Shown piece by piece: positions 1 through 64,000 of a stretch of DNA of 64,000 bases. Source of the stretch: Candidatus Woesebacteria bacterium RIFCSPHIGHO2_02_FULL_42_20 (lineage in GTDB: Bacteria; Patescibacteriota; Microgenomatia; UBA8517). The translations under genes and the position numbers were made by a program. How positions within the stretch are numbered: position 1 is the first letter of the stretch; every line of letters starts with the position of its first letter. The stretch spans positions 7,155 to 71,154 of the forward strand of contig MGGS01000002.1 in assembly GCA_001792535.1 (NCBI GenBank), written 5' to 3'. The notes under the pieces are model-generated. The model was given only the letters and a program-made list of their open reading frames with translations. It did no database searches and had not been told where the DNA came from.

Positions 1-23
1 AACGGTTAGCCTCACAGTATTAT

Positions 24-1631
24 TTGGCGGCTATACTCTTTGTTGCAAATTTTTTGTTTTTTAGTCGTATTCATGAACGCCACTTGTTGCCCTCTCTGGC
101 GTTTGTATCGATTGTCGCAGTCCTGGACTGGAAAATAATGGCTACCTACGTGGTTTTGTCTGCTACTTACGTTTTAAATACACTATATTCCTATACCTGG
201 ATAGTCGACGATTTTAAAAAGATTTTTTCGGATAACCTTATTAAGATATTTATTCTTGGTAACTTGGTATTTTTCGGTGGCCTGCTTGCCCGAAGTTTTA
301 AAAAGAAGGCCGCTCCTTTGCCCAGCATCAGAATACCTGCTATTTTGAAACTGAAGGCTAAAGAAATTAAGTTTAGCGATGTTACTAAAAAGACAACTAC
401 AAAGCTTTTAGTCTTAATTCTTTTGTTGTCGGCAGTCTCGAGAATTTTCTATTTGGATAGCCCGAAGAAGGATTACTTTGACGAAGTCTATCATGCCTTT
501 ACGGCCCGCCAGATGCTGGAGGGAAATAGTTTTGCTTGGGAATGGTGGAACGCTCACCCCGAAGGATTTGCATACGAATGGACACATCCTCCCATGGCAA
601 AGCTCATCATGGCTGCCGGAATGAGTCTGTTTGGGGAAAATCAACTTGGGTGGAGACTTCCCGGAGCCTTATTTGGAGTTATAGCTACGTTATTGGTGTT
701 TTTAGTCACTTTGTCGCTGTTTAAGAATCGAAGCGTCGCTTTGGTTGCCTCGCTTGTTTTTTCACTCGAGGGGTTGCCGCTGACTCTAAGCAGGATAGGA
801 ATGAATGACATTTACTTTCTTACATTTATGTTGCTTTCGATTTATTTATATATAAACGATAACCATTTTGTTTCCAGTTTGTCTTTGGGGATGGCCGCCG
901 CAAGCAAATGGAGTACTTTGTACGCTTTGCCGATTTTTTTAGTGGCCCACTTTGTCTTGAAGAAAAAAATAAAGCCCTCCTATTTGTGGTTTGCGGTTGT
1001 TCCTCCTCTGGTTTATGTGCTGGCCTACTCGCCGCTATTTTTGAGCGCGAAAATCCAAAGAGAGTACGTGGAAAATACAGCTTATAAGAGTCACATAAAT
1101 GAAAAAACCGGTGTGGTTCCGTTTGATATGTTTGTCGATACTCAAAAGCAAATGTGGTGGTATCATACCAGACTTAAAGCAACACACCCTTTTACTTCTC
1201 CCTGGTGGAGTTGGCCAGTGATGAGTCGGCCTGTTTGGGTTTATGGCGGGGAAGTGAAAAACGGCATAGTCAGCAACATTTACATAATGGGAAATCCGAT
1301 TGTTTTTTGGTTTGGTTTAGCCTCGGTGGCAATTTGTGGATATTATGCTTTTTCCGAGCGGAATAAAAAGCTGGGGTTGGTTGTTTTTTCCTATGTAATA
1401 TTTTTTGCGCCGTGGGCTGCAAGTCCGCGAATTATGTTTTTGTATCATTATCTGCCGTCAATTCCGTTTATGGCGATTGCAATCGGTTACGTTCTAAGAC
1501 GAAACCAAAAATATTTAATTCCGATGTTGGCGTTGTTTATTTTGAGCTTCGTTTATTTTTACCCGCGCTTTTCGGGTTTACCGGTTCCTGTTCAATTAAA
1601 CGAATCTTATAGATGGTTTGAAGGATGGTAA
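24..1631 (+). CDS. GT-C glycosyltransferase, PMT/ArnT-like (putative protein O-mannosyltransferase); frame open to window start so true 5' end may lie upstream
   Basis: 535-aa polytopic membrane protein; first extracytoplasmic loop carries the PMT/ArnT DE motif (KKDYFDEVYHAFTARQ) followed by many TM helices; no in-frame stop between nt 3 and 24. Confidence 0.6.
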   Translation: MAAILFVANFLFFSRIHERHLLPSLAFVSIVAVLDWKIMATYVVLSATYVLNTLYSYTWIVDDFKKIFSDNLIKIFILGNLVFFGGLLARSFKKKAAPLPSIRIPAILKLKAKEIKFSDVTKKTTTKLLVLILLLSAVSRIFYLDSPKKDYFDEVYHAFTARQMLEGNSFAWEWWNAHPEGFAYEWTHPPMAKLIMAAGMSLFGENQLGWRLPGALFGVIATLLVFLVTLSLFKNRSVALVASLVFSLEGLPLTLSRIGMNDIYFLTFMLLSIYLYINDNHFVSSLSLGMAAASKWSTLYALPIFLVAHFVLKKKIKPSYLWFAVVPPLVYVLAYSPLFLSAKIQREYVENTAYKSHINEKTGVVPFDMFVDTQKQMWWYHTRLKATHPFTSPWWSWPVMSRPVWVYGGEVKNGIVSNIYIMGNPIVFWFGLASVAICGYYAFSERNKKLGLVVFSYVIFFAPWAASPRIMFLYHYLPSIPFMAIAIGYVLRRNQKYLIPMLALFILSFVYFYPRFSGLPVPVQLNESYRWFEGW

Positions 1632-1634
1632 AGT

Positions 1635-2105
1635 TTATAACACTAATGCTATTGCGAAGATAAGCAGCAGTCCTCCAAGGCCGATGCCGATTAATGTCGG
1701 TGCAGCTATTCCGGCTTCGGGAAGTTCCGGTTGGGGTGTGGAATCTATCCCTCCGATCGGCGGTTGTGTAGGCGAATTTGTAGGTGTGTTAGTCGGGTTC
1801 GGCGTACTGGTTGCATTAGAGGTCGGCGTTGGAGTTGGCGACGACGTTGGCGTGCTTGTTGGTGTACCTGTCGGCGTTGGGGTGGAAAGCGTGAATGCCA
1901 ACTTGGTACAAGATCCGTATTCACAGGGTGTAGGCTGCGGCGTTTCGCCGAAGGCTTCTGGTTGGCTTGTCGGGGCGGTCGGCGCTACGGGTTCGCCTCT
2001 TAAACTGTAAAGTCTTAATGCCGTAAAGATTGCAACTCCTGCCAAGACGATGGTGGCGACGACGATAGCAAAGGTTAATCCGTTTTTCTTCAAAAAGTCT
2101 TTCAT
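1635..2105 (-). CDS. small secreted/anchored protein: N-terminal signal/TM, Pro/Thr-rich linker, C-terminal LPEAG + hydrophobic segment (sortase-signal-like)
   Basis: 156 aa; TPTPTGTPTSTPTSSPTPTPTS low-complexity tract shared with the next two genes; C-terminus ELPEAG then IAAPTLIGIGLGGLLLIFAIALVL; the overlapping + strand ORFs 1618-2010 and 1731-2003 look like antisense shadows. Confidence 0.5.
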   Translation of the reverse strand: MKDFLKKNGLTFAIVVATIVLAGVAIFTALRLYSLRGEPVAPTAPTSQPEAFGETPQPTPCEYGSCTKLAFTLSTPTPTGTPTSTPTSSPTPTPTSNATSTPNPTNTPTNSPTQPPIGGIDSTPQPELPEAGIAAPTLIGIGLGGLLLIFAIALVL

Positions 2106-2106
2106 A

Positions 2107-3369
2107 TCACATCCAAATGTCTAATTCATTATGATGGACTTGGGCGTATATTTCAAAACTGTAAACTCCGCTAGGGACTTCGTATATATAATAGAATTCC
2201 TCAGACCCTGGCCTTTTATCGGTCACTTCACCGTCCCAGTCTGTTGAATTAACCCTAAATCTTGCTTTATCCACCAGCCCTTGTGAAGTTGTACCCAAAA
2301 CTGTAAAGTAGATCTTATCCCCGCTTTCAAGGTTTTCCAGGTTGTCGTTGGTCAAGGCTGTCCAATTTGTGGCAACCGTTACACTTCCTGTTACCGAGTA
2401 AGCTTGGACTTGGCTACACCCGACTTCAATACAGGCGTTCGGAGGTGTACTTGTGGGAGTAGGTGTGGGGGTCGGTGTCGGGGTACTTGTTGGGGTACCT
2501 GTCGGCGTGGCGGTCGGTGTGCTGCAGTTTGGCGGGTAGTGTTCACCGGCTATTCTTCCGGTGCCCGTGACGTCGACGTACATCAGGGTAATATCGGGAG
2601 TAAGGTCTCCCTGCCATTCTTGTGTCGTGCTTTCGCCTGGGGTGAGCGAAAATTCTTTTTTAAAGTACGGATCAAACTGTTCGAAAATACCTGAAACGTT
2701 TTGATTGGATGTATTTTTGATGTAGCCCCCGCTACAGTCTACTTTGGTTTCAAGCTCCGGCGGTGCGGGTGTCTCTTTTGGCCCGTAGTTGCCACTGTCA
2801 CTGCAATCTTTTGACCCTATTACCTGCCAACTAAAACCGTCATCGGGGACAGAAACATTGCCCAATGTTGCGGAGTCTCCGGCGTTAAGATTTGGAACGT
2901 CAAGAGTTGCTACCTCTACCGAATTTATATAAATTTTTGCCAGTTGTAGCGGCTCATTGCGGTTTGACTCGTTTTTGACGGTGACTACACCGTCTTGGTT
3001 GACTTCAAAGTTGTATTTATCACAATCCCAGGCGCTTGTGCGAAATTGTGCAGGCTGTCTTACAAGTACCACTCCGGCACCAACCCCAAGCACAAGAAGT
3101 GCTATCCCCAGAATTGTCGCTAAAATTTTTGCTTTTGGCCTACCGTGTTCCGAGGAAGACTGTGTGTTATCAGCGATCACTGTATGGTTGTCATCCGGAG
3201 CAATATTGCCTTCTGCGAGATCAGCTACAGAGAGGGAAGCCGGTCCCGGCTGGTCAGTTGTATCCTGCTGTTGCTGATCGCTCTGTGGCGCGGTCGGCGG
3301 AGGCGTCATGAAACCGGCATTGTCCTGGTTAGTCATTTGATCTGTTGGTGGGGTTGTTTTGGGATCCAT
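2107..3369 (-). CDS. membrane-anchored extracellular protein with Q/T/D-rich N-terminus and Pro/Thr-rich linker; function unknown
   Basis: 420 aa; single TM (ILATILGIALLVLGVGAGVVLV); TATPTGTPTSTPTPTPTPTPTSTPP linker; start ATG overlaps upstream stop (TAATG). Confidence 0.55.
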   Translation of the reverse strand: MDPKTTPPTDQMTNQDNAGFMTPPPTAPQSDQQQQDTTDQPGPASLSVADLAEGNIAPDDNHTVIADNTQSSSEHGRPKAKILATILGIALLVLGVGAGVVLVRQPAQFRTSAWDCDKYNFEVNQDGVVTVKNESNRNEPLQLAKIYINSVEVATLDVPNLNAGDSATLGNVSVPDDGFSWQVIGSKDCSDSGNYGPKETPAPPELETKVDCSGGYIKNTSNQNVSGIFEQFDPYFKKEFSLTPGESTTQEWQGDLTPDITLMYVDVTGTGRIAGEHYPPNCSTPTATPTGTPTSTPTPTPTPTPTSTPPNACIEVGCSQVQAYSVTGSVTVATNWTALTNDNLENLESGDKIYFTVLGTTSQGLVDKARFRVNSTDWDGEVTDKRPGSEEFYYIYEVPSGVYSFEIYAQVHHNELDIWM

Positions 3370-4415
3370 TAATCTTTTATTTTTCTACCTACATAAACGC
3401 CTACCAAAAATAGGCTTACTCCCATGATAGGTGCGATAAAAACTGGTGTCAAGTCGCGAGATGGACCGTTTGCTTGTACTTGTTGCGTCTTTGATGGTGT
3501 AATTACCGAAAAAGAGCCGCTGCTGTCTTTATCGAGTTTCTCGAACATCGGCTCGGGAGTCGGTGTGCCAGTTGGGGTCGGGGCGACGGTTTCCTCTACC
3601 TGCTCACTTTCTTCAGTCGAAAACCCTGAAGGTTGGAACGTGTTTGCTGAAAGGTTGATCTTTGCTCTGGTTATTTCAGGCGGTGCGACAATTGATTTGT
3701 CTCTAAAGTCTTGAGCTTTTCCGATCACAATAGGCGGGATTGGGTTTATATTGTCGGCATCAACGTTAGCGGAAGCAATTCCTTCTAATCCGGCATGGAC
3801 AAAAATAGTAAGCTCGGGCTGCTCGCTGACCGTAAAGTAAGAAAGCAAATTTTCAGTTCTCGATATTGACAGGGGTACAAACCAGTTACCGCTTTCCGAA
3901 GTGGTTGTTGCAAGCGGACTCAGGTGATCCCCGGTTACAAGTACCAGCGCCTTTGCAACAGGCAGGCCGCTTTCGGTGGTAACCAAGCCCGAAATTATTT
4001 GAGAATGTTTGGGTGGTGGTTGCACCGGTGCCGTTTTAGTCAGCCAAAGATTGCCGGCATTGTCAAACTCTATTCCTCCCGAGATTATTTTAAATGAATA
4101 AGCCGTTTCCGGATGAAGGTTGGTGATGGTAATATAGTGGATCATCTCAAAACTTTGAGGGTTGTTACCTGTTACGTTTTCAAGTTGATTTGCTTTACCC
4201 CAGACTAAAAAATCACTTGTTTTTGTATTAGTAAGCCATGAAACAGTAAATGAGTTTTCGGTTATATTTGTAATCCTGACATCTTGTGGTGTAACTCCTT
4301 CCGGGACTTGCACCGAGTAGTCTCGAAAATAATTTATAAAGTAAAGTGCGCCGATGAAAACTACAAAAATGAGCGGTAGTGCCAAGACTGTAGGTATCTT
4401 GAAAGGTTTCCTCAT
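3369..4415 (-). CDS. membrane protein with fibronectin type III-like domain, PT linker and C-terminal TM + basic tail
   Basis: 348 aa; N-terminal TM; Fn3-like segment (TNITENSFTVSWLT...TAYSFKI); APTPTGTPTPEP linker; C-terminal IAPIMGVSLFLVGVYVGRKIKD. Confidence 0.55.
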   Translation of the reverse strand: MRKPFKIPTVLALPLIFVVFIGALYFINYFRDYSVQVPEGVTPQDVRITNITENSFTVSWLTNTKTSDFLVWGKANQLENVTGNNPQSFEMIHYITITNLHPETAYSFKIISGGIEFDNAGNLWLTKTAPVQPPPKHSQIISGLVTTESGLPVAKALVLVTGDHLSPLATTTSESGNWFVPLSISRTENLLSYFTVSEQPELTIFVHAGLEGIASANVDADNINPIPPIVIGKAQDFRDKSIVAPPEITRAKINLSANTFQPSGFSTEESEQVEETVAPTPTGTPTPEPMFEKLDKDSSGSFSVITPSKTQQVQANGPSRDLTPVFIAPIMGVSLFLVGVYVGRKIKD

Positions 4416-4418
4416 TTG

Positions 4419-4724
4419 TCAAACTTTTGACTCTTCGCTTACTTCTTCAGGTTCAACTGTTGCTGGCGGCGGTGCTTGAATTGGGACTGGCTCTATCTCA
4501 AATTTGTCTATTTCCTCTTCACTTAAATAAACTCTTCCCTGAAGTTTGTCCAATTGGGCCGCGTCCAGAGTGGGGTTAAGTTCTTTAAGAACCTCCGCGG
4601 GTACATCTGGATTTGGTTTGGCTATGACAATTCGTATAACTTCGAATCCGACCCATAAAATTGCCGTAATCAATGTCAAGGCCATAATTGTGACTAGTCC
4701 GGGTACTTTAATTCTTTTTCTCAT
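4419..4724 (-). CDS. small single-pass membrane protein (pilus-assembly accessory?)
   Basis: 101 aa; TM helix then acidic Pro-rich tail; translationally coupled to flanking genes (overlapping stop/start). Confidence 0.45.
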   Translation of the reverse strand: MRKRIKVPGLVTIMALTLITAILWVGFEVIRIVIAKPNPDVPAEVLKELNPTLDAAQLDKLQGRVYLSEEEIDKFEIEPVPIQAPPPATVEPEEVSEESKV

Positions 4725-5392
4725 TGTTGGGTGTCATCTCCTTCGTAGACGACTCTTCCTTTAATAGACAAAGATATCAAGTTGCCCTCAGCAGTTTCCC
4801 GTAAGCTAAAGTTTGTTTCGTCTAACCAGATAGGGCGTCTTAAACCCTCGACATTTTGAAGGAAGGTTACTAAGTCAGAGTAACTACCGTTGGCGGACAT
4901 GGTTACAGAAAAGCCTTTTGATCCGGCAGGAAGTGGGGCGAGTTCTTCGTTTCTGGATTTTTGTACCGACCCCTCGCTTCCCTTGAGAACTGTGCCTTCT
5001 ATTTTCAGATTTGTTAGCGTGACAGAATATTTGCTGGAAATCGAACTAATTTGCCGTATATAGTCTTCGACCTGTGCATTTTCGGGAACGGCAGTAGACA
5101 AAAGCAAAATCCGGTCCACTTCTTGGTTATAGAGGTCCTGGGCGAGACCTAAGTCCTCAGTTTTTTGTTTTAATGTAGTTAAAATAGTTTGTTTGGAATC
5201 TATGTCCTTTAGTATTTGTGTAATAGTAACAATCGTCGGCTTTAACGCGAAAATAACAAAGAATGTAACAGTTGCAAGAGACATGATTATCTCCAAAAAC
5301 GCTTTTACGTCGTCTCTGTTTTTGTAAACAGCAAAAAGATTCAAAAAGTACCGCTGATACCTTAAATAGTCTTTTCTCCAGCCCACTGCCAT
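4721..5392 (-). CDS. PilO-like type IV pilus inner-membrane assembly protein (tentative)
   Basis: 223 aa; short cytoplasmic N-terminus, one TM, coiled-coil segment, C-terminal ferredoxin-like region; directly follows the PilN-like gene with adjacent stop/start. Confidence 0.45.
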   Translation of the reverse strand: MAVGWRKDYLRYQRYFLNLFAVYKNRDDVKAFLEIIMSLATVTFFVIFALKPTIVTITQILKDIDSKQTILTTLKQKTEDLGLAQDLYNQEVDRILLLSTAVPENAQVEDYIRQISSISSKYSVTLTNLKIEGTVLKGSEGSVQKSRNEELAPLPAGSKGFSVTMSANGSYSDLVTFLQNVEGLRRPIWLDETNFSLRETAEGNLISLSIKGRVVYEGDDTQQ

Positions 5393-5983
5393 TTAGATAG
5401 TTCCTCCTTCATTTAATATTGAACTTATCGAAAATTCAATAAACGGCGACTCGTTTTTAGATGATACTTGGGTAAGTTTTACATCCTTTAGTTTGCCAGC
5501 CGAGTTTAAATTTGAAATTAGCTGGGCAATAGACTGCTCTGTAAAACTTGACCCTTGGATTCGCACTTCACTGTAGGTGAGGGTGATACTTTTAAGAAAA
5601 ACATCAGACGGAAGGTAGGGTGTGATATAGTTTTTTACTAAGTCAAATTGCGCAGGATTTGCGCTAAATTGCGAAAATACCCCGAGTTTTTTCTGTGTTT
5701 GTCTGAAGACTTTTTCAAAATTGCTATACGACTCCACAATTTCTTTTTGATTTTCAACCTCGTCAGTCAAGTCGCTAGAACGGATATCTAGCCAGAATCT
5801 GGATAGAAAGGCAATTATTACTACCATTTCCGTCAAGATGACAATCAATCTGAAAGTAGAGAGCACCCAGGCTAAGACACGGCCTGTGGTTGTCGTAGCA
5901 AATTGTTCTTGGGGCAGCAGATTTATTTCTTTAGTTTTTTTCTTTTGAGCAGCCATAATAGTATCCAATTTCCAATATAGCAC
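5393..5983 (-). CDS. PilN-like type IV pilus assembly protein
   Basis: 196 aa; N-terminal KEINLLPQEQ motif typical of the PilN cytoplasmic peptide, then one TM and a periplasmic-type domain; start may be GTG 5983 or internal ATG ~5956. Confidence 0.55.
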   Translation of the reverse strand: MLYWKLDTIMAAQKKKTKEINLLPQEQFATTTTGRVLAWVLSTFRLIVILTEMVVIIAFLSRFWLDIRSSDLTDEVENQKEIVESYSNFEKVFRQTQKKLGVFSQFSANPAQFDLVKNYITPYLPSDVFLKSITLTYSEVRIQGSSFTEQSIAQLISNLNSAGKLKDVKLTQVSSKNESPFIEFSISSILNEGGTI

Positions 5984-6010
5984 ATTAAAAGAGGTGAAAT
6001 AAATGAAGAA

Positions 6011-6286
6011 CTACCTCTTTTTGGGAGATTTGGATTTTTTGGCTGTGGGTCTTTTAGGCAACAACCTTGACAGCAAAGATTTTATATGCGCTGCCTTGTT
6101 TTTGTGGATTATTTTTTTCTTGGCCACACGGTCTACCATGGAAAAAGCTGCAATCAGATCCTTTTCTTTTTTACTTTTTCTGGCAGTTCTAAGCAATACT
6201 TCCAGTTTGGTGATGGACACTTTGTTATTGCTTTCCTTGCGTTTACTTGACCTCAGAGCTCTTTTTGCGGTTTTGGTTACCGGCAT
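6011..6286 (-). CDS. lysine-rich basic protein (histone H1-like / nucleoid-associated?), candidate first gene of the pil/surface operon
   Basis: 91 aa from ATG 6286; 30% Lys/Arg; purine-rich first codon positions (RNY); preceded by TTGAAA-17nt-TATACT-7nt-ATG (leaderless-type promoter); the longer track ORF to 6613 runs antisense into murJ and is rejected; the competing + ORF 6003-6293 is its antisense. Confidence 0.35.
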   Translation of the reverse strand: MPVTKTAKRALRSSKRKESNNKVSITKLEVLLRTARKSKKEKDLIAAFSMVDRVAKKKIIHKNKAAHIKSLLSRLLPKRPTAKKSKSPKKR

Positions 6287-6323
6287 GGCGTAAAGTATAA
6301 TTGACAATGTATCATATTTCAAC

Positions 6324-8027
6324 ATGGATAAGATAATAAAAAAAGGTAAGCAAATATTTTTCTCTCCGCAATCAAGTGTCATCTCTGCGGCAACGACAAT
6401 AATGCTGATGATAGTTGCTTCGAGAATTTTAGGGCTGGTAAGGCAGCGGGTACTCGCACATTTTTTTGTGCCCGAGGACTTATCGCTTTTTTTTGCTGCA
6501 TTTCGGCTTCCCGACCTGATTTTTGAAGTTCTTGTTTTTGGTACGTTTTCGTCGGCTTTTATTCCCGTTTTCACAAAATCGCTTAAAAAAGGTGAATCGG
6601 AAGCCTGGGACACGGCCGCAAGAGTGGTTAATATTGGTCTGATTATTTTTATACCCCTAGCTCTTATCTTTTCTTTTAAGGCAGATTTGGTTTATTCTTA
6701 TATGGCCCCAGGGTTTACGCTAGAGCAGACTCACACAATTGCCGCTATCGCGCGAGTTTTATTTGCTGCCCAGGCATTTTTTGTGGTTAGCTACGTGCTG
6801 ACGGGTGTTTTGGAATCGCTGAGGATTTTTCTTGTTCCGGCGCTCGCGCCGGTTTTTTATAACTTGGGGATAATTGCCGGAACAGTTGCTTTTTCGAATA
6901 GCCTTGGGCTTATGGCACCTGCTGTTGGTGTTCTTATTGGTGCGGCATTCCACTTTTTGATTCAGTTGCCTGCTTCAATTAAGTTGGGTTTTAGATTTGG
7001 CAGTCAGGTAAAGCCCAACGCTGACGTCAAGAAGATAGGCCGTCTTGCCCTACCAAGAGTTGTCGATTTGTCTTTCCAGCAAATTGCCAAGACGGTCGAG
7101 CTTTACTTTGCTTCGTTGCTGTCTGTGTCGAGTTACACGTATTTTACTTTTGCCAACACTTTACAGCTTTTGCCTGTTGGCCTTTTTGGTACTTCGGTTG
7201 CCAAAGCTGCGCTTCCGACTCTTGCAAGGATGGATAATGACTTGGAGAAATTTAGAAAAACCTTGTTTTCGGTATTCGCACAAATGGTGTTTTTAATTAC
7301 TCCACTTGCGGTTATGCTGATCGTTTTGCGTATCCCTTTTGTCCGTTTGGTCTACGGAACAGATATTTTTGGTTGGGAAGCAACGGTACAGACGGGAATG
7401 GTTTTGTCGGCCTTTGGTGTAGGGATTGTTTTTCAGGCTGCAACGGCTCTTTTTTCGCGTGCATTTTATGCGCTTCACGACACCAAAACTCCCGTTTTTG
7501 TGTCTATCGGTAGCATCTTTATTAACGTCGTTGCAAGTTTTTATTTCATCCGAGTTCTTGGTCTTGATATCTGGTCGCTTGCAGCGGCTTTTTCTCTGTC
7601 CACGACTGTTCAGTCGATTGTGCTTTTTTATATGCTGATTAAGAAGATTAATCACGCAAACACAAGGAGTCTTTTTCTACCCTTATTAAAGGTTTTAACT
7701 TCGGCTTCGGTTTCCGGGTTTGTGATGTATTTTTTGCTTAAGTTTTTTGATCGTTACACCTGGGTTAAACGCCTTTCGTTTTTGGGTAAGCTGGACGCCG
7801 AGCAAATCGCGTTTGAAAAATTTGTTCTTGACACACGCTATACTTTAAATCTGTTATTTCTGACTGTGGGCGTGAGCGTAATTGGCTTAGTGGTCTACGT
7901 TTTTGTGGCATGGTTACTAAGGTCTTACGAACTCAAAATTTTTGTGGGCTTAGTTAAAAGGTTTTTGTCGAAAAGTACCGCTCTGCGGGAGCCAATTACT
8001 GGCCCGGATGCTGATTCAATTTCTTGA
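6324..8027 (+). CDS. murJ: lipid II flippase MurJ (MviN)
   Basis: 567 aa, 14-TM profile; N-terminal ASRILGLVRQRVLAHFFV and FGTFSSAFIPVF signatures of MurJ/MviN. Confidence 0.9.
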   Translation: MDKIIKKGKQIFFSPQSSVISAATTIMLMIVASRILGLVRQRVLAHFFVPEDLSLFFAAFRLPDLIFEVLVFGTFSSAFIPVFTKSLKKGESEAWDTAARVVNIGLIIFIPLALIFSFKADLVYSYMAPGFTLEQTHTIAAIARVLFAAQAFFVVSYVLTGVLESLRIFLVPALAPVFYNLGIIAGTVAFSNSLGLMAPAVGVLIGAAFHFLIQLPASIKLGFRFGSQVKPNADVKKIGRLALPRVVDLSFQQIAKTVELYFASLLSVSSYTYFTFANTLQLLPVGLFGTSVAKAALPTLARMDNDLEKFRKTLFSVFAQMVFLITPLAVMLIVLRIPFVRLVYGTDIFGWEATVQTGMVLSAFGVGIVFQAATALFSRAFYALHDTKTPVFVSIGSIFINVVASFYFIRVLGLDIWSLAAAFSLSTTVQSIVLFYMLIKKINHANTRSLFLPLLKVLTSASVSGFVMYFLLKFFDRYTWVKRLSFLGKLDAEQIAFEKFVLDTRYTLNLLFLTVGVSVIGLVVYVFVAWLLRSYELKIFVGLVKRFLSKSTALREPITGPDADSIS

Positions 8028-8074
8028 CACTAAGACTTGACAACTTGTTAGCACTCGTGGTATATAAGTGCTAA
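8024..8074 (+). promoter_or_regulatory. sigma70-type promoter overlapped by a CIRCE operator (HrcA binding site) for hrcA-grpE-dnaK-dnaJ
   Basis: TTGACA (8037-8042), 17-18 nt, TATATA (8061-8066); inverted repeat TTAGCACTC-N9-AAGTGCTAA at 8048-8074 = CIRCE consensus TTAGCACTC-N9-GAGTGCTAA with one mismatch; lies 39 nt upstream of hrcA. Confidence 0.8.
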
Positions 8075-8112
8075 CCCTTCGACTAATGCTCAGGGTAAAT
8101 TAATATAATTAT

Positions 8113-8844
8113 ATGAAGGATAATTTGACGGCAAGACAGCTGCAATTACTTAAAGTTATTGTCGACGAGTATATCGAATCGGCCGAGCCCGTCGGGTCCC
8201 AAGTTATTGAAAAGAAATACTCACTTGGAATCTCATCGGCAACTATCAGAAACGAGATGGGCGAGCTGGTCGACAAAGGCTTTTTAAAACAACCTCACAC
8301 GTCAGCCGGTCGGGTTCCCACTCCAAAAGCGATGAAGTTTTATATAAGCCAGCTAATGGAAGAAAAACACCTTAGCTTGACCGACGAAGTTCGTGCAAAA
8401 GAAGAGGTATCTTCTTATAAAGGAAACGTCGACAGGATTATTAATGAGGCTACTCACGGACTGGCACGGAGAACTGGGGCATTGGCCGTTTCGGCACTGG
8501 ATGACGGAAGCACTTGGCACGCTGGCTATGCGAGCCTTTTCGGTAATCCCGGATTTTCGGATATGGCTGTGTGCCGAAGTGTATTCGGGTTAATTGAAGA
8601 AAGTAAAAGAATACACGAACTTTTTTTTGAAAGGCTTGAGTCTGGGTCACCGGTTGAGGTTTTGTTTGGCGAGGAGCTCGGCTGGAGATTTTTTGAACCA
8701 GTCGGGGTGGTCGCGAGGCAATTTACTGCGGGCGGGAAAACCGGTGCGATTGGTGTCATTGGCCCGTTGGGATTTGATTATCCGTATATAATACCTACTG
8801 TCAGATATTTCGGTGATCTTATCGAGGAGCTGTCCCTTCAATGA
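8113..8844 (+). CDS. hrcA: heat-inducible transcription repressor HrcA (short form)
   Basis: 243 aa; N-terminal winged-helix LTARQLQLLKVIVDEYIESAEPVGS; C-terminal IGPLGFDYPYIIP motif; stop overlaps grpE start (ATGA). Confidence 0.85.
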   Translation: MKDNLTARQLQLLKVIVDEYIESAEPVGSQVIEKKYSLGISSATIRNEMGELVDKGFLKQPHTSAGRVPTPKAMKFYISQLMEEKHLSLTDEVRAKEEVSSYKGNVDRIINEATHGLARRTGALAVSALDDGSTWHAGYASLFGNPGFSDMAVCRSVFGLIEESKRIHELFFERLESGSPVEVLFGEELGWRFFEPVGVVARQFTAGGKTGAIGVIGPLGFDYPYIIPTVRYFGDLIEELSLQ

Positions 8845-9317
8845 AGAAAGACAAAAAAAGTAAAGATTCGGTGAGCGAGCTCAAGGGACAGCTGGCAAGG
8901 GCTTTGGCTGATTACGATAATTTAAGGAAAAGGGCCGACGAGGAAAAAGATGCACTTTTCAAGTATTCGAGTCAGCGGATAATAGCCGGGCTTTTGCCGA
9001 TTTTGGATATGCTGGAGGCTGCCCAAAAGCATATTAACGATCAAGGTTTGGCGATAGCGATCAAGGAATTTAAAGATTTACTGAGAGAGGAGGGCGTCGA
9101 AGTCATTCCGGCGGGACAAGGTGAGGCTTTTGACGAAGACACACAAGACGTCATAGAAGTTGTCGAAGGTGGAGAGCACGGAAAGATTAAAGAGGCTGTG
9201 CTGGCTGGTTATCGATTTGCCGACGGCCACGTAATAAGGCATGCTAAAGTGAAAGTATACGGTGGATTGACAGAAAGTAAAAAAGGCGAGAATATGAAAA
9301 AGGAGAATAAGGATTAA
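8841..9317 (+). CDS. grpE: nucleotide exchange factor GrpE
   Basis: 158 aa; [19 protein letters not shown] coiled-coil and [16 protein letters not shown]-terminal beta domain. Confidence 0.9.
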
Positions 9318-11242
9318 TGGGCAAGATAATTGGAATTGACTTGGGTACCACAAATAGTGTCGTTGCCGTTATGGAGGGTGGCCGGCCAAAAGTTATCCCC
9401 GCAGCCGATACTGGGCGGAATATTACACCGTCTGTGGTGGAGCCTGTCAAGAACTTGGTCGGGGACGTTGCCAAAAGGCAAATGATCCTAAACTCCAAAA
9501 ATACGATCTACTCTATTAAAAGGTTGATGGGAAGGCGCAAAACCGACGATGAAGTCAAGCGGACCGAAAAAATGGTTCCCTACTCGATTACTTCGGGTAA
9601 AGACAAGTCTGCGCAGGCAGGCAATATGGCAGCTGTGGAGGTTGAGGGAAAAACGTATACGCCGCAGGAAATCTCGGCGATGATCCTGGGTAAGCTCAAA
9701 AAAGACGCCGAAGCTTATCTTGGTGAAAAAGTGGAGCAGGCTGTGATTACAGTTCCGGCATATTTTGACGACAGCCAGCGTCAGGCGACTAAGCAAGCAG
9801 GAGAAATTGCGGGGCTAAAAGTTGAGCGGATAATAAACGAGCCGACTGCCGCGGCCCTGGCTTACGGCTTGGACAAAGGTAAATCTGAAAAAATTGCGGT
9901 CTATGACCTCGGTGGAGGGACATTTGATATCTCGATTTTGGAGCTTGGTGACGGCGTTTTTGAAGTCAAAGCAACAAATGGTGATACTCACCTGGGCGGT
10001 GACGACTTCGACGCGGTAGTTGTTGACTACATTGTGAGTGAATTTAAGAAAGAAAACTCAATGGACCTAACAGCTGATAAGCAGGCGTTGCAGCGAGTCC
10101 GGGACGCCGCCGAGAAGGCAAAAATAGAGCTTTCTGCGGCTTCGGAAGTCGAAATAAATCAGCCATATATTACCCAAAAAGACGGCAATCCACTTCATTT
10201 GACTATGAAGCTTACCCGGGCAAAACTTGAAAGTCTGGTCGAAGAGCTTGTAGAGAAAACTTTTAAGCCGGTCGAGGCGTGCCTTAAAGACGCCAAGCTC
10301 GACCCGCACGATGTTGACGAAGTGATCATGGTGGGGGGAATGACAAGGATGCCCAAGGTAATAGATAAGGTCAGGGAATATTTTGGCCGTGAAGCAAATA
10401 AGTCCGTCAATCCTGATGAGGTTGTGGCGGTGGGCGCGGCTATTCAAGCCGGGGTTTTGGCCGGTGACGTCAAAGACATTCTTCTGCTTGATGTTACTCC
10501 GTTGACTTTGGGTATAGAAACTCTGGGCGGTGTGGCTACACCGATGATAACAAGAAATACGACAATTCCGGCCTCAAAGACCGAGACCTTCTCAACGGCT
10601 GCAGATAATCAGACCCAAGTCGAGATTCACGTAACCCAGGGCGAGCGGCCGATGAGCGCCGACAATAAATCTTTGGGAAGGTTTATTCTTGATGGTATTC
10701 CGCCTGCTCCTCGTGGCGTGCCTCAAGTAGAAGTTGCTTTCGACATTGATGCTTCAGGGATACTCAAGGTTACAGCCAAAGACAAAGCAACAGGTAAAAG
10801 CCAGAATATAACTATCTCCGGCGCAGTTGGCCTTTCTGACGACGAGGTCAAAAGAATGCAGGAGGAAGCCGAGAAGCACAAAGAAGAGGACACTAAAAAG
10901 TCAGAATTGATAACTGCTCGAAATCAAGCCGATGCGATGGTTGCAACCGCCGAGAAAGCTCTCAAAGATGCCGGTGACAAAGTTGCCAAGGACATTAAAG
11001 AAAAAGTCGAGGAAAAGATAAAGGCAGTTAAGGAAGTAAAAGATTCCGATAAAAAAGACGAAATAGAAGCCAAAACTAAAGAGTTGTCCGAGACTTTGAG
11101 CCAAGTGGGGCAGGCAATGTATCAAAAACAAGATGACAAGAAACAGGAAACCAGTGAACAGTCAGGCGGTGATGAAGGGAAAAAGAAATCTCCAAAAGCC
11201 GGTGACAAAGCCGAAGCGGAAGAAGGCGAGGTTGTAGAATAG
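9317..11242 (+). CDS. dnaK: chaperone DnaK (Hsp70)
   Basis: 641 aa; [22 protein letters not shown], Hsp70 signatures throughout. Confidence 0.97.
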
Positions 11243-11243
11243 T

Positions 11244-12119
11244 GTGGCTGCGGCAAAGGCAGATTACTACAATATTCTGGGAGTTTCAAAAGGCGCGAGC
11301 GCTGACGAACTCAAAAAAGCTTACCGAAAGCAAGCTTTAGAGTGGCACCCTGACCGGCATAAAGACGATAAGGAAGCAGCAGAAAAGCGATTCAAAGAGA
11401 TAAACGAAGCTTACCAAGTGCTGTCTGATCCTAAAAAGAAACAGGCTTATGACCAGTTTGGTCACCAGGCTTTTACTCAGGGTGGGGGTTTTGGCGGAGG
11501 AAGCCCTTTTGGCCAAGCGGGCCAATACGGGCCGTTTACTTATACTTACACGACAAACGGCGGCGGGGGAAATCCGTTTGCCAGTTTTGATTTTGGCGAC
11601 CCTTTTGACATTTTCGAACAGTTTTTTGGGGGCGGCTCACCATTCCGCCGGGCTAGAGCCAAGCCACGTTACAGTATCTCGGTTGATTTTGAGGATGCCG
11701 TGAAGGGAGTCGCCAAAGAGGTTCAGATAGAGGGTAAAAAAAGAAAGATAAAAATTCCAGCCGGAGTCGATGACGGGTCCAGAATAGAATTTGACGACTT
11801 TATTCTGTCGATTAATGTACGGCCAGATCCCAGGTTTGAGCGCGATGGCGCGGATATTTATTTTAGAGAAAGTATTGGGTTTACAACCGCGGCTCTGGGC
11901 GGGGAGATAGAGGTGCCAACTGTTGACGATACCGTGAAGTTGCGAATCCGCCCCGGGACAAATTCGGGGACGATGATTCGGCTTCGCGGCAAAGGCATGC
12001 CACATCTTCGCGGAGGCGGCCGCGGCGACCAATATGTCAGGATTTCGGTTACGGTTCCCGAAAAACTTTCCCGAGAACAAAAAAATCTTTTGGAAGAACT
12101 TCGAGAAGAAGGGTTATAA
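11244..12119 (+). CDS. dnaJ: J-domain co-chaperone, DnaJ/CbpA-like (type II: J domain + G/F region + C-terminal domains, no CxxCxGxG zinc finger)
   Basis: 291 aa; GTG start overlapping dnaK TAG; [32 protein letters not shown] with HPD motif; Gly/Phe-rich region; no cysteine-repeat zinc finger. Confidence 0.85.
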
Positions 12120-12128
12120 TTTGACTCA

Positions 12129-12770
12129 ATGGACTATTCAAAAATAGGAAATTCTAAAGATTTTTTGAATTTTCTTAAATATCAATACACTCCAAAACCG
12201 GGAAAAGTTCAGATACTTAAATTACCAGAGAGACATTATTTAACTTTCGACGGCAAAGGTGAATCGAAAGCCCCGCCCTTTCAAGAAGCAATTCAATGTC
12301 TCTATGCAACTGCTTACACCTTAAAAATGGGTATGAAGTTCGGAAAATTGACAAAACCTGACGGCTATTTTGATTATAAAGTTCCGGCTCTGGAAGGACT
12401 ATGGTGGTTTAAAAAAGGGAAGTTTGTCATGGGTGCAAACCTCAAAAACATCTTTTGGAAACTTATCATAATGACTCCGGCTTTTATTACCAAAGACCTA
12501 GTTGATGCTGCCAAGAAACAGGCCAAAGAAAAAAAGCAAGAGTTACCGATAGAAAAAGTTAATTTTGAAACCTTTGACGCCAAAAAGGTTATTCAGACTT
12601 TACACATCGGTCCTTACAATAAAGAAGAGGCTGCCGTCAATTTACTTCATGAGTTCGCAAAAGAAAAAGGCTTTAAAATTGCAGGACGTCACCACGAAAT
12701 TTATATGTCCGATCCTCACAAGACTCCTGAATCAAAATTAAAAACGATAATCAGATATCAAGCAATTTAA
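12129..12770 (+). CDS. GyrI-like small-molecule-binding (AraC effector-domain-like) protein
   Basis: 213 aa; C-terminal pattern HIGPYNKEEAAVNLLHEFAKEKGFKIAGRHHEIYMSDPHKTPESKLKTII matches GyrI-like fold consensus (EIYlsDP...T pE.LkT). Confidence 0.6.
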   Translation: MDYSKIGNSKDFLNFLKYQYTPKPGKVQILKLPERHYLTFDGKGESKAPPFQEAIQCLYATAYTLKMGMKFGKLTKPDGYFDYKVPALEGLWWFKKGKFVMGANLKNIFWKLIIMTPAFITKDLVDAAKKQAKEKKQELPIEKVNFETFDAKKVIQTLHIGPYNKEEAAVNLLHEFAKEKGFKIAGRHHEIYMSDPHKTPESKLKTIIRYQAI

Positions 12771-12876
12771 TTTCCATTTTTTGAGGGTAATTACTATTAA
12801 TGGCATTTTTTGAAATAATGTAAGAAATAAAGATCATATTGATTTAATCCTAACTCAGGATAATCTAACTTTTGAT

Positions 12877-13713
12877 TTACACTACTCTCCAGTTTATTAT
12901 GCCTTTAATTGATCTTAACCAATCTTCAAGTTTACCCAAATCCGGTTTGTCAAAACTTTTGTTGTCGTTAATAAATTTAACTAATTTGTCATTTACTTTA
13001 CCTTCACGGTTGATTAGCAATTCCCCGGAATCTAATTGAGATAGCAAAGCCTCTGGTAAATCAAAAGTATCAGCAACATCTACTAAAGAAAATTTTCCTG
13101 TTTTAGGGTCATAAAAAATATTATCTGTGGAAAGAACTCCATAATTTAAGTCGGGTAAAAAATGATCTCTATTAAGTAAGTCAATGAGATCTTTTGCAAG
13201 AAGCTTCAGGTTGTTAATCGAACTAGGATTGTTATCCGAAAGTTGACTTAGAATTGACAATTCGTATTCCTGTTCTCCTAAAGCACTATTTGAATTTGGA
13301 AAAACTCTGCGAATTAGATCACCATCTGCTTCTTTTTGTATAAAAAAATGTTTATATGATCCATTATCTAAACTCACCGTACACACTTGCGTTGGAGGAA
13401 TATTAAAATGTTTGTACTGTTTCATATGTTGAAAACGATCCGAAATATATAAACCATATTCTTTAGTCGACTTTTCAGGAGGACGTTGATACCACGGTGC
13501 TGTTTCGGTAGGAAGAATTTTAAATCTGGGGTTATCTGGGTGAGATGTTGTCAGTTCTTGGGTATCTACAACCACCTTAACAAAATAGTTTCCTTCCAAT
13601 TTGGCATCATGTATTTTATATGTTTCACTGCGAGTTCCTGTATTAAATACCGGTTCAAGTTGACGAATATTTTGTATGATTATGTCGCCATACATTTGAA
13701 CGTGAGGTTCCAA
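12877..13713 (-). CDS. hypothetical protein (possible kinase-like fold), in an AT-rich segment
   Basis: 278-aa ORF; weak resemblance to APH/kinase C-lobe (FSLVDVADTFDLPEA); flanked by AT-rich intergenic DNA. Confidence 0.45.
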   Translation of the reverse strand: MEPHVQMYGDIIIQNIRQLEPVFNTGTRSETYKIHDAKLEGNYFVKVVVDTQELTTSHPDNPRFKILPTETAPWYQRPPEKSTKEYGLYISDRFQHMKQYKHFNIPPTQVCTVSLDNGSYKHFFIQKEADGDLIRRVFPNSNSALGEQEYELSILSQLSDNNPSSINNLKLLAKDLIDLLNRDHFLPDLNYGVLSTDNIFYDPKTGKFSLVDVADTFDLPEALLSQLDSGELLINREGKVNDKLVKFINDNKSFDKPDLGKLEDWLRSIKGIINWRVV

Positions 13714-13816
13714 AGTCGTTTAATCTGACAAGTCATCAATTGTCATAATCTAAACAATAAGTAATCGTTAATAGTTACAGATTTTTCCTTAAGTTAAATT
13801 GAAACATTAACAATTC

Positions 13817-16552
13817 TCACCCCATTTGCGGATAGTGGCACTTCTTCCATTTTTTGCCACTGCCGCACCAACAGGGGTTGTTGCGGCCAAGTTTGTGTTT
13901 AGTGATTGGTGGTTGGTGACTGGTGACAGGCGCTACTCTCTCAAATGCTGGTTCTCCGGCGGCTGCGGTGACGTCTGCTCCTCCAGCCAAACCCATCATG
14001 TCGCTTCGGTCGACATTTTCCCTTGCCTGCTCAAGCGGAATTTCCTGCTGGGGAGCGGCGACAAAAAGTCTGAAAACCCGCCTGGATAGTTCGTCATCAA
14101 TTCGGCCTAGCAACCCTTCGAAAAGTTCGTAAGCTTCATTTTTAAACTCTACCAACGGATCACGCTGACCATAAGCACGAAGATTAATACCTTCTCTAAG
14201 GTCATCTATCCTGTCTATATGCTCTATCCACATGTGGTCAATCGCACCCAAGTAAGCATATTTCTCTATTTGTCTCATGGCGGTATCGCCAACCTGTTTT
14301 TCGCGGGCTTCGTGGACGTCGTCAATCACCTTGAGCATAAACTCTCTGATCTGGTTGTGACTGCCTTGTTTTTGAATATTACTTTCAATTCTTTTTCGCG
14401 ACTCGTCGTCAAACGGCACAATTTCGGTGAGCATGATAACGGCTTTTTCATGATCAAAATTTCCACCCGTGTCACTTGAGGTTGCCGAAAGTATTTTCTC
14501 AACCTGGACACTAAGTTTATCCATGACTTCCTCGCCTACATTGTTTGTCTCTAATATTTTCCTGCGGAGTTTATAAATAATGTCCCGTTGCTGATTGGCA
14601 ACATCATCAAATTCTACCAAGCGCTTTCTGATGTCAAAGTGAAAACCTTCCACCTTTACCTGTGCCTGTTCAATGGCGCGACTGATTAGCCGATTTTCAA
14701 TCGGTTGATTTTCAGGGAGGTTTAGTCTATCCATGATCCCTTTGATCGCTTCACCACCGAATATTCTCATCAGGTCGTCCTCAAGAGACAGGTAAAAAAG
14801 TGACGATCCCGGGTCACCCTGTCGGCCGGAGCGGCCCCGAAGCTGATTATCAATTCTTCTCGATTCGTGCCGCTCGGTGCCAATTACATGCAGACCTCCT
14901 GCATTAATTACTTTCTCATGATCACTTTTCCACTTTTTATAGTCGCCAGTCGCCAGATAATCTTTTTGGTCAATTCCGCTTTCGCGCACAGGCATTGCTC
15001 CTCCCAAAACAATATCGACACCGCGCCCCGCCATATTTGTAGCTACAGTTACTGCCCCCGGATTGCCTGCCTGGGCAATTATTGACGCCTCCCTCTCGTG
15101 ATTTTTGGCATTAAGCATATTATGGGGAATCTTTTTCTTTTTTAAGTAACTGGCAATAATTTCATTTTTTTCAATCGAAGTTGTTCCGACCAACACGGGC
15201 TGACCTTCGTTGTGACGTTTCTGAATTTCTGCTACGATGGCTCCGTACTTCGCTCGAAGTGTTTTGTAAATAGTATCCTGCAAGTCAGAACGGACCATGG
15301 GTTTATTCGTCGGCAAAACAACTACATCCAGGTTGTAAATCTTTTTGAATTCATCTGCCTCTGTTGCTGCCGTTCCCGTCATCCCGGAAAGGTGGTCATA
15401 CATGCGAAAGTAATTCTGAAAAGAAATCGTCGCCAGGGTTTTACTCTCTCTTTGTATCGCAACCTCTTCTTTGGCCTCAACTGCCTGGTGGAGCCCGTCG
15501 CTCCAGCGGCGGCCAAACATCAATCTTCCTGTAAATTCGTCAACAATAGTAACTTGACCTTCTTTAACGATATAGTCTTTATCTCTAATATAGAGTGACC
15601 TTGCCCGAAGCGCGTTTTCAATATGATGAATCGACTCATAATCTTTTTCGTACAAATTATCCACGCCCAGCAACTTCTCCACCTTTGTTATGCCGTGCTC
15701 GGTCAAAGTCGCCGATCTGGATTTCTCGTCCACTTCATAATCGGTGTCTGAATTAAGCCCCTTTACAATATTGGCGAACTTAAAATATTTGTCCGTAGGA
15801 TCCGTATCCGGAGCCGAAATAATCAAAGGTGTTCTCGCCTCGTCAATTAATACCGAGTCCACTTCGTCGACAATTGCAAAATAGTGACTGCGTTGGACCA
15901 TTTGGTCAATCGAGGTCACCATGTTATCGCGAAGATAATCAAACCCAAATTCATTGTTTGTCCCATAGGTAACGTCTGCAGAGTACACTTGCTTCCTTTC
16001 GGCCGGCACTAGGTGTGCAAGCCGCTCATCGCCATGGCCCGGATCGTTGAACTTAGGATCGTATAGATAAGATTTGTTTTCCTGAATAATGACACCTGTG
16101 GTCAGCCCCAGGAGGTCAAATATCGGCGCATTCCACCCGGCGCCGATTCTTGCCAAGTAGTCGTTGACCGTCACCAAATGAACCCCTTTTCCGGTCAGGG
16201 CCCGTAGGTATAATGCGGGGACAGCCGATAATGTTTTCCCCTCACCGGTTTTCTGCTCGGCGACTTTCCCTTCGAACAAAGCAATTGAGGCCATTAGCTG
16301 AACGTCAAAAGGTCGTTGACCTAGAGTTCTTACCGCGGCCTCGCGGACTAAAGCAAAGCTATGGGCAAGAAGTGACTCAAGAGGTTCCCCGTCCTCGATT
16401 CTCTTTTTGAGCTCCTGGGTTTTCCGGGGAAAGTCCTTAACTCTAAATTTTTTATATTCAGGCTCGAGACCGTTGATTTGCTCAACAAGTTTGGAGAGCC
16501 TGCTTATTTCTTTCTGGTTTGTGTCCAGCAGCTTCGAAAAGAATTTGAGCAT
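13817..16552 (-). CDS. secA: preprotein translocase ATPase SecA
   Basis: 911 aa; DEAD-like motor signatures, LMASIALFEGKVAEQKTGEGKTL; C-terminal zinc-binding CWCGSGKKWKKCH; TGA stop. Confidence 0.95.
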   Translation of the reverse strand: MLKFFSKLLDTNQKEISRLSKLVEQINGLEPEYKKFRVKDFPRKTQELKKRIEDGEPLESLLAHSFALVREAAVRTLGQRPFDVQLMASIALFEGKVAEQKTGEGKTLSAVPALYLRALTGKGVHLVTVNDYLARIGAGWNAPIFDLLGLTTGVIIQENKSYLYDPKFNDPGHGDERLAHLVPAERKQVYSADVTYGTNNEFGFDYLRDNMVTSIDQMVQRSHYFAIVDEVDSVLIDEARTPLIISAPDTDPTDKYFKFANIVKGLNSDTDYEVDEKSRSATLTEHGITKVEKLLGVDNLYEKDYESIHHIENALRARSLYIRDKDYIVKEGQVTIVDEFTGRLMFGRRWSDGLHQAVEAKEEVAIQRESKTLATISFQNYFRMYDHLSGMTGTAATEADEFKKIYNLDVVVLPTNKPMVRSDLQDTIYKTLRAKYGAIVAEIQKRHNEGQPVLVGTTSIEKNEIIASYLKKKKIPHNMLNAKNHEREASIIAQAGNPGAVTVATNMAGRGVDIVLGGAMPVRESGIDQKDYLATGDYKKWKSDHEKVINAGGLHVIGTERHESRRIDNQLRGRSGRQGDPGSSLFYLSLEDDLMRIFGGEAIKGIMDRLNLPENQPIENRLISRAIEQAQVKVEGFHFDIRKRLVEFDDVANQQRDIIYKLRRKILETNNVGEEVMDKLSVQVEKILSATSSDTGGNFDHEKAVIMLTEIVPFDDESRKRIESNIQKQGSHNQIREFMLKVIDDVHEAREKQVGDTAMRQIEKYAYLGAIDHMWIEHIDRIDDLREGINLRAYGQRDPLVEFKNEAYELFEGLLGRIDDELSRRVFRLFVAAPQQEIPLEQARENVDRSDMMGLAGGADVTAAAGEPAFERVAPVTSHQPPITKHKLGRNNPCWCGSGKKWKKCHYPQMG

Positions 16553-16615
16553 CTTTATATATTACCTCAAATTGACTGTGAAGTCCCAATATATTACTAT
16601 TAATGAGATTAAAGG

Positions 16616-16855
16616 ATGCAGATTAAGTCAAAATTGGCTGCGTTTGCTGTGGTTATCTTCTGGTTATCGGTATTTGGGTTCTTAGCCTTTCACGATAGCC
16701 TTGAAAATTCCTGTCTGGAGGGAGAAACCAAAGCTTGCCTGCCGCCGGAATTTTTGCCAATTGTGATGGTCCTCATTTTTATTTCTTTCTTCTTTGTATT
16801 TTGGCTGTTTTTTTGGAAAGCGCGTGGGAATGCCTACCGACAAACATTATATTAG
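16616..16855 (+). CDS. possible small membrane protein (low confidence; overlaps 3' end of opposite-strand gene)
   Basis: 79 aa, two predicted TM helices; AAAGG abuts ATG. Confidence 0.25.
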   Translation: MQIKSKLAAFAVVIFWLSVFGFLAFHDSLENSCLEGETKACLPPEFLPIVMVLIFISFFFVFWLFFWKARGNAYRQTLY

Positions 16856-17486
16856 CTTCGGGATGAACAACTTGAACACTATCAAAAACCTTTTCAAGTT
16901 TTGTTAAAAATTTCATGGCTAAAGGTTTTTTTTCGCCATAATAAAGTCGATTAAAAATAGCGGTTCCTTTTGCTGACAAAACCTTTTTCACCAAGTTTAT
17001 AAACTTTGTAGTTTCAAATTTTTGAGGATAGTGGTCGCCGGTGTATAGATCAGTACAAACAAGGTCATAGTGACGGGTGACAGGTGACTGGTGACTCGTG
17101 AGAAATTCAAAAGCGTCATCAACAATTATATTTACGGCACAGTCTTCAAGTTTCAAATACTTCTTCCCAAGTCCTATCATAATCGGGTCGATATCTACCC
17201 CTGTGATTTTGGCGCGGGGAAAGTTTTTTCTGACCAATTTCGCAATTGTCCCCCCTCCCAATCCGAGGATCAGAACACTTTGGAAGTTTGGAAGTTTGGA
17301 AGTTTGGAGTTTTTTAAATGTGCTTTTCCACACCGCCTCTACAACTCCGCCGGACTGGGTGAGCCCCCCGGCTTGAATATGGGTTTTCCAGGCAAAGTCG
17401 TACTTAACTACAATATGCCCGTTAATCGGCGAGTCCGCCTCTTCCAAAATCCTCACCCCAGCCAAAAAATTCTGCAATTTCTCCAT
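16779..17486 (-). CDS. spermidine synthase-like class I SAM-dependent transferase (SpeE family-like)
   Basis: 235 aa; VLILGLGGGTIA (nucleotide-binding loop), KITGVDIDP, IIVDDAFEFL; contains in-frame 9-bp x3 tandem repeat. Confidence 0.6.
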   Translation of the reverse strand: MEKLQNFLAGVRILEEADSPINGHIVVKYDFAWKTHIQAGGLTQSGGVVEAVWKSTFKKLQTSKLPNFQSVLILGLGGGTIAKLVRKNFPRAKITGVDIDPIMIGLGKKYLKLEDCAVNIIVDDAFEFLTSHQSPVTRHYDLVCTDLYTGDHYPQKFETTKFINLVKKVLSAKGTAIFNRLYYGEKKPLAMKFLTKLEKVFDSVQVVHPEANIMFVGRHSHALSKKTAKIQRRKK

Positions 17487-17489
17487 CTA

Positions 17490-17927
17490 CTAATAATTAC
17501 CACCCTGAAAATACATTTTAGGAGTAATGACTTTTATCGGCTTAATAAATTTCTCAACTTTTTCATTCAAAAAGTGTTTTCTGTCCAATGTAAATAGACA
17601 ACCTGACTTTGATACTTTCGCTTGAGACAAAATAACTGCATCCTTTTTAACAATAACCATTTTTGCCTTTGAAATGTCTCTAACATTTGGTTCGATATCC
17701 AATATTATTAGTTTTTCAACTAGCCTGAAAAATCTACCAAGATGATAGCTTTCAAGTTTGTGTCTTACGTTTCTTTCAACTTCCGCCAGGACAACCTTCG
17801 AGGTGACTAACTTTAGTCCGCGGATTGTAAAAAGCTTCGATCACCCACCTGTTGGGGAATAGACAGCGGAAAATAGAACACTTGAATCAAGAAAAGCGAT
17901 TTTTAAAGCTCGTCTTCTTTTAGCCAT
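17490..17927 (-). pseudogene. PIN-domain (VapC-like) toxin gene interrupted by an in-frame TGA at codon 29
   Basis: ATG at 17927 overlaps antitoxin 3' end; MAKRRRALKIAFLDSSVLFSAVYSPTGG-TGA(17843-17841)-SKLF...CLFTLDRKHF; both halves are PIN-like (N-terminal FLDSSVL, C-terminal TLDRKHF) in the same frame. Confidence 0.55.
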
Positions 17928-18166
17928 TCTTTAATCTCGGAATTGGGAAAAATACGGGTATATTTGGAAAGCCTTGGGTCGATATAAGTTTTACCAAAAA
18001 CTTTTGCCACAGCCTTTCGCAGTCTGTCCAAATAATTTATGTCAACAATGGCAGCTTTAGCATTGCCTCCCTTTGTCAATATAAAATATTTCTCGCCCGA
18101 GACTTTCTCTGCTAATTCCCCCAGTATGCTTCTTGCCTTGGTGACAGGAATGATATTCATAACCAA
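17903..18166 (-). CDS. Phd/YefM-family antitoxin
   Basis: 87 aa; IPVTKARSILGELAEKVSGEKYFILTKGGNAKAAIVD matches Phd/YefM N-terminal fold; a PIN ORF follows with overlap. Confidence 0.7.
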   Translation of the reverse strand: MVMNIIPVTKARSILGELAEKVSGEKYFILTKGGNAKAAIVDINYLDRLRKAVAKVFGKTYIDPRLSKYTRIFPNSEIKEWLKEDEL

Positions 18167-18246
18167 ACTTTAACAATATAAATGTACAATGTCAATAATA
18201 GCGTAACAAAAAATGTACATGTTATAATACCACCCATAAATCAAAA

Positions 18247-19284
18247 ATGTCAGTTACCGAAACCGAACAGCAAATTTGGGGCAGATTACTTACTGTTAGT
18301 CCACGAGGATTTCTACAATGGAAAGAAGACATTTATCCAGGATTTGATGCGAGAAACGTCCCGGAAAGATTTGTTTATTTGACTGGTGGTCTAGCTGCAT
18401 TTGATGAGTACGAATTTGACTTTGCGCCTGCAAAATTAAAGCATGAAGGCCAAAACGAATTCACCACTAAAGAAAAAGAAACAGATATTAGAGGACTTTT
18501 TAGAACTTTGGATTTGTTTCAAATAGAATTTACAGAACCTAGAGAAATTTTATTAGTCGGGTCGTACAACCAGGACGGGTTGTTTTTGACTATCGGATTG
18601 TGCAAAAAAAAAGGGTGGAACGGGTCCCACATAACGCTAGTTGATCAATCAGATACTGTTTTGTCGCTACTAAGTGTAATGGGGGAAAATGGTTACTACG
18701 ACTGGCAAGCTGGAGTAACCCTCATAAAATCGGATATTACTGATTACAAACCTAAAGTTCAACCCGATATTGTTTTCGGAGATATATTGAATACCTGGAT
18801 GACTAGAGAATATAGCTGTCCAAGTTCAGCATCGGCAAAGTCACCATATAATGATTTCGAAGCATACCTAAGATATACAGCAACTAACATCAAACCCAAC
18901 GGATGGTTTTTCTCCAGATGTATGATTTTTCCAGACGATCAACAAAGTTTTGCTGCAAATAGACGGTCAACTTCTAATGTTGGTAATAGAGTCGACACTG
19001 TTTTAAATCGAATCGGAACACATTTTGAAGAGGTCGACAAACAGGCTCTCTCTGAAAACCTTGATGAGTTGTTTATTAACACACACACCACATCTTATTG
19101 TGGATTATCTTTGCTTCGACCACTTTATAAACCTTTTTCGACTCTAACCGGCCCGCATGCTGAGGAGGTATTTATCAGATTACATAATCGCAATTTCAAC
19201 GTAGTTCACAGAATAAAAGTTACACATCCCGAATCCGGCTTTGTTTTTCTAAACTTTGCTTGCCAGGGGAGAAAAACCCCTTAA
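18247..19284 (+). CDS. hypothetical protein (possible Rossmann-fold methyltransferase-like)
   Basis: 345-aa ORF; TATAAT ~18224-18229 upstream; no family recognised with confidence. Confidence 0.5.
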   Translation: MSVTETEQQIWGRLLTVSPRGFLQWKEDIYPGFDARNVPERFVYLTGGLAAFDEYEFDFAPAKLKHEGQNEFTTKEKETDIRGLFRTLDLFQIEFTEPREILLVGSYNQDGLFLTIGLCKKKGWNGSHITLVDQSDTVLSLLSVMGENGYYDWQAGVTLIKSDITDYKPKVQPDIVFGDILNTWMTREYSCPSSASAKSPYNDFEAYLRYTATNIKPNGWFFSRCMIFPDDQQSFAANRRSTSNVGNRVDTVLNRIGTHFEEVDKQALSENLDELFINTHTTSYCGLSLLRPLYKPFSTLTGPHAEEVFIRLHNRNFNVVHRIKVTHPESGFVFLNFACQGRKTP

Positions 19285-19350
19285 TACAAAAATTGTCCCT
19301 TTACTTCGCATTTTGTTCGCCTACTGTGCAGGTAAAGTTTATAATAAAGT

Positions 19351-20541
19351 ATGGCACAGCCACTGGCGGAAAAGTTAAGGCCCAACACTTTGGCTGATTT
19401 TGTCGGCCAAGAGCATTTGGTTGGTAAAAATGGGATTGTTAGAAAATTACTAACTAACCAACTGACCAATAACTATTTTCCGTCTCTGATTTTCTGGGGA
19501 CCGCCGGGGTCGGGCAAAACTACACTGGCCAGAATCGTCGCCAGTAAACTCAAGCGCGAGTTCTTCGAATTTTCCGCGGTAAACACCTCGGCTCGCGATA
19601 TAGAGAAAATAATCAAAAGCAACAGTCCAAAAACTATGAACTATGAACTAATAACCAAGAACTCTCCTATTGTCTTTATCGACGAAATCCACAGGTTCAA
19701 TAAAGCCCAGCAGGATAAACTCCTTCCTCATGTTGAACGTGGGAACATAATTCTAATCGGCGCGACAACCGAAAACCCGTCGTTTGAAGTCATCGGCCCA
19801 CTTTTATCTCGCACTAGAGTACTCGTTCTTAAAAGGTTGGAAGACAAGGAACTTGAAATTATTTTTAAGAAAGCGGTCAAATATTTAAAAATCAAAGTAG
19901 AGCCAAAGGCAAAAAGATTCTTAACCGACTCCTCAAACGGCGACGCGCGAGTTTTACTCAACGTCCTTGAAATTGCCAGCAACATCACTAAACACCATAC
20001 ACTAGTCACTAAACACGTCGAGGTTGCTTTGCAACGAAGACAACTAACTTTCGACCGCCGAGGCGAAGAATTCTACAATACGATAAGCGCATTTATTAAA
20101 AGTATGCGCGCTTCAAATGTTGATGCTGCACTTTATTACTTAGCCCGAATGGTTGAAGCCGGCCAAGACCCACTCTATATCGCCCGGCGAATGGTAGTAT
20201 TTGCCTCCGAAGATGTAGCCTCTCCTACCGCTTTGGTTGTTGCCAATGCAGTATTCCAAGCATGTCAGCAAATTGGTTACCCAGAGTGTCAGGAAAATTT
20301 AGCCGCAGGGGCAATCTATTTGGCAACAGCAAAAAAGGACAGGTCGGCTTATGACGCGTATATGAAAGCTTTGGGAGACGTCAAGAAAAATGGTAACCTG
20401 CCCATCCCGATGCAAATTTTGAATGCACCAACAAAGCTGATGAAAGTATTGGGCTATGGCAAAAGTTACGATAAATACACCAAAGAATCGTTACTACCAG
20501 AGAAGCTTAAAAACAAGAGATATTACCAAAAATCACTATGA
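19351..20541 (+). CDS. rarA: replication-associated recombination protein A (AAA+ RarA/MgsA)
   Basis: 396 aa; LAEKLRPNTLADFVGQEHL, Walker A GPPGSGKTTLA, Walker B VFIDEIHRFNKAQQD. Confidence 0.9.
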   Translation: MAQPLAEKLRPNTLADFVGQEHLVGKNGIVRKLLTNQLTNNYFPSLIFWGPPGSGKTTLARIVASKLKREFFEFSAVNTSARDIEKIIKSNSPKTMNYELITKNSPIVFIDEIHRFNKAQQDKLLPHVERGNIILIGATTENPSFEVIGPLLSRTRVLVLKRLEDKELEIIFKKAVKYLKIKVEPKAKRFLTDSSNGDARVLLNVLEIASNITKHHTLVTKHVEVALQRRQLTFDRRGEEFYNTISAFIKSMRASNVDAALYYLARMVEAGQDPLYIARRMVVFASEDVASPTALVVANAVFQACQQIGYPECQENLAAGAIYLATAKKDRSAYDAYMKALGDVKKNGNLPIPMQILNAPTKLMKVLGYGKSYDKYTKESLLPEKLKNKRYYQKSL

Positions 20542-21506
20542 AACTTAAAAAGCAAGCTACCATTGAAGTTAAGCCTACTTCTCCATTTAATTTTGATGCT
20601 ACATTCCATAAACCAGACCACTTTACCAGCGGGGATAACTACTGGGAAAAAGGAATAAGGTGGCAAACTTGGTTGTGGCAGAAAAAACCTCTAGGTTTAA
20701 AATTCAAAAATAACGGAAGTGTAAACAAACCACGTATCGATGTATCAATACATTACAACAAGATACTTTCTCAAAAATTTATAGACTTTTTAGTTGATGA
20801 AATAAAATACAGATACAATTTAGAACTTGAATTATCAGATTTCTACAAAAAATTTGAGGAAGATAAGGTTTTTAAACCAATTATTGAGAAATTATACGGA
20901 ATGAGACCAGGACACCCAAGTTCACTGTATGAATACCTAATAATCGGAATTGTTTTACAAAATGCAACAGTAAAAAGGTCGGTTCAAATGTTTAGAGCCT
21001 TACTTGAAAACTATGGTACAAAACTAGAGTATGACGGAAAGAGGCTTTGGTGTTTCTGGAAAGAGGGTGGGTTGTCAAAAACAACTGAACCGGAACTTAG
21101 AGATTTGAAAGTGGGTTATAGAGCCAAATCAATCAAAAAGACTGACGATTATTTTGCCCAGGGCGCGATTAACGAAATGGATTTAAGAAAAAAAGACAGA
21201 GAAACACAAATGACTGAGCTTTTAAAACTTTATGGAGTCGGACCTGCAACGGTGTGGTATTTACTTTTTGACGTCTTTCACCATTGGGACTTTTTCAATC
21301 ATGTTTCCCCTTGGGAGCAAAAAATCTACTCCAAAGTTTTCTTTAACAAAGATCCGGAAAACCCTGTGTCGGTTAAAAAACTACTCAAGCATTTTGGAAA
21401 ATTCGGCAAGTATAAACAACTAGCAGTTCACTACGTCTGGGAAGATCTATGGTGGACCCGTAAAAACAAACAAATCCCTTGGCTTGAGAAACTTATTCGA
21501 ACATAA
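20538..21506 (+). CDS. HhH-GPD superfamily DNA glycosylase-like protein (AlkA/Ogg-like), tentative
   Basis: 322 aa; helix-hairpin-helix LKLYGVGPATVWYLL; start overlaps rarA stop (ATGA). Confidence 0.45.
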   Translation: MKLKKQATIEVKPTSPFNFDATFHKPDHFTSGDNYWEKGIRWQTWLWQKKPLGLKFKNNGSVNKPRIDVSIHYNKILSQKFIDFLVDEIKYRYNLELELSDFYKKFEEDKVFKPIIEKLYGMRPGHPSSLYEYLIIGIVLQNATVKRSVQMFRALLENYGTKLEYDGKRLWCFWKEGGLSKTTEPELRDLKVGYRAKSIKKTDDYFAQGAINEMDLRKKDRETQMTELLKLYGVGPATVWYLLFDVFHHWDFFNHVSPWEQKIYSKVFFNKDPENPVSVKKLLKHFGKFGKYKQLAVHYVWEDLWWTRKNKQIPWLEKLIRT

Positions 21507-21603
21507 GACAATTCAAATATATTTATAAAAAGTGTTGAAATCTGTGGGAGCAGAAGATATAAAAAGACTTAAAATTATTTGGTCGTATCCTCCGAAGTCT
21601 TGT

Positions 21604-21849
21604 TTACTGGTACAAGATGCATCGCACTCCTGACTTTCTGGTGCCGTTGGCTTTCATTCCGGTACATCTTTTGGCAAACTCTCCAATTTCGGTTCCTTCA
21701 TCTTTGTCCGGCCCGAGTGGGTCGGTTACCACAGCCGAACAAGTCGGGCAGACCCGACAAACATTTATTGTGTTAAACCTTGTACTTGCAAAAAGTTCTT
21801 GGATCCTCTCCATTCTCGTGCCTTGATTCATTTCTTTAGCCCTAGTCAT
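21604..21849 (-). CDS. small Cys-rich (zinc-ribbon-like) protein of unknown function
   Basis: 81 aa; CRVCPTC ... C ... C; strong SD GAGGGGG 1-2 nt before ATG. Confidence 0.45.
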   Translation of the reverse strand: MTRAKEMNQGTRMERIQELFASTRFNTINVCRVCPTCSAVVTDPLGPDKDEGTEIGEFAKRCTGMKANGTRKSGVRCILYQ

Positions 21850-21894
21850 ACCCCCTCGTTTATACTATATGGATATAATACTACATTTTCCACT

Positions 21895-23721
21895 CTATTG
21901 ATATCCCTTTGCCTGGATTGTAAAGAGCTCGTGGTAAAGCCCCCCGAGTTTCATAAGCTCGTCATGCGTTCCGCTCTCGGTGATTCTGCCTTTGTCCAAC
22001 ACAAAAATCCTGTCCGCGTATCGGACAGTAGAAAACCTTTGCGACACGAAAATAAGTATTTTGTCTTTAGTTTTCTTGAGAAGCTCTCTAAATATCTGTT
22101 CCTCAGCCTTAGGATCGACGTTACTTGTCGGTTCATCCATTATCAAAATATCGGCATTTTTACGAAATAACATTCTGGATATCCCAACTCTTTGCCATTG
22201 GCCGATTGAAAGATCCACTCCTTTGTCAAACTCCGGTGCCAGAGGGTGTTTATATTTAAGTGGCAGTGTTTCAATAAACTTATCAATCGTGGTTTTATGC
22301 GCCGCTTCTTTTATCTGACCTAACTTATTTACCCTTGAGATATCCCCATAACCGATTGACTCCTGGGCAGTAAAAGGATAACTTTCAAACTTCTGAAAAA
22401 GAATTGCAAGACGTCTGCGGTATGAACCAAGATTAAAATCTTTAAGATCGCTCCCAGCGACAACTATTTTCCCTTTTTCAGGATCATAGAACCTGGCTAA
22501 AAGTTTAATTAAAGTCGATTTACCCGCGCCGTTTTCGCCGACCAAAGCAATTTTTTCTCCGGGATTAACGTGCATATTAACTCCCTTTAAAATCCAATTT
22601 TTGCTTTTCGGATAGCGAAACCAGACATTTTTGGCCTCAAGAGAAAGCCGTTTATACGAGTAGGCGTTTTTGCCGGTTTTGGCTTTTTCATTTATCACAG
22701 GCTTAAGATTTAGAAACCAAATCAGATCAACGACATAAATATAATTTTCATAAATTTCCAAAACTGAATTGACCAGTCCTGTCAAGTTGCTTTCAGCTGA
22801 CCTGAGGGAACGGAGGTAAAGCTCGAAAGAGCCTATTGTAATTTTTTCTGTAATTACCAAAAAAATCAGCCAGACCGAAACAGCAAATTCATAGAAAGTA
22901 AGAGGCAGGAAAGTACCAAAATTAGACAACTCCCGTTTTTTGGACAGCTCCATTTGTTTATCTATGGTCTCGCTTTGAATACTTTTAAGCTTTTTAGTTA
23001 AATAGCCGGATATGCCAAGAATTTTAAGTTCCAAAAAATTTTTGTTACGGACCAAGTAATAGGTAAGCCAGCCCCACATACGGTATTTTGCCGAGAGTGC
23101 GGTTTCAAGCTCATACTCTTTTTTGATATACTTGCCGCTAACGAAAAATTGGGGAAGCGAAAAAACAAGCACACCCAAGGCAATTAATGGGTGAAGTAAA
23201 ATTAAAATGCCGACTACAGAAATAAAACCGATTAAATAATTTGAAATATCACTTAAAGGCATCATTAAGCCCCATGCGCGCCTCCCTGATTCTCTTTCGA
23301 TTTTTGTATATTTATTTTTGAAATCCGGGTCATCAATAGTTGCAATATCCAACTCGGTCATCTTTTTTGCCATCATAATCTCGAGCTCGGAGGCAAAGGT
23401 TTGGGACATTTTGCGACTTAGGAAGCCGTTTACCCGGCTTAAGACATTTCGAAAAAGTTCCAAAAGAAGCCTTAGAAAGATAATTCCGCCGATAAGATAC
23501 ATGGCTTGCCTCCAATTTGGGTCGCCAATTGAGGCAATTAGGTTATCAAGAATAAGCTTTTCCAGATAAAACCCGGGGGCGGTGGAAAATCCCCAAATGG
23601 CGTTTAAAATAAGAACTAGTACCAGAAATTTTCTGTTGGTTTTTGCAGCCAAGCGCACCACTTCACGAAAAACAAAAAACACCTGTCCAAAACGATCGAA
23701 GGTAATTCTTGGCTTCTGCAC
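21895..23721 (-). CDS. ABC exporter, fused permease + ATPase (MsbA/multidrug type)
   Basis: 608 aa; six TM region then NBD with Walker A GENGAGKST, signature LSIGQWQRV, Walker B ILIMDEPTS. Confidence 0.9.
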   Translation of the reverse strand: MQKPRITFDRFGQVFFVFREVVRLAAKTNRKFLVLVLILNAIWGFSTAPGFYLEKLILDNLIASIGDPNWRQAMYLIGGIIFLRLLLELFRNVLSRVNGFLSRKMSQTFASELEIMMAKKMTELDIATIDDPDFKNKYTKIERESGRRAWGLMMPLSDISNYLIGFISVVGILILLHPLIALGVLVFSLPQFFVSGKYIKKEYELETALSAKYRMWGWLTYYLVRNKNFLELKILGISGYLTKKLKSIQSETIDKQMELSKKRELSNFGTFLPLTFYEFAVSVWLIFLVITEKITIGSFELYLRSLRSAESNLTGLVNSVLEIYENYIYVVDLIWFLNLKPVINEKAKTGKNAYSYKRLSLEAKNVWFRYPKSKNWILKGVNMHVNPGEKIALVGENGAGKSTLIKLLARFYDPEKGKIVVAGSDLKDFNLGSYRRRLAILFQKFESYPFTAQESIGYGDISRVNKLGQIKEAAHKTTIDKFIETLPLKYKHPLAPEFDKGVDLSIGQWQRVGISRMLFRKNADILIMDEPTSNVDPKAEEQIFRELLKKTKDKILIFVSQRFSTVRYADRIFVLDKGRITESGTHDELMKLGGLYHELFTIQAKGYQ

Positions 23722-23763
23722 TTTCTTATTATAAACTTAATGAAGCTAAATAGTCAGTTACTA

Positions 23764-24159
23764 TTTAGTTGTGGTCAAAAGCAAGAGGTGGAATTTCTTT
23801 CAAATCAAACCATTTTATCTCTGAAACATCATCACTTGGGTGAGGGACACCATTAACCTCAACTCTATAAACAACAGTTATCACCTGTTTCTCGTGTCTT
23901 TTGGGGTCTCAATATACATTAAAAAGCTGGAGAGCTTTCACACTAAGACCTGTTTCCTCTTTTAGTTCTCTTCTTACAGCGTCTTCAGGCGACTCACCCC
24001 ACTCGACATAGCCACCAAAAATTCCCCAGTACGCGCCGAAGGGGTCATATTTTCTTTTCCCAAGAAGTATTTTCCGCCCTTGATAATTAGACAGTCTATG
24101 GAAATGCCACGATTGTTAAATCTGCCACAATGTGGGCAGGGCTCACTTCTTGATAACAT
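23764..24159 (-). pseudogene. Nudix hydrolase gene disrupted by a -1 frameshift in a poly-A run (~24055-24058) and an in-frame TGA (~23909-23911)
   Basis: frame 1: MLSRSEPCPHCGRF..CLIIKGGKYFLGK; frame -1: RKYDPFGAYWGIFGGYVEWGESPEDAVRRELKEETGL (perfect Nudix box GX5EX7REUXEEXGU) ...LFNVY-TGA-DPKRHEKQVITVVYRV...EIKWFDLKEIPPLAFDHN; a fifth A in gggaaaag restores ...FLGKRKYDPF. Confidence 0.6.
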
Positions 24160-25378
24160 CTTTTCCAATCCACTTTCTCAACACTTCCGGGACAACGACC
24201 GATCCGTCTTTTTGCTGGTAGTTTTCGAGAATTGCCAAGGGCGTTCTGGAAGTAGCGATAGCCGTCCCATTGAGCATGTGGACATAATCAGTTTTTCCGT
24301 CTTTGGTCCGATATTTAATATTTAAGTTTCTGGCCTGATAGTCTGTGCAATTTGACGTTGAAGTTACTTCGCCATAATCATCCCGGCTCGGCATCCAAGC
24401 CTCAATGTCAAATTTCCTGGCAGCCATTGCGCCCAAATCCCCCGTGCACATCTCCAAAACCCGGTAAGGCAGCCCCAGCTCTTGATAAATTTCCTCTTCC
24501 ATCTTTAGTAAATACTCATGCATTTTATTGGATTCTTCAGGGATGCAGTAAATAAACATTTCGGCTTTTGTAAATTGGTGGACTCGGTAAATTCCTTTTG
24601 AGTATTTGCCATACGCCCCCGCTTCTTTCCTAAAACAATGAGAGTAGCCGATATATTTTAATGGTAATTTGTCTTCGGGGATAACTTCGTCAGCGTGCTT
24701 GCCAGCCAGGGTCACTTCTGCCGTGGCAATAAGCCCCAAGTCCTCATCTTTAATTTCATATGTTTGGGCCTCGTCACCTTTGGGCATATAGCCTGTGCCA
24801 AGGTAATACCTTGATTTAGCCAAATCGGGCGTGATTACTGGCAAAAAACCTTCTTTGGTAAGTTTATCAAAGGCGTAGTGAATTAATGCAAGTTCCATTA
24901 AAGCCCCGTCGCCGTATAAATAATAAAACTGCGAGCCAGCGACCTTCGCACCTGTTTCAAAGTCCAAAATTCCTAAAGCTTTTCCGAGTTCCAAGTGATC
25001 TTTAGGTGCAAAGTTAAATTTTTTTGGTTCTCCCCATTTTCTGACTTCAACGTTGTCTTTTTCGTCTTTGCCAACAGGAACCATGTCCAAAGCTGGATTG
25101 GGAATTAAGTTTAAAGCATTAAAATAGTTCTTTTCGGCTTTATCGAGTTCTGGTTCCTTTTTTTTAAGCTCCTCTTTAACTTGCTTACCGGCTACAATGT
25201 TTTTTGATTTTGCAATTTCATTCCTCTCTGCTCTCAAAGTTTCAATTTCGCCAATAAGTTTTCTGCGCCTTTCATCGATCTCAAGGAGTTTGTCTACCAA
25301 CGAAGGATCCATTTGTTTATCTTTAACTGCCTTTTTAAACTTTCCTGGATCTTCTCTAAGTAATTGAATATTAATCAC
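24143..25378 (-). CDS. serS: seryl-tRNA synthetase
   Basis: 411 aa; N-terminal coiled-coil arm, class II motifs; GTG start with TATAAT 6 nt upstream; TGA stop. Confidence 0.93.
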   Translation of the reverse strand: MINIQLLREDPGKFKKAVKDKQMDPSLVDKLLEIDERRRKLIGEIETLRAERNEIAKSKNIVAGKQVKEELKKKEPELDKAEKNYFNALNLIPNPALDMVPVGKDEKDNVEVRKWGEPKKFNFAPKDHLELGKALGILDFETGAKVAGSQFYYLYGDGALMELALIHYAFDKLTKEGFLPVITPDLAKSRYYLGTGYMPKGDEAQTYEIKDEDLGLIATAEVTLAGKHADEVIPEDKLPLKYIGYSHCFRKEAGAYGKYSKGIYRVHQFTKAEMFIYCIPEESNKMHEYLLKMEEEIYQELGLPYRVLEMCTGDLGAMAARKFDIEAWMPSRDDYGEVTSTSNCTDYQARNLNIKYRTKDGKTDYVHMLNGTAIATSRTPLAILENYQQKDGSVVVPEVLRKWIGKDVIKK

Positions 25379-25576
25379 GTTTTGATTATACCTTACAATG
25401 CATGCTTATTAATATTCTCTCGTAAACTTTCCAATTTGAAGGGGGTTCTTAATATTTACTGTTATGCAAGTACAAGTTCAGATTGCTACTTCGGGATCAG
25501 CGCTTTTTCCTATTTCCTATTGTGCGATTTAACAATATTGAAGATAAAAATGTATAATAATACCCATACCGGAATT

Positions 25577-26128
25577 ATGAGTAAAGATTTATTCGCACTT
25601 TTTCGTGAGGTAGGGAGATTAAAAAGGATTAAAAGAACAGGTTGGGTGTTAAAAGGTATCAAAGATTCAGAAAGCGTCGCCGACCATGTCTTTAGAACCG
25701 CATTTATGTGTATGGTACTGGGAAGAAAACGAAAGCTTGATTTAATCAAGTTGGTCAATATGGCTTTGATACACGATCTTGGTGAGACAGCGACCTCCGA
25801 TATCAGATACGAAGAAGGCAAAAGAATTTTCGCATCGAAAGATGCTAAAGAAAAAATTGAGGAGGACGTTTTACAGATGGTCCTTCCTTCAACCGGTGAA
25901 AAAGATTATTACCTTTCCTTATTTTATGAATTTCGTGATCAGACATCTGATGAGGCACGATTCTTGAAGGAAGTCGAAAAGCTTGAAATGGCACTTCAAG
26001 CTTTGGAGTATCAAGAATTTGGCGTAAAGCCAAAACTCATGGATGAATTTTTTGAAAATGCCGCAAAATATATAAAAGATAAAGAAATTAAAAAGATGTT
26101 TGAAAAAGTTCGCTCATTCAGAAGTTAA
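25577..26128 (+). CDS. HD-domain 5'-deoxynucleotidase (YfbR-like)
   Basis: MSKDLFALFREVGRLKRIKRTGW..SESVADHVFRTA..LIHDLGE; the track ORF start 25364 overlaps serS and is rejected; ATG 25550 is an alternative. Confidence 0.7.
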   Translation: MSKDLFALFREVGRLKRIKRTGWVLKGIKDSESVADHVFRTAFMCMVLGRKRKLDLIKLVNMALIHDLGETATSDIRYEEGKRIFASKDAKEKIEEDVLQMVLPSTGEKDYYLSLFYEFRDQTSDEARFLKEVEKLEMALQALEYQEFGVKPKLMDEFFENAAKYIKDKEIKKMFEKVRSFRS

Positions 26129-26133
26129 GGTCT

Positions 26134-26712
26134 TTATAATCCCAAATCATTTGCAATTTCCTGCATTGCTTTTAGAGCTATCCCGATAAAGTCGGGAAGT
26201 TTTATCCCAAGCTTCTCCTCACACATCTCAATTTGTTTTCTGTCCACCCCTTTTGCAAACTCTTTGTGGGACCACTTTTTGATAACTGATTCAACAGTAA
26301 CCGACGACAGTTTTTTATCAGGCCGAACAAGTGCGACAGCGATGATAAAGCCGGTCAATTCGTCACAACAATAAAGTGCCCACTGCATGGTGGTCTTGGG
26401 AAGTTTACCTTGATGAAACCAGCCGTGGGACTCTATCCCAGTCAAAACTTCCTCATTTGTCTCCCCTGCCTCGGCCGCCCATTGCGCCATGAGTTTTGCA
26501 TGCTTTTCAGGATGCTCCTTGGTGAATTCATAGTCTCCGTCATGGAGTAGGCCTACTATTCCCCATGCTTCGACAAGCTCAGCACTTGCAGTTTTGCCTT
26601 CCAGTTTTTTTGCCAAAGCCCGCATTACAGTTTCCACAGCATAACAATGCTTGCGCAAGTTCGGTGATTGCATTTTGGAATGCAGTAAATCTAAAGCTTT
26701 TTCTCTTGTCAT
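26134..26712 (-). CDS. HD-domain phosphohydrolase
   Basis: 192 aa; H...HD motif (VGLLHDGDYEF) and downstream conserved His/Asp. Confidence 0.65.
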   Translation of the reverse strand: MTREKALDLLHSKMQSPNLRKHCYAVETVMRALAKKLEGKTASAELVEAWGIVGLLHDGDYEFTKEHPEKHAKLMAQWAAEAGETNEEVLTGIESHGWFHQGKLPKTTMQWALYCCDELTGFIIAVALVRPDKKLSSVTVESVIKKWSHKEFAKGVDRKQIEMCEEKLGIKLPDFIGIALKAMQEIANDLGL

Positions 26713-28277
26713 TTTTGGTTTGATGTCAGGCGCCCTATTATATCTTTTTTAGGAAATTTTTTAAGTAACCAACCGGCCCTTGGACCATGGTCTTTATCAA
26801 GAACCACGGTATACAAAGCCTTGAAAGCATCTTTTGTATTGATATCAATTTTTTTGATTAACCTAAAAATTTCGCTTTGAAGATTTTCGGGCTCCGAAAC
26901 TTTTTGCCAAATATTTCCCAGATCGTTCAAAAAACGCCATTGTATTTCCGACAAATTTAAATCATCCACAGATTTAATCGATATCTGATATTTATATTCA
27001 TCAGGTGCATATTTACTAAGCCAAATAAAAACATAAGTCAATCTATCATATAAGTCTTTTATTTCAATATCTGTTAACTTAGATCCTTTTATCTCCTCGA
27101 AACGTTTCTCAAGTTTTATATTTGGAAGTTGAGAGTAATTAGCAATATCGCGAAAACGCGGAAGAAAATGCATTTTGGGCTGCTTACTACTCACTTGAGA
27201 CACTTCAAAAATTCGCGCGTTAACTGTACCTTTATTATCCCAGTATTCCCCGGCACATTTATCATACTCGTCAAAAAGATTTGGAATCGTCATACCGAAA
27301 GGGTCAAAGTCTATTTGTTTGCTGAATTTGACCCGGGAGATCATAAAGCGAACAAGGTATGGTGGAATAATTTCGGATACCTCTAGCGCTGAGCTTCCGA
27401 AACCTTTAGATGAACTCATTTTGCGGCCGCCGACTAAGAAGAATTCATGGGAAAACGCGTAGGGGACAGGGTAATTCAATACATTTTTGCACATCAGCTT
27501 TGCAAAGTCGTGGCTGCTGCCGGCACTCATATGGTCTTTGCCCGCGCCTTCAATAGTTACACCGATTACGTTCCATTTACACGGCCACTCTACCTTCCAG
27601 GGAAGTTTTCCTGCAAAATAATTATTAGAACTAAAAGGTGAAGCTTTGCCTTTATTGCCGCATCCTTTCGTCCATTCAAGGCCGTCAATTTTGCACTCGT
27701 AAGTTACTTTTTCTCCATCCCACGCGGTTACTGTAGTCGTTGAGATTTTGTTGCACTTCCCGCAACGCGGACTAAACGGGTACCAGTCTTTGGGACGCTC
27801 CTTTTTATAAAATTTTTTATATATTTTTCGAATCTCGCTCGCTTTATCTAAACACAATTGGACAGCATTGTTCATTTTCCCCGACATGTATAGCTCGCTT
27901 CCCCAAATAATTTTTGGGTGGACACCGATTTTATTGAATATTTCGATATATTCTTCTCCCCAACGCCTGCCGTAAGACTTATAACCCGGCTCAGGGGAAG
28001 GGATCATAAACAAAGGTTTACCCATTTCCTGACGATATTTCTCCTGATCTACATAAATAGGGAGCCCGTCCATCGGATCATGATCTTCCAAAACATAAGT
28101 AAAAGTTACTTTTTTACCCAGATCAAAAAGGGCACGCCGAATAAGGTCATGAGTGACAACTGCGCGAACAGAGCCGATATGCACTCTGCCCGACGGCGTT
28201 TTCATGTCGTCAACCCAATAGGGTAGATGTTGTTTGGAGTCAATTATTTCATTTGCTATTTTATCCGCCCAATACAT
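26709..28277 (-). CDS. lysK: class I lysyl-tRNA synthetase (archaeal-type LysRS)
   Basis: 522 aa; HIGS (HIGH-type) motif region TPSGRVHIGSVRAVV; KMSSSKG (KMSKS) motif; TATAAT 6 nt upstream of ATG. Confidence 0.85.
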   Translation of the reverse strand: MYWADKIANEIIDSKQHLPYWVDDMKTPSGRVHIGSVRAVVTHDLIRRALFDLGKKVTFTYVLEDHDPMDGLPIYVDQEKYRQEMGKPLFMIPSPEPGYKSYGRRWGEEYIEIFNKIGVHPKIIWGSELYMSGKMNNAVQLCLDKASEIRKIYKKFYKKERPKDWYPFSPRCGKCNKISTTTVTAWDGEKVTYECKIDGLEWTKGCGNKGKASPFSSNNYFAGKLPWKVEWPCKWNVIGVTIEGAGKDHMSAGSSHDFAKLMCKNVLNYPVPYAFSHEFFLVGGRKMSSSKGFGSSALEVSEIIPPYLVRFMISRVKFSKQIDFDPFGMTIPNLFDEYDKCAGEYWDNKGTVNARIFEVSQVSSKQPKMHFLPRFRDIANYSQLPNIKLEKRFEEIKGSKLTDIEIKDLYDRLTYVFIWLSKYAPDEYKYQISIKSVDDLNLSEIQWRFLNDLGNIWQKVSEPENLQSEIFRLIKKIDINTKDAFKALYTVVLDKDHGPRAGWLLKKFPKKDIIGRLTSNQK

Positions 28278-28290
28278 AACTTGATTATAC

Positions 28291-28313
28291 TAAAAAACCC
28301 CGCTTTTGCGGGG
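28291..28313 (-). terminator. intrinsic terminator downstream of greA
   Basis: minus strand CCCCGC-AAAA-GCGGGG followed by TTTTTT; 20 nt after greA stop. Confidence 0.6.
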
Positions 28314-28332
28314 TTAAAGTTTTTTAAACTTA

Positions 28333-28794
28333 TTAGTTAATCGACAATATCTCATATACTACCTTGCCTGCCGGTGCTTCGACTTCCACCTTATCCCCCT
28401 TCTTTTTATTCAATAATGCTTGCCCCAAAGGCGACTCGATTGAAATCTTGCTTTTTACAGGGTCTGCTTCCCACTCGCCAACCAAATGGTATATCGTTTG
28501 GTTGCTGTCGTATTTGACACTTACTTTTGCCCCCAGACCGACCTTTCCATGACCGTTTGAAGCCTTTGCAACAACCGCGTTTTTAAGGACAGTCTCGACC
28601 TCTGCGATTCTACCGTCCAAAAACTCGAGCTCGTCTTTTGCATTATAGTAATCGCTGTTTTCTGCAAGATCTCCTTCACTTCGGGCACGCGAAAGCCGCT
28701 CGACTAATTTAGGACGCTTAATGTTCACTAATTCGTCGAGTTCTTGTTTTAAAGACTCAAAACCTTCTTTTGTTACTTGTATTTGTTTGTCCAT
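28333..28794 (-). CDS. greA: transcription elongation factor GreA
   Basis: 153 aa; N-terminal coiled coil with DLAENSDYYNAKDELEFLDGRI, C-terminal FKBP-like domain; GGAG SD. Confidence 0.9.
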   Translation of the reverse strand: MDKQIQVTKEGFESLKQELDELVNIKRPKLVERLSRARSEGDLAENSDYYNAKDELEFLDGRIAEVETVLKNAVVAKASNGHGKVGLGAKVSVKYDSNQTIYHLVGEWEADPVKSKISIESPLGQALLNKKKGDKVEVEAPAGKVVYEILSIN

Positions 28795-28971
28795 ATTTAC
28801 TCCAAAAAATTATCCCTCATCGTTTCGGCTTGTGGAAATATACACGTGGGAATATTTCCAACAGCTAAATGACCTTATTGCAAAAGGTTTGAAAAGCCAA
28901 AACGTATGAAGGAGTCCCAACCATGTTAATTACTGGAATATGCTATACCCGGCGGTAACTTTTGTCAATGA

Positions 28972-29079
28972 CCCGTTGTATTTTCCGTTACTCGGGAATT
29001 GTTTGAATCAAATGTCCCCGAAAGACTTTCCCGGGAACAGAAGAATCTTCTTGAGGAATTTAAAGGAGTGGGGTTATAA
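28972..29079 (+). pseudogene. remnant of a dnaJ 3' end (diverged partial duplicate of nt ~12040-12119)
   Basis: translates [35 protein letters not shown] vs DnaJ C-terminus [28 protein letters not shown]; ~80% nucleotide identity over ~70 bp including the GGGTTATAAT stop-proximal tract. Confidence 0.5.
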
Positions 29080-29086
29080 TAGCAAT

Positions 29087-30055
29087 ATGCCGGATTATGA
29101 ACCGGGTGCACAACAGATAGAAGTTGACCTTTCGGGCAAAAGCGAATTTGCTCGTCTGTTGCATGAGAAAGCAAACACCCCCCCCGAAACTCCGTTGAAT
29201 GAAATTGCCGCCAATGGATATGAAGTTTGGTATTCTTTACTTGAGAGCACTAGAGCTTCGCCTCGTGATTTACGGGACTTTTTGGTTTGGAATGTGGACT
29301 GGTTGCAGAGAGAATCTGATGATGGAGCAAAAAATCTTGTGGAAGTGCAGCTTAAGGCGATAGCCGGACTTGACGGCGATGACACGTATGTTACTGATGT
29401 TGTATCCATGCTGGATAGCTCAGTTAGAACTAATGAAAGAGCAGCGGCATATGATCAGGAAATGATAGATGCGCAGGATGCCTCACTTTTGAAAAGATTG
29501 GCAAATAAACTTGGCATTTCGACAGAAAAGGATCGCTTGATGCAGGTTAAAGGAAAAAACTCAAAGAGGGCAGTGGGTCATAAAGTTTTATTGAGGCAAT
29601 ATTTGGATGACGAACTAACTAAAAGAATTGTTACTCATCAGCCTGGTTACGACGAGGTTGCCCGGCCGTGGAATGAGCTACCCAGAGCTGAACCAGTAGT
29701 TCAACCCACCGATGTTGTGGATATTCAAGTGCTAATGCTTAGCGGACCTGATAAAAGACTGGGCCATCTTGAATTTTATCTCGAGAAAGCAGCTGAAGCT
29801 TTTTCACAACTGGGTATTGATGTGGATGAGGTGCCTTATCAAGTAGCCTTGCTTGACCTTAGAGTCTCTGGTGGCAAAAAGGGGTTCGCAAGACAGTTTG
29901 TCGAGGCTCAAGTCGGGGAGAGAATAAACGGTTCATTGCGAGCAAAAGATCAAAAGGGTCGTGAAAGTCAATATAATCAAGCTTCAAACTGGCAGCAGTT
30001 TGCAGATCTGCTTCCTCCAGCTCCAACAAGCGACTTCGGCACTGCGTTTAGTTGA
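29087..30055 (+). CDS. hypothetical protein
   Basis: ~322 aa from ATG 29087 (MPDYEPGAQQ); the track ORF from 28940 includes the dnaJ-remnant region in another frame; GC visibly higher than flanks. Confidence 0.5.
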   Translation: MPDYEPGAQQIEVDLSGKSEFARLLHEKANTPPETPLNEIAANGYEVWYSLLESTRASPRDLRDFLVWNVDWLQRESDDGAKNLVEVQLKAIAGLDGDDTYVTDVVSMLDSSVRTNERAAAYDQEMIDAQDASLLKRLANKLGISTEKDRLMQVKGKNSKRAVGHKVLLRQYLDDELTKRIVTHQPGYDEVARPWNELPRAEPVVQPTDVVDIQVLMLSGPDKRLGHLEFYLEKAAEAFSQLGIDVDEVPYQVALLDLRVSGGKKGFARQFVEAQVGERINGSLRAKDQKGRESQYNQASNWQQFADLLPPAPTSDFGTAFS

Positions 30056-30316
30056 TTAAAACTTGTATATTCCGCCTCTGTAGCCAACTTTTCGGATCCA
30101 AATTTCATTTTTAGTTTTGTCGGCTTCAAATAATGCTCTAATTCTGCCCGATCTCAATCTGAAGAAGCTATTTACGCCGGAAATTGGCTTTATATCCAAA
30201 TTATTTGGGAAAGGGTAAGTCAGTTTAGAAACTTTTTGGAGTGTGTTTTTAACGTCTTTTTTTGCAATTTTTTCTAAATCTTTTTCTGCTTTTGAAGTAA
30301 AGAAGACGCTATACAT
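30056..30316 (-). CDS. RelE/ParE-family toxin
   Basis: 86 aa; FRLRSGRIRALFEADKTKNEIWIRKVGYR matches RelE/ParE C-terminal core; overlaps upstream antitoxin by 8 nt. Confidence 0.75.
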   Translation of the reverse strand: MYSVFFTSKAEKDLEKIAKKDVKNTLQKVSKLTYPFPNNLDIKPISGVNSFFRLRSGRIRALFEADKTKNEIWIRKVGYRGGIYKF

Positions 30317-30575
30317 ACTTTTTGAGTATCTTCTCTAGTGGAATTCCCTTTCCTCTTTTCACTTTAAACAACTTTTCTGCCTCACTCTGATCTCTACGGT
30401 CCTCGAGCAGCTCCTGTAGGAGTATAAACTCGTTGAGATTAAGAATAACAGCTTTTGGTTTAGATCTGTGGAAAATATAAGCCAAGCCTTCATTTTCGAC
30501 CTGCTTTAAGAGTCCAAGCGCGTTCTCGCGCATATCGGTTATAGTTTTGACATTCTTTAATGTTGGTATTAACAT
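30309..30575 (-). CDS. Phd/YefM-family antitoxin
   Basis: 88 aa; TITDMRENALGLLKQVENEGLAYIFHRSKPKAVIL. Confidence 0.75.
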   Translation of the reverse strand: MLIPTLKNVKTITDMRENALGLLKQVENEGLAYIFHRSKPKAVILNLNEFILLQELLEDRRDQSEAEKLFKVKRGKGIPLEKILKKYV

Positions 30576-30671
30576 AAGATTAATATAGAGAAATATCTAA
30601 GGTTTGTCAAGACATTGACTTAAGATAAATTTAGACCTAAACTATAGCAGGTTAAAAAGGTTGTTGTGATT

Positions 30672-30700
30672 GGTGGGGTGACCCACCATTTTTAATAAAT
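30672..30700 (+). promoter_or_regulatory. leader hairpin + U-tract (terminator/attenuator-like) upstream of nusA
   Basis: GGTGGG-GTGA-CCCACC perfect 6-bp stem followed by ATTTTTAAT, 13-41 nt upstream of nusA ATG. Confidence 0.4.
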
Positions 30701-30712
30701 AAGCTAAAAATT

Positions 30713-31744
30713 ATGGTAGCGCAGACGGCCAGAACAGAATTTGCACAAGCTCTCAAAGCAGTTGCTACGGAGCGGGGGCTTGATGTGGACGTTATTCTCG
30801 ACACTATCAAGCAGGCAATTATAGCAGCGTATAAAAGAGACGCCCGTGACCGCGGTGAGGAGGTTGAAGAACTTGTTTATGAAGTGGAACTTGATCCGGT
30901 TTCCGGCGAAGCCAAAATTTTTTCGTTTGAAGAAGGCAAGGAAAAGAAGAAAAAAGACATTACCCCTCCCGGTTTTGGCCGAATAGCTGCCCAGACTGCG
31001 AAACAGGTTATTCACCAAAAAATTCGCGAGGCGGAAAAGGACGCTGTCTTAGGGGAATTTTCCGATAGGATGGGGTCACTCGTGTCGGGTATGATACTTC
31101 GCTTTGACGGGCCAAATGTGCGGATCGACTTGGGTAGAACAGAAGCTTTAATGCCCGCCGAGGAGAGGATCCCTAATGAGCGGCTTTCATTGAGCCAAAG
31201 GCTTACATTCCTTCTGAAAAATATTGTCGAAGGCCCGAGAGGAAAAGACGTGATATTGTCTCGATCCGACCCTGAGTTTGTTAAACGGCTTTTTAGCCGT
31301 GAGGTCCCGGAACTTTCAAATGGAAGCATTGAAGTGAAAGAGATTGTTAGAGAGGCTGGGGTGAGGACAAAAATTGCCGTTGTGTCGAGTCAGTCGGGAG
31401 TAGATCCGGTGGGTTCGTGTGTCGGCCAAAAAGGTGTCCGCGTGCAGGCCGTAACAAATGAGCTGGGAGGAGAAAGGGTAGATATCATTCCTTGGACTGA
31501 CAACATAAAAGACTTGATTAAATCGGCGCTGGCTCCCGCCGAGATAGATTCAATTACGATTACAAAAACGACAGCTACCGCAAAAGTGACTGTCCCCGAA
31601 GACCAGTTGTCAATTGCTATCGGTAAAGACGGTCAAAATGTGCGTCTTGCAAGTAAGCTTGTCGGGGTTAAAATCGATGTTGTATCCTCTGGTAAAAGTT
31701 CAGATAAGCTTGACCAAGGGAAAAAAGAAGTAAAGAAGTCCTAG
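30713..31744 (+). CDS. nusA: transcription termination/antitermination factor NusA
   Basis: 343 aa; N-terminal domain, S1 (GSLVSGMILRF), two KH domains. Confidence 0.92.
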   Translation: MVAQTARTEFAQALKAVATERGLDVDVILDTIKQAIIAAYKRDARDRGEEVEELVYEVELDPVSGEAKIFSFEEGKEKKKKDITPPGFGRIAAQTAKQVIHQKIREAEKDAVLGEFSDRMGSLVSGMILRFDGPNVRIDLGRTEALMPAEERIPNERLSLSQRLTFLLKNIVEGPRGKDVILSRSDPEFVKRLFSREVPELSNGSIEVKEIVREAGVRTKIAVVSSQSGVDPVGSCVGQKGVRVQAVTNELGGERVDIIPWTDNIKDLIKSALAPAEIDSITITKTTATAKVTVPEDQLSIAIGKDGQNVRLASKLVGVKIDVVSSGKSSDKLDQGKKEVKKS

Positions 31745-31779
31745 ATCAAAAATGTATCTAGATAACGTCTTTTATTATT

Positions 31780-33153
31780 ATGAAGAAACCAAGGCCGCCA
31801 GTTGTGACTGTTCTGGGCCATGTGGATCACGGCAAGACAACCCTTCTTGATTATATCAGGAAATCTTCTGTGGCTAAAAAGGAGGCAGGTGGGATTACCC
31901 AGACCATCGGTGCTTCGGTAATTAAAACGGATGGTAAGGAAATTACTTTTATAGACACGCCCGGTCACGCAGCATTTTCGCAGATGAGAGCCCGAGGGGC
32001 GCGTCTTGCCGATCTTGTTGTCCTTGTCGTTGCTGCCGACGACGGAGTTAAGCCTCAAACTATAGAAGCCCTGAAATACATGATGGAGGTAAATTCACCA
32101 TTTGTAGTGGCTTTTACAAAGGTAGACTTGCCGTCGGCAGACGTGGAGAAGGCCAAAGGCGAACTTGAAAAACTTGGAGTGCTTTTTGAAGGTCGCGGTG
32201 GAAACACTCCTTTTGTGGCAGTTTCGGCGAAAGCGGGAACCGGTGTGGGGGACCTTTTGGAAACAATTGTCCTCATGGCGCAGGTTATAGGGATCTCCGG
32301 GGATCTAGATGCTAATCTGGAAGCTTTTGTTATCGAAACACAAAGAGGTAAGTCGGGAGTGCTGGTTTCGGTAATTGTTAAAAATGGGAAGGTAAAAGTA
32401 GCGGATACTGTTTACTGTGGTACGCTTGCAGCCAAAGTGCGGGGCTTGTTTGATTTTCAAGGTAAAAGTATCAAAGAAAGCTTTCCCGGCTACCCCTGCC
32501 AGATATTAGGTTTTTCTGCTCTTGCGGGTGTGGGAAGCAAGATTAGTGATCAGCCAAGCTTTGTTGTAGAGCAAAAGATTGCTGTTGATGAATACGGTGG
32601 GGGAGGTTTACCGGTTGTACTCAAGGCAAGTAACAGCGGCTCACTGGAGGCTGTTTCAGCCAGTATACCCGAAGGCGTGAATATTGTGGCTAAAAGTGTT
32701 GGCAATGTGACTCAAAGTGATGTTTTTCTTGCCAAAAATTCGAATGCGAACATTTATGCTTTTGAATCGAAAGCAAATTCGGACGTAAAAAGGCTGTCCG
32801 AGACAGAAGGGGTTAAAATTTTTGAATTCAAGATCATCTATGAGCTTTTTGATGCACTGACCAAAATTATCGAAGAAGGGGTCGAGAAGATTTTGGGTAA
32901 AGCACAGGTTTTGGCGAGTTTCCCGTATGAAAAAAGGAAAGTCGCTGGTTGCAAGATGATTGAGGGCATGATAAATAGGTCGAGTAAATTAAAACTCGTT
33001 CGGGGGGAAGACTCTGTCGGCAGCGTGAAACCAATTTCCCTTAAGAAAGGCAAATCGGACGTGAATGAAGTTAGGCAGGGTGAGGAATTTGGGATAATTT
33101 TTGAGCCACAACTTGAATTTAAAAGTGGCGATGTGTTACTATCGGTGCAATAA
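31780..33153 (+). CDS. infB: translation initiation factor IF-2 (compact form: G domain + C-terminal domains)
   Basis: 457 aa; G1 GHVDHGKTTLLD, DTPGH, NKVD-equivalent TKVD; lacks long N-terminal region. Confidence 0.92.
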   Translation: MKKPRPPVVTVLGHVDHGKTTLLDYIRKSSVAKKEAGGITQTIGASVIKTDGKEITFIDTPGHAAFSQMRARGARLADLVVLVVAADDGVKPQTIEALKYMMEVNSPFVVAFTKVDLPSADVEKAKGELEKLGVLFEGRGGNTPFVAVSAKAGTGVGDLLETIVLMAQVIGISGDLDANLEAFVIETQRGKSGVLVSVIVKNGKVKVADTVYCGTLAAKVRGLFDFQGKSIKESFPGYPCQILGFSALAGVGSKISDQPSFVVEQKIAVDEYGGGGLPVVLKASNSGSLEAVSASIPEGVNIVAKSVGNVTQSDVFLAKNSNANIYAFESKANSDVKRLSETEGVKIFEFKIIYELFDALTKIIEEGVEKILGKAQVLASFPYEKRKVAGCKMIEGMINRSSKLKLVRGEDSVGSVKPISLKKGKSDVNEVRQGEEFGIIFEPQLEFKSGDVLLSVQ

Positions 33154-33155
33154 CT

Positions 33156-34010
33156 ATGGGTGACCAGCTTAAACCTATAATTGATGACAGCAGATCTATT
33201 TTGTTGCTACTGCCGGTAAATCCCACATTTGATCAGGTGGCCGGAGGGCTCGGGATGTACCTTTCGCTGAAGGGTTCAAAGGAAGTAAGTATTGCCTGCG
33301 AGTCGCCAATGACAGTTGAACACAACCGTCTGGTGGGAGTCAATAAGATATCGTCCGAAATTGGCGACAAAAACTTGGTAATCAGATTCAAAAATTATCA
33401 TGCAAATAATATAGAGCGGGTTAGTTATGATATTGAAAACGGTGAATTTCGTTTGACAGTGATCCCGAAGCCTAAAAACGCCGCGCCCATGCGGGAGCAC
33501 GTGCATTTGAATTACTCCGGAGTAGCTGCATCGACTATGCTTTTGGTTGGTGGCAGCCACGAAGATCAATTTCCGATGCTTAAAGCTTCTGAAGTAACAG
33601 GATTGAAAAAAGTTCACATAGGTGTGCGAAGCATTAGTCTGACTGGGAGCCAAAATATACTGTCTTTGGCGAGGGTTGCCTCAAGTGTTTCGGAACTCAT
33701 TGCTCGCTTACTTCGAGAGTCGGGCTTTAGCATCGACGCCGATGTCGCGACAAACTTGCTTATGGGAATTGAAGAGGAGACCAGAAACTTTACCACTCCC
33801 GAGGTTAGCGCGGAGACATTTGAAGTTGTTTCCGTGTTAATGAGATCGGGTGGCGCGAGGAAACCTAAAAATCTTCCGGATGCGAGATTCTTCCCACCGG
33901 GTGCAATTCCGGGCGAAAAACTTCACCCGGTTGAAGAAGTGGAAAAAAATGAGATCCCCAAAGCTTGGATGGAAAAACCGCCGGTTTATAAAGGTACAAG
34001 TATTAGTTGA
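33156..34010 (+). CDS. DHH-family phosphoesterase-like protein (NrnA-like position downstream of infB; DHH motif degenerate)
   Basis: 284 aa; N-terminal ILLLLPVNPTFDQVAGGLGMYLSL resembles DHH motif I/II region; no intact DHH triad. Confidence 0.4.
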   Translation: MGDQLKPIIDDSRSILLLLPVNPTFDQVAGGLGMYLSLKGSKEVSIACESPMTVEHNRLVGVNKISSEIGDKNLVIRFKNYHANNIERVSYDIENGEFRLTVIPKPKNAAPMREHVHLNYSGVAASTMLLVGGSHEDQFPMLKASEVTGLKKVHIGVRSISLTGSQNILSLARVASSVSELIARLLRESGFSIDADVATNLLMGIEEETRNFTTPEVSAETFEVVSVLMRSGGARKPKNLPDARFFPPGAIPGEKLHPVEEVEKNEIPKAWMEKPPVYKGTSIS

Positions 34011-34028
34011 GTCAGTTAAAGTAGAAAT

Positions 34029-34361
34029 TTATAAAAGAGCCGATAATTTTCTTGGGTCTTTCAAATTGTCACAGTAACTTTCATAACGCTTTCTTGTTTC
34101 GTCGCTTTTTTCAATAATCTTGCTAGCCATGTCAGCAACCTTGTCTCTTCTTTGTTTTAAAGCATGTATTTCTTGAACATTGAAAACTTTATATTCGGTT
34201 TTATTTGAGACTTGATCCAGTAAGAAATTGAAAGAGCGCTCTGCAGTACGAAGTTGGGCAACGAATTTTGGGTCTGTCGAACCCTCGGCCCTGCTTACCA
34301 ACTCTTCGAGAAGAGATATGTAACTTTCTAAAAATTTGCGATGGGTTTCTAACTTGTCCAT
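34029..34361 (-). CDS. hypothetical helical protein
   Basis: 110 aa, predicted all-alpha, charged; in frame with and 4 codons downstream of the NTPase gene stop. Confidence 0.45.
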   Translation of the reverse strand: MDKLETHRKFLESYISLLEELVSRAEGSTDPKFVAQLRTAERSFNFLLDQVSNKTEYKVFNVQEIHALKQRRDKVADMASKIIEKSDETRKRYESYCDNLKDPRKLSALL

Positions 34362-34373
34362 GTATCAATATTA

Positions 34374-35504
34374 TTATACTACATTTACTCTTTGCTTTAT
34401 TTCCTTGCCTGGCAATCGTGATACCAGTATTGCTTGACCCTTTTTCAACTTTGGAAGCTGTTTTGCCAATCCTTTGTAATTGAAATATCCTTCAAGGAAA
34501 TCAGCATCATAGTCATTGGTCTTAAAAAGGATCAATGCTGCAGTATTGCCCAGAATAGCATCAATTTCATCTCTGTTGATCTGCTGGAGGTATTCAAGAG
34601 TTGGAATAATTGTAATCTTTAATGGTCTGGATTCCATCATCAAGGAAGAGAAAGTTCTTGATGATATGTTCTGAAGCCCGTTTATGTATATGACATAGTT
34701 TTTGCCGGGTTGCCTGGTTCGCAGTGTTAGAAGAACAGCCAGCATAAACAAGTTTCCTAAAATAATTGATACCTCTTCATCGGTTTTTTGTTTCGAAAAA
34801 TCCAAAATCAGAGACCTCCCTTTTTTGAAAGTGTCTCGAACTGATTTTTTATAAGGATATGTCAATAATTTTTTGATATATGGGCTGTCGACTTTTTTGA
34901 ACATCTTTTCCTCCACGTAGTTTAGGTAGTCAATATGGAACTCCCCGCCAGTTCTTTCCTGCAGTAGTTTCTCAAGCGCTTCCTTATAATGTTTTAATTT
35001 AGGACTGTCTAGGTATTTTCTGACTTCCTTACCACCATTATCCAAGTCATAAAGTAGCCAAAAGGCTTTATAAAGATCAAACTTGCCCACCTCCACCAAT
35101 GTGCGCGTTATCACGTCAATGCCTTTTTCGCACTTCGGACCAACCAACCCTTTCTTCTCCGGATCCAGCAGTTTGTTGACCAACTCAATAATCCCCAAAA
35201 CCAGATCGTATACATTGCCTTCCAAGACGTTTTTATCTAAGTAAAATGAAACACTTTTTTCTAAATCTTCTGCGTAATACTTGTCGTAATTGGAGAGTTT
35301 CATTGAATGCTCTGTTTTTTCGGAAAGGTTTCCGTCAAAGTCAAAGAGTATAAAAGGCTCTTTGACTTTAATGTTGGAGTTTATTAATTTACCCAGAAGA
35401 TTTGATTTACCCGTTCCCGAAATTCCAAGGAGAAGTACATTTCTTTCCTGGACATTTCTAATTTGATCAAGGTACTTGCTCACCTTAGTTGTTTTATAAC
35501 GCAA
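34374..35504 (-). CDS. P-loop NTPase of unknown family
   Basis: 376 aa; Walker A LLLGISGTGKSNLLGKL at residues ~23-38; candidate Walker B SLILDFSK; TTG start. Confidence 0.6.
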   Translation of the reverse strand: MRYKTTKVSKYLDQIRNVQERNVLLLGISGTGKSNLLGKLINSNIKVKEPFILFDFDGNLSEKTEHSMKLSNYDKYYAEDLEKSVSFYLDKNVLEGNVYDLVLGIIELVNKLLDPEKKGLVGPKCEKGIDVITRTLVEVGKFDLYKAFWLLYDLDNGGKEVRKYLDSPKLKHYKEALEKLLQERTGGEFHIDYLNYVEEKMFKKVDSPYIKKLLTYPYKKSVRDTFKKGRSLILDFSKQKTDEEVSIILGNLFMLAVLLTLRTRQPGKNYVIYINGLQNISSRTFSSLMMESRPLKITIIPTLEYLQQINRDEIDAILGNTAALILFKTNDYDADFLEGYFNYKGLAKQLPKLKKGQAILVSRLPGKEIKQRVNVV

Positions 35505-35538
35505 CCAGTGAAATAATTCAATGAGGAGGTGAAAGTCG

Positions 35539-35802
35539 ATGGAAGGAGGAGACGCAGGCGTTAAGGAAGGTTTGGGAGAGGGTCAAGAAACTGGTAGTGA
35601 AGCTCAAGCGACGGCCGATGCTGGAGCGAGATTGAGAAATGCCACGGATTTTGACCCTAGTCATGCACCAGCGCAGCCAGTTAAACCGGATCTCGATGCC
35701 ACTATTAGAGCTGGCAGAACACCTGCTGAAACTAGCAGGCTACAACAACTTTCTCAAACTCTTAAAAGTTTGGTTCAGGGAAATAGGAGTCAGAATTTAT
35801 AA
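35539..35802 (+). CDS. small low-complexity acidic protein, divergent from the NTPase gene
   Basis: 87 aa; strong SD GAGGAGGTG 8 nt before ATG; GC-rich relative to window. Confidence 0.4.
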   Translation: MEGGDAGVKEGLGEGQETGSEAQATADAGARLRNATDFDPSHAPAQPVKPDLDATIRAGRTPAETSRLQQLSQTLKSLVQGNRSQNL

Positions 35803-36266
35803 ACAACTCGCATTTGGTGGGCTGGAGCGTCTTCGGCTTGTGAACCGACAATATTTCTTAAGCCCTTCCTAGCCGGATTCGGCCCGGGTTCTCGGTCGCT
35901 GTTTTCAGCTTCAATTGTCCCGTGATTTTGTAGTGCAAGCGTGGTTATTTCACCCGAAGCTTCCGTAATCAGATTAGAATCATCTCCATGAAGCCGCGTT
36001 TCCCTGCGTGCTATTCCCGCCATCTTATCTCTTAGAACACCTTTAAGTATTTCTTCGCTTGCCCTTGCACCGGCAATGTCACCTTCTTTGAATTCGTCTT
36101 CTTGGATATCTAGGTGTAATTGGTAGTCATCAGGGTCGATAACTAGTATGTCAACTCCTTGCTCTTGCCACTTTGGTTTGATTGCGAACACGGCATTTTC
36201 AAAGGTTTCTGCATTTTGTTCACCTTCGACATGAGGCAGGCTGAATTCTCCCGAGACTAGATTCAT
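35790..36266 (-). CDS. hypothetical acidic protein
   Basis: 158 aa; start overlaps upstream gene stop (ATGA-type coupling). Confidence 0.5.
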   Translation of the reverse strand: MNLVSGEFSLPHVEGEQNAETFENAVFAIKPKWQEQGVDILVIDPDDYQLHLDIQEDEFKEGDIAGARASEEILKGVLRDKMAGIARRETRLHGDDSNLITEASGEITTLALQNHGTIEAENSDREPGPNPARKGLRNIVGSQAEDAPAHQMRVVYKF

Positions 36267-37075
36267 TTCAATGTGGATTTTAAATTATTGAGTCCTTGAA
36301 TTCTGCCGTCAAGAGTCGCCACTTTTTGCAAAATTACACCCCTTTCTGTTTTTGCCAGATCAGATTTTGCATGGAGAAGATCCATATTAATTTGTTGCAA
36401 TTGAAGCGGGTCAGTAGTAACTTGTCTGGAGCCTTGAAGTGTTCTAATGTCAGATTTAAGTTTTTGATATTCATCGTCTCCGGGTAATTGACCTATCGGC
36501 TTTAACTTGGCTTTGGTACCCGCGAGACTTTGACCTTCTTCGGCAATATCTCTATCAATCTCTTGCCTTACTTGTGCAGCATTTCCCATATTATAATTTG
36601 CTATCAAATTAGTAATTCGCGTGAGTTCATTTGGATTCGTATCCATTTCTGAAATAGCGGCGAGACGTTTTCCTTCAAGATAACTAGCGGCAGTAGAAAT
36701 GTCACCTATGCGTTTAAGTTCTGCTGGTGCAGACCGAGTAACGCCCGGCGTTGCTGCTTGTTTGATTTCAACTGTTACCCTATTTCCTTGTTCATCATAG
36801 TAATACCCTTGCCCTTTTCTTTCATTGTCTTGGAAAGGAACAACACTTATTTGTTTACCGTCAATGTTCATTGTTACTTTTTCGGAAGGAGGCTGGGCTG
36901 TTGGCGAATGCAAAACACCTGTTTCAGGTATTGAGCTTGGAGCGTTTACTACCCTTATTTGACCGCCTCCGGCCTCGACAGTTGTCGGTTGAGGTGGGGT
37001 TTGTGTAGGATCCCAGTCCTGACCAGTGTCTAGCGGCATACTTGTCACTAAAAGTATAGCTGTTTTGTATTTCAA
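36263..37075 (-). CDS. secreted/lipoprotein-like coiled-coil protein
   Basis: 270 aa; N-terminal signal peptide MKYKTAILLVTSMPLD; Pro/Thr/Gln-rich segment then long predicted coiled coil. Confidence 0.5.
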   Translation of the reverse strand: MKYKTAILLVTSMPLDTGQDWDPTQTPPQPTTVEAGGGQIRVVNAPSSIPETGVLHSPTAQPPSEKVTMNIDGKQISVVPFQDNERKGQGYYYDEQGNRVTVEIKQAATPGVTRSAPAELKRIGDISTAASYLEGKRLAAISEMDTNPNELTRITNLIANYNMGNAAQVRQEIDRDIAEEGQSLAGTKAKLKPIGQLPGDDEYQKLKSDIRTLQGSRQVTTDPLQLQQINMDLLHAKSDLAKTERGVILQKVATLDGRIQGLNNLKSTLK

Positions 37076-37158
37076 AGTAAAGTGTGTTATTATTCCTAAC
37101 TAAGTACTACTAGGTTTACTGACTGTCCGGCTGTTTACTTGGTAGAAACACTTTAAAC

Positions 37159-37425
37159 ATGGCATTATCGAAGGACGAAAAGCTTGATATAATCAAAAAG
37201 TTCGCTATTGAAAAAGGCGACACCGGTTCTCCTGAGGTTCAGGTGGCGCTACTGTCCGCTTCGATAGACAAACTAGCGAAGCATTTGAAAGATCACTCAA
37301 AAGATGTACACTCTAGGAGAGGATTGTTGTCGATGGTTGCCAAAAGAAGGAGGCTTCTAAACTACCTTCTAAAAAAAGACGAAGCTCGCTACAAAGAGCT
37401 TACACGGAAGCTTAGCTTAAAATAA
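37159..37425 (+). CDS. rpsO: 30S ribosomal protein S15
   Basis: 88 aa; [38 protein letters not shown]. Confidence 0.95.
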
Positions 37426-37434
37426 AAGTTAGTA

Positions 37435-39738
37435 ATGAAAGAATTTAAAGAAAGTATTATTGTAGGAGGTAAAACTCTGACCATTTCAAGCGGTAAGTTT
37501 GCGGCCCAAGCAAATGGATCGGTAATGGTAACACTAGGAGACACCGTGGTTTTTGCTGCGGCAACCTCGTCAAGTTTTGACACCGATCGTGATTACTTTC
37601 CCTTAACGGTTGACTATATGGAGCGCCTTTATGCCGGTGGACGGATTAAAGGGAGCCGCTGGGTAAAGCGCGAAGGTAGGCCGACGGACGAGGAGATATT
37701 AACCTGCCGGCTTATCGACCGCTCGATTAGGCCCTTATTTCCCGAATCTTACAAAAAGGAAGTCCAAGTGATTGCGATGGTTTTGTCGGTTGATTTGGTC
37801 AATAGACCGGACATTGTAGGTTGCATCGCAGCCTCAAGCGCTATCTGTATTTCAGACATTCCATTCAAAGAGCCTGTGGTGACGGTCAGCATCGGTAGTA
37901 AAAACGGTAAGTTAATTGTATATCCCTCGGTCGATGAAGTTGCAACCGGGGATCTAGACCTGACGGTCAGTGTAACCAAAGACTCTGTTGTTATGATCGA
38001 GGCCGGGGCAAAGGAAGTCAGCGAAGCCACAATCGTTGAAGCGATTGATCTGGCCCAAAAAGAGGGTAAGAAAGTAATCAAGCTTGTCGCTAAGTTTGCC
38101 CGGAAGGTGGGAATCAAAAAGCAAACCTTTGTAGATGAAAATTTGGACGCCGGGACCAAAAAGAGAATCGAAAAATTGGCGGGTGACAAGCTTGATTCCT
38201 TGATTGTTGCTATGGCCACTACAGAGGGCAGCTACGGAGATTACAACGAACTCAAGTCGGCGGTTGCAGGAGAATTCGAAGACGAAGTAAAAGGTAGAGT
38301 GGCAGCTGGATTTGACTATTTATTTAAAGAAAAGGTGCGTAAAATGATCCTTTCAGGCAAGCGGCCCGATGGTCGAAAACACGAGGCGATTAGGGATTTG
38401 TCCGCTGAAGTTGGGATTTTGCCAAGGACCCACGGGTCAGGGCTTTTTGCCCGCGGCCAGACTCAGGTGCTAAGCGTTACGACTCTTGGCTCGCACACTT
38501 TTGAACAGTTACTCGAAAGCGCCGAAGGAGACGAGTCCAAGCGGTATATGCACCATTATTCTATGCCTCCGTATTCGACAGGTGAAGTCGGGAGAATTGG
38601 GTCGCCGAATAGGCGCGAAATAGGTCACGGGGCGTTGGCCGAGAGAGCTTTGATGCCGGTAATTCCCAGTGAGGAAGTTTTTCCTTACACAATCCGGGTG
38701 GTTTCCGAAGTTATGAGTTCCAACGGCTCGACTTCGATGGCATCTGTCTGCGGCTCGACACTGTCGCTTATGGATGCCGGTGTTCCATTGACTAATCCGG
38801 TAGCAGGGATTGCTATGGGTTTGGTGGTGGACAATGACCCGACTGCGCTTGCAGGCAAAAAGTACGCTGTTTTGACCGACATTGCGGGGTTAGAAGACGG
38901 CAATGGCGATATGGACTTTAAAGTTGCCGGTACCAAAAAAGGAATAACGGCTTTGCAACTTGACGTCAAGACATTGAAACTGACCAGGTCGATACTTGAA
39001 GCGGCGTTAAAGCAAGCCAAAGAGGCTCGTGAAGAAATCATGTCCGTAATTGTCAAAACACTAAGTACCCCTCGTGAGCGAGTCTCGCAGTATGCCCCGA
39101 AGATTAGAACTACAAAAATCGATCCGTTCAAAATTGGTGAGTTGATTGGCCCGGGAGGAAAGACGATTAAAGGAATAATAGCTAAAACAGGTGCCGATGT
39201 TGATGTTGAAGACGACGGGACGGTTTACGTAAGTGCGATTGACGAGGCAGCAGTAAGTGCCGCGATTGATGAAATTACTAAACTTACAAAGGAAATTTTA
39301 CCGAACGAGATCTACGAAGGCGAAGTGAAAAGGGTGGAAAACTACGGTGCCTTTGTCGAAATTCTACCTAAAAAGGAGGGATTGGTACATGTTTCCGATA
39401 TGTCTCAGGAGTTTGTCAAGGATGTTTCAAGCCTGGTCAAATTAGGAGACAAAGTGAAAGTTCGGGTAAAAGAAATAGACAGCCTTGGAAGGTTAAACCT
39501 TTCAATGGTAATGGACCCGGCTTTTGACAAGCAGAAGGAGGAAAGAGACAGGGAGCGTAACCGTGGCGGTAGAGATTTCGGCCGTGACAGGCGGGATCAA
39601 GGCCGTGGCCGCGGCAGCATCAGCAGATTTGGCGGTAGAAGAAGAGACAGTAATTTCAGGGACCGAGGTGGCTTTGGCGGTCCTCATTTTCCTGCGAGCA
39701 GTTTGATGGACCAGTCATCAAAGGATTTCCGCGAATAA
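37435..39738 (+). CDS. pnp: polynucleotide phosphorylase with Arg/Gly-rich C-terminal tail
   Basis: 767 aa; two RNase PH domains, KH, S1; C-terminal ~70 aa RGG/RD-repeat low-complexity extension. Confidence 0.95.
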   Translation: MKEFKESIIVGGKTLTISSGKFAAQANGSVMVTLGDTVVFAAATSSSFDTDRDYFPLTVDYMERLYAGGRIKGSRWVKREGRPTDEEILTCRLIDRSIRPLFPESYKKEVQVIAMVLSVDLVNRPDIVGCIAASSAICISDIPFKEPVVTVSIGSKNGKLIVYPSVDEVATGDLDLTVSVTKDSVVMIEAGAKEVSEATIVEAIDLAQKEGKKVIKLVAKFARKVGIKKQTFVDENLDAGTKKRIEKLAGDKLDSLIVAMATTEGSYGDYNELKSAVAGEFEDEVKGRVAAGFDYLFKEKVRKMILSGKRPDGRKHEAIRDLSAEVGILPRTHGSGLFARGQTQVLSVTTLGSHTFEQLLESAEGDESKRYMHHYSMPPYSTGEVGRIGSPNRREIGHGALAERALMPVIPSEEVFPYTIRVVSEVMSSNGSTSMASVCGSTLSLMDAGVPLTNPVAGIAMGLVVDNDPTALAGKKYAVLTDIAGLEDGNGDMDFKVAGTKKGITALQLDVKTLKLTRSILEAALKQAKEAREEIMSVIVKTLSTPRERVSQYAPKIRTTKIDPFKIGELIGPGGKTIKGIIAKTGADVDVEDDGTVYVSAIDEAAVSAAIDEITKLTKEILPNEIYEGEVKRVENYGAFVEILPKKEGLVHVSDMSQEFVKDVSSLVKLGDKVKVRVKEIDSLGRLNLSMVMDPAFDKQKEERDRERNRGGRDFGRDRRDQGRGRGSISRFGGRRRDSNFRDRGGFGGPHFPASSLMDQSSKDFRE

Positions 39739-39773
39739 GCATAATGCTTCTTTTTCTGTTAATATAATTTAAA

Positions 39774-40820
39774 GTGACGGCAAACGTATTAGATCAGCTA
39801 ACCAAAATCGGGGAGCGTGTGAAGTCAGCGGATATTCCTCAAGGACTTCGCGAAGATATTTTAAACAGGGTAAGTCAACTTGGAAATTTGGTTGAGTCTT
39901 CTACCTTTTTACCTGAATTTGACCGTATGAATAGTTATGTTGACTGGGTGGTTGGCCTCCCGTGGGATAAAAAGAGCCAGGACACACTTGATCTTGTCAA
40001 GTCAAAAGAAATATTAGACCGGAATCATTACGGTTTAGACGAGATCAAAGAGCGGATTTTGGAATATATGTCGGTTGTGAAACTTAATGAGGAAGACAAA
40101 GAGAATATTGCTCATGCACCGATACTTTGCTTTGTTGGATTGGTTGGTACCGGGAAGACAACTATTGCAAAGTCGATTGCCCAGGCTATGGGAAAGCAAT
40201 TTGTGCGTATTCCTTTTGGTGGTATGGGGGATCCATTGGATTTAAGAGGGCTGTCTAGGATGCATCCGGAGGCCGAGCCGGGCAAAGTAATTAAAGCAGT
40301 CAAATTGGCGGGGACAAGAAACCCTGTGATACTTTTGGATGAGATCGATAGGGTTACAGACGAAGGCCGATCGTCTATTATGGGAGTACTGGTGGAGTTG
40401 CTTGATCCCCAACAGAACAACGCTTTTGTGGATCACTACATTGACTATCCGTTTGATCTTTCGGAAGCGCTCTTTATTGCCACAGCCAATAATACGATAA
40501 AGATTTCTACCGCAGTTCTCGACAGATTGGAACCACTTATGATGCCGTCATATACCGACAATGAAAAAATAGTAATCGGTCAAAAATATATTTTCCCCAG
40601 AGTAATGCAAGAGTCCGGACTACCCGAAAACAGTCTTACTATTCAAGAAGACGTTTGGCCGAATATTGTGCGACCGTTAGGATTTGACGCCGGAATCAGG
40701 ACGCTGCAGAGGACAATTGAAGGTGTTGTTAGAAAATCCGTCCGGGAAATAGTCGAAGGTAAGGTTGACCGGGTTGAGGTGAACAAGGATAATGTCAAAA
40801 AGTACTTGCCGCAGCTCTAG
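39774..40820 (+). CDS. Lon-type AAA+ ATPase module lacking the N-terminal substrate domain and the serine-peptidase domain
   Basis: 348 aa; aligns to Lon residues ~270-590: HYGLDEIKERILEYMSV, Walker A GLVGTGKTT, Walker B VILLDEIDRV, sensor regions; ORF ends where the Lon P domain would begin and the next gene starts 6 nt later. Confidence 0.75.
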   Translation: MTANVLDQLTKIGERVKSADIPQGLREDILNRVSQLGNLVESSTFLPEFDRMNSYVDWVVGLPWDKKSQDTLDLVKSKEILDRNHYGLDEIKERILEYMSVVKLNEEDKENIAHAPILCFVGLVGTGKTTIAKSIAQAMGKQFVRIPFGGMGDPLDLRGLSRMHPEAEPGKVIKAVKLAGTRNPVILLDEIDRVTDEGRSSIMGVLVELLDPQQNNAFVDHYIDYPFDLSEALFIATANNTIKISTAVLDRLEPLMMPSYTDNEKIVIGQKYIFPRVMQESGLPENSLTIQEDVWPNIVRPLGFDAGIRTLQRTIEGVVRKSVREIVEGKVDRVEVNKDNVKKYLPQL

Positions 40821-40825
40821 CTAAT

Positions 40826-41335
40826 ATGTTAATTGCAATTTTGTCAGACATTCACGACCATATTTGGAACCTTGAAAAGGCAAAAAAGGTTATTAAGAAA
40901 GAAAAATGTGAAGCTGTTGTATTTTGTGGTGATATGTGTGCTCCTTTTACTACCCAGATACTTACCGCGACAGGCCTTCCCACTTATGCAGTTTGGGGAA
41001 ATGTGGATGAAGACCACTGGGCGATGGTTAAAAAGGGCGGGGATAACTTTTTTGCAGCAACTTTGTCTCAGGAGTTTAATGAGGTGGTGCTTGGAGGTAA
41101 AAAAATCGCCTTTTGTCACTATCCCAAACTTGGTTCCCTCTTGGCCGAAACCGGTTATTACGATGCGGTTTTCCATGGCCATACACACGTTACCTATTCC
41201 AAAAAAACGGGTAAGACGCTTTTGGCTAACCCCGGCGCTGTTTGCGGCATTGTGAAGGGCCGCGCCGGCCTAGCCAGTTTTATGGTTTTCGATACCGATA
41301 AAAACAGTCTTAGACTCGTGAAAATTAGCAAATGA
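40826..41335 (+). CDS. metallophosphoesterase (YfcE/MJ0936 family)
   Basis: 169 aa; LSDIHDH, GDMCAPF, GNVD, GHTH motifs. Confidence 0.8.
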   Translation: MLIAILSDIHDHIWNLEKAKKVIKKEKCEAVVFCGDMCAPFTTQILTATGLPTYAVWGNVDEDHWAMVKKGGDNFFAATLSQEFNEVVLGGKKIAFCHYPKLGSLLAETGYYDAVFHGHTHVTYSKKTGKTLLANPGAVCGIVKGRAGLASFMVFDTDKNSLRLVKISK

Positions 41336-41955
41336 CCAAAAAAGAAAAATTGGCCGAGATCAAAAAAAGGATGGAAGCGGACAAAAGTCTTCCCCTGGCA
41401 AGCGGTGCTTCGCGGCTTGTGTTTGGCGATGGCAACCCGGACGCGCAAATATTAATGATCGGTGAAGGCCCGGGGTACTGGGAAGATCAGCAAGGTTTGC
41501 CTTTTGTCGGTAATGCCGGAAAACTATTGGACCAGCTTTTGGCAACAGCTCACCTTTCCAGGAATGATACTGTGTATATTACAAACGTGGTTCATCACAG
41601 ACCGCCCGGGAATCGCGACCCCGAGCCTAGCGAAATTGCCGCATATGGCAGATATTTGGACGAGATGATTGAGGTAATTGCGCCAGCAGCGATTGTAACT
41701 CTGGGCAGATTTTCAATGGCCAAGTTTCTGCCCGGTGCCAAAATTAGTCGTGATCACGGCAGACCCGTGACAATGCCTTGGAGGGGGCGAGAAATTGTGG
41801 TTGTTCCCATGTATCACCCAGCAGCTGCGCTTCGTAGTGGAGAAGTGATGCTTGCGGAAAGAGAAGATTTTGCTAGTCTTGAAAGTGGCCTTAAATCATT
41901 AGTGGACAAAAGAAGTGAAACTACAAAGGAAAGTGAGCAAATGCACTTAGTATGA
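41332..41955 (+). CDS. uracil-DNA glycosylase, family 4
   Basis: 207 aa; GEGPGYWEDQQGLPFVGNAGKLL signature. Confidence 0.88.
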   Translation: MTKKEKLAEIKKRMEADKSLPLASGASRLVFGDGNPDAQILMIGEGPGYWEDQQGLPFVGNAGKLLDQLLATAHLSRNDTVYITNVVHHRPPGNRDPEPSEIAAYGRYLDEMIEVIAPAAIVTLGRFSMAKFLPGAKISRDHGRPVTMPWRGREIVVVPMYHPAAALRSGEVMLAEREDFASLESGLKSLVDKRSETTKESEQMHLV

Positions 41956-43607
41956 GTGAGCTTAAATTTATCGTAATTTCGGGAACAACCGGAGTTACCG
42001 AAAATTGCTATATATATCAGTGGCAAGAGGAAATGATGGTTGTTGATTGCGGTGTGGGCTTCCCCGACCCGGAGATGTTGGGTGTCGACCTTGTGATTCC
42101 CGACTTTACCTATATTAAGAAAAACAAAGACAAGCTTAGAGGAATACTTATTTCTCATGGCCACGAAGACCACCTTGGTGCTCTGCCCTTTCTTTTTCGC
42201 GATGTTGACGTGCCCATATATGCAACAAAGCTTGTGGCAGGATTTATCGAAGACAAGTTTGCAGACTACGGACTCAAGCCGCCAAGAATTACTGTTTTTA
42301 ATCCGGAGCGTGATGCTTTTGCAGTCGGGGTCTTTAAAATAAATCCTTTTCGGGTTTCCCACTCGGTTCCGGACGGGGTCGGCTACGCGATTGACACCCC
42401 GGCAGGCCGTGTTTTCCATGTGCCCGATTACAAATTTGATTGGACGCCGGTTGATGGCAGGCCGTTTGATATTGCCCGTGCGGCAATGCTTGCAAGTGGT
42501 GGAGTTTTGGCGCTGGCTTCGGATTCACTTGGCTCGACAACTGAAGGTTACACAAAGTCCGAAAAAGAGATTGAAACGAAGGTGGAGACTATAGCCCGTG
42601 ACGCGAAGAAAAAAATTCTTTTTACGACAATTTCGTCCAACATATCGAGAATTAAGCAAGCTTTAAATGTTGCAGCTAAACTTAGGCGCAAGGTTGTTAT
42701 TGTCGGCCGGTCTATTGAAAAGAAGGTGGAAATTGCACAAAGACTGGGCTACCTTGATTTTGACAAGCATCTGTTGATTTTACCCAAAGAAGCAAAACGG
42801 TTTAGGGACAGTCAGTTATTCTTTATAATATCCGGAAGTTACGGCCAAATAGGAAGTGCTTTGTACCGGGTCGCCATTTCCGACCACCAATTTATTCGCG
42901 TCAGCGAAGACGATGTGGTGATTTTTTCGGGCGATCCCGCGCCTCCGGGGTCTAAAGACAATGTGGATTTTGTGGTAGACAGATTGATTGAGCTTGGCGT
43001 AGACGTGCATTACTACGACACCCAAGAAGATTTGCATGTATCGGGTCACGGCTCCCGAGAGGACATAAACACTCTTTTTGGACTGGTGCGGCCAAAGTAT
43101 TTTATCCCGATTGGCGGCACAATTAGACACAACAAAGCTTATAAAAGAATGGCAATGGATTTTGGGGCGAATGAGCATAGTGTCTTTGAACTAAAAGGTG
43201 GCAACATATTAGAACTTGGCGAAAACGGGGCCTTCGTGCTGCCGGAGAAGATTCCTTCAAGAAGCGTCATGGTCGATGGCCTTGGTGTTGGCGACGTTGG
43301 CAATATAGTATTAAGGGATAGAAGCGTTTTGGCGACAGACGGAGTAGCGATTGCTGTCATTGAACTCAATAAAGACACTAAAAAGCTTAGTAATACTCCG
43401 GACATTATAAGCCGCGGATTTGTCTATAAAGGAGCTAAAGAGTCTTTATTAAAAGACGCCGGGTTTGCCCTGAAGGCAGAACTTGAAAGGATGAAGGAAT
43501 TAGACCAGAAACTGGCAAGAAACGTGGCGGCTGATTTTTTGGAAAGGTACTTCAATAAAAAAATTGCCCGCCGCCCCATGATTTTACCCGTGATTGTAGA
43601 AGTTTAA
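41952..43607 (+). CDS. rnj: ribonuclease J (beta-CASP metallo-beta-lactamase)
   Basis: 551 aa; HGHEDHLGALP motif, beta-CASP region, C-terminal domain. Confidence 0.9.
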   Translation: MSELKFIVISGTTGVTENCYIYQWQEEMMVVDCGVGFPDPEMLGVDLVIPDFTYIKKNKDKLRGILISHGHEDHLGALPFLFRDVDVPIYATKLVAGFIEDKFADYGLKPPRITVFNPERDAFAVGVFKINPFRVSHSVPDGVGYAIDTPAGRVFHVPDYKFDWTPVDGRPFDIARAAMLASGGVLALASDSLGSTTEGYTKSEKEIETKVETIARDAKKKILFTTISSNISRIKQALNVAAKLRRKVVIVGRSIEKKVEIAQRLGYLDFDKHLLILPKEAKRFRDSQLFFIISGSYGQIGSALYRVAISDHQFIRVSEDDVVIFSGDPAPPGSKDNVDFVVDRLIELGVDVHYYDTQEDLHVSGHGSREDINTLFGLVRPKYFIPIGGTIRHNKAYKRMAMDFGANEHSVFELKGGNILELGENGAFVLPEKIPSRSVMVDGLGVGDVGNIVLRDRSVLATDGVAIAVIELNKDTKKLSNTPDIISRGFVYKGAKESLLKDAGFALKAELERMKELDQKLARNVAADFLERYFNKKIARRPMILPVIVEV

Positions 43608-43612
43608 GAGAA

Positions 43613-43659
43613 CACTTTACTTATTGACAAGAGTAAAGCTTACTGATATAAGTAAAGTG
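43613..43659 (+). promoter_or_regulatory. promoter with flanking 11-bp inverted repeat (operator-like) for the AbrB/VapC module
   Basis: CACTTTACTTA (43613-43623) ... TAAGTAAAGTG (43649-43659); TTGACA (43624-43629)-17 nt-TATAAG (43647-43652); ATG at 43662. Confidence 0.5.
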
Positions 43660-43661
43660 AT

Positions 43662-43940
43662 ATGAAAATAGTAACGATATCTTCAAAAAGACAAATGACT
43701 ATTCCAAGGAGCTATTTGGAAGTGCTGGGTCTGGAGTCTTATGGAAAGGCAATTTTGGAAAAAGAAAAGGACAAAGTGGTAATTAGGCCCATGAAAGGGT
43801 CGGTAGTAGATCAGGTTGCCGGGAGCCTTCGAGGATACGTTAGACCATCTTTACTGGGTAAAAGCGTAGAAGAAATAAACAAGGAGGCTGGGGAGGCTTA
43901 TACAAAATACCTGGCGAAAAAATTTAAGCTTATCAAATGA
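43662..43940 (+). CDS. AbrB/MazE (SpoVT-AbrB) family antitoxin
   Basis: 92 aa; MKIVTISSKRQMTIPRSYLEVLGLE swapped-hairpin signature. Confidence 0.75.
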   Translation: MKIVTISSKRQMTIPRSYLEVLGLESYGKAILEKEKDKVVIRPMKGSVVDQVAGSLRGYVRPSLLGKSVEEINKEAGEAYTKYLAKKFKLIK

Positions 43941-44323
43941 TAACTTGCGTATTTGATACAAATGTACTGCTTCGTCTTTTTCTGAGAGACATTGAAAGTC
44001 AGTTTTTAGAAACGACTAGAGTATTAAAAGAGATTGAAGATGAAAAATCTACAGGAAAACTTTCAGCATTGGTTGTTGCAGAAACAATTTGGACATTTGA
44101 AAGTGTTTATAAATTAAACAGAAAGATAGTTATTGAGAAACTCCTTAGTTTAGTTGCATTAAAAAATATTAAGATCATTGAAGTAAAAAAAGACGTTCTT
44201 GTGGAAATCCTAAAAAGAATGATTGGAAACAAATTAGATTTTGTGGATGTTTATCTTTCCAAGATTGCCACCAAAAAAGAGATTTTTTCTTTTGACCGTG
44301 ACTTCAAAAAACTGTACAGATAA
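43937..44323 (+). CDS. vapC: PIN-domain toxin VapC
   Basis: 128 aa; N-terminal CVFDTNVLL; ATGA overlap with antitoxin gene. Confidence 0.8.
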   Translation: MITCVFDTNVLLRLFLRDIESQFLETTRVLKEIEDEKSTGKLSALVVAETIWTFESVYKLNRKIVIEKLLSLVALKNIKIIEVKKDVLVEILKRMIGNKLDFVDVYLSKIATKKEIFSFDRDFKKLYR

Positions 44324-44325
44324 CT

Positions 44326-44790
44326 TCACACTACTCCATTCATTCTGAGTTTGGCGAAGAGTGATTTTGCCTGTGATTGTGGAAGTTTAACTGAGGGTAT
44401 TAGCCCCAGCTTTTCAAGGCTGGCTTTAAGCCCAACGGAATTTTTTACAATAGGATCACCAGTTTTTATCCATTTGTACGCTTGAGACTCCCCTTCATCA
44501 ATTTTTAGTTTTGATTCATTAGCTATTTTTATAAGTGAAGTAATGACGACCCATCTAATTTTCCCGCTGTCCACCCAGAAAGGTTCTGTAGTTTTTATTA
44601 TTTTTCCCACCAAATTGGTTTCTTCTTTTAATTCTCTAAGTGCAGCTTCTTCCGCTGACTCTCTATCTTGGATGTAACCTGTAACGCAATTCCATTTATC
44701 AGGGCTTGAGCGGTGTTTTGCGCGCTGGAGAACTAATGCTTCACCCTTTTTGTTAATTGCAATTGCGTGAACTGTCACATAAGTTTTCAT
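44326..44790 (-). CDS. Nudix hydrolase
   Basis: 154 aa; Nudix box GYIQDRESAEEAALRELKEETNL. Confidence 0.85.
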   Translation of the reverse strand: MKTYVTVHAIAINKKGEALVLQRAKHRSSPDKWNCVTGYIQDRESAEEAALRELKEETNLVGKIIKTTEPFWVDSGKIRWVVITSLIKIANESKLKIDEGESQAYKWIKTGDPIVKNSVGLKASLEKLGLIPSVKLPQSQAKSLFAKLRMNGVV

Positions 44791-44854
44791 ATCTGGATTA
44801 TATCAGCTGGTAGATTATTTCCAAATTAAGACACAAGTTGGGTATAATGGGTGT

Positions 44855-46975
44855 ATGGCCAGATTTAGAAAGAAAAAGAGGGGCGGGTTTCCAAAGAAAA
44901 GTTTTAAGATAAAGCTAAAGCGCGCTACCGTTTATTCGATTGCCCAAGTAGTCTTTTTCTCAATTGCGGTTTTACTTGTCGTTTCTTTTTCCAGACAAGG
45001 GCTTATTTTAGTGCGAATAAATGACTTGCTGGTTCAGCTTTTTTCCTGGACAGCAATATTTTTGCCGTTTGTGTTTTTGTCTTTCGGCTTCATGATATCA
45101 AAGTTTAAGATTCCTTTGTCCCAACCCAATGTCGTTGTCGGCGCTATTTTGTTTCTGCTCTCGGTGGCGAGTGCGAGTAAAGCGGGAGTCGTTGGCCGCT
45201 ATATTTGGGACGGAATCGAGGCTTTGGTGACGCCCGCAGGTGCTTATATGATGTTTTTTGGCGCTGCCTTTGTAGGGCTGGTTGTTTTCTTTAATACTTC
45301 GGTTGATCGGGTCCTTTCGTTGGTTGCGGTATTTTTGGTCCAAGTCAGGAAATATCTGGTGGGCGAGGCGCCACAACTACTTAATATTAGAAAGACTCTT
45401 TCCAAAGACAATCTGCTTCCCAGGCGCGAAATAAAAGTTACAGGAGCAGGTGGTCAGAATATGCAGGCCGTGGTCAAAAAGGTTGAGCATGGTACTAAGG
45501 GAAACATTTTAACCTCGCAGCTTGTGAGTAACGTCCCGGGCCAGGACAAGCTGTGGGAGTATCCTCCTGTTGATTTATTACAGGGCGATGGAGCCGGTAA
45601 AGCTGATCGGGGTGACATCAAAAACAATGCCGACATTATTGAAAAAACACTTGAATCATTTGGCATTACTGCCCGTGTGGTTGAAGTAAACCTTGGCCCG
45701 GCAGTTACTCAGTATGCATTGGAAGTGGCGCTTGGTACCAAGCTTTCCAAAATTACGGCTTTAGAGCGCGATTTGGCACTGGCTTTGGCTGCTCCTACCG
45801 GGACAATCAGGATAGAGGCACCAATTCCGGGCCGGTCGTTGGTCGGAATCGAACTACCAAATAGAGTGCCCGAATTTGTTCCCCTAAAAAAGATGCTCGA
45901 GTCCGACGTCATGAACAGCGCCAAATCCAAACTCACTTTGGCACTGGGTCTTGATGTTTCCGGTAAACCCATTGTTGCCGATCTTGCACGGATGCCGCAC
46001 GTGCTTATTGCCGGCCAAACCGGTTCCGGCAAAAGTGTTTGTATAAACGCGTTTTTGACGTCTATGCTCTTTCGTGCGTCGCCAAGCGAAGTTAAGTTCA
46101 TACTTGTTGACCCCAAACGAGTCGAGCTGACGACTTATAATGGAATTCCCCACCTTTTGTCTCCTGTTATTGTAGAGCCGGAAAAAGTTTTATCGGCACT
46201 TAGGTGGATATTAAGTGAGATGGACAGGCGCTATAAACTTTTTGCCCAGGCCGGTGCCAGAAATATCGAAAGTTATAATGACATGAGCGGTTTTCAGGCT
46301 CTGCCTTACATAGTGCTGATTATCGATGAATTGGCGGACATTATGCTTTTTTCGCCAACGGAGGTGGAGGACTCAATTACCAGGATTGCTCAAATGAGCC
46401 GGGCGACTGGTATTCATATGATTTTGGCGACACAGCGGCCTTCGGTAGATGTGATTACCGGGCTCATTAAAGCCAATGTGCCTTCCCGAATTGCCTTTGC
46501 GGTCAGTTCCTTGGTTGACTCGCGTGTCATACTTGACACCCAAGGGGCAGAAAAGTTATTAGGGCGAGGAGATATGTTGTTTTTGCCGCCGGAACAGGCA
46601 AAGCCGATGAGGATCCAGGGTGCGTTTTTGGCTGATAGGGAAATTAGTTTATTGATTTCGTATTTGAAGGGTCGTGGTGTGAACCCGCAATATACCGAAG
46701 AGGTTACCGAGATGCCCAAGTCCTCGTTTGCCGGTGGAGCTGTTGATAATGCCGATGAGTTTTTTGCCGATGCGGTGCGTTTGGTTTGCCAATTTGGCAA
46801 AGCATCGGCGTCCCTTTTGCAAAGGAGACTTTCGGTTGGTTATGCTCGCGCTGCAAGGATTATTGACCAGCTTGAAGCTGCAGGAGTGGTTGGACCATCT
46901 GATGGCAGTTCCAAACCTCGGGAGGTTTTAATTAAAGACGCCGAGAGTTTTTTATCTTCCCAGAAGTCCGGATAG
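44855..46975 (+). CDS. ftsK: DNA translocase FtsK/SpoIIIE
   Basis: 706 aa; N-terminal TM helices, Walker A IAGQTGSGKSV, C-terminal winged-helix gamma domain; extended -10 TGGGTATAAT upstream. Confidence 0.93.
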   Translation: MARFRKKKRGGFPKKSFKIKLKRATVYSIAQVVFFSIAVLLVVSFSRQGLILVRINDLLVQLFSWTAIFLPFVFLSFGFMISKFKIPLSQPNVVVGAILFLLSVASASKAGVVGRYIWDGIEALVTPAGAYMMFFGAAFVGLVVFFNTSVDRVLSLVAVFLVQVRKYLVGEAPQLLNIRKTLSKDNLLPRREIKVTGAGGQNMQAVVKKVEHGTKGNILTSQLVSNVPGQDKLWEYPPVDLLQGDGAGKADRGDIKNNADIIEKTLESFGITARVVEVNLGPAVTQYALEVALGTKLSKITALERDLALALAAPTGTIRIEAPIPGRSLVGIELPNRVPEFVPLKKMLESDVMNSAKSKLTLALGLDVSGKPIVADLARMPHVLIAGQTGSGKSVCINAFLTSMLFRASPSEVKFILVDPKRVELTTYNGIPHLLSPVIVEPEKVLSALRWILSEMDRRYKLFAQAGARNIESYNDMSGFQALPYIVLIIDELADIMLFSPTEVEDSITRIAQMSRATGIHMILATQRPSVDVITGLIKANVPSRIAFAVSSLVDSRVILDTQGAEKLLGRGDMLFLPPEQAKPMRIQGAFLADREISLLISYLKGRGVNPQYTEEVTEMPKSSFAGGAVDNADEFFADAVRLVCQFGKASASLLQRRLSVGYARAARIIDQLEAAGVVGPSDGSSKPREVLIKDAESFLSSQKSG

Positions 46976-46987
46976 GAATATACAAAA

Positions 46988-47611
46988 ATGAGAACAATAG
47001 GCCAAGTATTAAAAGATGCGAGGATTATAAAAGGGCTTGATCTAGCTAGCCTGGCTAAAACTACGAAGATTAAAACAACTTTTCTTGTTTCTATTGAAAA
47101 AGAAAACTGGAACAAGCTTCCCGAGTATCCCGTGGTGGTCGGTTTCGTCAAGACCTTGGGGAAGTTTTTGGAAGTAGGCGAAGGTCAGGCGGTCGCGCTC
47201 CTGCGACGGGATTATCCTCCGAAGGTTTTGTCGGTTAACCCCAAACCGGATGTGGAAAACAAATTTATTTGGAATCCCAAAAAATCTTTTTTGACAGGAA
47301 TTTTGGTGGTTTTTGTTTTCGTTGCAGGCTATTTGTTGTTTCAATACACGAGGTTTGCCAATCCGCCTGTTTTGCGAATTACGGATCCGATCGAAAATTT
47401 TGTTACCAGTGGAGCGACCATTACCGTTTCTGGTGTGACAAATCCCACAAGTGCTGTTAGAGTGAATAATCAACCCGTGATAGTAGGTGATGACGGCCAA
47501 TTCGAAACGCAACTGGATGTTTTGCCAGGCGAATTTAAAATCACAATAAGGTCTGTTTCCCGGTCGGGAAAAGAGACAGTTGTCGAGCGGGTTATCAAAG
47601 TAGAAGACTAA
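46988..47611 (+). CDS. RodZ-like protein (HTH + TM + DUF4115-like C-terminus)
   Basis: 207 aa; XRE-type HTH (IGQVLKDARIIKGLDLASLAKTT), one TM, C-terminal beta-rich domain. Confidence 0.55.
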   Translation: MRTIGQVLKDARIIKGLDLASLAKTTKIKTTFLVSIEKENWNKLPEYPVVVGFVKTLGKFLEVGEGQAVALLRRDYPPKVLSVNPKPDVENKFIWNPKKSFLTGILVVFVFVAGYLLFQYTRFANPPVLRITDPIENFVTSGATITVSGVTNPTSAVRVNNQPVIVGDDGQFETQLDVLPGEFKITIRSVSRSGKETVVERVIKVED

Positions 47612-47856
47612 TGGAAAGCGTACAAGTAATACTGGTGATAGTTGTGGTTTCGCTGACAATTCTTTTCCTTGCCGTGGGTTTTCAGGTTTTTTTAATCATG
47701 CTTGACCTTCGCCGAGCAGTTAAGCGCTTAAATTCGCTTTTGGAAGATTCAATACTCGGGGGTGGGTTACTTCGTCCCGAGAAACTAACAAGTATTTTAG
47801 AAGTGTTTAGACGAAAAAAGAGCCCTTCCGACACCCGCGAGAAAGGCGAGAGTTAG
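47611..47856 (+). CDS. small membrane protein (hypothetical)
   Basis: 81 aa; one TM; TAATG overlap with rodZ-like stop. Confidence 0.35.
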   Translation: MESVQVILVIVVVSLTILFLAVGFQVFLIMLDLRRAVKRLNSLLEDSILGGGLLRPEKLTSILEVFRRKKSPSDTREKGES

Positions 47857-47890
47857 TTTACTCGCAAAGTGGTTTGATCCTTGATTCTTG

Positions 47891-47918
47891 CGTATCGATG
47901 TATCAATTCATCGATACG
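47891..47918. terminator. perfect 10-bp inverted repeat between convergent genes (possible bidirectional terminator or protein-binding palindrome)
   Basis: CGTATCGATG-TATCAATT-CATCGATACG; weak U-tracts. Confidence 0.35.
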
Positions 47919-47935
47919 AATAAGATGGACTCGAT

Positions 47936-48307
47936 TTATTTGTACTTGGAATGAGTTTTTAGAAGCTTCTTGTCAAAGCTTTTAAGCTGAGATTTTGAGT
48001 TAAGGACCTCGGCTAGTAATAACGAGTCGTAAAAACTTACCCTTTCATTTTTATAAATATTGAGAGACAAAGGCACGAAAGATGAAGTTGAAACGTTGGG
48101 CTGCTTTATCAAGGAAATTAAAACATTACACAACTCTTTTTTGTTTGCCTTGTAGTGTGTCTCAAGAATATAAACTACTTCAGCCAGTACAATATTGGCA
48201 ATATAAATTTTGTCATTTTCAATAATTTTCTTTGCGGTTTCTGCTTGGACTTTTATATCTTTGGTTAGAAAGCGGACGAGGTAGTTTGTGTCCAGGTATG
48301 TAGCCAT
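47936..48307 (-). CDS. PIN-domain toxin (VapC-like)
   Basis: 123 aa; MATYLDTNYLVRFL N-terminal acidic-residue strand; C-terminal SFYDSLLLAEV. Confidence 0.75.
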   Translation of the reverse strand: MATYLDTNYLVRFLTKDIKVQAETAKKIIENDKIYIANIVLAEVVYILETHYKANKKELCNVLISLIKQPNVSTSSFVPLSLNIYKNERVSFYDSLLLAEVLNSKSQLKSFDKKLLKTHSKYK

Positions 48308-48308
48308 T

Positions 48309-48548
48309 TTATCTGTCTGAAAATAGACCCTTTTTTATCAAATCGTTCATTTTCTTAAAAGAAAGTGGTTTGACTTTGGAGCTTTTTAGTGATCCATAAA
48401 GTTGGTCTATCGATAGTAGTTTTTCGATAACGAATTTACCTCCGATTTTATTAAAAATGATCTTGTCGGAGGGTTTAACGTTTAGTTCCCTCCTGATATT
48501 AACAGGAAGGGTAACCTGGCCTTTAACAGTTAAGGTGGATGTTAACAT
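48309..48548 (-). CDS. AbrB/MazE-family antitoxin
   Basis: 79 aa; LTVKGQVTLPVNIRRELNVKPSDKIIF. Confidence 0.7.
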   Translation of the reverse strand: MLTSTLTVKGQVTLPVNIRRELNVKPSDKIIFNKIGGKFVIEKLLSIDQLYGSLKSSKVKPLSFKKMNDLIKKGLFSDR

Positions 48549-48566
48549 ATACTTACATACTAAAAC

Positions 48567-48596
48567 AAGTATTACTTTTTGTCAATAGTAATACTT
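48567..48596. promoter_or_regulatory. 10-bp perfect inverted repeat just upstream of the antitoxin gene (candidate operator)
   Basis: AAGTATTACT-TTTTGTCAAT-AGTAATACTT, 19 nt upstream of antitoxin ATG. Confidence 0.45.
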
Positions 48597-48658
48597 TACT
48601 ATTAATTAGGAGTAAAAACTTCTGTATGTTTTGACGAGTAGAATGATACTTTATTTGA

Positions 48659-50497
48659 TTGTATAATAGCTTCACGGTGACGAGTAACGAAGTTAGGAAA
48701 AAATATATTGATTTTTTTGTTAAAAGGGGACATGTGGAAATTCCGCCGGCTCCGCTTGTTTTAGAAAATGATCCAACTACTCTTTTTACTTCAAGCGGTA
48801 TGCAGCCACTTGTTCCCTATTTGATGGGTGAGCCTCATCCAAAGGGCAAGCGATTAGTTAATTCCCAGCCGTCTGTTCGAGCCCATGGAAAGAATGACGA
48901 TATGTTGGAGGTTGGTGACAACAGACATTTAACTGTTTTTGAAATGCTTGGGAATTGGAGTTTGGGTGATTACTTTAAGGAGGAACAGCTCCCTTGGTTT
49001 TTGGAATATCTGACAAAACAACTTGGCCTCTCTAGGGCTAGTCTTTGGGTATCGATTTTTGAAGGTTATAAAAATATTCCAAAAGATATCGTTTCATTTG
49101 AGATATGGAAAAAGTTGGGTATAGCGGAGAATAGAATTTTATATTACGACGTTAAGAAGAATTGGTGGAGCCGCTCTGGAACTCCCGACGAAATGCCAAC
49201 AAATGAAATCGGCGGCCCGACATCTGAAGTGTTTTTTGACTTTGGTGAGAATTTGGGAATTCATGAAAAATCTCCTTTTAAGGTTGATAAATGCCATCCA
49301 AATTGCGATTGTGGCAGATTTTTGGAAATTGGAAACTCGGTTTTCATGCAATATATCAAAACGAAAGACGGCTCGCTAAAGGAGTTGCCTCAGAAGAACG
49401 TTGACTTCGGCGGCGGGCTGGAAAGACAGGCGGCTGCTGTAAATAATGACCCAGATACTTTTAAAACAGATTTATTTTTTAGCCTGATATCAATCATTGC
49501 TAAAAATGTTGGTGAGGATTACGACAAGTCAGGAAACAAGAATGCTTATCGAATAATCGCTGACCATCTTAAGGCTTCAACTTTTCTAGCAGTTAACGGC
49601 GTGGTTCCATCCAACAAGGAGCATGGCTATATACTTCGCCGATTGCTAAGAAGAGCGATAGTTAAGACACATTTGCTAAATAGCGAGATTGATCCCGTAC
49701 CAATGTTTTGGCAACTTGCACAAGAGACTACTGAGATTTATGACGACGTTTACATGGATTCAAAGAAAGATGGGAAAATTGTAGGCGAAATATTTAAAGA
49801 TGAAGTTGAAAAATTCAATAGGAGTCTTGATCGAGGGCTAAAGATAATTAACACTAAAGAAAAAATTGGCGCGAAGGAAGCCTTTGATTTATATCAGTCA
49901 CAAGGCTTTCCTCTGGAACTAATTGAAGAACTTATGGCTGAGAAAGGCCAAAAAATAGACAAAGAGGAATTTAAAAAAGAATTTGAAAAACACCAAGAAA
50001 AGTCCAGAACTGCCGGTCGTGGCATGTTCAAAGGCGGGCTTGGGGGACATTCGGAAACGGAAATTAAATATCACACTGCGACTCATTTATTACATCAGGC
50101 CTTGCGGGATGTCTTGGGTGATCATGTTCACCAAGCAGGAAGCAACATTAATTCCGACCGCTTGAGATTTGATTTCACTCACCCAACAAAGCTTACAGAA
50201 GAAGAAATCAAAAAAGTAGAGAACGAAATTAATTCAAAAGTCGACGAGGATTTGAAAGTGATTAGAGAGGAAATGCCAAAAGAGGAAGCCCTCAAAAAAG
50301 GCGCTTTGGCATTTTTCCCCGAGCGCTATCCCGACATGACATCCGTTTATACAATCGGGGAAGTCGATAAGCCTTACAGCATGGAACTTTGCGGCGGGTC
50401 GCATGTAACTTCGACTGGCGTAATCGGGCGTGTTAGAATAAAAAAGCAGGAATCCGTAAGCTCCGGCGTTAGGCGGATTTATGCGCTTTTAGAATAA
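48659..50497 (+). CDS. alaS: alanyl-tRNA synthetase (compact form with editing-domain zinc motifs, no C-Ala domain)
   Basis: FEMLGNWSLGDYFK class II motif region; HTATHLLHQAL and CGGSHV editing-site motifs; likely start GTG 48677 (TATAAT 48662-48667 9 nt upstream). Confidence 0.88.
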   Translation: MYNSFTVTSNEVRKKYIDFFVKRGHVEIPPAPLVLENDPTTLFTSSGMQPLVPYLMGEPHPKGKRLVNSQPSVRAHGKNDDMLEVGDNRHLTVFEMLGNWSLGDYFKEEQLPWFLEYLTKQLGLSRASLWVSIFEGYKNIPKDIVSFEIWKKLGIAENRILYYDVKKNWWSRSGTPDEMPTNEIGGPTSEVFFDFGENLGIHEKSPFKVDKCHPNCDCGRFLEIGNSVFMQYIKTKDGSLKELPQKNVDFGGGLERQAAAVNNDPDTFKTDLFFSLISIIAKNVGEDYDKSGNKNAYRIIADHLKASTFLAVNGVVPSNKEHGYILRRLLRRAIVKTHLLNSEIDPVPMFWQLAQETTEIYDDVYMDSKKDGKIVGEIFKDEVEKFNRSLDRGLKIINTKEKIGAKEAFDLYQSQGFPLELIEELMAEKGQKIDKEEFKKEFEKHQEKSRTAGRGMFKGGLGGHSETEIKYHTATHLLHQALRDVLGDHVHQAGSNINSDRLRFDFTHPTKLTEEEIKKVENEINSKVDEDLKVIREEMPKEEALKKGALAFFPERYPDMTSVYTIGEVDKPYSMELCGGSHVTSTGVIGRVRIKKQESVSSGVRRIYALLE

Positions 50498-50506
50498 AAT
50501 CTGTCC

Positions 50507-52642
50507 ATGAGTTTGATTAAATTTGGCTTAAAAGAAGCCGACAAAGAGCATTACTGGACCTTAATAATTGAAGAAGGCTGGGTCCAGAGTGCCATTTGGA
50601 AAATTGACGAAAAAGACGAGGAGGCACAGGTTGTTTCATTTAGCTCTCCTGTTCGCTTCGAAAGCGATGATGACTTGGTTGAAACCGTTGATACTTCTCT
50701 TTCGGCTACAATTCAAAGCTTACCCAAGGAATTCCCTGAGCCGTCAAAAACTGTTTTTGGGGTACCTTCCTCATGGGTGAACAATGGTCAAATAGTGCCG
50801 GAGCACTTGGAGAAAATAAGGCACATCTGCTCAAAGCTTTCCTTAGCACCTACCGGATTCGTCGTACTGTCTGAAGCTATTGCGTTTTTAACTAAGACAC
50901 AAGAAGGTTCTCCGCTAAGTGCCGTGGTAATTGGCCTGACAGCTACAAGCCTTGAACTAAGCATTTTTAAGCTTGGCAAGTTGATTGGCAATACCAAGGT
51001 GGCTCGAAGTGTATCTTTATTTGACGACGCGGTTGAAGGTGTTTCGCGCTTTACTGACGGGATGCCTTTGCCTTCGCGGTTTTTAGTTTATGACGGTAAA
51101 GAGGGCGAAATGGATGAGGCCAAAGAAGCGCTTATTTCTGCTGACTGGTCAGCTAATACTTCTGATAAGGTTAAATTTATTCACTCTCCCAAAGTTGAAA
51201 CAGTGAGTGTTAATGATAAGATTCTGGCAGTTTCGTTGGCTGGTTCTTCTGAGATCGGAAAAGTGAAAAGTGTCATAATGACGGGCATAAAAAGCGAAGA
51301 TGCGGAGGAAAAGGTTGAAGTAACCGATGTGGTAAGTAATATCCGTGAAAACGAAATTACAGCAGGCGACTTGGGATTTGTAAATGATGAAGATGTTGTT
51401 ATCGAGGAAAAAATTCCCGTCTCTGAAACCAAAGTCCATAAAGTAACACCGAAATTTAAAAATCCGTTCGCTTTTCCGAAGTTTAAGGTGAGCTCGGGCG
51501 GATCGTCCGGTAAAAAAATGCTAATCGTCGGGTTTTTACTGTTTTCTGTGATTATTATAGGTCTTACTTTGGCTTGGTGGTTTTTACCTAAGGCAACAGT
51601 CACCATTTTTGTCTCCCCCAAAACCTTGCAGGAAAAAGACACCATCTCAATAGATATAAATGCAACGGGGGCCAATCTGGAGGCGAAAGTTATTCCCGGC
51701 AGAATAGAAAAAGTCAAGGTAGATGGTAGTAAAACAAAGTCGGTAACAGGTACCAAAGTTGTTGGTGATAAAGCTAAAGGAACCGTCAAAGTCAGAAACG
51801 GCACGCCGACCGACGTCAGTTTTGCCGCCGGTACCGTTATGGAAGGGCCGAATGGGTTAAAGTTCGGCCTAGATGAGTCGGTGTCGGTTTCAAGCGCAAT
51901 TTCGCCGACTTTACCGGGGACAGAAAATGTTTCGGTTACTGCCGAAGCCATTGGTTCGGAATATAACTTGGCTAAGGACGAAACGTTTAAAATGAGTAAT
52001 TATCCGAAAAGTGAGATTGACGCGGTTGGTGAGGCCGATTTTTCTGGAGGTAGTAGCCGTGAAATTTCGGCTGTTTCGCAAGATGATGTTGAGCAGCTTG
52101 AGAAGAGTTTAACGGATGAACTTGAAGATCAGGCCGAAGAAAAAATGATGGCTACGCTTGCTGCGGACGAAAGTTTTATCGAAGGCACTGTGACTTCGAG
52201 TGTTGCCGAGAGGGAGTTTGATCATAAAGTCGGGGACGAGGCTGCAAGTGTCGAACTGTCTTTGTCATTGGAAGTAAGCGCTTTAGTCGTGGACAGCATC
52301 GACTTAGATGGCCTTGCATCAAAGCTTTTGGAAGACCAGACCCCTCAAGGATTTTTGTTCAGAAATGAACAAGTGGATAAGACTTTTAAATTAGAAGGTC
52401 AGAGCAATGGTGTTTATAAGGTTACGATTAGCTTTGTGGCCAATCTTTTGCCCAATCTTAAAGTAGACGAAATTGCGAGTAAAATTTCGGGTAAGTATAC
52501 GGACGTGGCAAGCAATTATTTGCAAACGATACCAGGATTTAAAAAAGCCCAAATCAGTATTAACCCGAGGTTCCCTGGTAAGCTTGGTACTTTACCAAAT
52601 GTAAAAAATAATATATCAATAGAGATCTCTGCGAGTAAGTAA
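50507..52642 (+). CDS. membrane protein: N-terminal actin-like (PilM/FtsA-like) cytoplasmic domain, one TM, ~370-aa extracellular domain
   Basis: 711 aa; TVFGVPSSWVNNGQIVPEHLEKIRHICSKLSLAPTGFVVLSEAIAFL resembles actin/Hsp70-fold connect motif; TM MLIVGFLLFSVIIIGLTLAWWF at ~aa 335. Confidence 0.45.
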   Translation: MSLIKFGLKEADKEHYWTLIIEEGWVQSAIWKIDEKDEEAQVVSFSSPVRFESDDDLVETVDTSLSATIQSLPKEFPEPSKTVFGVPSSWVNNGQIVPEHLEKIRHICSKLSLAPTGFVVLSEAIAFLTKTQEGSPLSAVVIGLTATSLELSIFKLGKLIGNTKVARSVSLFDDAVEGVSRFTDGMPLPSRFLVYDGKEGEMDEAKEALISADWSANTSDKVKFIHSPKVETVSVNDKILAVSLAGSSEIGKVKSVIMTGIKSEDAEEKVEVTDVVSNIRENEITAGDLGFVNDEDVVIEEKIPVSETKVHKVTPKFKNPFAFPKFKVSSGGSSGKKMLIVGFLLFSVIIIGLTLAWWFLPKATVTIFVSPKTLQEKDTISIDINATGANLEAKVIPGRIEKVKVDGSKTKSVTGTKVVGDKAKGTVKVRNGTPTDVSFAAGTVMEGPNGLKFGLDESVSVSSAISPTLPGTENVSVTAEAIGSEYNLAKDETFKMSNYPKSEIDAVGEADFSGGSSREISAVSQDDVEQLEKSLTDELEDQAEEKMMATLAADESFIEGTVTSSVAEREFDHKVGDEAASVELSLSLEVSALVVDSIDLDGLASKLLEDQTPQGFLFRNEQVDKTFKLEGQSNGVYKVTISFVANLLPNLKVDEIASKISGKYTDVASNYLQTIPGFKKAQISINPRFPGKLGTLPNVKNNISIEISASK

Positions 52643-52644
52643 AT

Positions 52645-53316
52645 ATGCGAAGAACTCTGTCAAAAATTGCATCGGTTATTTTGGGTTTGGTGGGGATTTT
52701 TATGCTTGCCTCTACTCTCTTTCCGATTTTTTCGTACGAAATCTCAACACGCGATACCTTTTCCAATTATTTGTCTCCTGTTCCCGAAGGCGATATGGTA
52801 ATATTTGAAGCGTCGGGGGATGATCTGACTTTGGCGAGCAACTGGTTTGAAGGTGGGGCTGCGAGAGAAGATTTTGCCAATGTCGGTAACATTGACTATT
52901 ATACACTTTCTATCCCAAAGTTTGGAATTGAAAACGCGACTGTGTCCGTCGGCGGGGAAGACTTAGCCGAAAGCTTAATCCAGTATCCGGGTACTGCTCT
53001 TCCCGGGAAAATGGGGAATACTGTAATTTTTGGCCACTCGATTCTGCCTCAATTTTTTAACCCCAAAAGCTATCTATCAATTTTCTCCAGGCTGCCCGAG
53101 CTTAAAAAAAATGACGAGATAGAGGTTTATTATGATGGCATAGCTTATCTTTATAGAGTTGTAGATTTGGTGGAAGTAGATCCGGATAATTTAAATGTGT
53201 TGGAACAGCGATGGGGAGATGCATTTTTGAGTCTTGTCACTTGTGTCCCCCCGGGAGACCCCAGAAAACCCAGAAGACTAGTTGTTAGGGCAAAAGTAGT
53301 TCCTCCAGAAAAATGA
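52645..53316 (+). CDS. sortase (transpeptidase)
   Basis: 223 aa; N-terminal TM anchor; TLSIPKFGI, VIFGHS (catalytic His), SLVTCVPPG (TLxTC catalytic Cys), RLVVRA (conserved Arg). Confidence 0.75.
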   Translation: MRRTLSKIASVILGLVGIFMLASTLFPIFSYEISTRDTFSNYLSPVPEGDMVIFEASGDDLTLASNWFEGGAAREDFANVGNIDYYTLSIPKFGIENATVSVGGEDLAESLIQYPGTALPGKMGNTVIFGHSILPQFFNPKSYLSIFSRLPELKKNDEIEVYYDGIAYLYRVVDLVEVDPDNLNVLEQRWGDAFLSLVTCVPPGDPRKPRRLVVRAKVVPPEK

Positions 53317-53690
53317 GGTTTATTGGAATAGACTATGGCGCAAGCAAAATTGGGCTAGCCTCTTCGGAGACTAAAATCGCTGAGCCGTTAACTGTGCTGC
53401 GAGGAAATCGCCTTTTTGAAAGAACTGTCGATTTGATTAAAAAATATTCTCCGGAAATGGTTGTCGTAGGTATATCAGAAAATGAGTCGGGCAAGCAGTC
53501 CAGGGAATTTGCAAGACGGCTTTCCAAAACTACCGGTATTAAGACCGTTTTGGAAGACGAAACTCTTAGCACCTACGAGGCGCAAAATCTGGCGAGACTG
53601 CAAAACATAGGTAGACGTCGTCGGAGTAAGTTGGAGGATGCATTCGCTGCAACTATTGTGTTACAATCTTATCTAGACAAAAATGTTTAA
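53313..53690 (+). CDS. ruvX: Holliday junction resolvase-like RuvX/YqgF
   Basis: 125 aa; MRFIGIDYGASKIGLA RNase H-fold start. Confidence 0.85.
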   Translation: MRFIGIDYGASKIGLASSETKIAEPLTVLRGNRLFERTVDLIKKYSPEMVVVGISENESGKQSREFARRLSKTTGIKTVLEDETLSTYEAQNLARLQNIGRRRRSKLEDAFAATIVLQSYLDKNV

Positions 53691-53883
53691 AAATGTAATT
53701 GCTCCCATTCAAGCTTGGCTCTTGTCGCAAGGCAAGTGTGTTGGCTGTTCAACACTTTTGGCTAAGGGTAAAAAAGAGAAGCATCCCAATGGTGAAAAAG
53801 TTACTTGTGTAAAATGCGGTAGGATCTATATTTACGACTCTAAAACCAAAAAATACCGCCGCGCGCTTCTTGACGAAGTTTAG
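53683..53883 (+). CDS. small zinc-ribbon protein (CxxC...CxxC)
   Basis: 66 aa; CVGC ... CVKC; overlaps neighbours by a few nt. Confidence 0.35.
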   Translation: MFKNVIAPIQAWLLSQGKCVGCSTLLAKGKKEKHPNGEKVTCVKCGRIYIYDSKTKKYRRALLDEV

Positions 53884-54841
53884 ATTAATGAAAAAAAGCT
53901 TTTTGGTTTTCGTGGTTTTGTTGCTATTTGCTGTATCAACGGCTATTAGTGTGGTGGTTTGGTGGAATAGCGCGATGAAGGCACCGTCCAGCGATTCTTC
54001 AAAAACAAGATTTTTAATAACCAAGGGAATGAGTGCGGGAGAGATAGCCAAGAAACTTGAAGGTGAGGGGCTAATTAAAAGCGAACTAGCATTTAGGATT
54101 TATGTTCAGATTAACGACTTAAGCAAAAATATTCCCGCTGGTGAATATGACATTTCGAAAAATCTGGATTTAAAGGGAGTGATAAGTGCGCTTCTTGGCG
54201 GACCGTCGGAAGTTTGGGTGACTATTCCGGAAGGGCTGCGGCGCGAGGAAATTGCTAAAAAACTGGTCTTGGCGCTGGGTTTGACTTTAGACGAAGCTAA
54301 GTTGTTTGAAGGCGAGTTTTTGAGGTATTCTGCCGGCCTTGAGGGTTATCTTTTTCCGGATACTTATTTGTTTCCCAAAGACGTTGCCGCGGAAAAGGTT
54401 GTGGCCAGATTAAATGAAGTCTTTGGGACTAGGGCAGGCGAAATTTCCTCAAACCAAGTGATACTGGCTTCATTGATTGAGCGGGAAACCAAAGGTAACC
54501 AGGAAAAACCCGTCGTCGCGGGGATTATTTTAAAAAGACTCTCCGCCGATTGGCCTTTGCAGATTGACGCGACGGTTCAGTATGCTGTTGGTTCAGTTGA
54601 CGATTGGTGGCCGATATTAACACGGGAAGATTTGGAGATAAACTCTCCTTATAATTCGTACAAAAATCAAGGATTCCCTCCCACTCCGATTGCAAATCCG
54701 GGGCTTGCGTCAATTAATGCGGCTAAAAAACCCGAAGAGTCTGACTATTGGTTTTACCTTCATGACTCCTCGGGACAAATTCACTATGCTGCCACTCTTG
54801 AGGAACATAACGAAAATATAAGCAAGTATTTGGGAAAGTAG
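53870..54841 (+). CDS. mltG: endolytic murein transglycosylase MltG (YceG-like)
   Basis: 323 aa; N-terminal TM, YceG-like domain. Confidence 0.85.
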   Translation: MTKFRLMKKSFLVFVVLLLFAVSTAISVVVWWNSAMKAPSSDSSKTRFLITKGMSAGEIAKKLEGEGLIKSELAFRIYVQINDLSKNIPAGEYDISKNLDLKGVISALLGGPSEVWVTIPEGLRREEIAKKLVLALGLTLDEAKLFEGEFLRYSAGLEGYLFPDTYLFPKDVAAEKVVARLNEVFGTRAGEISSNQVILASLIERETKGNQEKPVVAGIILKRLSADWPLQIDATVQYAVGSVDDWWPILTREDLEINSPYNSYKNQGFPPTPIANPGLASINAAKKPEESDYWFYLHDSSGQIHYAATLEEHNENISKYLGK

Positions 54842-54848
54842 AGACCTC

Positions 54849-54932
54849 TTGACAAAGTAGATATCCTATATATAATTACCTTCAAGCCTACTGTTGTAGG
54901 TTGGTCCCGCGTCTGGTGTGCGGGCATTTTTA
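54849..54932 (+). promoter_or_regulatory. consensus sigma70 promoter plus leader hairpin/U-tract upstream of rpoB
   Basis: TTGACA (54849-54854)-16 nt-TATAAT (54871-54876); CCCGC-GTCTGGTGT-GCGGG + CATTTTTA at 54906-54932, 18 nt before rpoB ATG. Confidence 0.5.
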
Positions 54933-54949
54933 AGTTAAAAAAACTTGCG

Positions 54950-57900
54950 ATGAGCCGGCAGTCAAGAGTAAACTTTGGCAAAGCTGAAAAGAATTTACCC
55001 AAACTGGATTTGTTGTTGGTCCAAAAGCAGTCATGGGACTGGTTTTTGACGGAAGGTATTGAAAAAGAAATTGCGGAAGTTTCACCAATAAATGACTTTA
55101 CCGGAAAAAACTGGCGGTTAATTCTCTCTAATCACTCATTAGGCGCGTCTATAATTACGCCGCGGCTAGCCCGAGAAAAAGGACTCACATTTTCTTCTCC
55201 CTTCAAAGTTACTGCAACTCTCATTAATAAGCACACCGAAAAAGAAGTTTCCCAGGAAGTATTTTTAGGAGACATCCCCCAAATGACAAAATGGGGAACT
55301 TTTATTGTAAACGGCATCGAGCGGGCTGTAATTAATCAGATTGTCAGATCTCCCGGAGCATATTTCAGCGGGAACTTAGATGCTTTGTCAGGACGGATGC
55401 TTTATATATCCGAAATTAGACCTCTTCATGGTTCATGGCTGGAGTTTGAAGTAGGTAAATCCGATGTGATTGTTGCCAGAATAGATAGGCGGAAAAGGGT
55501 CCCGGTAACTGTTTTTTTGAGGGCCATGGGGTTATCCAGCGATGAAGAAATTAAAAAAACATTTGCTCAAGCAGATATTGACAAAAATCACCAGTATATC
55601 CAGAAAACTTTGGAAAAAGATTCTACAAAGTCTTCCGAAGAAGCTTTGATCGAAATCTATCGCAAAATGAGGCCGGGTGAGCCTTCGGTACTCGAGAACG
55701 CTCAAGAACTTTTTGAAGGACTGTTTTTAGATCCCCGAAGGTATGACTTGGGCAAAGTAGGTAGATACAAAATTAACAAGAAACTTGGGCTTAATGTCGA
55801 AAACGAAAAGAAAAATTGGGTTTTGACAAAAAACGACGTAGTTGGCGCATTAAACTATCTGATCGGACTGCAAAATAATCAGGGCAAAGTCGACGATATT
55901 GACCACCTTGCAAACCGAAGGCTTCGAAGGGTTGGAGAGCTCGTAGCGACTCATGCGTTCAGGGTTGGTTTTCTTAGACTTGAAAGGTCAATTAAAGAAA
56001 AAATGAGCCTCGTTTCAACCGCCGACAGACCGCTTCCTTCGCAATTAATTAATGCAAGGCCACTGATTGCTGCGATTAATGAATTCTTCAGGTCAAACCA
56101 ACTATCGACTATTCTGGACGACACCAATCCTCTGAGTGAAATAGATAACTTAAGGCGTGTTTCCGTACTTGGGCCGGGCGGGATAAATCGCGAGCGGGCG
56201 TCGTTTTCGATTCGGGACGTTAATTCTTCGCAGTATGGCAGGATTGACCCAGTGCGCTCTCCCGAAGGTCCTAACATTGGCTTAGTTACGTACTTGGCTC
56301 TTTATGCTCGCGTCAATGAATATGGATTTGTCGAGGCTCCTTACAGAAAGGTAGTAAAGGTAAAAAAAGAGGGCAGGGAGTTTTCTAAAATTACGGAGGA
56401 GATTATGTATTTGCAAGCCGATGATGAACAGGAAAGCAGAATTACCCATTGCGGTGTAAACGTCGACAAAGACGGACTAATAACAGATGACCGTGTGGCC
56501 TTTCGTTATAACGGACTTTTTACCGAAGGACCGAGTAATCTGGTCGATTATATAGATGTAACTCCACGACAGGTTTTTGGAACTTCCGCTTCACTTATTC
56601 CCTTTCTTGCCCACGATGAAGGCAACAGGGCTTTGATGGGGTCGAATATGCAATGTCAAGCCGTGCCTCTCATAACTCCGAGTGCCCCGGTTATCGGTAC
56701 CGGAATGGAAAGTTTTGTCGCGGACTCCATGGGTAAGGTGGTCCAGGTGGCTTATCCGGGAAAAGTGGTTTATGCGGATGCGGAAAGGGTGGAAGTAGCA
56801 CTGGACAAGAAAGTGAATGGCCAACCGGACGATTATGACATCGAAATAACGGACGCTGGCAAGAAGGCCGTTTACCACATCACAAAATTTAGGCGGACAT
56901 CTCATTCTACTTGTTATAACCAGAAGGTAAAAGTAAATGTTGGTGATAGGGTAAAAACAGGAGATTTATTGGCGGATGGCCCGGCAGTCGATGGCGGGGA
57001 GCTCTCGTTAGGGCAAAACCTGGTCATAGCCTACGCCTCGTTTGAGGGTTATGGATTTGAGGACGCGGTTTTGGTTTCCAGTAGGCTTGTAAAGGATGAT
57101 TTACTAACATCAATCCATATCGAGGAATATTCAGCTGATGTGGTAGAGACAAAACTTGGACCGGAGGAGCTCACCAGAGACATCCCTAATGTTGCCGAAG
57201 CCGAACTTGCCAACCTCGCCGAAGATGGAATAATTGTCGTCGGCGCCGAAGTCGGCCCCAATGACATTTTGGTAGGCAAAATTGCCCCGAAGGGAGAGAC
57301 CGAGTTAACCAGCGAAGAAAGATTGCTTCGTGCTATTTTCGGTGAAAAGGCGAGGGAGGTAAGGGATACTTCACTTCGCGTACCTCACGGCGAGAAAGGG
57401 ATGGTTGTGGATGTCTCGGTTTTAGACAAGGACAAAGGTGACGAACTTGGTCCGGGAGTAATCAAATCGGTGATTGTAAAAGTTGCCCAGATGAGAAAAG
57501 TCACAGTAGGGGATAAGCTTGCAGGAAGGCATGGTAACAAAGGGGTTATCGCAAAAATAATGCCGGTTTCGGATATGCCCTATCTGCCCGATGGTACTCC
57601 TGTTGATATTGTCATTTCACCGTTGTCGGTTCTTGCCCGTATGAACTTGGGGCAGTTATTGGAGGCTCATCTGGGGTTGGCGCTTACTAAAACAGGTCAG
57701 AAGGCAAGCTTGCCGGTTTTTGATAGGGTTTCCGAGGATATTTTGGTTAACGAACTTAAAAAAGCGAATTTGTCGGTCAGTGGTAAAACCAAATTGGTTG
57801 ATGGCCGGACAGGGGAGAGTTTTAAAGAGGATACGGTCGTGGGTGTAGGCTACATTATGAAGCTCACCCACATGGTCGAAGACAAGACACATGCTCGCTC

Positions 57901-58261
57901 GACTGGTCCGTACTCGCTTGTTACCCAACAACCCTTGGGAGGTAAAGCTCAAATGGGAGGCCAGAGGCTCGGGGAGATGGAGGTTTGGGCTTTGGAGGCA
58001 CACCGTGCTACCTATACACTCCAGGAGATGTTGACAATAAAATCCGATGATATTGTGGGCAGGGCCAGGGCTTTTGAAGCAATTGTCAAGGGTGACCCCA
58101 TTCCCGAGGCTAATGTACCAGAGAGTTTTAAAGTCTTGGTCCGCGAACTTAACTCCTTAGGTATGGCACTGGAAACAATTGGGGCGGTAATTGCTGATGA
58201 AGCCCAAAAAGAGGAAAACGAAGCGGTACAAAGTAAGGAAGTTGTGGAAAAAAAATTGTAA
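54950..58261 (+). CDS. rpoB: DNA-directed RNA polymerase beta subunit
   Basis: 1103 aa with RpoB signatures throughout. Confidence 0.97.
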   Translation: MSRQSRVNFGKAEKNLPKLDLLLVQKQSWDWFLTEGIEKEIAEVSPINDFTGKNWRLILSNHSLGASIITPRLAREKGLTFSSPFKVTATLINKHTEKEVSQEVFLGDIPQMTKWGTFIVNGIERAVINQIVRSPGAYFSGNLDALSGRMLYISEIRPLHGSWLEFEVGKSDVIVARIDRRKRVPVTVFLRAMGLSSDEEIKKTFAQADIDKNHQYIQKTLEKDSTKSSEEALIEIYRKMRPGEPSVLENAQELFEGLFLDPRRYDLGKVGRYKINKKLGLNVENEKKNWVLTKNDVVGALNYLIGLQNNQGKVDDIDHLANRRLRRVGELVATHAFRVGFLRLERSIKEKMSLVSTADRPLPSQLINARPLIAAINEFFRSNQLSTILDDTNPLSEIDNLRRVSVLGPGGINRERASFSIRDVNSSQYGRIDPVRSPEGPNIGLVTYLALYARVNEYGFVEAPYRKVVKVKKEGREFSKITEEIMYLQADDEQESRITHCGVNVDKDGLITDDRVAFRYNGLFTEGPSNLVDYIDVTPRQVFGTSASLIPFLAHDEGNRALMGSNMQCQAVPLITPSAPVIGTGMESFVADSMGKVVQVAYPGKVVYADAERVEVALDKKVNGQPDDYDIEITDAGKKAVYHITKFRRTSHSTCYNQKVKVNVGDRVKTGDLLADGPAVDGGELSLGQNLVIAYASFEGYGFEDAVLVSSRLVKDDLLTSIHIEEYSADVVETKLGPEELTRDIPNVAEAELANLAEDGIIVVGAEVGPNDILVGKIAPKGETELTSEERLLRAIFGEKAREVRDTSLRVPHGEKGMVVDVSVLDKDKGDELGPGVIKSVIVKVAQMRKVTVGDKLAGRHGNKGVIAKIMPVSDMPYLPDGTPVDIVISPLSVLARMNLGQLLEAHLGLALTKTGQKASLPVFDRVSEDILVNELKKANLSVSGKTKLVDGRTGESFKEDTVVGVGYIMKLTHMVEDKTHARSTGPYSLVTQQPLGGKAQMGGQRLGEMEVWALEAHRATYTLQEMLTIKSDDIVGRARAFEAIVKGDPIPEANVPESFKVLVRELNSLGMALETIGAVIADEAQKEENEAVQSKEVVEKKL

Positions 58262-58266
58262 AACCA

Positions 58267-61200
58267 TGGCTGAGTACAAACAGAATGACGTCGTAAGCGA
58301 ACTTAAAAATTTAGCCGATTTTAAGGCTTTGAGGATTAAACTCGCTTCGGTAGATGATATTAAAAATTGGTCTAGGGGGGAAGTAACTAAGCCAGAGACG
58401 ATCAATTACCGAACATTAAAGCCTGAAAAAGACGGCCTTTTTGACGAGCGCATTTTCGGCCCGACCAAAGATTGGGAATGCTATTGTGGAAAATATAAGA
58501 GGATCAGGTACAAAGGTGTCGTTTGCGATAAGTGCGGTGTTGAGGTAACACAATCCAGGGTCAGAAGAGAAAGGATGGGGCATATAACACTCGCTGCTCC
58601 TGTGGCTAATGTTTGGTTTTTCAAAGGCGCACCGTCGAGAATTTCTTTATTGCTTGACCTTCCGCCACGCTCGGTTGAGCAAGTGATCTATTTTGCCAAA
58701 TACTTAGTGATAGGTATTGACGAGGAAAAAAGAAAGAAGGCCATTTTGGAGGTTGGTCTATCTCTCAAAGTTAAGCTTGAAGAAATAAAGGAGAGTTATG
58801 ATGAGCGAAAGGAGCTTGTCGAAAAAGAAGCGGAAGCAGAAAGGGAAAAGATTAGTTCAAAGATCAAAAACAATGAACAGGCTCAGTTGGCAATATCCGA
58901 AGTCGAGCTTAATTTTCGTAAGAAAGATACCGCTTTGGCGGAAGAGGAGAAGCAATCCATTGAGAGGACAACCCAACTTTTTGACAGGTTGATGAATTTG
59001 GCCAAAAATATTGTACAGTTAGGTTTTTTGTCTGAAGATGAGTACGACGAACTTGATAGTTACGGAGCAGCTTCGTTTCTCGAAGTCAAAATGGGGGCGG
59101 AAGCCATACTTGATGCCATACAAACTGTTAATTTAGATAAGGAATCGGCAGATCTCAAAAAGCAGATTTTTGAAGTTAAGAATAAAAATAGCAAATATGT
59201 AAAGCTAACCAAGCGGCTAAAACTGATAGACGGCCTGCGCAGTGCTAAGGTTGACCCTTCCTGGATGATATTTAGAGTCCTTCCGGTGCTTCCGCCGGAT
59301 TTGCGGCCGATGGTTCAGTTGTCAGGCGGAAGATTTGCCACAAGCGACCTAAATGATCTTTATCGAAGGGTAATAAATAGAAATAACAGGCTAAAGCATT
59401 TGATGAGTTTGGGTGCGCCCGAAATTATACTTCGCAACGAGAAAAGGATGTTGCAGGAAGCTGTCGACTCCTTGATCGACGCTTCCCAGAGGAAGGCAAC
59501 CCGGCGTGGGCGGGGCAAACAAGCCTTAAGATCACTGTCAGACATGTTGCGAGGCAAGCAGGGCAGGTTTAGGCAGAATTTGCTGGGTAAAAGAGTCGAT
59601 TACTCCGGCCGTTCCGTGATTGTGGTGGGTCCTGAGTTGAATCTCAATCAGTGTGGTTTGCCTAAGGAAATGGCTCTGGAGATGTTCAAACCTTTTGTGC
59701 TTCATGAAATGATCATCCGTGGGATAGCCCCGAATGTTAAAAGTGCTAAAAACATGATTGAGCGAAGGCCTCCGGAAGTTTTTGATATTTTGGAGGAGAT
59801 TACCCGCGACCACCCGGTTTTGCTAAATCGCGCTCCCACACTGCACAAGCTGGGAATTCAGGCGTTTTACCCGGTGCTTATTGAGGGAAGCGCTATCAGG
59901 CTTCACCCCGCAGTTTGTTCCGGCTATAATGCCGACTTTGACGGCGACCAAATGGCGGTGCACGTGCCTTTATCCAAAAAGGCCATAGAAGAGGCGAAGT
60001 CCCTGATGCTTCCGAAATTCAATTTATTGCGTCCTGCCGATGGTACTCCGATTACCACCCCGTCGTCTAAGGAGATGGCTTTAGGGGTTTACTACTTTAC
60101 CAGCGATGATAGTAGGATAGGACCTTTTGGCAGTATTTTTGCTGACAGCCGGGAGGCGATTACTGCCTATCAATCTGGGAAAGTTGCTCTTAGACAAAAA
60201 ATTAATGCCCGGGTCAACGGCAAGATCATTGAGACAACTGTTGGTAGACTTATCTTTAATCAGATACTGCCGCCCGGTTTTGGGTTTGTCAATGAGAGTG
60301 TTAATTCCTCACTCATTAAAGAAATATTTACAAGGGCCTTTAACGAGGTGGACTTAGACTCGCTTGTTAGTTTGGTGGATGCCATTAAAGACTTGGGGTT
60401 TGCAGGTGGAACACTTTCAGGCCTTTCATTTGGAATATTCGATGCGGCCATGCTTGAGGAAAAGAAAGACATTATTTTAGCTTCAAACAAAAAGGTTGAA
60501 GTGATTGAGGAGAACTTTAACCAAGGGTTAATTACCGCCGATGAGAAGAAACGGCTGTCACACGAGGTTTGGATAGAAACGACAGAGGAGATTGCTGACA
60601 AAACTTGGGAGAAAATTGATCCGAACGGATCGATTAAATTGGTAATTGACGCAAAGGTCGGGCGTACTTCAAGAGATCAAATAAAGCAAATTTCGGGTAT
60701 GCGGGGGTTGGTTGTTGATCCTTTGGGTAAAATTGTGGACCTGCCTATTAAAAGCAACTTCCGCGAAGGCTTGTCTGTTTTCGAATATGTTACTTCCGGA
60801 AGAGGGTCCAGAAAAGGGTTGACAGATACTGCCATCAAGACGGCTGACGCGGGCTACTTGACCAGAAGGCTTGTCGACGTGGCGCACGATGTGTTGGTCA
60901 GATCCGAGGATTGTGGTGCTAAAGAAGGGTTTTTAATTGATCACAAGACCCGTCCGGCTACTTTTGCAAAGCGCATTTTGGGTAGGTTTGCTGCCGAGGT
61001 AGTTAAAGACAAGAAGGGGAAAGTTGTTGTTGAGAAAAACGGAATGATAGATGAAGCCAAAGTTGACCAAATTGAAGAAGCCCAAATAGATGCGGTCAGT
61101 GTTCGTTCTCCCTTGACCTGTGTCGCCCGCTACGGGGTTTGTACAAAGTGTTATGGTTGGGATCTATCCAACCGAAAGATAATCAATTTGGGAGTGCCGG

Positions 61201-62009
61201 TTGGAGTGGTAGCTGCGCAGTCGATTGGTGAGCCTGGTACGCAGCTTACTCTAAAAACGAAACATTCCGGTGGAGTTGTGGGAGTGGATGTTACCCAAGG
61301 TCTGCCTCGGGTGGAGGAGCTGTTTGAATCACGAGTTCCCAAAGTGCTTTCTCCTCTTTCGGAGATTCCGGGCAAAGTAACTTTGGCTGAAACGGACGAG
61401 GGCTGGGTTGTAAAAGTGGCAACTATTAATACCAAACCTAAAGAGGAGAGGGAATATTTGATTCCAAGGACCAGTAAAGTAATTGTCGAAGATGGCCAGT
61501 TGATTGATGCCGGAACACAGTTGGCTTCGGGTTCGTTGGACATTAAAGAAGTTTTGGCCGTTCGAGGGCTAAGGGAAGCGCAGATCTATTTGGTGAACGA
61601 ACTTCAAAAAGTTTACGAATCCCAGGGAATTCCGATTAATGACCGACATTTTGAGGTAATTACCAAAAAGATGAGTGATGAAGTTAAAATTGTGACTTCG
61701 GGGGATACTATGCTTTTGCCGGGTGAGTTGGTTGAGAAGGTTCGGTTTGAGGAGGAGAACGAAAAAGTTTTGGCTGCGGGGGGCGAGCCGGCCAGCGCCC
61801 AGCAGGTGATACTTGGAGTAACTAAAAGAGCCCTTTTTACTGAAAGTTGGCTATCTGCGGCAAGTTTTGAACAGACCACAGATATATTAACTACAGCAGC
61901 CCTTATGGGTAGAGTGGACAAACTTATTGGTTTAAAGGAAAACGTAATTATCGGAAGGCGGATTCCAGTAGACACGGAGCGGGCGGTCTTGATAGAAACT
62001 GCTTCTTAA
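58267..62009 (+). CDS. rpoC: DNA-directed RNA polymerase beta' subunit
   Basis: starts MAEYKQNDVV 6 nt after rpoB stop; zinc-binding CYCGKYKRIRYKGVVCDKCGVEV; NADFDGD active site; the track start 58191 overlaps rpoB and is rejected. Confidence 0.96.
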
Positions 62010-62028
62010 GATACAATTGTAACTTGCT

Positions 62029-62475
62029 ATGCCTACATTTTCACAACTAGTTCGAAGGCCACGAAAGAAGGTTGTTAAAAAGACTCGAAGCGCGGCATTA
62101 AAAAGGTGGTTTAACGCTAAAGACAGGGTTTATAAAGAAACGCCTTCGCCGTTTAAGCGCGGCGTGGTTTTGGCTGTTCGGACAATGACTCCTAGAAAGC
62201 CGAATTCGGCTCTTCGCAAAGTTGCGCGTGTAAGGCTTTCTAACAAGCAGGAAGTAACAGCCTATATTCCCGGTGAGGGCCATGAATTGGCAGAACACGC
62301 GATTGTTTTGGTCAGAGCAGGTAGAGTGAAGGACTTGGCTGGGGTGAAATATCAAGTGGTGCGAGGAAAGTTTGATACTACGGGTGTTGTTGGGAGGAAG
62401 ACGTCAAGAAGCAGATACGGGACAAAAAATGAAGGTGGGGGAGTAAGACCGGCTACGCAAGCGACCGCACAATAG
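62029..62475 (+). CDS. rpsL: 30S ribosomal protein S12 (with internal insertion and C-terminal extension)
   Basis: 148 aa; [15 protein letters not shown]...[27 protein letters not shown]. Confidence 0.95.
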
Positions 62476-62485
62476 TTATAATCAT

Positions 62486-62965
62486 ATGCCAAGACGAAAA
62501 TTGAGAATTAAGAAAATGACGAGTCCGGATCCGGTTCATGGCAGTGTTTTGGTGGAAAGGCTAATTAATCGGTCTATGCGGGATGGCAAAAAAAGTATCG
62601 CACAAGCCCAGGTTTATAGGGCGCTTGATATCGTGGCCCAAAAGGTTAAAGAAAATGGTGTGAAGGTGTTGGAGAAGGCCTTAGATAATATTAGACCCGT
62701 TATGGAAGTCCGTCCGCGAAGAATCGGAGGAGCAGCTTATCAGGTGCCCATGCAGGTTCGTGGTCCAAGGCGTGAATCTCTTGGAGTCAGATGGCTGATA
62801 ACTTCGGCCAGGTTGCGATCAAATAGCGACTATCACACATACGCCGAGAAACTTGCGGCAGAGATTATGGAAGCCGCAAATGGTGAGGGGCCGGCGGTTA
62901 AGAAAAAACAGGACATGGAAAGAATGGCCGAGGCAAACCGTGCCTTCGCCCACTTCAATTGGTAA
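62486..62965 (+). CDS. rpsG: 30S ribosomal protein S7
   Basis: 159 aa; S7 signature throughout. Confidence 0.95.
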   Translation: MPRRKLRIKKMTSPDPVHGSVLVERLINRSMRDGKKSIAQAQVYRALDIVAQKVKENGVKVLEKALDNIRPVMEVRPRRIGGAAYQVPMQVRGPRRESLGVRWLITSARLRSNSDYHTYAEKLAAEIMEAANGEGPAVKKKQDMERMAEANRAFAHFNW

Positions 62966-62979
62966 GTCTCTTTTATTTG

Positions 62980-63008
62980 TTGACACCCGTTTTCGTGTAT
63001 TGTATGAT
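62980..63008 (+). promoter_or_regulatory. promoter for brnT-brnA
   Basis: TTGACA (62980-62985)-17 nt-TATGAT (63003-63008); ATG at 63021. Confidence 0.4.
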
Positions 63009-63020
63009 TAAATACATGAT

Positions 63021-63335
63021 ATGAGTTTGGATTTAGGATTTTCAAAAATAGAAGGTTTTGAATGGGACGAGGGAAACCTTGAACACATTAATAAACACGG
63101 GGTCAACTTTAAAGAATGTGAGCAAGTTTTTGTTAATCGGCTAATATTAATAAAAAAGGATAAAAAGCATTCCGTAAATGAAAGTAGGTTTCGGGCTTTG
63201 GGATACACAAATAACGGTAGAAATTTATTTATAGCCTTTACTGTGAGAGCAAAGAAAATTCGGGTAATTTCGGCTAGGGATCAAAATAGGAAAGAAAAGT
63301 TTGTTTTAAAGAAAATTGGAGGTGAACGAGGATGA
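63021..63335 (+). CDS. brnT: BrnT-family toxin (DUF497 ribonuclease)
   Basis: 104 aa; FEWDEGNLEHINKHGVNFKECEQVF signature. Confidence 0.8.
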   Translation: MSLDLGFSKIEGFEWDEGNLEHINKHGVNFKECEQVFVNRLILIKKDKKHSVNESRFRALGYTNNGRNLFIAFTVRAKKIRVISARDQNRKEKFVLKKIGGERG

Positions 63336-63616
63336 AGAAGTTAAAACCAATTCCAGTATTCAAAAATGAAGACGAAGAAGCTGAATTTTGGGCTACTCAC
63401 GATAGTACAGAATATATTGATTGGAGCAAGGCGATTAAGAACCCAGTTTTTCCCAATTTAAAGTTATCGACAAAGACGATTACGATAAGGGTTACAGAAA
63501 CCCTTCTTAGCGACTTAAAGATGATAGCTAACAAAAAAGATGTACCTTACCAGTCTTTAGTTAAAATATTTCTCGATGAAAAAGTTAAAGAGGAAATTGC
63601 ACCGAAATTCAAATAA
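63332..63616 (+). CDS. brnA: BrnA-family antitoxin
   Basis: 94 aa; EDEEAEFWATHDSTEYIDW signature; ATGA overlap with brnT. Confidence 0.8.
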   Translation: MKKLKPIPVFKNEDEEAEFWATHDSTEYIDWSKAIKNPVFPNLKLSTKTITIRVTETLLSDLKMIANKKDVPYQSLVKIFLDEKVKEEIAPKFK

Positions 63617-63699
63617 ACGTAGACGTGTGCTCGTAGCTTCAAAATCTTTTTTGGAGTTTTTGTGTTTTCCGGGTGTGTTTTGTCTTTTTTCCAATTTTT

Positions 63700-64000
63700 A
63701 AATGCGTTTATTTGTGATTGGTTTTGTGCCCCGCCTTGCTGGCGAGACTAGACTCGACACACCCGGTGTCGAAAGAAAACTTCCCCTTGCGGGGGGAGTC
63801 CACTCGTTTCCGAGTGGACTCCCAATAAGTCCGGCCCCCAAGGCCGCATAAAGCGCCTCAAGGGCATTAGGGAGAAAGTTTACGGAAGGTTTCTCGCGGT
63901 GTATAACGTCGCGAGAAGGAGGAGATCAGCAAGAGCGAATATGAGGAGAAATAGTCTTCCTGACCACGATCTCCAAATTGCTGACCCGTCCGTTAGGAGC
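63700..64000. ncRNA. GC-rich hairpin-dense non-coding region; candidate structured RNA truncated by window end (identity unresolved; weak RNase P RNA-like AAGUCCGG / AGGGCA elements)
   Basis: no ORF >60 aa after 63616; GC well above window mean; stems TCGACAC/GTGTCGA, CCCC/GGGG, 12-bp GGAGTCCACTCG/CGAGTGGACTCC, TTCTCGCG/CGCGAGAA. Confidence 0.3.

Follow-up and report, generated by a model that had tools for sequence, protein, structure and literature searches.

Gene order and junctions at the locus

The window, the whole 64-kb stretch of DNA that was analysed, comes from a member of the Woesebacteria (Microgenomates, CPR/Patescibacteria), which are ultra-small, uncultivated bacteria. A minus-strand chain of genes in the order rpsT (S20), pilN, pilO, p101, p348, p420 and p156 lies between a divergent MurJ gene and a convergent glycosyltransferase gene, and a sortase is encoded elsewhere in the window. 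The features are as follows:

1-1631, plus strand: GT-C glycosyltransferase, C-terminal 542 codons of 831 aa (PF02366, PF13231, PF16192)
480-485, plus strand: Asp-Glu of the loop-1 FDEV motif, D449/E450 in the full PMT (alignment to yeast Pmt1)
1635-2105, minus strand: p156, 156 aa, with N-terminal membrane helix, Cys pair, Pro/Thr (PT) linker, C-terminal LPEAG and hydrophobic segment
1710-1724, minus strand: LPEAG sortase-type pentapeptide of p156 (window sequence)
1818-1892, minus strand: Pro/Thr linker of p156 (linker scan)
2107-3369, minus strand: p420, 420 aa (Pfam-type searches, AF2 model, Foldseek)
2437-2523, minus strand: Pro/Thr linker of p420 (linker scan; disordered in the AF2 model)
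3369-4415, minus strand: p348, 348 aa, with N-terminal TM, tandem Fn3-like beta-sandwiches, disordered spacer, C-terminal TM and basic tail
3546-3581, minus strand: short Pro/Thr stretch of p348 (linker scan)
4419-4724, minus strand: p101, small bitopic protein, 101 aa, with conserved juxtamembrane segment and Pro/Glu-rich tail
4721-5392, minus strand: PilO homologue, bitopic, one TM (PF04350, 24.6 bits; GA 22)
5393-5956, minus strand: PilN homologue, bitopic (PF05137, 40.8 bits; GA 22.8)
5912-5926, minus strand: INLLP motif of PilN, invariant across 10 species
6011-6286, minus strand: rpsT, ribosomal protein S20 (PF01649; TIGR00029, 38.7 bits; cutoff 33)
6294-6322, minus strand: promoter-like match upstream of rpsT, TTGAAA-17-TATACT, sigma-70-like (consensus scan only)
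6324-8027, plus strand: MurJ lipid II flippase, divergent neighbour (profile matches)
52645-53316, plus strand: sortase (PF04203, E 6e-23)

All gene features lie where the initial annotation had placed them, apart from the start of the glycosyltransferase (PMT) gene, previously set at 24. This ORF is open to the window edge, with no stop codon before 24, and the edge cuts a gene whose 831-aa length is known from the source contig (L001); the product is a two-module GT-C fusion, overlooked earlier, with a GT39 protein O-mannosyltransferase as its C-terminal module.

As read from the window sequence, the start of pilO abuts the stop codon of pilN (TAAATG), pilO and p101 overlap by 4 nt (ATGA), p101 and p348 are 3 nt apart, p348 and p420 overlap by 1 nt (TAATG), and a 1-nt gap separates p420 from p156. 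The earlier description of seven chained minus-strand genes therefore holds for pilN to p156, which are tightly coupled, but not for the rpsT/pilN junction, which is not abutting because 54 nt separate the two genes; the first member of the chain, then left unnamed, encodes ribosomal protein S20. A sigma-70-like match comparable to the one upstream of rpsT was absent between rpsT and pilN in the consensus scan. An N-terminal TM is predicted in all six proteins from PilN to p156.

The encoded proteins

PilN and PilO are homologues of the two bitopic proteins from which type IV pili build their alignment complex in the cytoplasmic membrane. Both families, proposed at first from PilN- and PilO-like features including KEINLLP, were confirmed by profiles above the Pfam GA thresholds and by PDB relatives that are themselves PilN or PilO. 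The best PDB match of the window PilN (N-terminus MAAQKKKTKEINLLP) is Myxococcus xanthus PilN (3jc8), and those of its more than 2000 relatives that bear a source name are named PilN; KEINLLP occupies residues 9-15, ahead of a TM at about residues 27-58. Its INLLP portion corresponds to the PilM-docking peptide of characterised systems (Thermus, Pseudomonas PilM:PilN). A profile of 20 PilO orthologues matched no PDB chains other than PilO (3jc8, E 1.7e-7; 5uvr; 2rjz).

The four lineage-specific, single-pass proteins that follow PilO each combine a membrane helix with Ig/Fn3-like beta-sandwich modules and Pro/Thr-rich spacers. They have no relatives of known function, their folds being generic Ig/Fn3. 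The p101 family comprises 447 representatives at 50% identity and returned no relatives in Pfam, NCBIfam or PDB searches; its tail is PT/PS-rich in many orthologues and Pro/Glu-rich in the window copy. The initial assignment of an Fn3-like domain, a C-terminal TM and a basic tail to one PT protein applies to p348, with fn3 (PF00041) at 34.3 bits (GA 25) and GRKIKD after the C-terminal TM; AF2 pLDDT exceeds 90 across most of residues 41-240, and Foldseek retrieved tandem Fn3 structures with E values down to 8e-7. In p420, a cytoplasmic disordered N-terminus of 77 aa and a TM (78-107) precede a CARDB-like beta-sandwich, a weakly predicted variable domain, the PT linker and a conserved beta-sandwich (313-420). 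The beta-sandwich ectodomains of p420 and p348 are confidently modelled by AF2, with disordered PT spacers between them.

The four accessory proteins were also considered as type IV pilins and rejected: PF07963 is unmatched, whereas it matches the pilin of the Peptoclostridium locus L017; Gly at -1 and Glu at +5 are not conserved; and p420 would have a disordered leader of 77 aa. The top Foldseek match of p420 is an archaeal pilin, at a weak E of 1.5e-3 and a TM-score of 0.49. In one relative (L018), the operon products include a membrane protein resembling dockerin and another protein resembling cohesin, both with Pfam matches below threshold, the latter ending in VPESG and a hydrophobic segment; this pair hints that operon members may bind one another.

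The C-terminus of p156, likened at the outset to an LPXTG-type signal lacking a basic tail, reads ELPEAG followed by 24 hydrophobic residues, and this arrangement is conserved across species. Among the p156-family members scanned, pentapeptide and hydrophobic segment are kept in 22/22 and a basic C-terminal tail occurs in 0/22, the motifs being LPxAG (15), VPxSG (3), LPxSG (2), LPxTG (1) and FPxSG (1). Orthologues of p348 usually carry xPx[S/T/A]G ahead of a TM and a basic tail, and such a tail occurs in 27 proteins of the p348 size class; the window copy has retained the tail and lost the pentapeptide, a point missed earlier. The sortase at 52645-53316 contains the His (FGHS), Cys (LVTC) and Arg, has class C sortases as its best PDB matches, and is a candidate enzyme for the LPxAG-type signals. 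Sortase is reported to be nearly ubiquitous in Microgenomates (PMC6744442). The candidate substrates carry an anchor-like N-terminal hydrophobic stretch of about 21-28 residues devoid of Ala-X-Ala.

Within the 64 kb, PT linkers are confined to the p156, p420 and p348 ORFs, in line with the three proteins first reported to carry them, and those of p156 and p420 share 62 nt at 76% identity. The initial annotation had itself raised the possibility that the PT-rich ORFs on the minus strand are artefacts, antisense to true genes at the plus-strand ORFs 1618-2010 and 1731-2003, and public gene calling for the source contig did pick the plus-strand ORF of 130 aa (1618-2010) over p156. The comparative data refute this reading, which we regard as extremely improbable. 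Across at least 8 species, p156 orthologues retain the reading frame and both termini, and substitutions relative to the L004 orthologue are dominated by third codon positions (17/7/44 and 9/3/19 per position), so p156 is a real gene; its frame, N-terminal helix and C-terminal motif persist in every lineage with enough flank (21/21), and in relatives gene callers picked the operon strand. The opposing ORF is Gly/Val low-complexity, shows conservation in no relative but the closest and, judged by this comparison, is an antisense shadow of p156.

The convergent gene had been described as a GT-C PMT with a DE loop motif facing the operon, and its domains score above GA: PF02366 (PMT) 47 bits (GA 22.7), PF16192 (PMT_4TMC) 72-73 bits (GA 32.4) and PF13231 (PMT_2) 45-56 bits (GA 26.1). 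In the alignment with yeast Pmt1 (PDB 6p25), its YFDEVYHA falls opposite VVFDEVHFG. The score against NCBIfam NF058602, the equivalog of characterised bacterial Pmt, was 81 bits with a cutoff of 800, and by these profile scores the enzyme is a distant GT39 family member and not a Pmt equivalog. No polyprenol-phosphate-mannose synthase was recognised in the 64-kb window. Mannose transfer by this enzyme to the PT linkers of the neighbouring proteins is plausible.

Conservation and genomic neighbourhood

The order MurJ (divergent)-S20-PilN-PilO-p101-p348-p420-p156 recurs, with tight coupling, in 71 distinct lineages, and start/stop codon overlap or abutment is also present in relatives at 30-45% amino-acid identity. 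In the census of these lineages, PilN is accompanied by PilO in 52/52, p101 in 40/42, p348 in 32/33, p156 in 21/21 with enough flank and p420 in 19/21, with rpsT upstream of pilN in 64/66 and MurJ divergent from rpsT in 43/43. A GT-C gene lies directly downstream of p156 in 19/19 lineages with enough flank, being a convergent PMT in 14 and PMT_2 or DUF2298 in the other 5, and the p156 and PMT stop codons are -4 to +8 nt apart in 11/17. The synteny comparison called for by the initial annotation thus revealed a recurrent operon with a recurrent GT-C association.

Variation is found in the middle of the operon, where domains are gained and lost among relatives, p348 is missing (L013), or the p420 position is split or replaced (L018, L019). 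The flanks (HrcA-GrpE-DnaK-DnaJ, MurJ, LCP, UvrD) are equally syntenic in the clade, and since this holds for the whole neighbourhood, adjacency alone is weak evidence of functional coupling.

Searches of the 64-kb window, and of about 935 kb of related loci up to 10 kb from the cluster, found no PilM, PilB, PilC, PilT, PilD or pilin, which extends the earlier remark that PilM, PilB and PilC are absent from the operon. Type IV pilus components, PilN, PilO and PilM included, are enriched and widespread across CPR, PilQ not having been found (PMC6744442). For complete Microgenomates genomes a single pilus locus has been described, and the genes listed for it include PilM but neither PilN nor PilO (PMC7143001).

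Interpretation and comparison with known systems

Our preferred explanation, which we judge about as likely as not, treats the locus as a cell-envelope gene cluster that has been conserved by vertical descent in Woesebacteria and in which a PilN/PilO base, four envelope proteins and a PMT would make up a glycosylated, wall-tied, pilus-linked apparatus. PilN and PilO would form the membrane base, linked to PilM, PilB and PilC presumably encoded elsewhere in the genome, while p101, p348, p420 and p156 would associate with this base and carry it outward, tied to peptidoglycan through sortase processing; the PT spacers would be O-mannosylated by the neighbouring PMT during Sec translocation and thereby become stiffer and protected. 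The four proteins would fill, in this secretin-less monoderm cell, the role of PilP/PilQ in diderms. That they supply the outer portion otherwise lacking from the type IV pilus machine of monoderm, secretin-less CPR bacteria is a tentative and rather doubtful extension. If true, a membrane-anchored, sortase-wall-linked, O-mannosylated collar or conduit nucleated on PilN/PilO would guide the fibre through peptidoglycan and S-layer, as a lineage-specific functional replacement for PilP/PilQ with glycosylation built into the locus. The cluster yields candidates for how the pili of this bacterium may cross the cell wall.

Several observations count against this explanation, namely the missing basic tail of p156, the missing motif of the window p348, the low score of the PMT against the Pmt equivalog, the generic accessory folds, the lack of pilus core genes near the cluster, the equally syntenic flanks, and the precedent for co-option in Helicobacter pylori, where PilN/PilO homologues serve outside pili in a flagellar cage (PMC10823254). 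That precedent bears on the possibility that PilN/PilO, with PilM or another actin-like partner, have become the scaffold of a fibre-free, non-pilus envelope complex, for instance a tether to the wall or S-layer, or a structure of beta-sandwich proteins for attachment to a host. The cluster is never close to pilus core genes in the related loci examined, always lies amid cell-wall genes (MurJ, GT-C enzymes, LCP), and has wall-sorted proteins after PilO, a place taken by minor pilins in the canonical monoderm locus L017. We nevertheless consider co-option unlikely: with PilN, PilO and PilM widespread in CPR (PMC6744442), the simplest expectation is that the PilN/PilO pair of a genome works for the pili of that genome, the invariant INLLP fits a canonical PilM partner, and the neighbourhood contains no recognisable alternative machine.

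A further reading dispenses with a dedicated apparatus, pilN-pilO being chance neighbours of ordinary, fast-evolving surface proteins or adhesins in a clade whose gene order is very stable, and the PMT a general housekeeping O-mannosyltransferase that acts on many secreted proteins and owes its position to inheritance alone. The equally syntenic housekeeping flanks, the modular and variable operon middle (L013, L018, L019) and the many glycosyltransferases of CPR genomes, e.g. 29 in Ch65 (PMC7143001), all agree with it. It is made somewhat improbable by the persistence of coupled start/stop codons at 30-45% amino-acid identity, by the presence of p101, p348 and p156 beside PilN/PilO in nearly every lineage, by the closeness of the p156 and PMT stop codons, and by the finding that lineages without a GT39 gene carry another GT-C gene at the same position.

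A close known counterpart is the type IVa PilM-PilN-PilO(-PilP-PilQ) alignment subcomplex of Pseudomonas, Myxococcus and Thermus, in which PilN and PilO are likewise bitopic, adjacent and coupled, INLLP is shared, and envelope genes trail pilO in the operon, as pilP and pilQ do. In contrast, the window locus has no adjacent pilM, PilP lipoprotein or secretin, is headed by rpsT, and continues with unrelated Ig/Fn3-like bitopic proteins bearing PT linkers and sortase-type signals; the absence of PilP and secretin is expected because the CPR cell is monoderm. Monoderm pilus loci (Clostridia, Peptoclostridium L017; Saccharibacteria T4P-1 and T4P-2) resemble it in their secretin-less PilN/PilO and Gram-positive-like envelope. 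Unlike it, they group pilM-pilN-pilO with pilB, pilT, pilC, pilD and pilins, followed by N-methyl minor pilins, whereas the Woesebacteria PilN/PilO are isolated from pilus core genes in every lineage examined. [quoted passage not shown] CPR bacteria are not known to have flagella and generally possess type IV pili, in contrast with the setting of the H. pylori cage.

Actinobacterial Pmt (GT39; Mycobacterium tuberculosis Rv1002c, Streptomyces, Corynebacterium) O-mannosylates Pro/Thr-rich regions of Sec-exported proteins. The window enzyme likewise combines GT39 PMT and PMT_4TMC with a loop-1 Asp-Glu and no MIR domain, and TPTPT-type linker proteins, as candidate substrates, are encoded beside it; it differs in being a fusion of 831 aa, with a further GT-C-like module at its N-terminus, and in falling far under the equivalog cutoff. 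With the LPXTG/sortase anchoring of Gram-positives the locus shares [L/V/I]Px[T/S/A]G ahead of a hydrophobic C-terminal end, a genomic sortase and, in p348 orthologues, a basic tail, whereas the p156 family uniformly lacks that tail and favours Ala as the fourth residue of the pentapeptide. The N-termini here, moreover, resemble uncleaved membrane anchors rather than signal peptides, and a protein processed by sortase would therefore link the membrane to the wall.

Operon layout, gene calls and conservation

From the ORF list, inspection of the DNA itself and profile searches, the chained minus-strand operon described in the initial annotation was confirmed, with corrections. Downstream of pilO it encodes four envelope proteins, named here by their length in amino acids (p101, p348, p420 and p156).

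Genes and junctions of the operon (window coordinates)
6011-6286, minus strand: rpsT, ribosomal protein S20, above the PF01649 and TIGR00029 cutoffs; 54-nt gap to pilN
5393-5956, minus strand: pilN, PF05137 at 40.8 bits against a cutoff of 22.8, N-terminus MAAQKKKTKEINLLP; abuts pilO (TAAATG)
4721-5392, minus strand: pilO, PF04350 at 24.6 bits against 22; overlaps p101 by 4 nt (ATGA)
4419-4724, minus strand: p101, 101 aa, without family match; 3-nt gap to p348
3369-4415, minus strand: p348, 348 aa, Fn3 domain and weak CarboxypepD_reg match; overlaps p420 by 1 nt (TAATG)
2107-3369, minus strand: p420, 420 aa, weak CARDB match; 1-nt gap to p156
1635-2105, minus strand: p156, 156 aa, Pro/Thr-rich

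The proposed chain of overlapping or abutting genes is tight from pilN to p156, but is interrupted by the gap between rpsT and pilN. By consensus scan only, a sigma-70-like match lies directly upstream of rpsT and none lies in the rpsT-pilN gap; an Rfam scan of window positions 1-9000 returned no RNA family. Each of the six non-ribosomal proteins has a single N-terminal hydrophobic helix, with a second helix at the extreme C-terminus of p348 and p156. The Pro/Thr (PT) repeat linkers attributed to three operon proteins were confined, within the 64-kb window, to p156, p420 and p348; p156 is likewise the only window ORF in which LPx[T/A/S]G precedes a hydrophobic C-terminus. Two short motifs recur: K-[I/V/T]-P-[G/S/T]-[L/I/V] before the membrane helix, at the N-terminus of p101 (4419-4724), p348 (3369-4415) and their orthologues, and a G-x-x-L-[V/T]-[R/Q/K]-Q helix end common to p348, p420 and some relatives. 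These may represent a common anchor module or recognition site.

At two points of the locus, rpsT and p156, the public gene calls are in error. On the source contig, a plus-strand ORF of 130 aa (1618-2010) was picked over p156 and another of 96 aa (6003-6293) over rpsT, so that both genes are missing from the precomputed protein set. The possibility raised initially, that the PT-rich ORFs are antisense artefacts and the plus-strand ORFs the real genes, is ruled out by orthologue conservation and the substitution pattern. Orthologues of p156 lie on the operon strand in every related lineage, keep the frame, and share a conserved N-terminal helix (…GVAIFTAxRLYQLR) and C-terminus; substitutions relative to the closest orthologue number 17/7/44 and 9/3/19 at codon positions 1/2/3 of the p156 frame. 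The antisense ORF is of Gly/Val low complexity and kept only in the closest relative. Together, these observations show p156 to be the real gene.

The closest named homologues belong to Candidatus Woesebacteria. Related loci were collected from genomes (11 loci) and metagenomes (477 confirmed, 80 kept), and lineages were counted as 71 distinct PilN groups after collapse at 95% identity.

Conservation of the operon and its neighbours (lineages with the feature/lineages with enough flank)
S20 upstream: 64/66
MurJ divergent: 43/43
PilO: 52/52
p101: 40/42
p348: 32/33
p420 (any part): 19/21
p156: 21/21

Gene order holds at 30-50% amino-acid identity, with tight start/stop coupling kept. The middle of the operon is modular, for example in the domain content of p348 and p420, and one lineage has several smaller genes at the p420 position. 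Housekeeping genes make up the remainder of the window (HrcA-GrpE-DnaK-DnaJ, SecA, class I LysRS, NusA-IF2, PNPase, RNase J, FtsK and rpoBC). Among them, the lysyl-tRNA synthetase of class I (PF01921; 26709-28277, minus strand), a type common in archaea and CPR, fits the taxonomic assignment. Two PIN-domain genes among the housekeeping genes, at 43937-44323 (plus strand) and 47936-48307 (minus strand), are possibly toxin components.

PilN, PilO and the accessory proteins

The proposed PilN-like and PilO-like identities are upheld by Pfam matches above cutoff and by the structures to which the families are related. The INLLP peptide, which is the PilM dock in Thermus and Pseudomonas, is invariant in PilN across ten species. 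M. xanthus PilN is the PDB entry that the PilN profile matched best, and a PilO profile of 20 orthologues matched three PDB entries only, all PilO (3jc8, E 1.7e-7; 5uvr; 2rjz). On these sequence grounds, membership of both families can be considered solid. Profile-profile comparison of the PilO with the PilN orthologues was not significant.

Consistent with the earlier remark that the operon lacks PilM, PilB and PilC, none of PilM, PilB, PilC, PilT or PilD was detected, either in the window or across ~935 kb of related loci. This search combined Pfam on all large window ORFs with tblastn of a Pfam-verified canonical Peptoclostridium pilus locus against the window and 99 related loci. The downstream proteins were rejected as type IV pilins, having no N-methyl motif, no Gly at -1 and no Glu at +5.

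The AF2 model of p348 (35 sequences) comprises a TM helix, two confident beta-sandwiches (44-240), a disordered spacer (243-322) and a C-terminal helix; Foldseek returned tandem Fn3 arrays only. Orthologues are usually ~440 aa long with an extra Big_13 domain, which the window lineage and its sister L004 lack. For p420 (26 sequences), the model shows a disordered 77-aa N-terminus, a TM helix and a confident CARDB-like sandwich, then a disordered PT linker and a confident C-terminal beta-sandwich; only the TM helix, CARDB-like domain and C-terminal domain are common to its relatives. In the PDB it matches generic folds of the Ig, CARDB or Fn3-like kind. Archaeal type IV pilin 8fk7 came top with a weak match (E 1.5e-3, TM-score 0.49), which is put down to the helix-plus-sandwich layout because a prepilin motif is missing, and p420, with its long disordered leader, was rejected as a pilin.

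At 50% identity the p101 family comprises 447 representatives; of those listed, nearly all are 65-136 aa long. The family has a conserved juxtamembrane segment and, in many lineages, a PT/PS-rich tail; no relative was found in Pfam, NCBIfam or PDB. The p101 search table has to be read with care: the top match of the exhaustive search, P0197 (2009 aa, with 23 stretches or tandem repeats of …KTNPDLAAELLKKTDPALTSAQIAELY…), was dismissed as a homologue since its score is a spurious sum of many weak matches to an unrelated repeat. A divergent relative was uninformative for gene context, lying on a 619-bp contig.

In one related operon (L018), a dockerin-like membrane protein (11324-12124, E 2e-3) accompanies a cohesin-like protein (12708-13550, E 1.9e-3) ending in VPESG and a hydrophobic segment, both Pfam matches being below threshold. 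The pair hints that operon members bind one another, and suggests cellulosome-style docking among the surface proteins. Cohesin or SLH domains also occur in some database homologues of the C-terminal domain of p420 (P0013, P0022, P0014).

Sorting signals and the facing glycosyltransferase

The LPXTG-like end of p156, with a hydrophobic segment and no basic tail, proved to be common to its family. The 22 members scanned end in LPxAG (15), VPxSG (3), LPxSG (2), LPxTG (1) or FPxSG (1), followed by xxxPT and ~20 hydrophobic residues, and a basic tail occurs in 0/22. The usual end of p348-family proteins is [T/V/I/Q/L]Px[S/A/T]G-xLTxTL, then a TM helix and a Lys/Arg tail; in the window protein (C-terminus at 3369-3470) and L004 the pentapeptide is lost (GPSRDLTPVF), with the TM helix and basic tail kept. 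A sortase with catalytic His, Cys and Arg is encoded at 52645-53316 and may process signals of the p156/p348 type. The N-termini of the operon proteins look like anchors rather than cleavable signal peptides, and a sortase-processed protein would thus tie membrane to wall. A 711-aa protein encoded 2 nt upstream of the sortase gene (50507-52642, plus strand) has a marginal Baseplate_J match (22.7 bits, GA 21.1) and no LPxTG-like C-terminus.

The gene facing the operon was correctly identified as a PMT-family GT-C transferase with the DE loop motif: it exceeds the PMT, PMT_2 and PMT_4TMC cutoffs, and its YFDEVYHA stretch lines up with FDEV in the catalytic loop of yeast Pmt1. As the reading frame runs on past the window edge, the full gene was read in the source contig (ENA ERZ4903137 k141_2427171, 123.8 kb; L001 11739-14234). 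In the 831-aa protein (761-832 aa in relatives), the N-terminal ~390 aa make up a GT-C-like module that has an acidic loop of its own (LELDQNTF) and precedes the GT39 module. The protein scores 81 bits against the cutoff of 800 of the NCBIfam equivalog for characterised Pmt, which makes it a distant member of GT39 rather than an established orthologue. Pmt mannosylation of PT-rich exported proteins is established in Actinobacteria, and by analogy the Woesebacteria PMT is a candidate for mannosylating the PT linkers.

A convergent GT39 PMT gene occurs within 10 kb in 14/19 lineages with enough flank; the other five have a PMT_2/PMT-type or DUF2298 GT-C gene directly after p156 and co-directional with it. 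The p156 and PMT stop codons lie -4 to +8 nt apart in 11/17 lineages (outside the window, L004, L008, L014, L018, L020, L036, L062, L078, L089 and L098). This spacing leaves no room for terminators, so the transcripts must overlap, which could cause antisense interference. In the window (1629-1637), the two stops are 3 nt apart. Beyond PMT, related loci carry an LCP (LytR_cpsA_psr) gene and, in two relatives, TMEM260-like GT-C genes (L018 17231-18658, L019 19179-20606); in animals, TMEM260 represents a second kind of protein O-mannosyltransferase. Also encoded there is a conserved polytopic protein, ~385 aa long; its 355-aa counterpart in the window organism (L001 15333-16400) has no Pfam match.

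Interpretation and comparison with known pilus loci

The initial reading of the locus as a glycosylated pilus-associated surface apparatus is partly supported, by the family memberships, conserved order, sorting signals and GT-C association; against it, the pilus core was found nowhere near the cluster. We consider the chances about even that the locus encodes a type IV pilus alignment complex elaborated in a way specific to Woesebacteria, in which PilN and PilO would be joined by four membrane-anchored accessory proteins, partly wall-sorted and probably O-glycosylated. The synteny of the entire region within the clade and the wealth of glycosyltransferases in CPR genomes (PMC7143001) call for caution over the GT-C association, yet this association is stronger than simple adjacency; inherited synteny, with unrelated surface proteins beside a housekeeping PMT, is in our estimate unlikely. 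A co-opted non-pilus envelope complex has a precedent in the H. pylori flagellar cage, and we hold it to be rather improbable here.

A central part in the attachment of CPR/Patescibacteria to host cells, and in their feeding on them, is ascribed to type IV pili. Should the accessory proteins turn out to form the outer part of a CPR pilus machine that has no secretin, the significance of the locus would rise: they are four strongly conserved candidates for taking a fibre across a Gram-positive-like wall and S-layer without a secretin. The locus also offers a predicted sortase signal variant, LPxAG without a basic tail, and a candidate O-mannosylation system in CPR/Patescibacteria, where protein glycosylation is, to our knowledge, unexplored.

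Across a whole class, PilN and PilO can be encoded apart from PilM, PilB and PilC, a separation for which annotation pipelines and presence/absence surveys of pilus genes should allow. Nothing specific to Woesebacteria pili was found in the literature. A complete Microgenomates genome has one pilus locus, with PilM listed and PilN and PilO not (PMC7143001). CPR are enriched in pilus components, PilM, PilN and PilO among them, and lack PilQ; nearly all Microgenomates have a sortase (PMC6744442). In the canonical Peptoclostridium locus, N-methyl pilins follow PilO, whereas none does so in the Woesebacteria operon. Similarly, PilMNO sit within the pilus loci of Saccharibacteria (PMC11623550), whereas the Woesebacteria cluster keeps PilN and PilO apart from PilM, PilB and PilC.

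Follow-up and report, generated by a model that had tools for sequence, protein, structure and literature searches.

Organization of the locus

The locus lies in a stretch of 64,000 nt, referred to here as the window, and its genes are read from the minus strand (Table 1). A gene for a Phd/YefM-like antitoxin is followed by the frame of a VapC-type PIN toxin, and the 3' end of the former overlaps the ATG of the latter by 25 nt. Directly after the double TAG at the end of the toxin frame stands the ATG of a spermidine-synthase-like methyltransferase gene. No terminator-like site was found in positions 17300–18400, a range that included the junction between toxin and methyltransferase. A sister species had a matching synteny, consisting of RarA, antitoxin, PIN, methyltransferase and SecA. 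According to the neighbourhood and the database names, the source population is Candidatus Woesebacteria in groundwater metagenomes.

Table 1. Features of the antitoxin-toxin locus (window coordinates)
Feature	Positions	Strand	Remarks
345-aa ORF	18247–19284	plus	between the antitoxin and RarA/MgsA genes
Distal operator-like box CATGTACATT	18212..18221	minus	perfect palindrome ATGTACAT at 18220–18213
Middle box GTTACG	18202..18207	minus	just upstream of the -35
Candidate promoter	18167..18195	minus	-35 TTGACA 18195–18190; 17-nt spacer with TGn; -10 TAAAGT 18172–18167
Proximal copy ATTGTACATT	18181..18190	minus	in the -35/-10 spacer; TGTACA 18188–18183
Phd/YefM-like antitoxin gene, 85 aa	18160–17903	minus	ATG 18160, TAA 17905–17903; intact
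VapC-type PIN toxin frame	17927–17490	minus	ATG 17927, TAG 17492–17490; second TAG 17489–17487
Toxin gene, first part	17841..17927	minus	28 codons from the ATG, then premature TGA 17843–17841
Segregating SNP	17842	minus	gene-strand G = TGA stop (window); C = TCA, Ser29 (intact toxin)
Toxin gene, untranslated remainder	17490..17840	minus	codons 30–145, same frame
Spermidine-synthase-like methyltransferase gene	16779..17486	minus	Pfam PF01564 at 3.9e-12; downstream context
Ns in JGI contig L012	19884, 18363, 17842, 16649, 16648, 16590		contig positions 1277, 2798, 3319, 4512, 4513, 4571, in this order

The start codon of the methyltransferase gene follows the toxin stop immediately, so that its translation may feel the premature stop within the toxin. 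This gene also matched the PADLOC model 'mad2' (E 7.4e-13) over the methyltransferase core, which is probably a generic SAM-methyltransferase similarity.

The 345-aa ORF on the other side of the antitoxin gene was absent from the syntenic locus of the sister species. It had no match in Pfam, NCBIfam or PADLOC besides a chance-level one to PRMT5. In NCBI GCA_001792075.1 the same ORF carried a 2-nt deletion at window positions 19079–19080, and 293 aa were called.

A single nonsense codon in the toxin frame

The toxin frame from 17927 to 17487 reads MAKRRRALKIAFLDSSVLFSAVYSPTGG, then the TGA, and then SKLFTIRGL...QGGNY and the two TAG codons. The TGA was the only one in frame, and it was not accompanied by a frameshift: 116 codons continued beyond it, in the unshifted frame, up to the TAG TAG. 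A single frame aligned the sequences on both flanks of the stop to 288 homologues. Among intact orthologues the best, from the sister species, was 81% identical across all 145 residues. The two-sided alignment and the full-length orthologue together excluded a chance ORF boundary. The frame, the Pfam matches and the homologue alignment thus bore out what the earlier note had described, a Phd/YefM-PIN module with a single nonsense codon and no frameshift. Gene callers reported just fragments of 56 or 70 aa from the broken toxin.

The homologue search gave 288 relatives, and residues were counted in the 120 that were aligned. At position 29, where Trp or Gly had been expected by the earlier note, there was Ser in 119 of these and Ala in 1. 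The corresponding codon of the sister species was TCA, which a single C-to-G transversion converts to TGA. The Ser consensus and the TCA of the sister species indicated that the ancestral codon was Ser and was made TGA by one C-to-G change.

The read-through toxin scored 33.3 bits against Pfam PIN (PF01850; gathering score, 23.6), and its match to TIGR00305 was below the cutoff. PADLOC had nothing for the toxin or the antitoxin. A sequence search of the PDB with the toxin gave no match at E up to 1, and a search by fold was therefore needed. The AlphaFold model of the intact allele, based on the 120-sequence alignment, had a pLDDT of 91 and a pTM of 0.84. Its best PDB matches in Foldseek were VapC/PIN toxins (probability 1.0, TM 0.57–0.67), which included PAE0151, M. 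tuberculosis VapBC, the VapCs of Salmonella, Shigella and Rickettsia, and FitB.

The acidic residues of the active site were conserved. Asp14, Glu51 and Asp96 were found in 120 of the 120 homologues and Asp115 in 119, and all four are encoded in the window frame. The toxins of this subfamily share the invariant motif FLDSSVLF-A-SP-GGS. The subfamily is divergent, uncharacterised and widespread in Patescibacteria contigs.

Of the four acidic residues only Asp14 precedes the stop; Glu51, Asp96 and Asp115 lie beyond it. The first elements of the model were beta1 (residues 9–13), alpha1 (15–23) and alpha2 (28–34). Placed on the model, the 28 residues of the stop allele would cover only beta1 and alpha1 with Asp14 and would lack three of the four catalytic acidic residues. 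A full-length uninterrupted frame was absent from the window and present in ten other contigs, described below. The toxin gene of the window is a predicted pseudogene allele of a member of the VapC/PIN family.

Genetic code and the Trp29 database entry

Among the 49 long ORFs in the window, TAA was the stop codon of 26, TGA of 16 and TAG of 7. Under table 11 no long gene apart from the toxin was interrupted, and the 911-aa SecA was among those read without a break. The window uses the standard genetic code. An alternative code (table 4 or 25) does not fit a window in which TGA terminates 16 of the 49 long ORFs.

A selenoprotein was not indicated either. The 71 nt that surround and follow the UGA folded no better than shuffled sequences (z = +1.05), giving no SECIS-like structure, and the relatives had Ser or Ala at the position, never Cys, Sec, Trp or Gly. 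With Rfam, the locus had no matches above chance level (E up to 10). In the whole 64-kb window there were no Rfam families at gathering scores, and ARAGORN found no tRNA or tmRNA.

The best database match of the toxin, P0001, was 99% identical and had Trp at position 29. It was the only full-length protein with Trp29 in the databases. The source contig (L001; ENA ERZ4902948 k141_190331, 746 nt; gene at 43–480) reads TGA at this codon, and its DNA fails to translate to P0001 under table 11. P0001 was therefore rejected as a TGG sense allele. Most likely, its Trp29 came from a gene caller that applied a table with UGA as Trp to a short contig. The entry is a cautionary case for databases, as a check on sequence only could mistake it for evidence of recoding.

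Two alleles in the population

Ten contigs (L015–L024), approximately 99.1–99.97% identical to the window, had C for G at 17842. They encode an intact toxin of 145 aa (P0121; NCBI OGM74236.1), which is the read-through protein of the window with Ser29 and belongs to the P0001 cluster. This SNP was the only difference between the window and these contigs in the toxin-antitoxin region. In L021 and L023 it was the sole difference from the window over the contig, and L015, L017, L022 and L024 had one more.

The TGA was present in L001, L008–L011, L013, L014, L025–L033 and L039, from more than 12 different ENA and NCBI samples. Exact-pattern DNA scans for the flanks of the codon found nothing in the JGI metagenome or the GTDB species-representative collections, which evidently do not include this species. 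The alleles were therefore sampled by exact-protein look-ups. All DNA read from the contigs that share the antitoxin or the methyltransferase of the window had TGA, and nine further TGA contigs were retrieved through the 56-aa fragment of the broken toxin. Truncated calls of 70 aa were found in four NCBI records (EKD57232.1, OGM14141.1, OGM29627.1 and OGM35604.1).

Products of the broken toxin were on approximately 36 contigs (23 + 7 + 5 + 1), many of them long, and the intact product on 8–10 contigs, mostly short. The toxin-null allele is thus the commoner one among the assemblies by contig counts, which are not to be read as allele frequencies, because several collections contain assemblies of the same samples.

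One JGI contig (L012; JGI 3300002105) had N at 17842 plus five other Ns in 6.3 kb. Three of the other five (18363, 16649 and 16648) were SNP sites in other contigs, which with 17842 makes four of the six. The Ns seem to mark polymorphism within the sample and not poor sequence. Because they coincide with SNP sites, both alleles were probably present in this one sample.

Two read-derived members of the P0001 cluster, of the source type 'SRC', had rearranged ends. P0122 had Ser29 and missed the final 24 or so toxin residues; its tail matched the start of the downstream methyltransferase gene, out of frame, which suggested a deletion. P0123 matched the sister species in its N-terminal half and the window species in its C-terminal half, and this suggested a recombinant or an assembly chimera.

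The antitoxin

The antitoxin matched Pfam PF02604 (PhdYeFM_antitox) over its N-terminal 50 residues with an E value of 3.5e-5; its 23.9 bits fell short of the gathering score (29.8). The match to the NCBIfam family phd_fam (TIGR01552) was weak (13.8 vs a cutoff of 20.8). The protein was identical in the contigs with the stop allele and those with the intact allele. Look-up of the exact protein gave 82 index blocks, and the cluster table gave 50 contigs.

Orthologous antitoxins were found upstream of a PIN gene in the sister species (L002) and in L034, L035 and L037. The latter three are distant relatives, in which the same antitoxin-PIN pairing stood in unrelated genomic contexts. Against PF02604 the match was confident for L037, weak for L034 and L035, and faint for the sister species.

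A short contig, L039 (ENA ERZ978281, 652 nt), corresponded to window positions 17673–18324 and had the TGA allele with two extra transversions. One changed the toxin start from ATG to AGG, which at the same time replaced a Trp conserved in relatives in the antitoxin (W79G), and the other gave T68S in the antitoxin. In this single short contig, the changes were either further decay on a null background or low-coverage errors.

Promoter and operator-like boxes

A consensus scan upstream of the antitoxin gene gave a candidate promoter with 10 of 12 matches, and the antitoxin ATG was 6 nt past the -10. The same geometry of -35, -10 and ATG was repeated in L002, L034, L035 and L037, with the ATG 6–9 nt after the -10 throughout. 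The toxins of L034, L035 and L037 are only about 60% identical to that of the window. The short distance from the -10 to the ATG suggested a leaderless mRNA for this toxin-antitoxin subfamily.

GTAC-type boxes flanked the conserved -35 in the five promoters, of which only the distal and the middle ones were conserved. The distal box was kept as (A/C)(T/G)GTACATTTTT in L002 and L034 and was degenerate (GATTACATT) in L035. The middle box, which the earlier note had overlooked, followed the consensus [GT][TG]TAC[AG]-N-AATACTTGACA in all five aligned promoters. Both lay within a block, GTACATTTTT-[CT][GT][GT]TAC[AG]-N-AATAC-TTGACATT, that was conserved in upstream regions that could not otherwise be aligned. 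The proximal copy was at a similar position in L037; unrelated sequence stood in its place in L002 and L034.

The motif AATGTACA occurred at 18181–18188 and 18212–18219, and the core common to both copies was AAATGTACA. The 8-mer was not enriched in the window (2 found vs 1.76 expected), and its sole notable aspect was that the two copies stood together in a single intergenic region of 80 bp. The earlier note had proposed two copies as antitoxin operators. Its position for the first was one base off, and that copy reads AATGTACAATG, not AATGTACAAG. The idea is plausible for the distal copy, which is conserved in relatives, and unsupported for the proximal one, which is absent in the sister species. 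The TGTACA pair was rejected as a proven operator, since the 8-mer was not enriched and the proximal copy not conserved. The distal and middle boxes are plausible candidate operators, and autoregulation, if it occurs here, would act through these GTAC boxes.

Age of the nonsense allele

In comparison with the sister species, the dN/dS of the toxin was 0.099, and its parts on either side of the stop gave similar values; that of the antitoxin was 0.048. These low values indicated that purifying selection acted on both genes during almost the whole of the divergence. The remainder of the toxin past the stop was 100% identical between the two alleles. From the dN/dS and this identity, the inactivation appears to be very recent.

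The SNP at 18363 and a linked triple SNP in the methyltransferase gene (17302/17301/17298) each occurred with TGA and with TCA, and every one of the four combinations of stop SNP and flanking SNPs was present. This may reflect recombination in the population or mosaic consensus assembly. As both are possible, the age of the allele is uncertain.

Elsewhere in the window, contig L011 (ENA ERZ4903072) had all of its 149 differences within approximately 630 nt (20500–21130), inside a 322-aa ORF (20538–21506), and its remaining 5.6 kb were identical to the window. The divergent stretch has the appearance of a recombination tract or of a change of strain within the assembly.

Discussion

We interpreted the toxin gene as VapC-like and as carrying a nonsense mutation (Ser29, TCA to TGA) that is recent and still segregating, with the antitoxin retained, at a probability of about 0.88. 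The module would be a chromosomal type II system, with a Phd/YefM-like antitoxin and a VapC-type PIN ribonuclease as the toxin. The C-to-G transversion at codon 29 would end translation after 28 residues, and a product of this length would have no PIN fold and no nuclease, with the loss of toxicity. The conserved promoter presumably still drives the intact antitoxin gene, the expression of which would continue. Chromosomes that differ only in having TCA, and thereby an intact toxin, would coexist with those of the null allele in the same aquifer community. Toxin-null mutations are tolerated, and antitoxin-null mutations are lethal while the toxin works; loss of the toxin would be the usual first step of toxin-antitoxin decay.

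The earlier note had left the choice between inactivation, recoding and a sequencing error, and only inactivation agreed with the results. In the case of an error, the true codon would be sense and the TGA an artefact of one assembly. Single-base differences are indeed typical of assemblers, and L012 has N at this very base. However, the identical TGA recurred in independent assemblies of more than 12 samples by several assemblers (k141 and k127 MEGAHIT-style contigs, ANAN16 scaffolds, NCBI MAGs and an ACD-series record), the alternative base was always C in ten other contigs, and the N of L012 came together with Ns at known SNP sites, as expected from polymorphism. An error was therefore rejected, its probability being negligible. 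Recoding, with UGA read as Trp (code 4), Gly (code 25) or selenocysteine, would yield a full-length toxin; some CPR lineages reassign UGA, and P0001 shows Trp at position 29. On the other hand, TGA is a normal stop in the window, the contig of P0001 itself reads TGA, the homologues have Ser or Ala, the alternative allele is TCA, and neither a SECIS-like fold nor an Rfam match was found. Recoding was rejected on these grounds and is barely credible. It is also very improbable that the fragments are functional, either as the 28-aa N-terminal peptide or as a product of 56–70 aa re-initiated at TTG 17702 or ATG 17660, even though gene callers report ORFs of 56 and 70 aa. In frame, no start codon occurs until 46 codons past the stop, a C-terminal fragment would be without Asp14, Glu51 and, according to the model, roughly half the PIN core (beta1, beta2 and alpha1–alpha4), and the 120 homologues listed, 132–166 aa in length, include none so short.

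UGA is the leakiest stop codon in bacteria, and rare near-cognate read-through could supply a trickle of Trp29 toxin, which would make the allele an attenuated one with a reduced dose. The gene shows no damage past the stop and stays in frame, and the allele, a common one, occurs on several SNP backgrounds. An undamaged remainder is, however, equally expected for a very recent null mutation. Read-through would also insert Trp at a position that is Ser in 119 of 120 relatives, and a U comes directly after the stop; in E. coli, UGA-U terminates translation comparatively efficiently, which may not hold in CPR bacteria. In addition, L039, a single contig, has TGA and has also lost the toxin start, as if selection were gone. 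We consider attenuation decidedly unlikely. It is unlikely as well that the null and intact alleles are kept by selection, or that the UGA is a leaky switch that reduces the dose. The hints for this were that the null allele is on several SNP backgrounds, that it is the main allele in many samples and the intact one in others, and that it is in both the ACD and the RIFCSP data sets, which we take to have been collected years apart. A selective trade-off may be involved, between phage defence or dormancy by VapC and its cost in an episymbiont with a tiny genome.

As in the VapBC systems (the VapCs of Shigella and Salmonella, those of M. tuberculosis, and PAE0151 and PAE2754 of Pyrobaculum), the toxin has the PIN fold with four acidic residues, and its small gene is immediately downstream of a small antitoxin gene and overlaps it. 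The palindromic boxes at the candidate promoter are also as would be expected for autoregulation. Unlike these, the toxin of the window is truncated at codon 29, has only 12–20% sequence similarity to the characterised VapCs and no solved relative by sequence, and carries an invariant motif of its own. The antitoxin resembles the Phd/YefM family (Phd-Doc and YefM-YoeB) in its N-terminal part, with the sub-gathering score given above, and differs from it in having a PIN protein as the partner, and not Doc or YoeB. Mix-and-match pairing is known for VapB antitoxins. By analogy, the module would work like VapBC with a VapB of the Phd/YefM type.

Inactivation of the toxin by point mutation with retention of the antitoxin is a textbook route of toxin-antitoxin decay. 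A survey of Klebsiella pneumoniae found abundant orphan antitoxins and proposed degrading toxin-antitoxin pairs as one source of them (Horesh et al. 2020, PMC7192599). The window resembles such loci in that an intact antitoxin adjoins a non-functional toxin. It differs in showing the first step, a lone nonsense SNP, with the intact allele in the same uncultivated population.

Since the route of decay is known, the finding carries little weight for general biology. It would provide a clean natural example from the CPR, in which a null allele and its intact parent, one base apart, segregate in one uncultivated population, and the dynamics of the two alleles could be followed in read sets that already exist.

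What the first reader, a model, noticed from the sequence alone, without database searches (positions are those of the whole stretch)
23764..24159. Nudix hydrolase gene with a homopolymer frameshift plus an in-frame TGA
A perfect Nudix box (GGYVEWGESPEDAVRRELKEETGL) and the conserved C-terminal region are present on the minus strand, but the N-terminal 38 codons are in another frame. The shift maps to a GGGAAAAG run (~24055-24058); adding one A gives ...KGGKYFLGKRKYDPFGAYWGIFGG, a textbook Nudix N-terminus. A TGA then interrupts LFNVY-TGA-DPKRHE. The start also overlaps the serS 3' end. Two lesions imply a decaying gene, or low-quality sequence in this stretch.
Basis: seen in the sequence. Interest (0 to 1): 0.5.

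Follow-up and report, generated by a model that had tools for sequence, protein, structure and literature searches.

The report
Recently dead Nudix hydrolase gene
This is an ordinary, recently inactivated Nudix hydrolase gene in a groundwater Woesebacteria (candidate phyla radiation) genome, broken by a one-base deletion and two premature stop codons that recur identically in five other assemblies, so it reflects real gene decay and not bad sequence.

Summary
Window 23729..24159 (minus strand) is the remnant of a ~143-codon Nudix hydrolase gene. Once repaired, it matches Pfam NUDIX in one stretch (E 1.4e-23). It is 76-77% identical to intact 143-146 aa proteins from related Microgenomates/Woesebacteria, and those loci share the serS–Nudix–ABC arrangement.

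There are three lesions, not two:
- A 1-nt deletion in the GG/AAAA run at 24070..24075. The repair gives KGGKILLGKRK, which matches the conserved motif.
- GGA(Gly)→TGA at 23909..23911.
Eleven conserved codons and the ancestral TAA follow it in frame.

Poor sequence quality is excluded. The exact 438-nt remnant occurs in five other assemblies (three JGI metagenomes, one ENA assembly, one NCBI MAG). All large housekeeping genes in the window are intact.

TGA is a normal stop here: 16 of 45 long ORFs end in it. I found no SECIS element, no frameshift-stimulating structure and no Rfam hit. The remnant shows no rate acceleration and has dN/dS 0.13-0.17, so the gene died recently.

In passing I found a second TGA-interrupted gene, a PIN toxin at 17841..17843. 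Low interest.

The parts
23729..24159 (-). Whole ancestral Nudix hydrolase coding region, now a pseudogene: 143 codons minus one base, including the ancestral stop TAA at 23729..23731.
   Evidence: The repaired translation hits PF00293 at E 1.4e-23. It is 76-77% identical to the intact proteins P0001 and P0002.
24070..24159 (-). N-terminal 30 codons (MLSRSEPCPHCGRFNNRGISIDCLIIKGGK). They are in a different frame from the rest of the gene and carry the family's invariant CPHCG..NR motif.
24070..24075 (-). Lesion 1: a 1-nt deletion in the GG+AAAA run. Homologues have GGGAAAA or AGAAAGA here. Adding one base restores KGGKILLGKRKYDP.
   Evidence: The gap column in DNA alignments A2 and A3.
24055..24061 (-). 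After the upstream deletion it happens to lie in X_XXY_YYZ phase. It is not the lesion: homologues have the same bases there, encoding LGKRK.
   Evidence: The downstream fold has z -0.44.
23945..24013 (-). Nudix box GYVEWGESPEDAVRRELKEETGL (GX5EX7REUXEEXGU), intact at the codon level. No ORF of 25 codons or more with an ATG/GTG/TTG start is listed in its frame.
   Evidence: The ORF list shows no such ORF in that frame between 23912 and 24115.
23909..23911 (-). Lesion 2: an in-frame TGA where the three closest homologous proteins have Gly (Ser or Thr in more distant ones). The codon is GGA in the four loci (L001-L004) encoding the two closest, P0001 and P0002. This is one G→T change.
23765..23767 (-). 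Lesion 3: a premature TAA that removes the last 11 codons, which form the conserved C-terminal IIxDY segment.
   Evidence: The segment aligns to FDHKKIILDFLK of PDB 2yyh.
23726..23764 (-). Orphaned C-terminal tail IVTDYLASLSL, still in frame, followed by the ancestral double stop TAA TAA.
24143..25378 (-). Seryl-tRNA synthetase gene, intact. Its last 17 nt overlap the Nudix start. It ends in TGA, as in the relative L002.
21895..23721 (-). ABC transporter gene (608 aa), intact, starting 7 nt after the ancestral Nudix stop. The same gene is the downstream neighbour in relatives.
23728..23757 (-). Promoter-like site (CTGACT-18-TATAAT, 10 of 12 matches) inside the remnant's tail, just upstream of the ABC start. 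It is a consensus match only.

Best explanation
The region is a recently inactivated Nudix hydrolase gene, fixed in a Candidatus Woesebacteria (Microgenomates, CPR) population. The ancestral gene encoded about 143 aa. It overlapped the end of serS by 17 nt and was followed by an ABC transporter gene.

Three independent mutations destroyed it:
- loss of one base in a short GG/AAAA run after codon 30;
- a G→T change turning Gly codon GGA into TGA at codon 84;
- a substitution creating TAA 11 codons before the natural stop.

Translation from the original ATG would end after 61 residues without reaching the Nudix box. No ORF of 25 codons or more with a start codon is listed in the frame holding the Nudix box, so no functional Nudix protein can be made. 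The DNA is now a 421-nt spacer between serS and the ABC gene. It is probably still transcribed with them, but that is inferred and not shown.

Shown: the lesions, their reproducibility across assemblies, the homology and the shared gene order. Inferred: that the lesions are neutral decay after loss of selection, the order in which they arose, and the lost enzyme's substrate. The substrate is unknown; sources annotate homologues as ADP-ribose pyrophosphatase or as 8-oxo-dGTPase.
For: - Homology across all lesions: PF00293 at E 1.4e-23 in one stretch. Intact homologues at 76-77% identity and E 1e-64.
- Lesions mapped base by base against four intact genes.
- Conserved gene order serS(17-nt overlap)–Nudix–…–ABC in L001, L002 and L005.
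- The exact 438-nt remnant is found in L007, L008 and L009 (JGI), L019 (ENA) and L020 (NCBI GCA_001792415.1). In the serS look-up, 24 contigs carrying an identical serS were read; the two loci shown have no gene called in the gap, and the other 22 were flagged as having mostly the same neighbouring genes.
- TGA is a genuine stop: 16 of 45 long ORFs end in TGA, and serS ends at the same TGA as its relative.
- Recent death. dN/dS against intact homologues is 0.13-0.17, compared with 0.125 between two intact ones. Identity to 14 outgroups is about the same as for the intact P0001 and P0002. The remnant deviates at only 1 of 37 highly conserved columns.
- No ORF of at least 25 codons with a start codon covers the Nudix box.
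- An intact Nudix paralogue exists at 44326..44790.
- Pseudogenes are reported at about 5-10% of genes in two compared Parcubacteria (CPR) MAGs (seepage water 4.9%, groundwater 9.4%), and to be more frequent in groundwater than in seepage CPR MAGs generally (PMC11188291).
Against: - Apart from the three lesions, the sequence looks as good as a functional gene: no excess missense change and all invariant residues kept. Two nonsense substitutions among few neutral changes is mildly unlikely. Nonsense changes make up 5.5% of possible substitutions, giving P about 0.03-0.14 for 5-12 substitutions. This is not significant once one allows for ascertainment, and the C-terminal TAA may have been tolerated before the gene died.
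- After the deletion, an X_XXY_YYZ heptamer (G_GGA_AAA) lies in the right phase to restore the frame by a -1 slip, so some leaky expression cannot be ruled out formally.
- All matching assemblies probably derive from the same aquifer population. They show that the lesions are real and fixed there, not that they are old.
Confidence: 0.93

Rival explanations
1. Sequencing or assembly error: the gene is intact in the organism, and the lesions are artefacts of a low-quality stretch such as a homopolymer miscall.
For: One lesion lies in a short homopolymer context (GG/AAAA). No reads were available to inspect.
Against: - The identical 438-nt sequence with all three lesions occurs in five other assemblies from three sources (JGI, ENA, NCBI).
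- Two lesions are base substitutions.
- A4 and G2 runs are too short for typical homopolymer errors (established knowledge).
- All long housekeeping genes in the window are intact.
Confidence: 0.02
2. Recoded, still-expressed gene: a -1 ribosomal frameshift (at A_AAA_T 24069..24073 or at the in-phase G_GGA_AAA heptamer 24055..24061) combined with UGA read-through or reassignment (Gly, Trp or Sec) yields a near-full-length Nudix enzyme that tolerates the C-terminal truncation.
For: - The G_GGA_AAA heptamer is in X_XXY_YYZ phase in the N-terminal frame. A -1 slip there gives KGGKYFLGKRKYDP, only 2 residues different from the ancestral sequence.
- The TGA replaces a Gly codon, and UGA=Gly is known in other CPR lineages (Gracilibacteria and Absconditabacteria, code 25; established knowledge).
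- A second gene in the window, a PIN toxin, also has a single in-frame TGA and is otherwise intact.
- The remnant shows no excess missense change.
Against: - Homologues are plain single ORFs. They carry the same heptamer bases in a different phase simply because they encode LGKRK, so the phase here is a by-product of the deletion.
- There is no stimulatory structure downstream of the heptamer (z -0.44), no SECIS-like hairpin after the TGA (z -0.02), and no Rfam hit even at E≤1.
- TGA terminates 16 of 45 long ORFs, including serS at the conserved position.
- The two in-frame TGAs replace different residues: Gly in the Nudix gene and an invariant Ser (TCA) in the PIN gene. No single reassignment fits both.
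- Aligned residues are Gly, Ser or Thr and never Cys, which argues against Sec.
- Two or three low-efficiency events in series would give negligible product.
Confidence: 0.03
3. The remnant has been taken over for another role, for example as a promoter or leader region for the downstream ABC transporter, or as the source of a short N-terminal CPHCG peptide of 61 aa. Under this reading it is maintained, not decaying.
For: - A promoter-like CTGACT-18-TATAAT (10 of 12 matches) lies at 23757..23728, just upstream of the ABC start.
- The 61/64-aa N-terminal ORF is open.
- The sequence is invariant among the assemblies.
Against: - Promoter-like matches in the region are not clearly above the shuffled expectation: 3 found against a mean of 1.4, sd 1.4.
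- Invariance among the assemblies reflects one population, not conservation.
- After codon 30 the 61-aa product is out-of-frame sequence with no homologues.
- There is no structured-RNA signal.
Confidence: 0.02

Closest known systems
Intact Microgenomates/Woesebacteria Nudix hydrolases P0001 (143 aa) and P0002 (146 aa); the latter is also encoded in Candidatus Woesebacteria bacterium RIFCSPHIGHO2_01_FULL_39_23, MGGH01000001.1
   Same: 76-77% amino-acid identity over the full length, the same N-terminal CPHCG..NR motif, the same Nudix box and the same AFDH..DY C-terminus. P0001's gene overlaps serS by the same 17 nt, and the ABC transporter lies downstream.
   Different: Those genes are uninterrupted. 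The window copy has a 1-nt deletion, a TGA and a premature TAA. Those loci also carry an EamA-family gene between the Nudix and ABC genes, which the window lacks.
PDB 2yyh, Aquifex aeolicus Nudix protein deposited as '8-oxo-dGTPase domain'
   Same: It is the best solved-structure match (E 1.2e-20). The alignment covers the Nudix box, the DPxR segment across the TGA position (Ser in 2yyh), and the C-terminal FDHKKIILDFLK that corresponds to the tail after the premature TAA.
   Different: The aligned stretch starts at query residue 31, so the N-terminal CPHCG segment falls outside it. The substrate of the window's family has not been tested. JGI names some homologues 'ADP-ribose pyrophosphatase YjhB' and others '8-oxo-dGTP diphosphatase', and no NCBIfam equivalog cut-off is reached.
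Pseudogenes in CPR/Patescibacteria genomes undergoing genome reduction
   Same: A frameshift plus nonsense lesions in an accessory gene, alongside apparent loss of a neighbouring gene. One study reports pseudogene fractions of about 5% (seepage) and 9-10% (groundwater) in two compared Parcubacteria (CPR) MAGs (PMC11188291).
   Different: Nothing substantive. This copy is unusually fresh: it shows no detectable rate acceleration.
Programmed -1 ribosomal frameshifting (dnaX-type, X_XXY_YYZ heptamer plus a downstream structure)
   Same: A G_GGA_AAA heptamer lies in the correct phase within the region where both frames are open.
   Different: There is no downstream stimulator above chance, the frameshift is not conserved in any homologue, and an additional in-frame TGA lies downstream.

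Membership tests
Nudix hydrolase superfamily (Pfam PF00293) | Profile match above the curated gathering score | tested here: met
   The repaired translation scores 83.8 bits against a cut-off of 21.1, E 1.4e-23, in a single stretch covering residues 22-128.
Nudix hydrolase superfamily (Pfam PF00293) | Nudix box GX5EX7REUXEEXGU | tested here: met
   GYVEWGESPEDAVRRELKEETGL at 23945..24013 fits every fixed position.
Nudix hydrolase superfamily (Pfam PF00293) | A single uninterrupted ORF able to encode the whole fold, i.e. a functional member | tested here: not met
   There is a frameshift at 24070..24075, a TGA at 23909..23911 and a premature TAA at 23765..23767. No ORF of 25 codons or more with a start codon is listed in the Nudix-box frame. 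It is therefore a pseudogene of the family, not a working member.
Specific Nudix subfamily (MutT 8-oxo-dGTPase, NudC, ADP-ribose pyrophosphatase) | Reaching an NCBIfam equivalog cut-off | tested here: not met
   The best scores are 41.7 bits (MutT, cut-off 148) and 41.6 bits (NAD+ diphosphatase, cut-off 158). The substrate class is undetermined.
Bacterial pseudogene (decaying gene) | Disabling lesions relative to intact orthologues in the same gene neighbourhood | tested here: met
   Three lesions were mapped against four intact genes, and the serS and ABC neighbours are shared.
Bacterial pseudogene (decaying gene) | The lesions are real and not sequencing errors | tested here: met
   The exact 438-nt remnant is present in 5 other assemblies from JGI, ENA and NCBI. 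Read-level data could not be tested here.
Bacterial pseudogene (decaying gene) | Relaxed selection (raised dN/dS or accelerated rate) | tested here: not met
   dN/dS is 0.13-0.17 against 0.125 for an intact pair, and there is no loss of identity to outgroups. This is expected if the gene died very recently, and it does not contradict pseudogene status.
Programmed -1 ribosomal frameshift | Slippery X_XXY_YYZ heptamer in phase | tested here: met
   G_GGA_AAA at 24055..24061 is in the N-terminal frame. The same bases occur in intact homologues in another phase, where they encode LGKRK.
Programmed -1 ribosomal frameshift | Downstream stimulatory structure | tested here: not met
   The 70 nt downstream fold at -20.1 kcal/mol, z -0.44 against shuffles. 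No Rfam frameshift element is found at E≤1.
Programmed -1 ribosomal frameshift | The frameshift is conserved among homologues | tested here: not met
   All 16 closest homologues are single ORFs.
UGA reassignment (genetic code 4 or 25) or selenocysteine insertion | UGA used in frame throughout the genes and not as a terminator | tested here: not met
   16 of 45 long ORFs end in TGA. A scan for stop-interrupted ORF pairs flagged only two in-frame TGAs that interrupt a gene.
UGA reassignment (genetic code 4 or 25) or selenocysteine insertion | SECIS hairpin after the UGA and Cys/Sec at the aligned position in homologues | tested here: not met
   The fold has z -0.02 and there is no Rfam hit. The aligned residues are Gly, Ser or Thr.
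UGA reassignment (genetic code 4 or 25) or selenocysteine insertion | Absence of RF2, or presence of a tRNA with anticodon UCA | not testable with these tools
   The window holds no tRNA genes, and none of the ORFs scanned against Pfam was a release factor. Testing this needs the whole genome.

The most novel reading that the evidence does not exclude
The Nudix gene and the PIN toxin gene 6 kb away are both conditionally expressed through low-level UGA read-through. For the Nudix gene this would be combined with a -1 slip at the in-phase G_GGA_AAA heptamer. That would make this Woesebacteria population an example of regulated or leaky UGA suppression outside the CPR lineages known to reassign UGA. 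The evidence does not strictly exclude it: both genes are otherwise pristine, and neither the tRNA set nor RF2 could be examined.
Probability: 0.02. Interest if true: 0.6.

Novelty: new member of a known kind. Interest (0 to 1): 0.1.

Why it matters
It matters little beyond annotation. The 421-nt 'intergenic' stretch between serS and the ABC transporter gene in this Woesebacteria population should be annotated as a Nudix pseudogene with three lesions. Together with the nonsense-mutated PIN toxin, and the absence of the EamA-family gene that related loci carry next door, it is a small, well-dated snapshot of ongoing gene loss in a CPR genome.

There is also a practical caution. Gene callers that switch to genetic code 4 on short metagenome contigs turn such pseudogenes into apparently intact database proteins. 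P0116 is an example: it reads Trp at the TGA.

Tried and rejected
Rejected. Intact homologues have the same bases there, and the alignment gap is at 24070..24075.
- **Programmed -1 frameshift at G_GGA_AAA.** The heptamer is in phase, but there is no stimulatory structure, no conservation in homologues and no Rfam element.
- **Selenocysteine or UGA=Gly/Trp.** Rejected on stop-codon usage, the lack of a SECIS element, and the different residues replaced in the two TGA-interrupted genes.
- **P0116 as an intact strain variant.** The 99%-identical 'intact' PIN protein P0116 first looked like a strain with a sense codon. Its contig L018 carries the same TGA, and the look-up reports that the gene does not translate to the protein under code 11. 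The Trp therefore appears to be an artefact of code-4 gene calling.
- **Intermediate alleles with only one or two lesions.** I found none.
- **The window's own genome among GTDB species representatives.** It is not there. Only a 76%-identical relative was returned.
- **Rfam on the whole window and on the two non-coding stretches.** No hits. The window also holds no tRNA genes.
- **Relative-rate and dN/dS tests for relaxed selection.** No signal, which I read as recent inactivation.
- **Scan for further stop-interrupted genes.** The only candidates were the Nudix and PIN cases. Frameshifted genes elsewhere in the window were not searched for systematically.

Full report
**What is there**

On the minus strand, a 421-nt stretch with no long ORF lies between the seryl-tRNA synthetase gene and an ABC transporter gene. 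serS occupies 24143..25378 (Pfam tRNA-synt_2b plus Seryl_tRNA_N). The ABC gene occupies 21895..23721.

Three-frame translation shows the following:
- an N-terminal piece, MLSRSEPCPHCGRFNNRGISIDCLIIKGGK..., in one frame, starting at ATG 24157..24159;
- the rest of a Nudix domain in the -1 frame: ...KILLGKRKYDPFGAYWGIFGGYVEWGESPEDAVRRELKEETGLSVKALQLFNVY;
- a TGA at 23909..23911, followed by DPKRHEKQVITVVYRVEVNGVPHPSDDVSEIKWFDLKEIPPLAFDHN and a TAA at 23765..23767.

The Nudix box at 23945..24013 fits GX5EX7REUXEEXGU exactly. The joined translation hits Pfam NUDIX at E 1.4e-23 in one stretch across the lesions. No NCBIfam equivalog cut-off is reached, so the substrate class is open.

**Relatives**

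A search of 5.8 billion proteins found intact 143-146 aa homologues at 76-77% identity (P0001, P0002; E about 1e-64). A clade of about 16 Microgenomates proteins (Roizmanbacteria, Gottesmanbacteria and others) lies at 47-56% identity.

Their loci show the same neighbourhood. In L002 the upstream gene is serS, and the Nudix start overlaps it by 17 nt, as in the window. In L001 and L005 the ABC transporter follows, after an EamA-family gene on the other strand. L005 is from Candidatus Woesebacteria bacterium RIFCSPHIGHO2_01_FULL_39_23, so the window comes from a Woesebacteria-like CPR organism.

**Mapping the lesions**

1. The missing base is not in GGGAAAAG (24055..24062), where homologues have the same bases encoding LGKRK. 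It is in GGCGGAAAATAC, the GG/A4 run at 24070..24075. Restoring one base gives KGGKILLGKRKYDP, which matches the family consensus KILLGKR. Both frames are open between the two sites, so the sequence alone could not decide.
2. The TAA at 23765..23767 is premature. Homologues continue with NTIIKDYLRKIRV or similar. The window reads IVTDYLASLSL in frame after the TAA and reaches TAA TAA in the same alignment columns as the homologues' stop. The corresponding C-terminal segment is part of the aligned region of the closest solved structure, PDB 2yyh (FDHKKIILDFLK; E 1.2e-20).

The TGA aligns with Gly in the three closest homologous proteins, and with Ser or Thr in more distant ones. In the four loci (L001-L004) that encode the two closest, P0001 and P0002, the codon is GGA. 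This is a single G→T change. The gene therefore carries three disabling lesions.

**Error or real?**

A metagenome scan returned three JGI contigs (L007-L009) that are 100% identical to the window across the remnant.

A look-up of the exact serS protein listed it in 46 blocks of the collection, and 24 contigs were read. The two loci shown, L019 (an ENA assembly) and L020 (NCBI MAG GCA_001792415.1), have no gene called between serS and the ABC gene, and the other 22 were flagged as having mostly the same neighbouring genes. Both shown loci are 100% identical to the window over 5-6 kb.

The exact 438-nt string from the Nudix ATG to the ABC start occurs in all five contigs. Two lesions are substitutions, and the runs at the indel are only 2 and 4 bases long. 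Elsewhere in the window, SecA (911 aa), PNPase (767 aa), FtsK (706 aa), IF-2, NusA, LysRS, SerRS and the 1103-aa and 1272-aa ORFs are uninterrupted.

I therefore reject poor sequence quality. These assemblies probably sample one aquifer population, so they show the lesions are real and fixed there, not that they are ancient.

**Recoding?**

TGA is a normal terminator: 16 of 45 non-overlapping long ORFs end in TGA, and serS ends at the same TGA as its relative.

After the upstream deletion, the bases G_GGA_AAA (24055..24061) fall in X_XXY_YYZ phase. A -1 slip there would restore the frame with only two residue changes. Several results argue against this:
- the 70 nt downstream fold no better than shuffles (z -0.44);
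- the 67 nt after the TGA show no SECIS-like hairpin (z -0.02);
- Rfam gives nothing even at E≤1;
- no homologue is frameshifted.

Serial low-efficiency events would give negligible product. I rate recoding at about 3%.

**Age**

dN/dS between the repaired remnant and the intact homologues is 0.13-0.17, against 0.125 between the two intact genes. Identity to 14 outgroup proteins is about the same for the remnant (mean about 0.52) as for P0001 and P0002. The remnant deviates at only 1 of 37 columns conserved in at least 15 of 16 homologues, and that deviation is a conservative I→V after the premature TAA.

Inactivation is therefore recent relative to the divergence from any sampled relative. 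Nonsense changes make up 5.5% of possible substitutions in this gene. Two of them among few neutral changes is mildly unlikely (P 0.03-0.14 for 5-12 substitutions). That is unremarkable given ascertainment and the possibility that the C-terminal truncation was tolerated earlier.

**Consequence**

Translation from the original ATG ends after 61 residues, 31 of them out of frame. No ORF of 25 codons or more with an ATG/GTG/TTG start is listed in the frame holding the Nudix box. No Nudix enzyme can be made from this locus.

An intact Nudix paralogue lies at 44326..44790 (PF00293, E 7.6e-16) and might cover the function. That is an inference.

The window also lacks the EamA-family gene that sits between the Nudix and ABC genes in L001, L002 and L005, with no tblastn trace of it. 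This is consistent with local gene loss. The direction of that change is not established.

**Context and verdict**

One study of CPR genomes reports pseudogenes at 4.9% and 9.4% of genes in two compared Parcubacteria MAGs, from seepage water and groundwater respectively, with more in groundwater CPR MAGs generally (PMC11188291). Here about 2 of roughly 65 genes in the window are affected. The other is a PIN toxin with a single TCA→TGA change.

The finding is a correct spot of an ordinary, fresh pseudogene. The frameshift position and the number of lesions needed correcting. Interest is low.

Noticed in passing
window 17490..17927 (-), TGA at 17841..17843: A second TGA-interrupted gene. It is a 145-codon PIN-domain (VapC-like) toxin downstream of a Phd/YefM-like antitoxin (17903..18166) and reads ...SPTGG-TGA-SKLF.... 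All aligned homologues have Ser at that position, and the Woesebacteria relative L005 has TCA. The gene is otherwise intact. The same TGA is present in ENA contig L018.
   Followed up: yes
L018:43-480 (protein P0116): Database protein P0116 looks like an intact 99%-identical PIN protein with Trp at the TGA position. The look-up reports that the gene does not translate to the protein under code 11, and the DNA has TGA. This appears to be a code-4 gene-calling artefact on a short metagenome contig, and it masks a pseudogene.
   Followed up: yes
window 23722..23747 compared with L001:883-1791, L005:1861-2781 and the L002 3' end: Relatives carry a ~300-aa EamA-family transporter gene on the opposite strand between the Nudix and ABC genes. 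The window has no trace of it: only 7 nt separate the ancestral Nudix stop from the ABC start. Whether this was a loss here or a gain elsewhere was not resolved.
   Followed up: partly
window 21507..21894: A 388-nt stretch between two convergent genes with no convincing ORF and a locally G+C-rich, repeat-like core (…GGCCCGAGTGGGTCGG…GTCGGGCAGACCCGAC…). There is no Rfam hit at E≤1 and no Pfam hit for its 81-aa ORF. It could be an undescribed structured RNA or another gene remnant.
   Followed up: partly
window 24100..24159 (-) and alignment A1: Every member of this Microgenomates Nudix clade has an invariant N-terminal CPHCG-x3-NR motif ahead of the Nudix fold. This is a single CxxC 'half zinc knuckle'. 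It lies outside the region aligned to the closest solved structure (2yyh), and its role is unknown.
   Followed up: no
L009 relative to window 24943..24998; L007:2433-2919; L008:1-595: JGI contig L009 lacks 56 nt inside serS, which would shift the frame. L007 and L008 switch abruptly to sequence that matches nothing in the window. These are probably assembly chimeras or strain variants. The Nudix remnant itself is identical in all three.
   Followed up: partly
window 44326..44790 (-): An intact 154-aa Nudix paralogue (PF00293, E 7.6e-16), about 38% identical over the 52-residue stretch around the Nudix box. It could compensate for the lost gene.
   Followed up: partly
window 30056..30575 (-): An intact small toxin-antitoxin pair: a ParE-like toxin (30056..30316) and a Phd/YefM-like antitoxin (30309..30575). 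This pair and the PIN/Phd module fill two of the larger apparent gaps in the gene map.
   Followed up: partly
window 23728..23757 (-): A promoter-like site, CTGACT-18-TATAAT (10 of 12 matches), lies inside the dead gene's tail. Its -10 element is built from the ancestral TAATAA stop region, 7 nt upstream of the ABC transporter's GTG start. It is a consensus match only.
   Followed up: no

Follow-up and report, generated by a model that had tools for sequence, protein, structure and literature searches.

A non-coding dnaJ 3' end ahead of an ORFan gene in a Woesebacteria genome, probably displaced at the dnaJ-nusA locus by a relocated block of core genes

At rhs, CDI, and T6SS effector loci, genes can leave orphan 3' ends by "C-terminal displacement" (Kirchberger et al. 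2017, PMC5361080); such orphans were also treated by Jackson et al. 2009, as cited in PMC5361080. Displacement of 3' ends through homology-facilitated illegitimate recombination has precedent (PMC5361080), and this form of recombination has been described in Acinetobacter, Streptococcus pneumoniae, Pseudomonas stutzeri, and E. coli (PMC3240628, PMC5361080). The dnaJ-nusA locus of Candidatus Woesebacteria bacterium RIFCSPHIGHO2_02_FULL_42_20 resembles the rhs, CDI, and T6SS loci in having a constant 5' gene followed by a direct-orientation, apparently displaced 3' copy with what would be its former downstream partner. The fragments appear to resemble other alleles rather than decayed duplicates, they recur at one hot spot, and the proposed mechanism is likewise one-sided homology plus an illegitimate join. 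However, dnaJ is a housekeeping chaperone gene and not a polymorphic toxin gene, the piece comprises only 21-35 codons of a conserved tail without a variable toxin tip, the partner is an ORFan and not a known immunity gene, and the intervening DNA is a 17-kb core block instead of an effector-immunity module. Homology-facilitated illegitimate recombination would yield a truncated foreign gene end by cargo, with an anchor gene (nusA or dnaJ) on one side, although at the dnaJ locus this mechanism is one that we infer. Gene-end duplication as attL/attR also leaves direct 3'-end repeats bracketing inserted DNA and the gene intact; unlike such cases, the repeats here have no identical core, the bracketed DNA is core genome, and Pfam and PHROG scans of 12.1-30.6 kb found no site-specific recombinase.

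The window is the whole 64,000-nucleotide stretch of contig MGGS01000002.1 that was analyzed, and positions are counted from its first letter. The features of the locus are as follows, with block genes assigned by Pfam and R denoting the closest relative (L164/L167).

11244..12119, + strand: resident intact dnaJ (291 aa, J domain and DnaJ_C by Pfam), last gene of hrcA-grpE-dnaK-dnaJ
12054..12120, + strand: resident copy of the repeat (final 21 dnaJ codons, stop, 1 nt)
12110..12128, + strand: left junction, where GGGTTATAAT doubles as dnaJ "G L stop" plus T and as the -10 region ahead of the GyrI-like gene
12121..28976, - strand: relocated core block; its left part holds GyrI-like (+), hyp278, secA, methyltransferase, Phd/PIN remnant, hyp345 (+), and mgsA (+)
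12121..28976, - strand: the same block; its right part holds hyp322 (+), ABC, serS, HD3 (+), HD, lysS, and greA with its upstream region
28795..28976, - strand: right block end, the greA upstream intergenic region, 78% identical over 157 nt to relative R
28977..29013, + strand: a further, diverged piece of dnaJ tail (VVFSVT plus 21 extra nt) or junction filler
29014..29080, + strand: core relic (last 21 dnaJ codons, TAA stop at 29077-29079, 1 extra nt), now non-coding
29051..29080, + strand: promoter-like site in the relic (TTGAGG at 29051-29056, 18 nt, TATAAT at 29075-29080; scan 10/12)
29087..30055, + strand: HYP, a 322-aa ORFan directly 3' of the relic
30056-30316, - strand: ParE/RelE-like toxin (Pfam PF05016, E 6e-5)
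30309-30575, - strand: Phd/YefM-like antitoxin (Pfam PF02604, E 6e-5)
30615..30712, + strand: nusA promoter (TTGACT-17-TAAACT) and terminator-like hairpin (GGTGGGGTGACCCACC plus T-run)
30713..31744, + strand: nusA, ancestral downstream neighbor of dnaJ

The stretch at 29014-29080 is a non-coding leftover of the dnaJ 3' end and not a gene. The initial annotation had reported a repeat of the dnaJ end at about 80% identity over about 70 bp, and local alignment within the window bears this out: 29014-29080 matches 12054-12120 without gaps at 53 of 67 nt (79%), the longest identical run being 10 nt. The pairwise comparison with shuffled controls proposed at the time gave a score of 64 for the 67-nt pair against 15.9 +/- 2.3 (maximum 28) in 1000 shuffles, a z of about 21. 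When the dnaJ 3' end was searched against the whole window on both strands, 29014-29080 was the top non-self match, and in an independent repeat search the pair was by far the longest direct repeat in 11800-30800. At the protein level, DnaJ residues 271-291 match 29014-29076 with 16 of 21 amino acids identical (tblastn E of 1.5e-4 when the whole window is searched, 2e-8 for the intergenic region). The relic frame is open over 28972-29079 and an in-frame TGA lies just 5' of it at 28969-28971; both this TGA and the translation quoted for the copy in the initial annotation are correct. Similarity to dnaJ lies in one frame, the remainder of the gene is absent, and translation as part of a longer protein is impossible; greA starts at 28794 on the opposite strand, and tblastn in all frames of 28795-29090 found no further DnaJ segment and no J-domain remnant.

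The repeat had first been put at about 100 bp, of which the 67-nt core stands and the remainder is weak. Extension over 28972-29013 requires a 21-nt in-frame gap and brings no gain in nucleotide score, and the added match, VVFSVT on the relic side against VRISVT in DnaJ (4/6 amino acids), is visible only in protein. A seven-codon insertion at this site is absent from all 80 of 80 relatives. Homology to the greA-side context stops exactly at 28976, so 28977-29013 may be either the start of the relic or junction filler.

In relatives the ancestral order is hrcA-grpE-dnaK-dnaJ-nusA-infB, with nusA downstream of dnaJ on the same strand in 61 of the 73 loci that could be evaluated among Woesebacteria and Microgenomates relatives. 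The dnaJ-nusA gap measures 53-214 bp in 27 of these relatives and at most 7.5 kb, against 18.6 kb in the window, where 30615-30712 corresponds to the conserved spacer; of the 27 short-gap relatives, 24 show its promoter-hairpin layout after the dnaJ stop. The series greA-lysS-HD-serS-mgsA-methyltransferase-secA is also conserved, but sits elsewhere in relatives: about 40 metagenome relatives share its synteny, and in none of them does it adjoin dnaJ or nusA. In relative R (amino acid identity of 82% for SecA, 84% for GreA, and 72% for the GyrI-like protein), the order is greA...secA...GyrI and then HhH-GPD, and the block is flanked by genes other than those in the window. An empty donor site (gene X beside HhH-GPD) was not found in the genome studied here, the HhH-GPD homologs belonging to other organisms. 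HhH-GPD lies 3' of secA in other relatives too. The arrangement is not an assembly artefact, because the greA-relic-HYP-toxin-antitoxin-nusA junction is identical in three NCBI metagenome-assembled genomes and, among 24 contigs with the gene, six (each from a different sample) show the dnaJ-GyrI-secA junction at 99.7-100% identity.

The two junctions identify what truncated the relic. On the right, alignment to the greA upstream region of relative R holds to 28976 and is then lost, so the greA end of the block abuts the 5' side of the relic, and the truncating element is this upstream core block, not HYP or the toxin-antitoxin pair to which the disruption had initially been ascribed. On the left, the block meets the dnaJ stop within the microhomology GGxTTATAAT; the window reads GGGTTATAATTTGACTCAATG and the region upstream of the GyrI-like gene in relative R, which is not beside dnaJ there, reads GGGGATTATAATCTGATACAGTG. 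The copy of GGGTTATAAT at the resident tail coincides with the block's own predicted GyrI promoter. A candidate for the ancestral nusA -35 box after the resident stop, TTTGACTC, was rejected, since in the alignment with relative R it is the GyrI-like gene's own leader.

Taken as a whole, the locus is probably best read as a displaced orphan dnaJ 3' end at a dnaJ-nusA hot spot, with the core block inserted, a tail from another functional allele, and survival linked to a promoter. The copy is a 3' end in direct orientation with HYP downstream of it, its differences show a synonymous excess, and similar pieces recur at the same locus. The ancestral state would have been dnaJ, then small cargo (HYP and the toxin-antitoxin pair), then nusA. 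The 17-kb block would then have been placed between an intact dnaJ and an old or alternative dnaJ tail, its left end joining at the dnaJ stop via the microhomology and its right end cutting a dnaJ copy at about codon 257-270. The relic tail would most likely derive from a different functional dnaJ allele, either a former resident or an allele brought in together with HYP from a related strain, through recombination anchored by homology at one end and closed by an illegitimate join at the other, the route of C-terminal displacement; the tail may have been kept since its last ~30 nt carry the putative HYP promoter. We infer the order and mechanism of these events, as well as the allelic or foreign origin of the tail.

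The codon pattern fits a tail that diverged mostly inside a functional dnaJ allele. The relic and the resident tail differ at 14 positions (Sd 7.5, Nd 6.5; pS 0.52, pN 0.13), and the 35 codons of the relic frame contain no stop, although one arises in 55% of neutral simulations. Taken together, five independent relics have a pN/pS of 0.23, with P of about 0.0003-0.002 against an in-place duplicate of which one copy decays neutrally; for the window locus alone the codon test gives P of about 0.05 (an estimate from counts), so the strong value depends on pooling other genomes. The synonymous share of the differences is 54% in the window relic and 52% in the pooled set, against about 30% for a neutrally decaying copy. 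The relatives L037, L008, L030, and L063, and possibly L021, also carry orphan pieces of dnaJ downstream of the gene and in the same orientation. Weak "duplicates" in L042 and L058 were discarded as A-rich, low-complexity matches. A shared TrpR-like insertion as the cause of the L030 and L037 relics was also set aside, TrpR-like genes being common cargo and the relics not lying consistently alongside them. In a mosaic comparison of the resident dnaJ with 80 relatives, identity was 57-78% throughout, too low to reveal a recombination breakpoint. Neither a donor or intermediate genome nor an intact dnaJ with the tail of the relic was found in the collections searched, which may simply lack it, and HYP had no homolog beyond its own species; these results count against the import step.

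The chief alternative is a single event in which the 17-kb block was copied or pasted into the sole dnaJ at its 3' end and the last 67-104 nt of that gene were doubled in place, for example by replication template switching at microhomologies, after which two identical copies drifted to 79% and the right one decayed except for the promoter part. Neither block end is separated by spare sequence from the copy that it abuts, a tight fit that a single insertion with duplication would explain more simply than two separate events, and the left-junction microhomology fits as well. The resident tail is also, if narrowly, the nearest match of the window relic (53/67, where the best tails of other species reach 49 and 48), and synonymous sites are saturated relative to the closest relative (pS 0.63-0.82), which leaves time enough for 21% divergence. 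Against a duplicate decaying in place stand the synonymous enrichment and the intact frame (pooled P about 0.001). The L030 relic matches the tails of other species better (46 and 44 of 57) than the resident tail of its own genome (38/57), so at least some hot-spot relics are not in-place duplicates. We also know of no bacterial insertion mechanism that yields a 67-104 bp target duplication, which was counted against this origin. A fresh in-place duplicate is less likely than displacement, and the single-event account is considered unlikely. Transposon target-site duplication was rejected, the repeat being 67 nt at 79% without terminal inverted repeats or a transposase. Two copies of a conserved gene's 3' end lying 17 kb apart as direct repeats, and the recurrence of dnaJ-tail copies in several genomes could instead suggest attL and attR of an integrated mobile element that targets the dnaJ 3' end and carries a replacement tail. 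The bracketed DNA, however, consists of conserved single-copy core genes (secA, serS, lysS, greA, mgsA) that are syntenic elsewhere in relatives, and the longest identical run, 10 nt, also speaks against such sites. The small insertions in L037, L008, and L030 are also without recombinase-sized ORFs, and no integrase, transposase, phage, tRNA, or Rfam signal was found in 11-32 kb, Pfam and PHROG scans included; an attachment-site origin is accordingly extremely improbable.

The remaining alternatives concern what the relic was or is, not how it came to be repeated. The initial annotation saw a gene remnant, which holds insofar as this is a non-coding dnaJ 3' remnant, but suggested a second J-protein gene deleted or disrupted by insertion of HYP and the RelE/YefM module, which would make this the site of a separate, once complete paralog. 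The coding type of the relic's divergence and the resemblance of HYP and the toxin-antitoxin pair to accessory cargo agree with this, but the junction positions already contradict it: HYP begins 7 nt past the intact relic stop and so lies downstream of the gene end without interrupting it, and the 5' truncation point is the greA end of the relocated block. The comparison with related genomes found no second intact dnaJ between dnaJ and nusA in any relative, with only fragments elsewhere, and the locus is the ancestral site of a single dnaJ. A lost paralog is therefore highly improbable. Still less credence, almost none, can be given to a functional micro-ORF of 26 codons starting with TTG at 28999 and releasing a free DnaJ C-terminal peptide. 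The frame over 28972-29079 is open and its amino acid sequence is fairly conserved; however, TTG is the only available start, there is neither a TATAAT 5-6 nt upstream of it nor a Shine-Dalgarno sequence, no + strand promoter is predicted upstream, and the L037 and L008 relics are just 9-13 codons long without starts.

On the displacement reading, the relic is a rearrangement scar of an ordinary kind that happens to be unusually easy to read, and by itself it changes nothing fundamental. It does allow the probable move of a 17-kb block of essential genes in a reduced CPR genome to be retraced to the nucleotide, both junctions falling just outside promoters, and it marks the dnaJ-nusA spacer as a recurrent insertion hot spot in the group, where several genomes carry orphan dnaJ tails. 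The toxin-antitoxin pair is cargo between HYP and nusA, and a homologous pair occurs elsewhere in the relative L037. HYP had been called GC-richer, but its GC of 0.43-0.45 is unremarkable within a local range of 0.31-0.50. Searches of 5.8 billion clustered proteins and 1.84 billion representatives returned only self-matches for HYP, which also had no Pfam, PHROG, or viral matches; its AF2 single-sequence model has a pLDDT of 38. Viral contigs matched neither the HYP protein nor the back-translated relic pattern.

In Actinobacteria, Deinococcus, and archaea, promoters of leaderless mRNAs have the -10 box about 6-7 nt before the start codon. As first annotated, GGGTTATAAT does precede the next ATG at both places (12110-12120 before ATG 12129, and 29071-29080 before ATG 29087), but it is not merely duplicated context, being the -10 box of the putative leaderless-type sigma-70 promoters of this genome. 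A perfect TATAAT stands 5-6 nt ahead of the start codon in 8 of 57 window genes, where about 0.05 would be expected. The relic is probably the promoter of HYP, in this layout widely used in the genome: the TATAAT made from the last sense codon and the stop codon overlaps the old dnaJ stop and lies 6 nt ahead of the HYP ATG. HYP resembles leaderless-promoter genes in its TATAAT-N6-ATG, as do seven other window genes, but differs in drawing its -10 box from the final sense codon and stop of a former upstream gene. The -35 of the candidate relic promoter is weak. Such a promoter would need only the last ~12-30 nt of the relic, and therefore leaves the retention of 29014-29050 unexplained. The L008 relic has the same TTGAGG-18-TATAAT but no same-strand ORF downstream. 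In sequence terms, these start sites argue clearly for leaderless-type promoters in a Woesebacteria genome, some of them drawn from the stop-codon region of the preceding gene, and the layout is useful for gene-start calling in CPR genomes. A possible, more speculative extension is that the last ~20 dnaJ codons in Woesebacteria serve as a portable promoter for the gene that follows (conserved "EE..GL-stop", TTGAGG-N18-TTATAAT) and as a recombination anchor for cargo swapping between lineages at the dnaJ-nusA hot spot, in which case orphan tails would be housekeeping-gene counterparts of the orphan arrays at rhs and T6SS loci, kept for the promoter that each supplies to its displaced cargo. In L033, L056, L028, and L053, an intact dnaJ directly before a cargo ORF ends in TTATAAT 6-8 nt before the ATG, and the start of HYP 7 nt past the relic stop is a layout shared with the intact dnaJ genes of L033 and L056.

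The features of the window that bear on the history of the orphaned dnaJ end are as follows.

11244-12119 (+), resident dnaJ (291 aa, J domain and DnaJ_C), final gene of the hrcA-grpE-dnaK-dnaJ cluster
12121-28976, core-gene block of about 17 kb: GyrI-like gene, secA, methyltransferase, mgsA, ABC ATPase, serS, two HD proteins, class-I lysS and greA
29014-29080 (+), orphaned dnaJ 3' end (the relic)
29087-30055 (+), HYP, a 322-aa ORFan gene
30056-30575 (-), ParE/RelE-like toxin and Phd/YefM-like antitoxin
30615-30695, promoter and hairpin of nusA, both intact

The last 21 dnaJ codons, the TAA stop, and one further base (12054-12120) align without gaps to the relic with 53 of 67 bases identical (79%), and DnaJ 271-291 shares 16 of 21 residues with the relic translation. 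The local score is 64, compared to 15.9 +/- 2.3 (maximum 28) for 1000 shuffles. Local alignment found no comparable second match to the dnaJ 3' end elsewhere in the window on either strand, and in a repeat search no direct repeat within 11800-30800 is longer than this 67-nt pair, the others reaching at most 35 nt. Because 28795-29090 contains no additional dnaJ piece in any frame and greA starts at 28794 on the opposite strand, the relic is a short dead gene end. The initial annotation was right to call it a gene remnant: the repeat is real, the translation reported was correct, and both the in-frame TGA upstream (28969-28971) and the GGGTTATAAT motif ahead of an ATG at the dnaJ end and at the relic were confirmed. 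The proposed extension to about 100 bp is possible but weak, as it pairs VVFSVT with VRISVT and requires a 21-nt gap. The minus strand inside the relic (29013-29039) has a terminator-like hairpin of 11 pairs followed by TTTGATT, with no minus-strand gene immediately upstream.

The dnaJ loci of 80 related species were compared, 73 of which had enough downstream sequence. On the same strand downstream of dnaJ, nusA-infB is found in 61 of these 73; the dnaJ-nusA gap is 53-214 bp in 27 of the 61 and the largest is 7.5 kb, while in the window it is 18.6 kb (dnaJ end 12119, nusA start 30713). Short spacers have a TTGACTTC-17-TAAAAT promoter and then a GGTGGG...CCCRCC-T-run hairpin in 24 of 27 relatives. 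Since the relic is 1.6 kb upstream of nusA, with only HYP and the ParE/Phd pair between, it sits where a dnaJ end is expected, at the ancestral dnaJ-nusA junction and not at a separate paralog locus. In 30615-30712, as in the dnaJ-nusA spacers of loci L004-L049, the hairpin is strong and terminator-like and lies about 25 nt after the promoter, just before the nusA ATG. There is no match in Rfam, and the promoter-hairpin arrangement could be a NusA-dependent autoregulatory attenuator.

The initial annotation blamed insertion of HYP and the toxin-antitoxin pair for the loss of the rest of the gene, but this is wrong; the relic is truncated by the core block upstream. The order greA-lysS-HD-serS-mgsA-methyltransferase-secA is syntenic in about 40 related metagenome contigs, never adjoining dnaJ or nusA. 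The closest relative found (R; amino-acid identity 82% for SecA, 84% for GreA, 73% for LysS, and 72% for the GyrI-like protein) has the block, greA through the GyrI-like gene, flanked by a 275-aa gene and, at the opposite end, by HhH-GPD, and HhH-GPD also follows secA in two further relatives. Given these different surroundings, the relocation is specific to the lineage of the window. At the right junction, 28795-28976 shows homology to the entire intergenic region upstream of greA in R (78% over 157 nt, in an alignment that extends to 28976), beyond which R continues with the end of the 275-aa gene; the sequences past 28976 are unrelated, which puts the relic start within 0-37 nt of the right end of the block. 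At the left junction, TTTTGGGGATTATAATCTGATACAGTG precedes the GyrI-like gene in R and GAAGAAGGGTTATAATTTGACTCAATG precedes it in the window, and block homology begins inside GGxTTATAAT, which is the dnaJ Gly-Leu-stop plus T. This 10-nt microhomology, which leaves dnaJ intact and a -10 box ahead of the GyrI-like gene, was either used in the left join or selected for. Neither a recombinase nor a transposase was found in the junction and block region, and phage families, tRNAs, Rfam families, and terminal inverted repeats are likewise absent from it.

The arrangement is not a misassembly. The same DNA is present in the NCBI MAGs GCA_001793165.1, GCA_001793275.1, and GCA_001792415.1, the greA-relic-HYP-TA-nusA order is identical in three MAGs, and the dnaJ-GyrI-secA order is found at 99.7-100% identity in six contigs, each from a different sample (24 contigs carry the gene). 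The nearest relatives are labeled Candidatus Woesebacteria or Patescibacteria. Many contigs with Woesebacteria-type dnaK-dnaJ-nusA loci (L004, L007-L009, L011 and others, L027, L038; DnaJ 63-73% identical) are recorded publicly as "uncultured Gammaproteobacteria," "Pseudomonadales," "Alphaproteobacteria," or "Woesearchaeota archaeon," which look like taxonomy mislabels.

The relic is a fresh example of a known scar type, of modest interest because orphan dnaJ tails recur at this CPR hot spot. Other Woesebacteria-like genomes also carry orphan dnaJ pieces, directly oriented and downstream of the intact gene.

Orphan dnaJ pieces at loci of other species
L037, 11639-11681, direct, 13 codons + stop
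L008, 12109-12136, direct, 9 codons + stop
L030, 1651-1710, direct, ~21 codons + stop
L063, 12503-12591, direct, internal 24-codon piece
L021, 11341-11379, weak

The 14 differences between relic and resident comprise seven synonymous codon changes, a K>R within the first 15 codons, and four replacements among the variable final six (Sd 7.5, Nd 6.5, pS 0.52, pN 0.13). When 14 random changes were simulated, a stop codon arose in 55%, and the observed synonymous count without a stop was reached in only 0.17%. A fairer null, with the resident copy under selection and the other decaying, predicts about 30% synonymous changes and gives P of roughly 0.05 for the window locus alone (our own estimate from counts). 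Pooling the five relics gives Sd 26.2, Nd 23.8, and pN/pS 0.23 (P 0.0003-0.002 against in-place decay). The divergence of the relic is ortholog-like, since the resident tail is about equally similar to the L033 tail (52/67) and to the relic (53/67) and this genome and R have reached saturation at synonymous sites. The L030 relic is nearer the tails of L056 (46/57) and L032 (44/57) than its own resident tail (38/57). The pooled ratio and this affinity with foreign tails suggest that the relics resemble the tails of other functional dnaJ alleles that recombination has displaced. The pattern is like the C-terminal displacement at rhs and T6SS loci, which has been ascribed to homology-facilitated illegitimate recombination (PMC5361080; PMC3240628). 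In the window, the relic may once have been the resident tail and then been pushed aside, or it may have come from a relative together with HYP and the toxin-antitoxin pair, with nusA as the anchor. A single insertion-with-duplication event producing both copies is a real alternative to displacement, because the block ends fit both dnaJ-tail copies so tightly. In the window, L030, and L063 alike, the breakpoint is no more than a few codons from a V/I-P-E-K-L motif.

Putative promoters made from the stop-codon region are the other point of modest interest. The relic contains a promoter-like site, TTGAGG (29051), 18 nt, and TATAAT (29075-29080), with the HYP ATG 6 nt on. Among 51 perfect TATAAT hexamers in the window, eight (e.g., 19340-19345, 23728-23733, 25385-25390, 28284-28289, 39763-39768, 44797-44802, and 44843-44848) are exactly 5-6 nt ahead of a start codon (57 genes; chance expectation ~0.05), including those of lysS, serS, the ABC gene, mgsA, and HYP, and Shine-Dalgarno motifs are rare or almost absent. 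This spacing is the standard layout in the genome, and operon-first genes, including those with GTG starts (serS, ABC), seem as a rule to have leaderless-type expression. Where dnaJ directly precedes a cargo ORF (L033, L056, L028, L053), it ends in TTATAAT 6-8 nt ahead of the ATG of the ORF; dnaJ genes preceding the nusA promoter lack this ending. The L037 relic has the same layout (TTGAAG-18-TATAAT-9-ATG). The last ~30 nt of the relic probably serve as a leaderless-type promoter of HYP, which would account for the preservation of this end of the tail; the 37 nt ahead of them have probably been carried along as a passenger. A free peptide from the relic is unlikely, because its only start is a TTG with neither promoter nor ribosome-binding signal.

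Among 5.8 billion clustered proteins and among 1.84 billion cluster representatives, HYP has no homologs outside its own species, and it has neither a Pfam or PHROG match nor a confident structure (AF2 pLDDT 38); population variant P0002 has an internal deletion. Within the block, a Phd/PIN toxin-antitoxin pair (17490-18169) is common to R (80-84% aa). Its PIN gene is called at 145 aa in population variant L176 and at just 56 aa in others, so that it may be decaying. The block also varies at a second spot, the interval from secA to the GyrI-like gene, with one 278-aa gene of unassigned family in the window (12877-13713; 272 aa in some strains) and five in R (L164 12809-17476: 90 aa, PIG-L, acetyltransferase, Band_7, and PPDK_N). 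The short tandem repeat TTTGGAAG occurs three times at 17279-17318, within the 5' portion of the minus-strand methyltransferase gene (16779-17486). Cargo is also frequent in the dnaJ-nusA spacer, which is a hot spot for it (L056 11935-19808, L030 1015-1611, L037 10897-11346, L012, L005, and L042); L056 has a 2191-aa RHS/YD-repeat protein and then another gene, two families of TrpR-like regulators are found in six genomes, and other cargo includes membrane proteins and toxin-antitoxin pairs.
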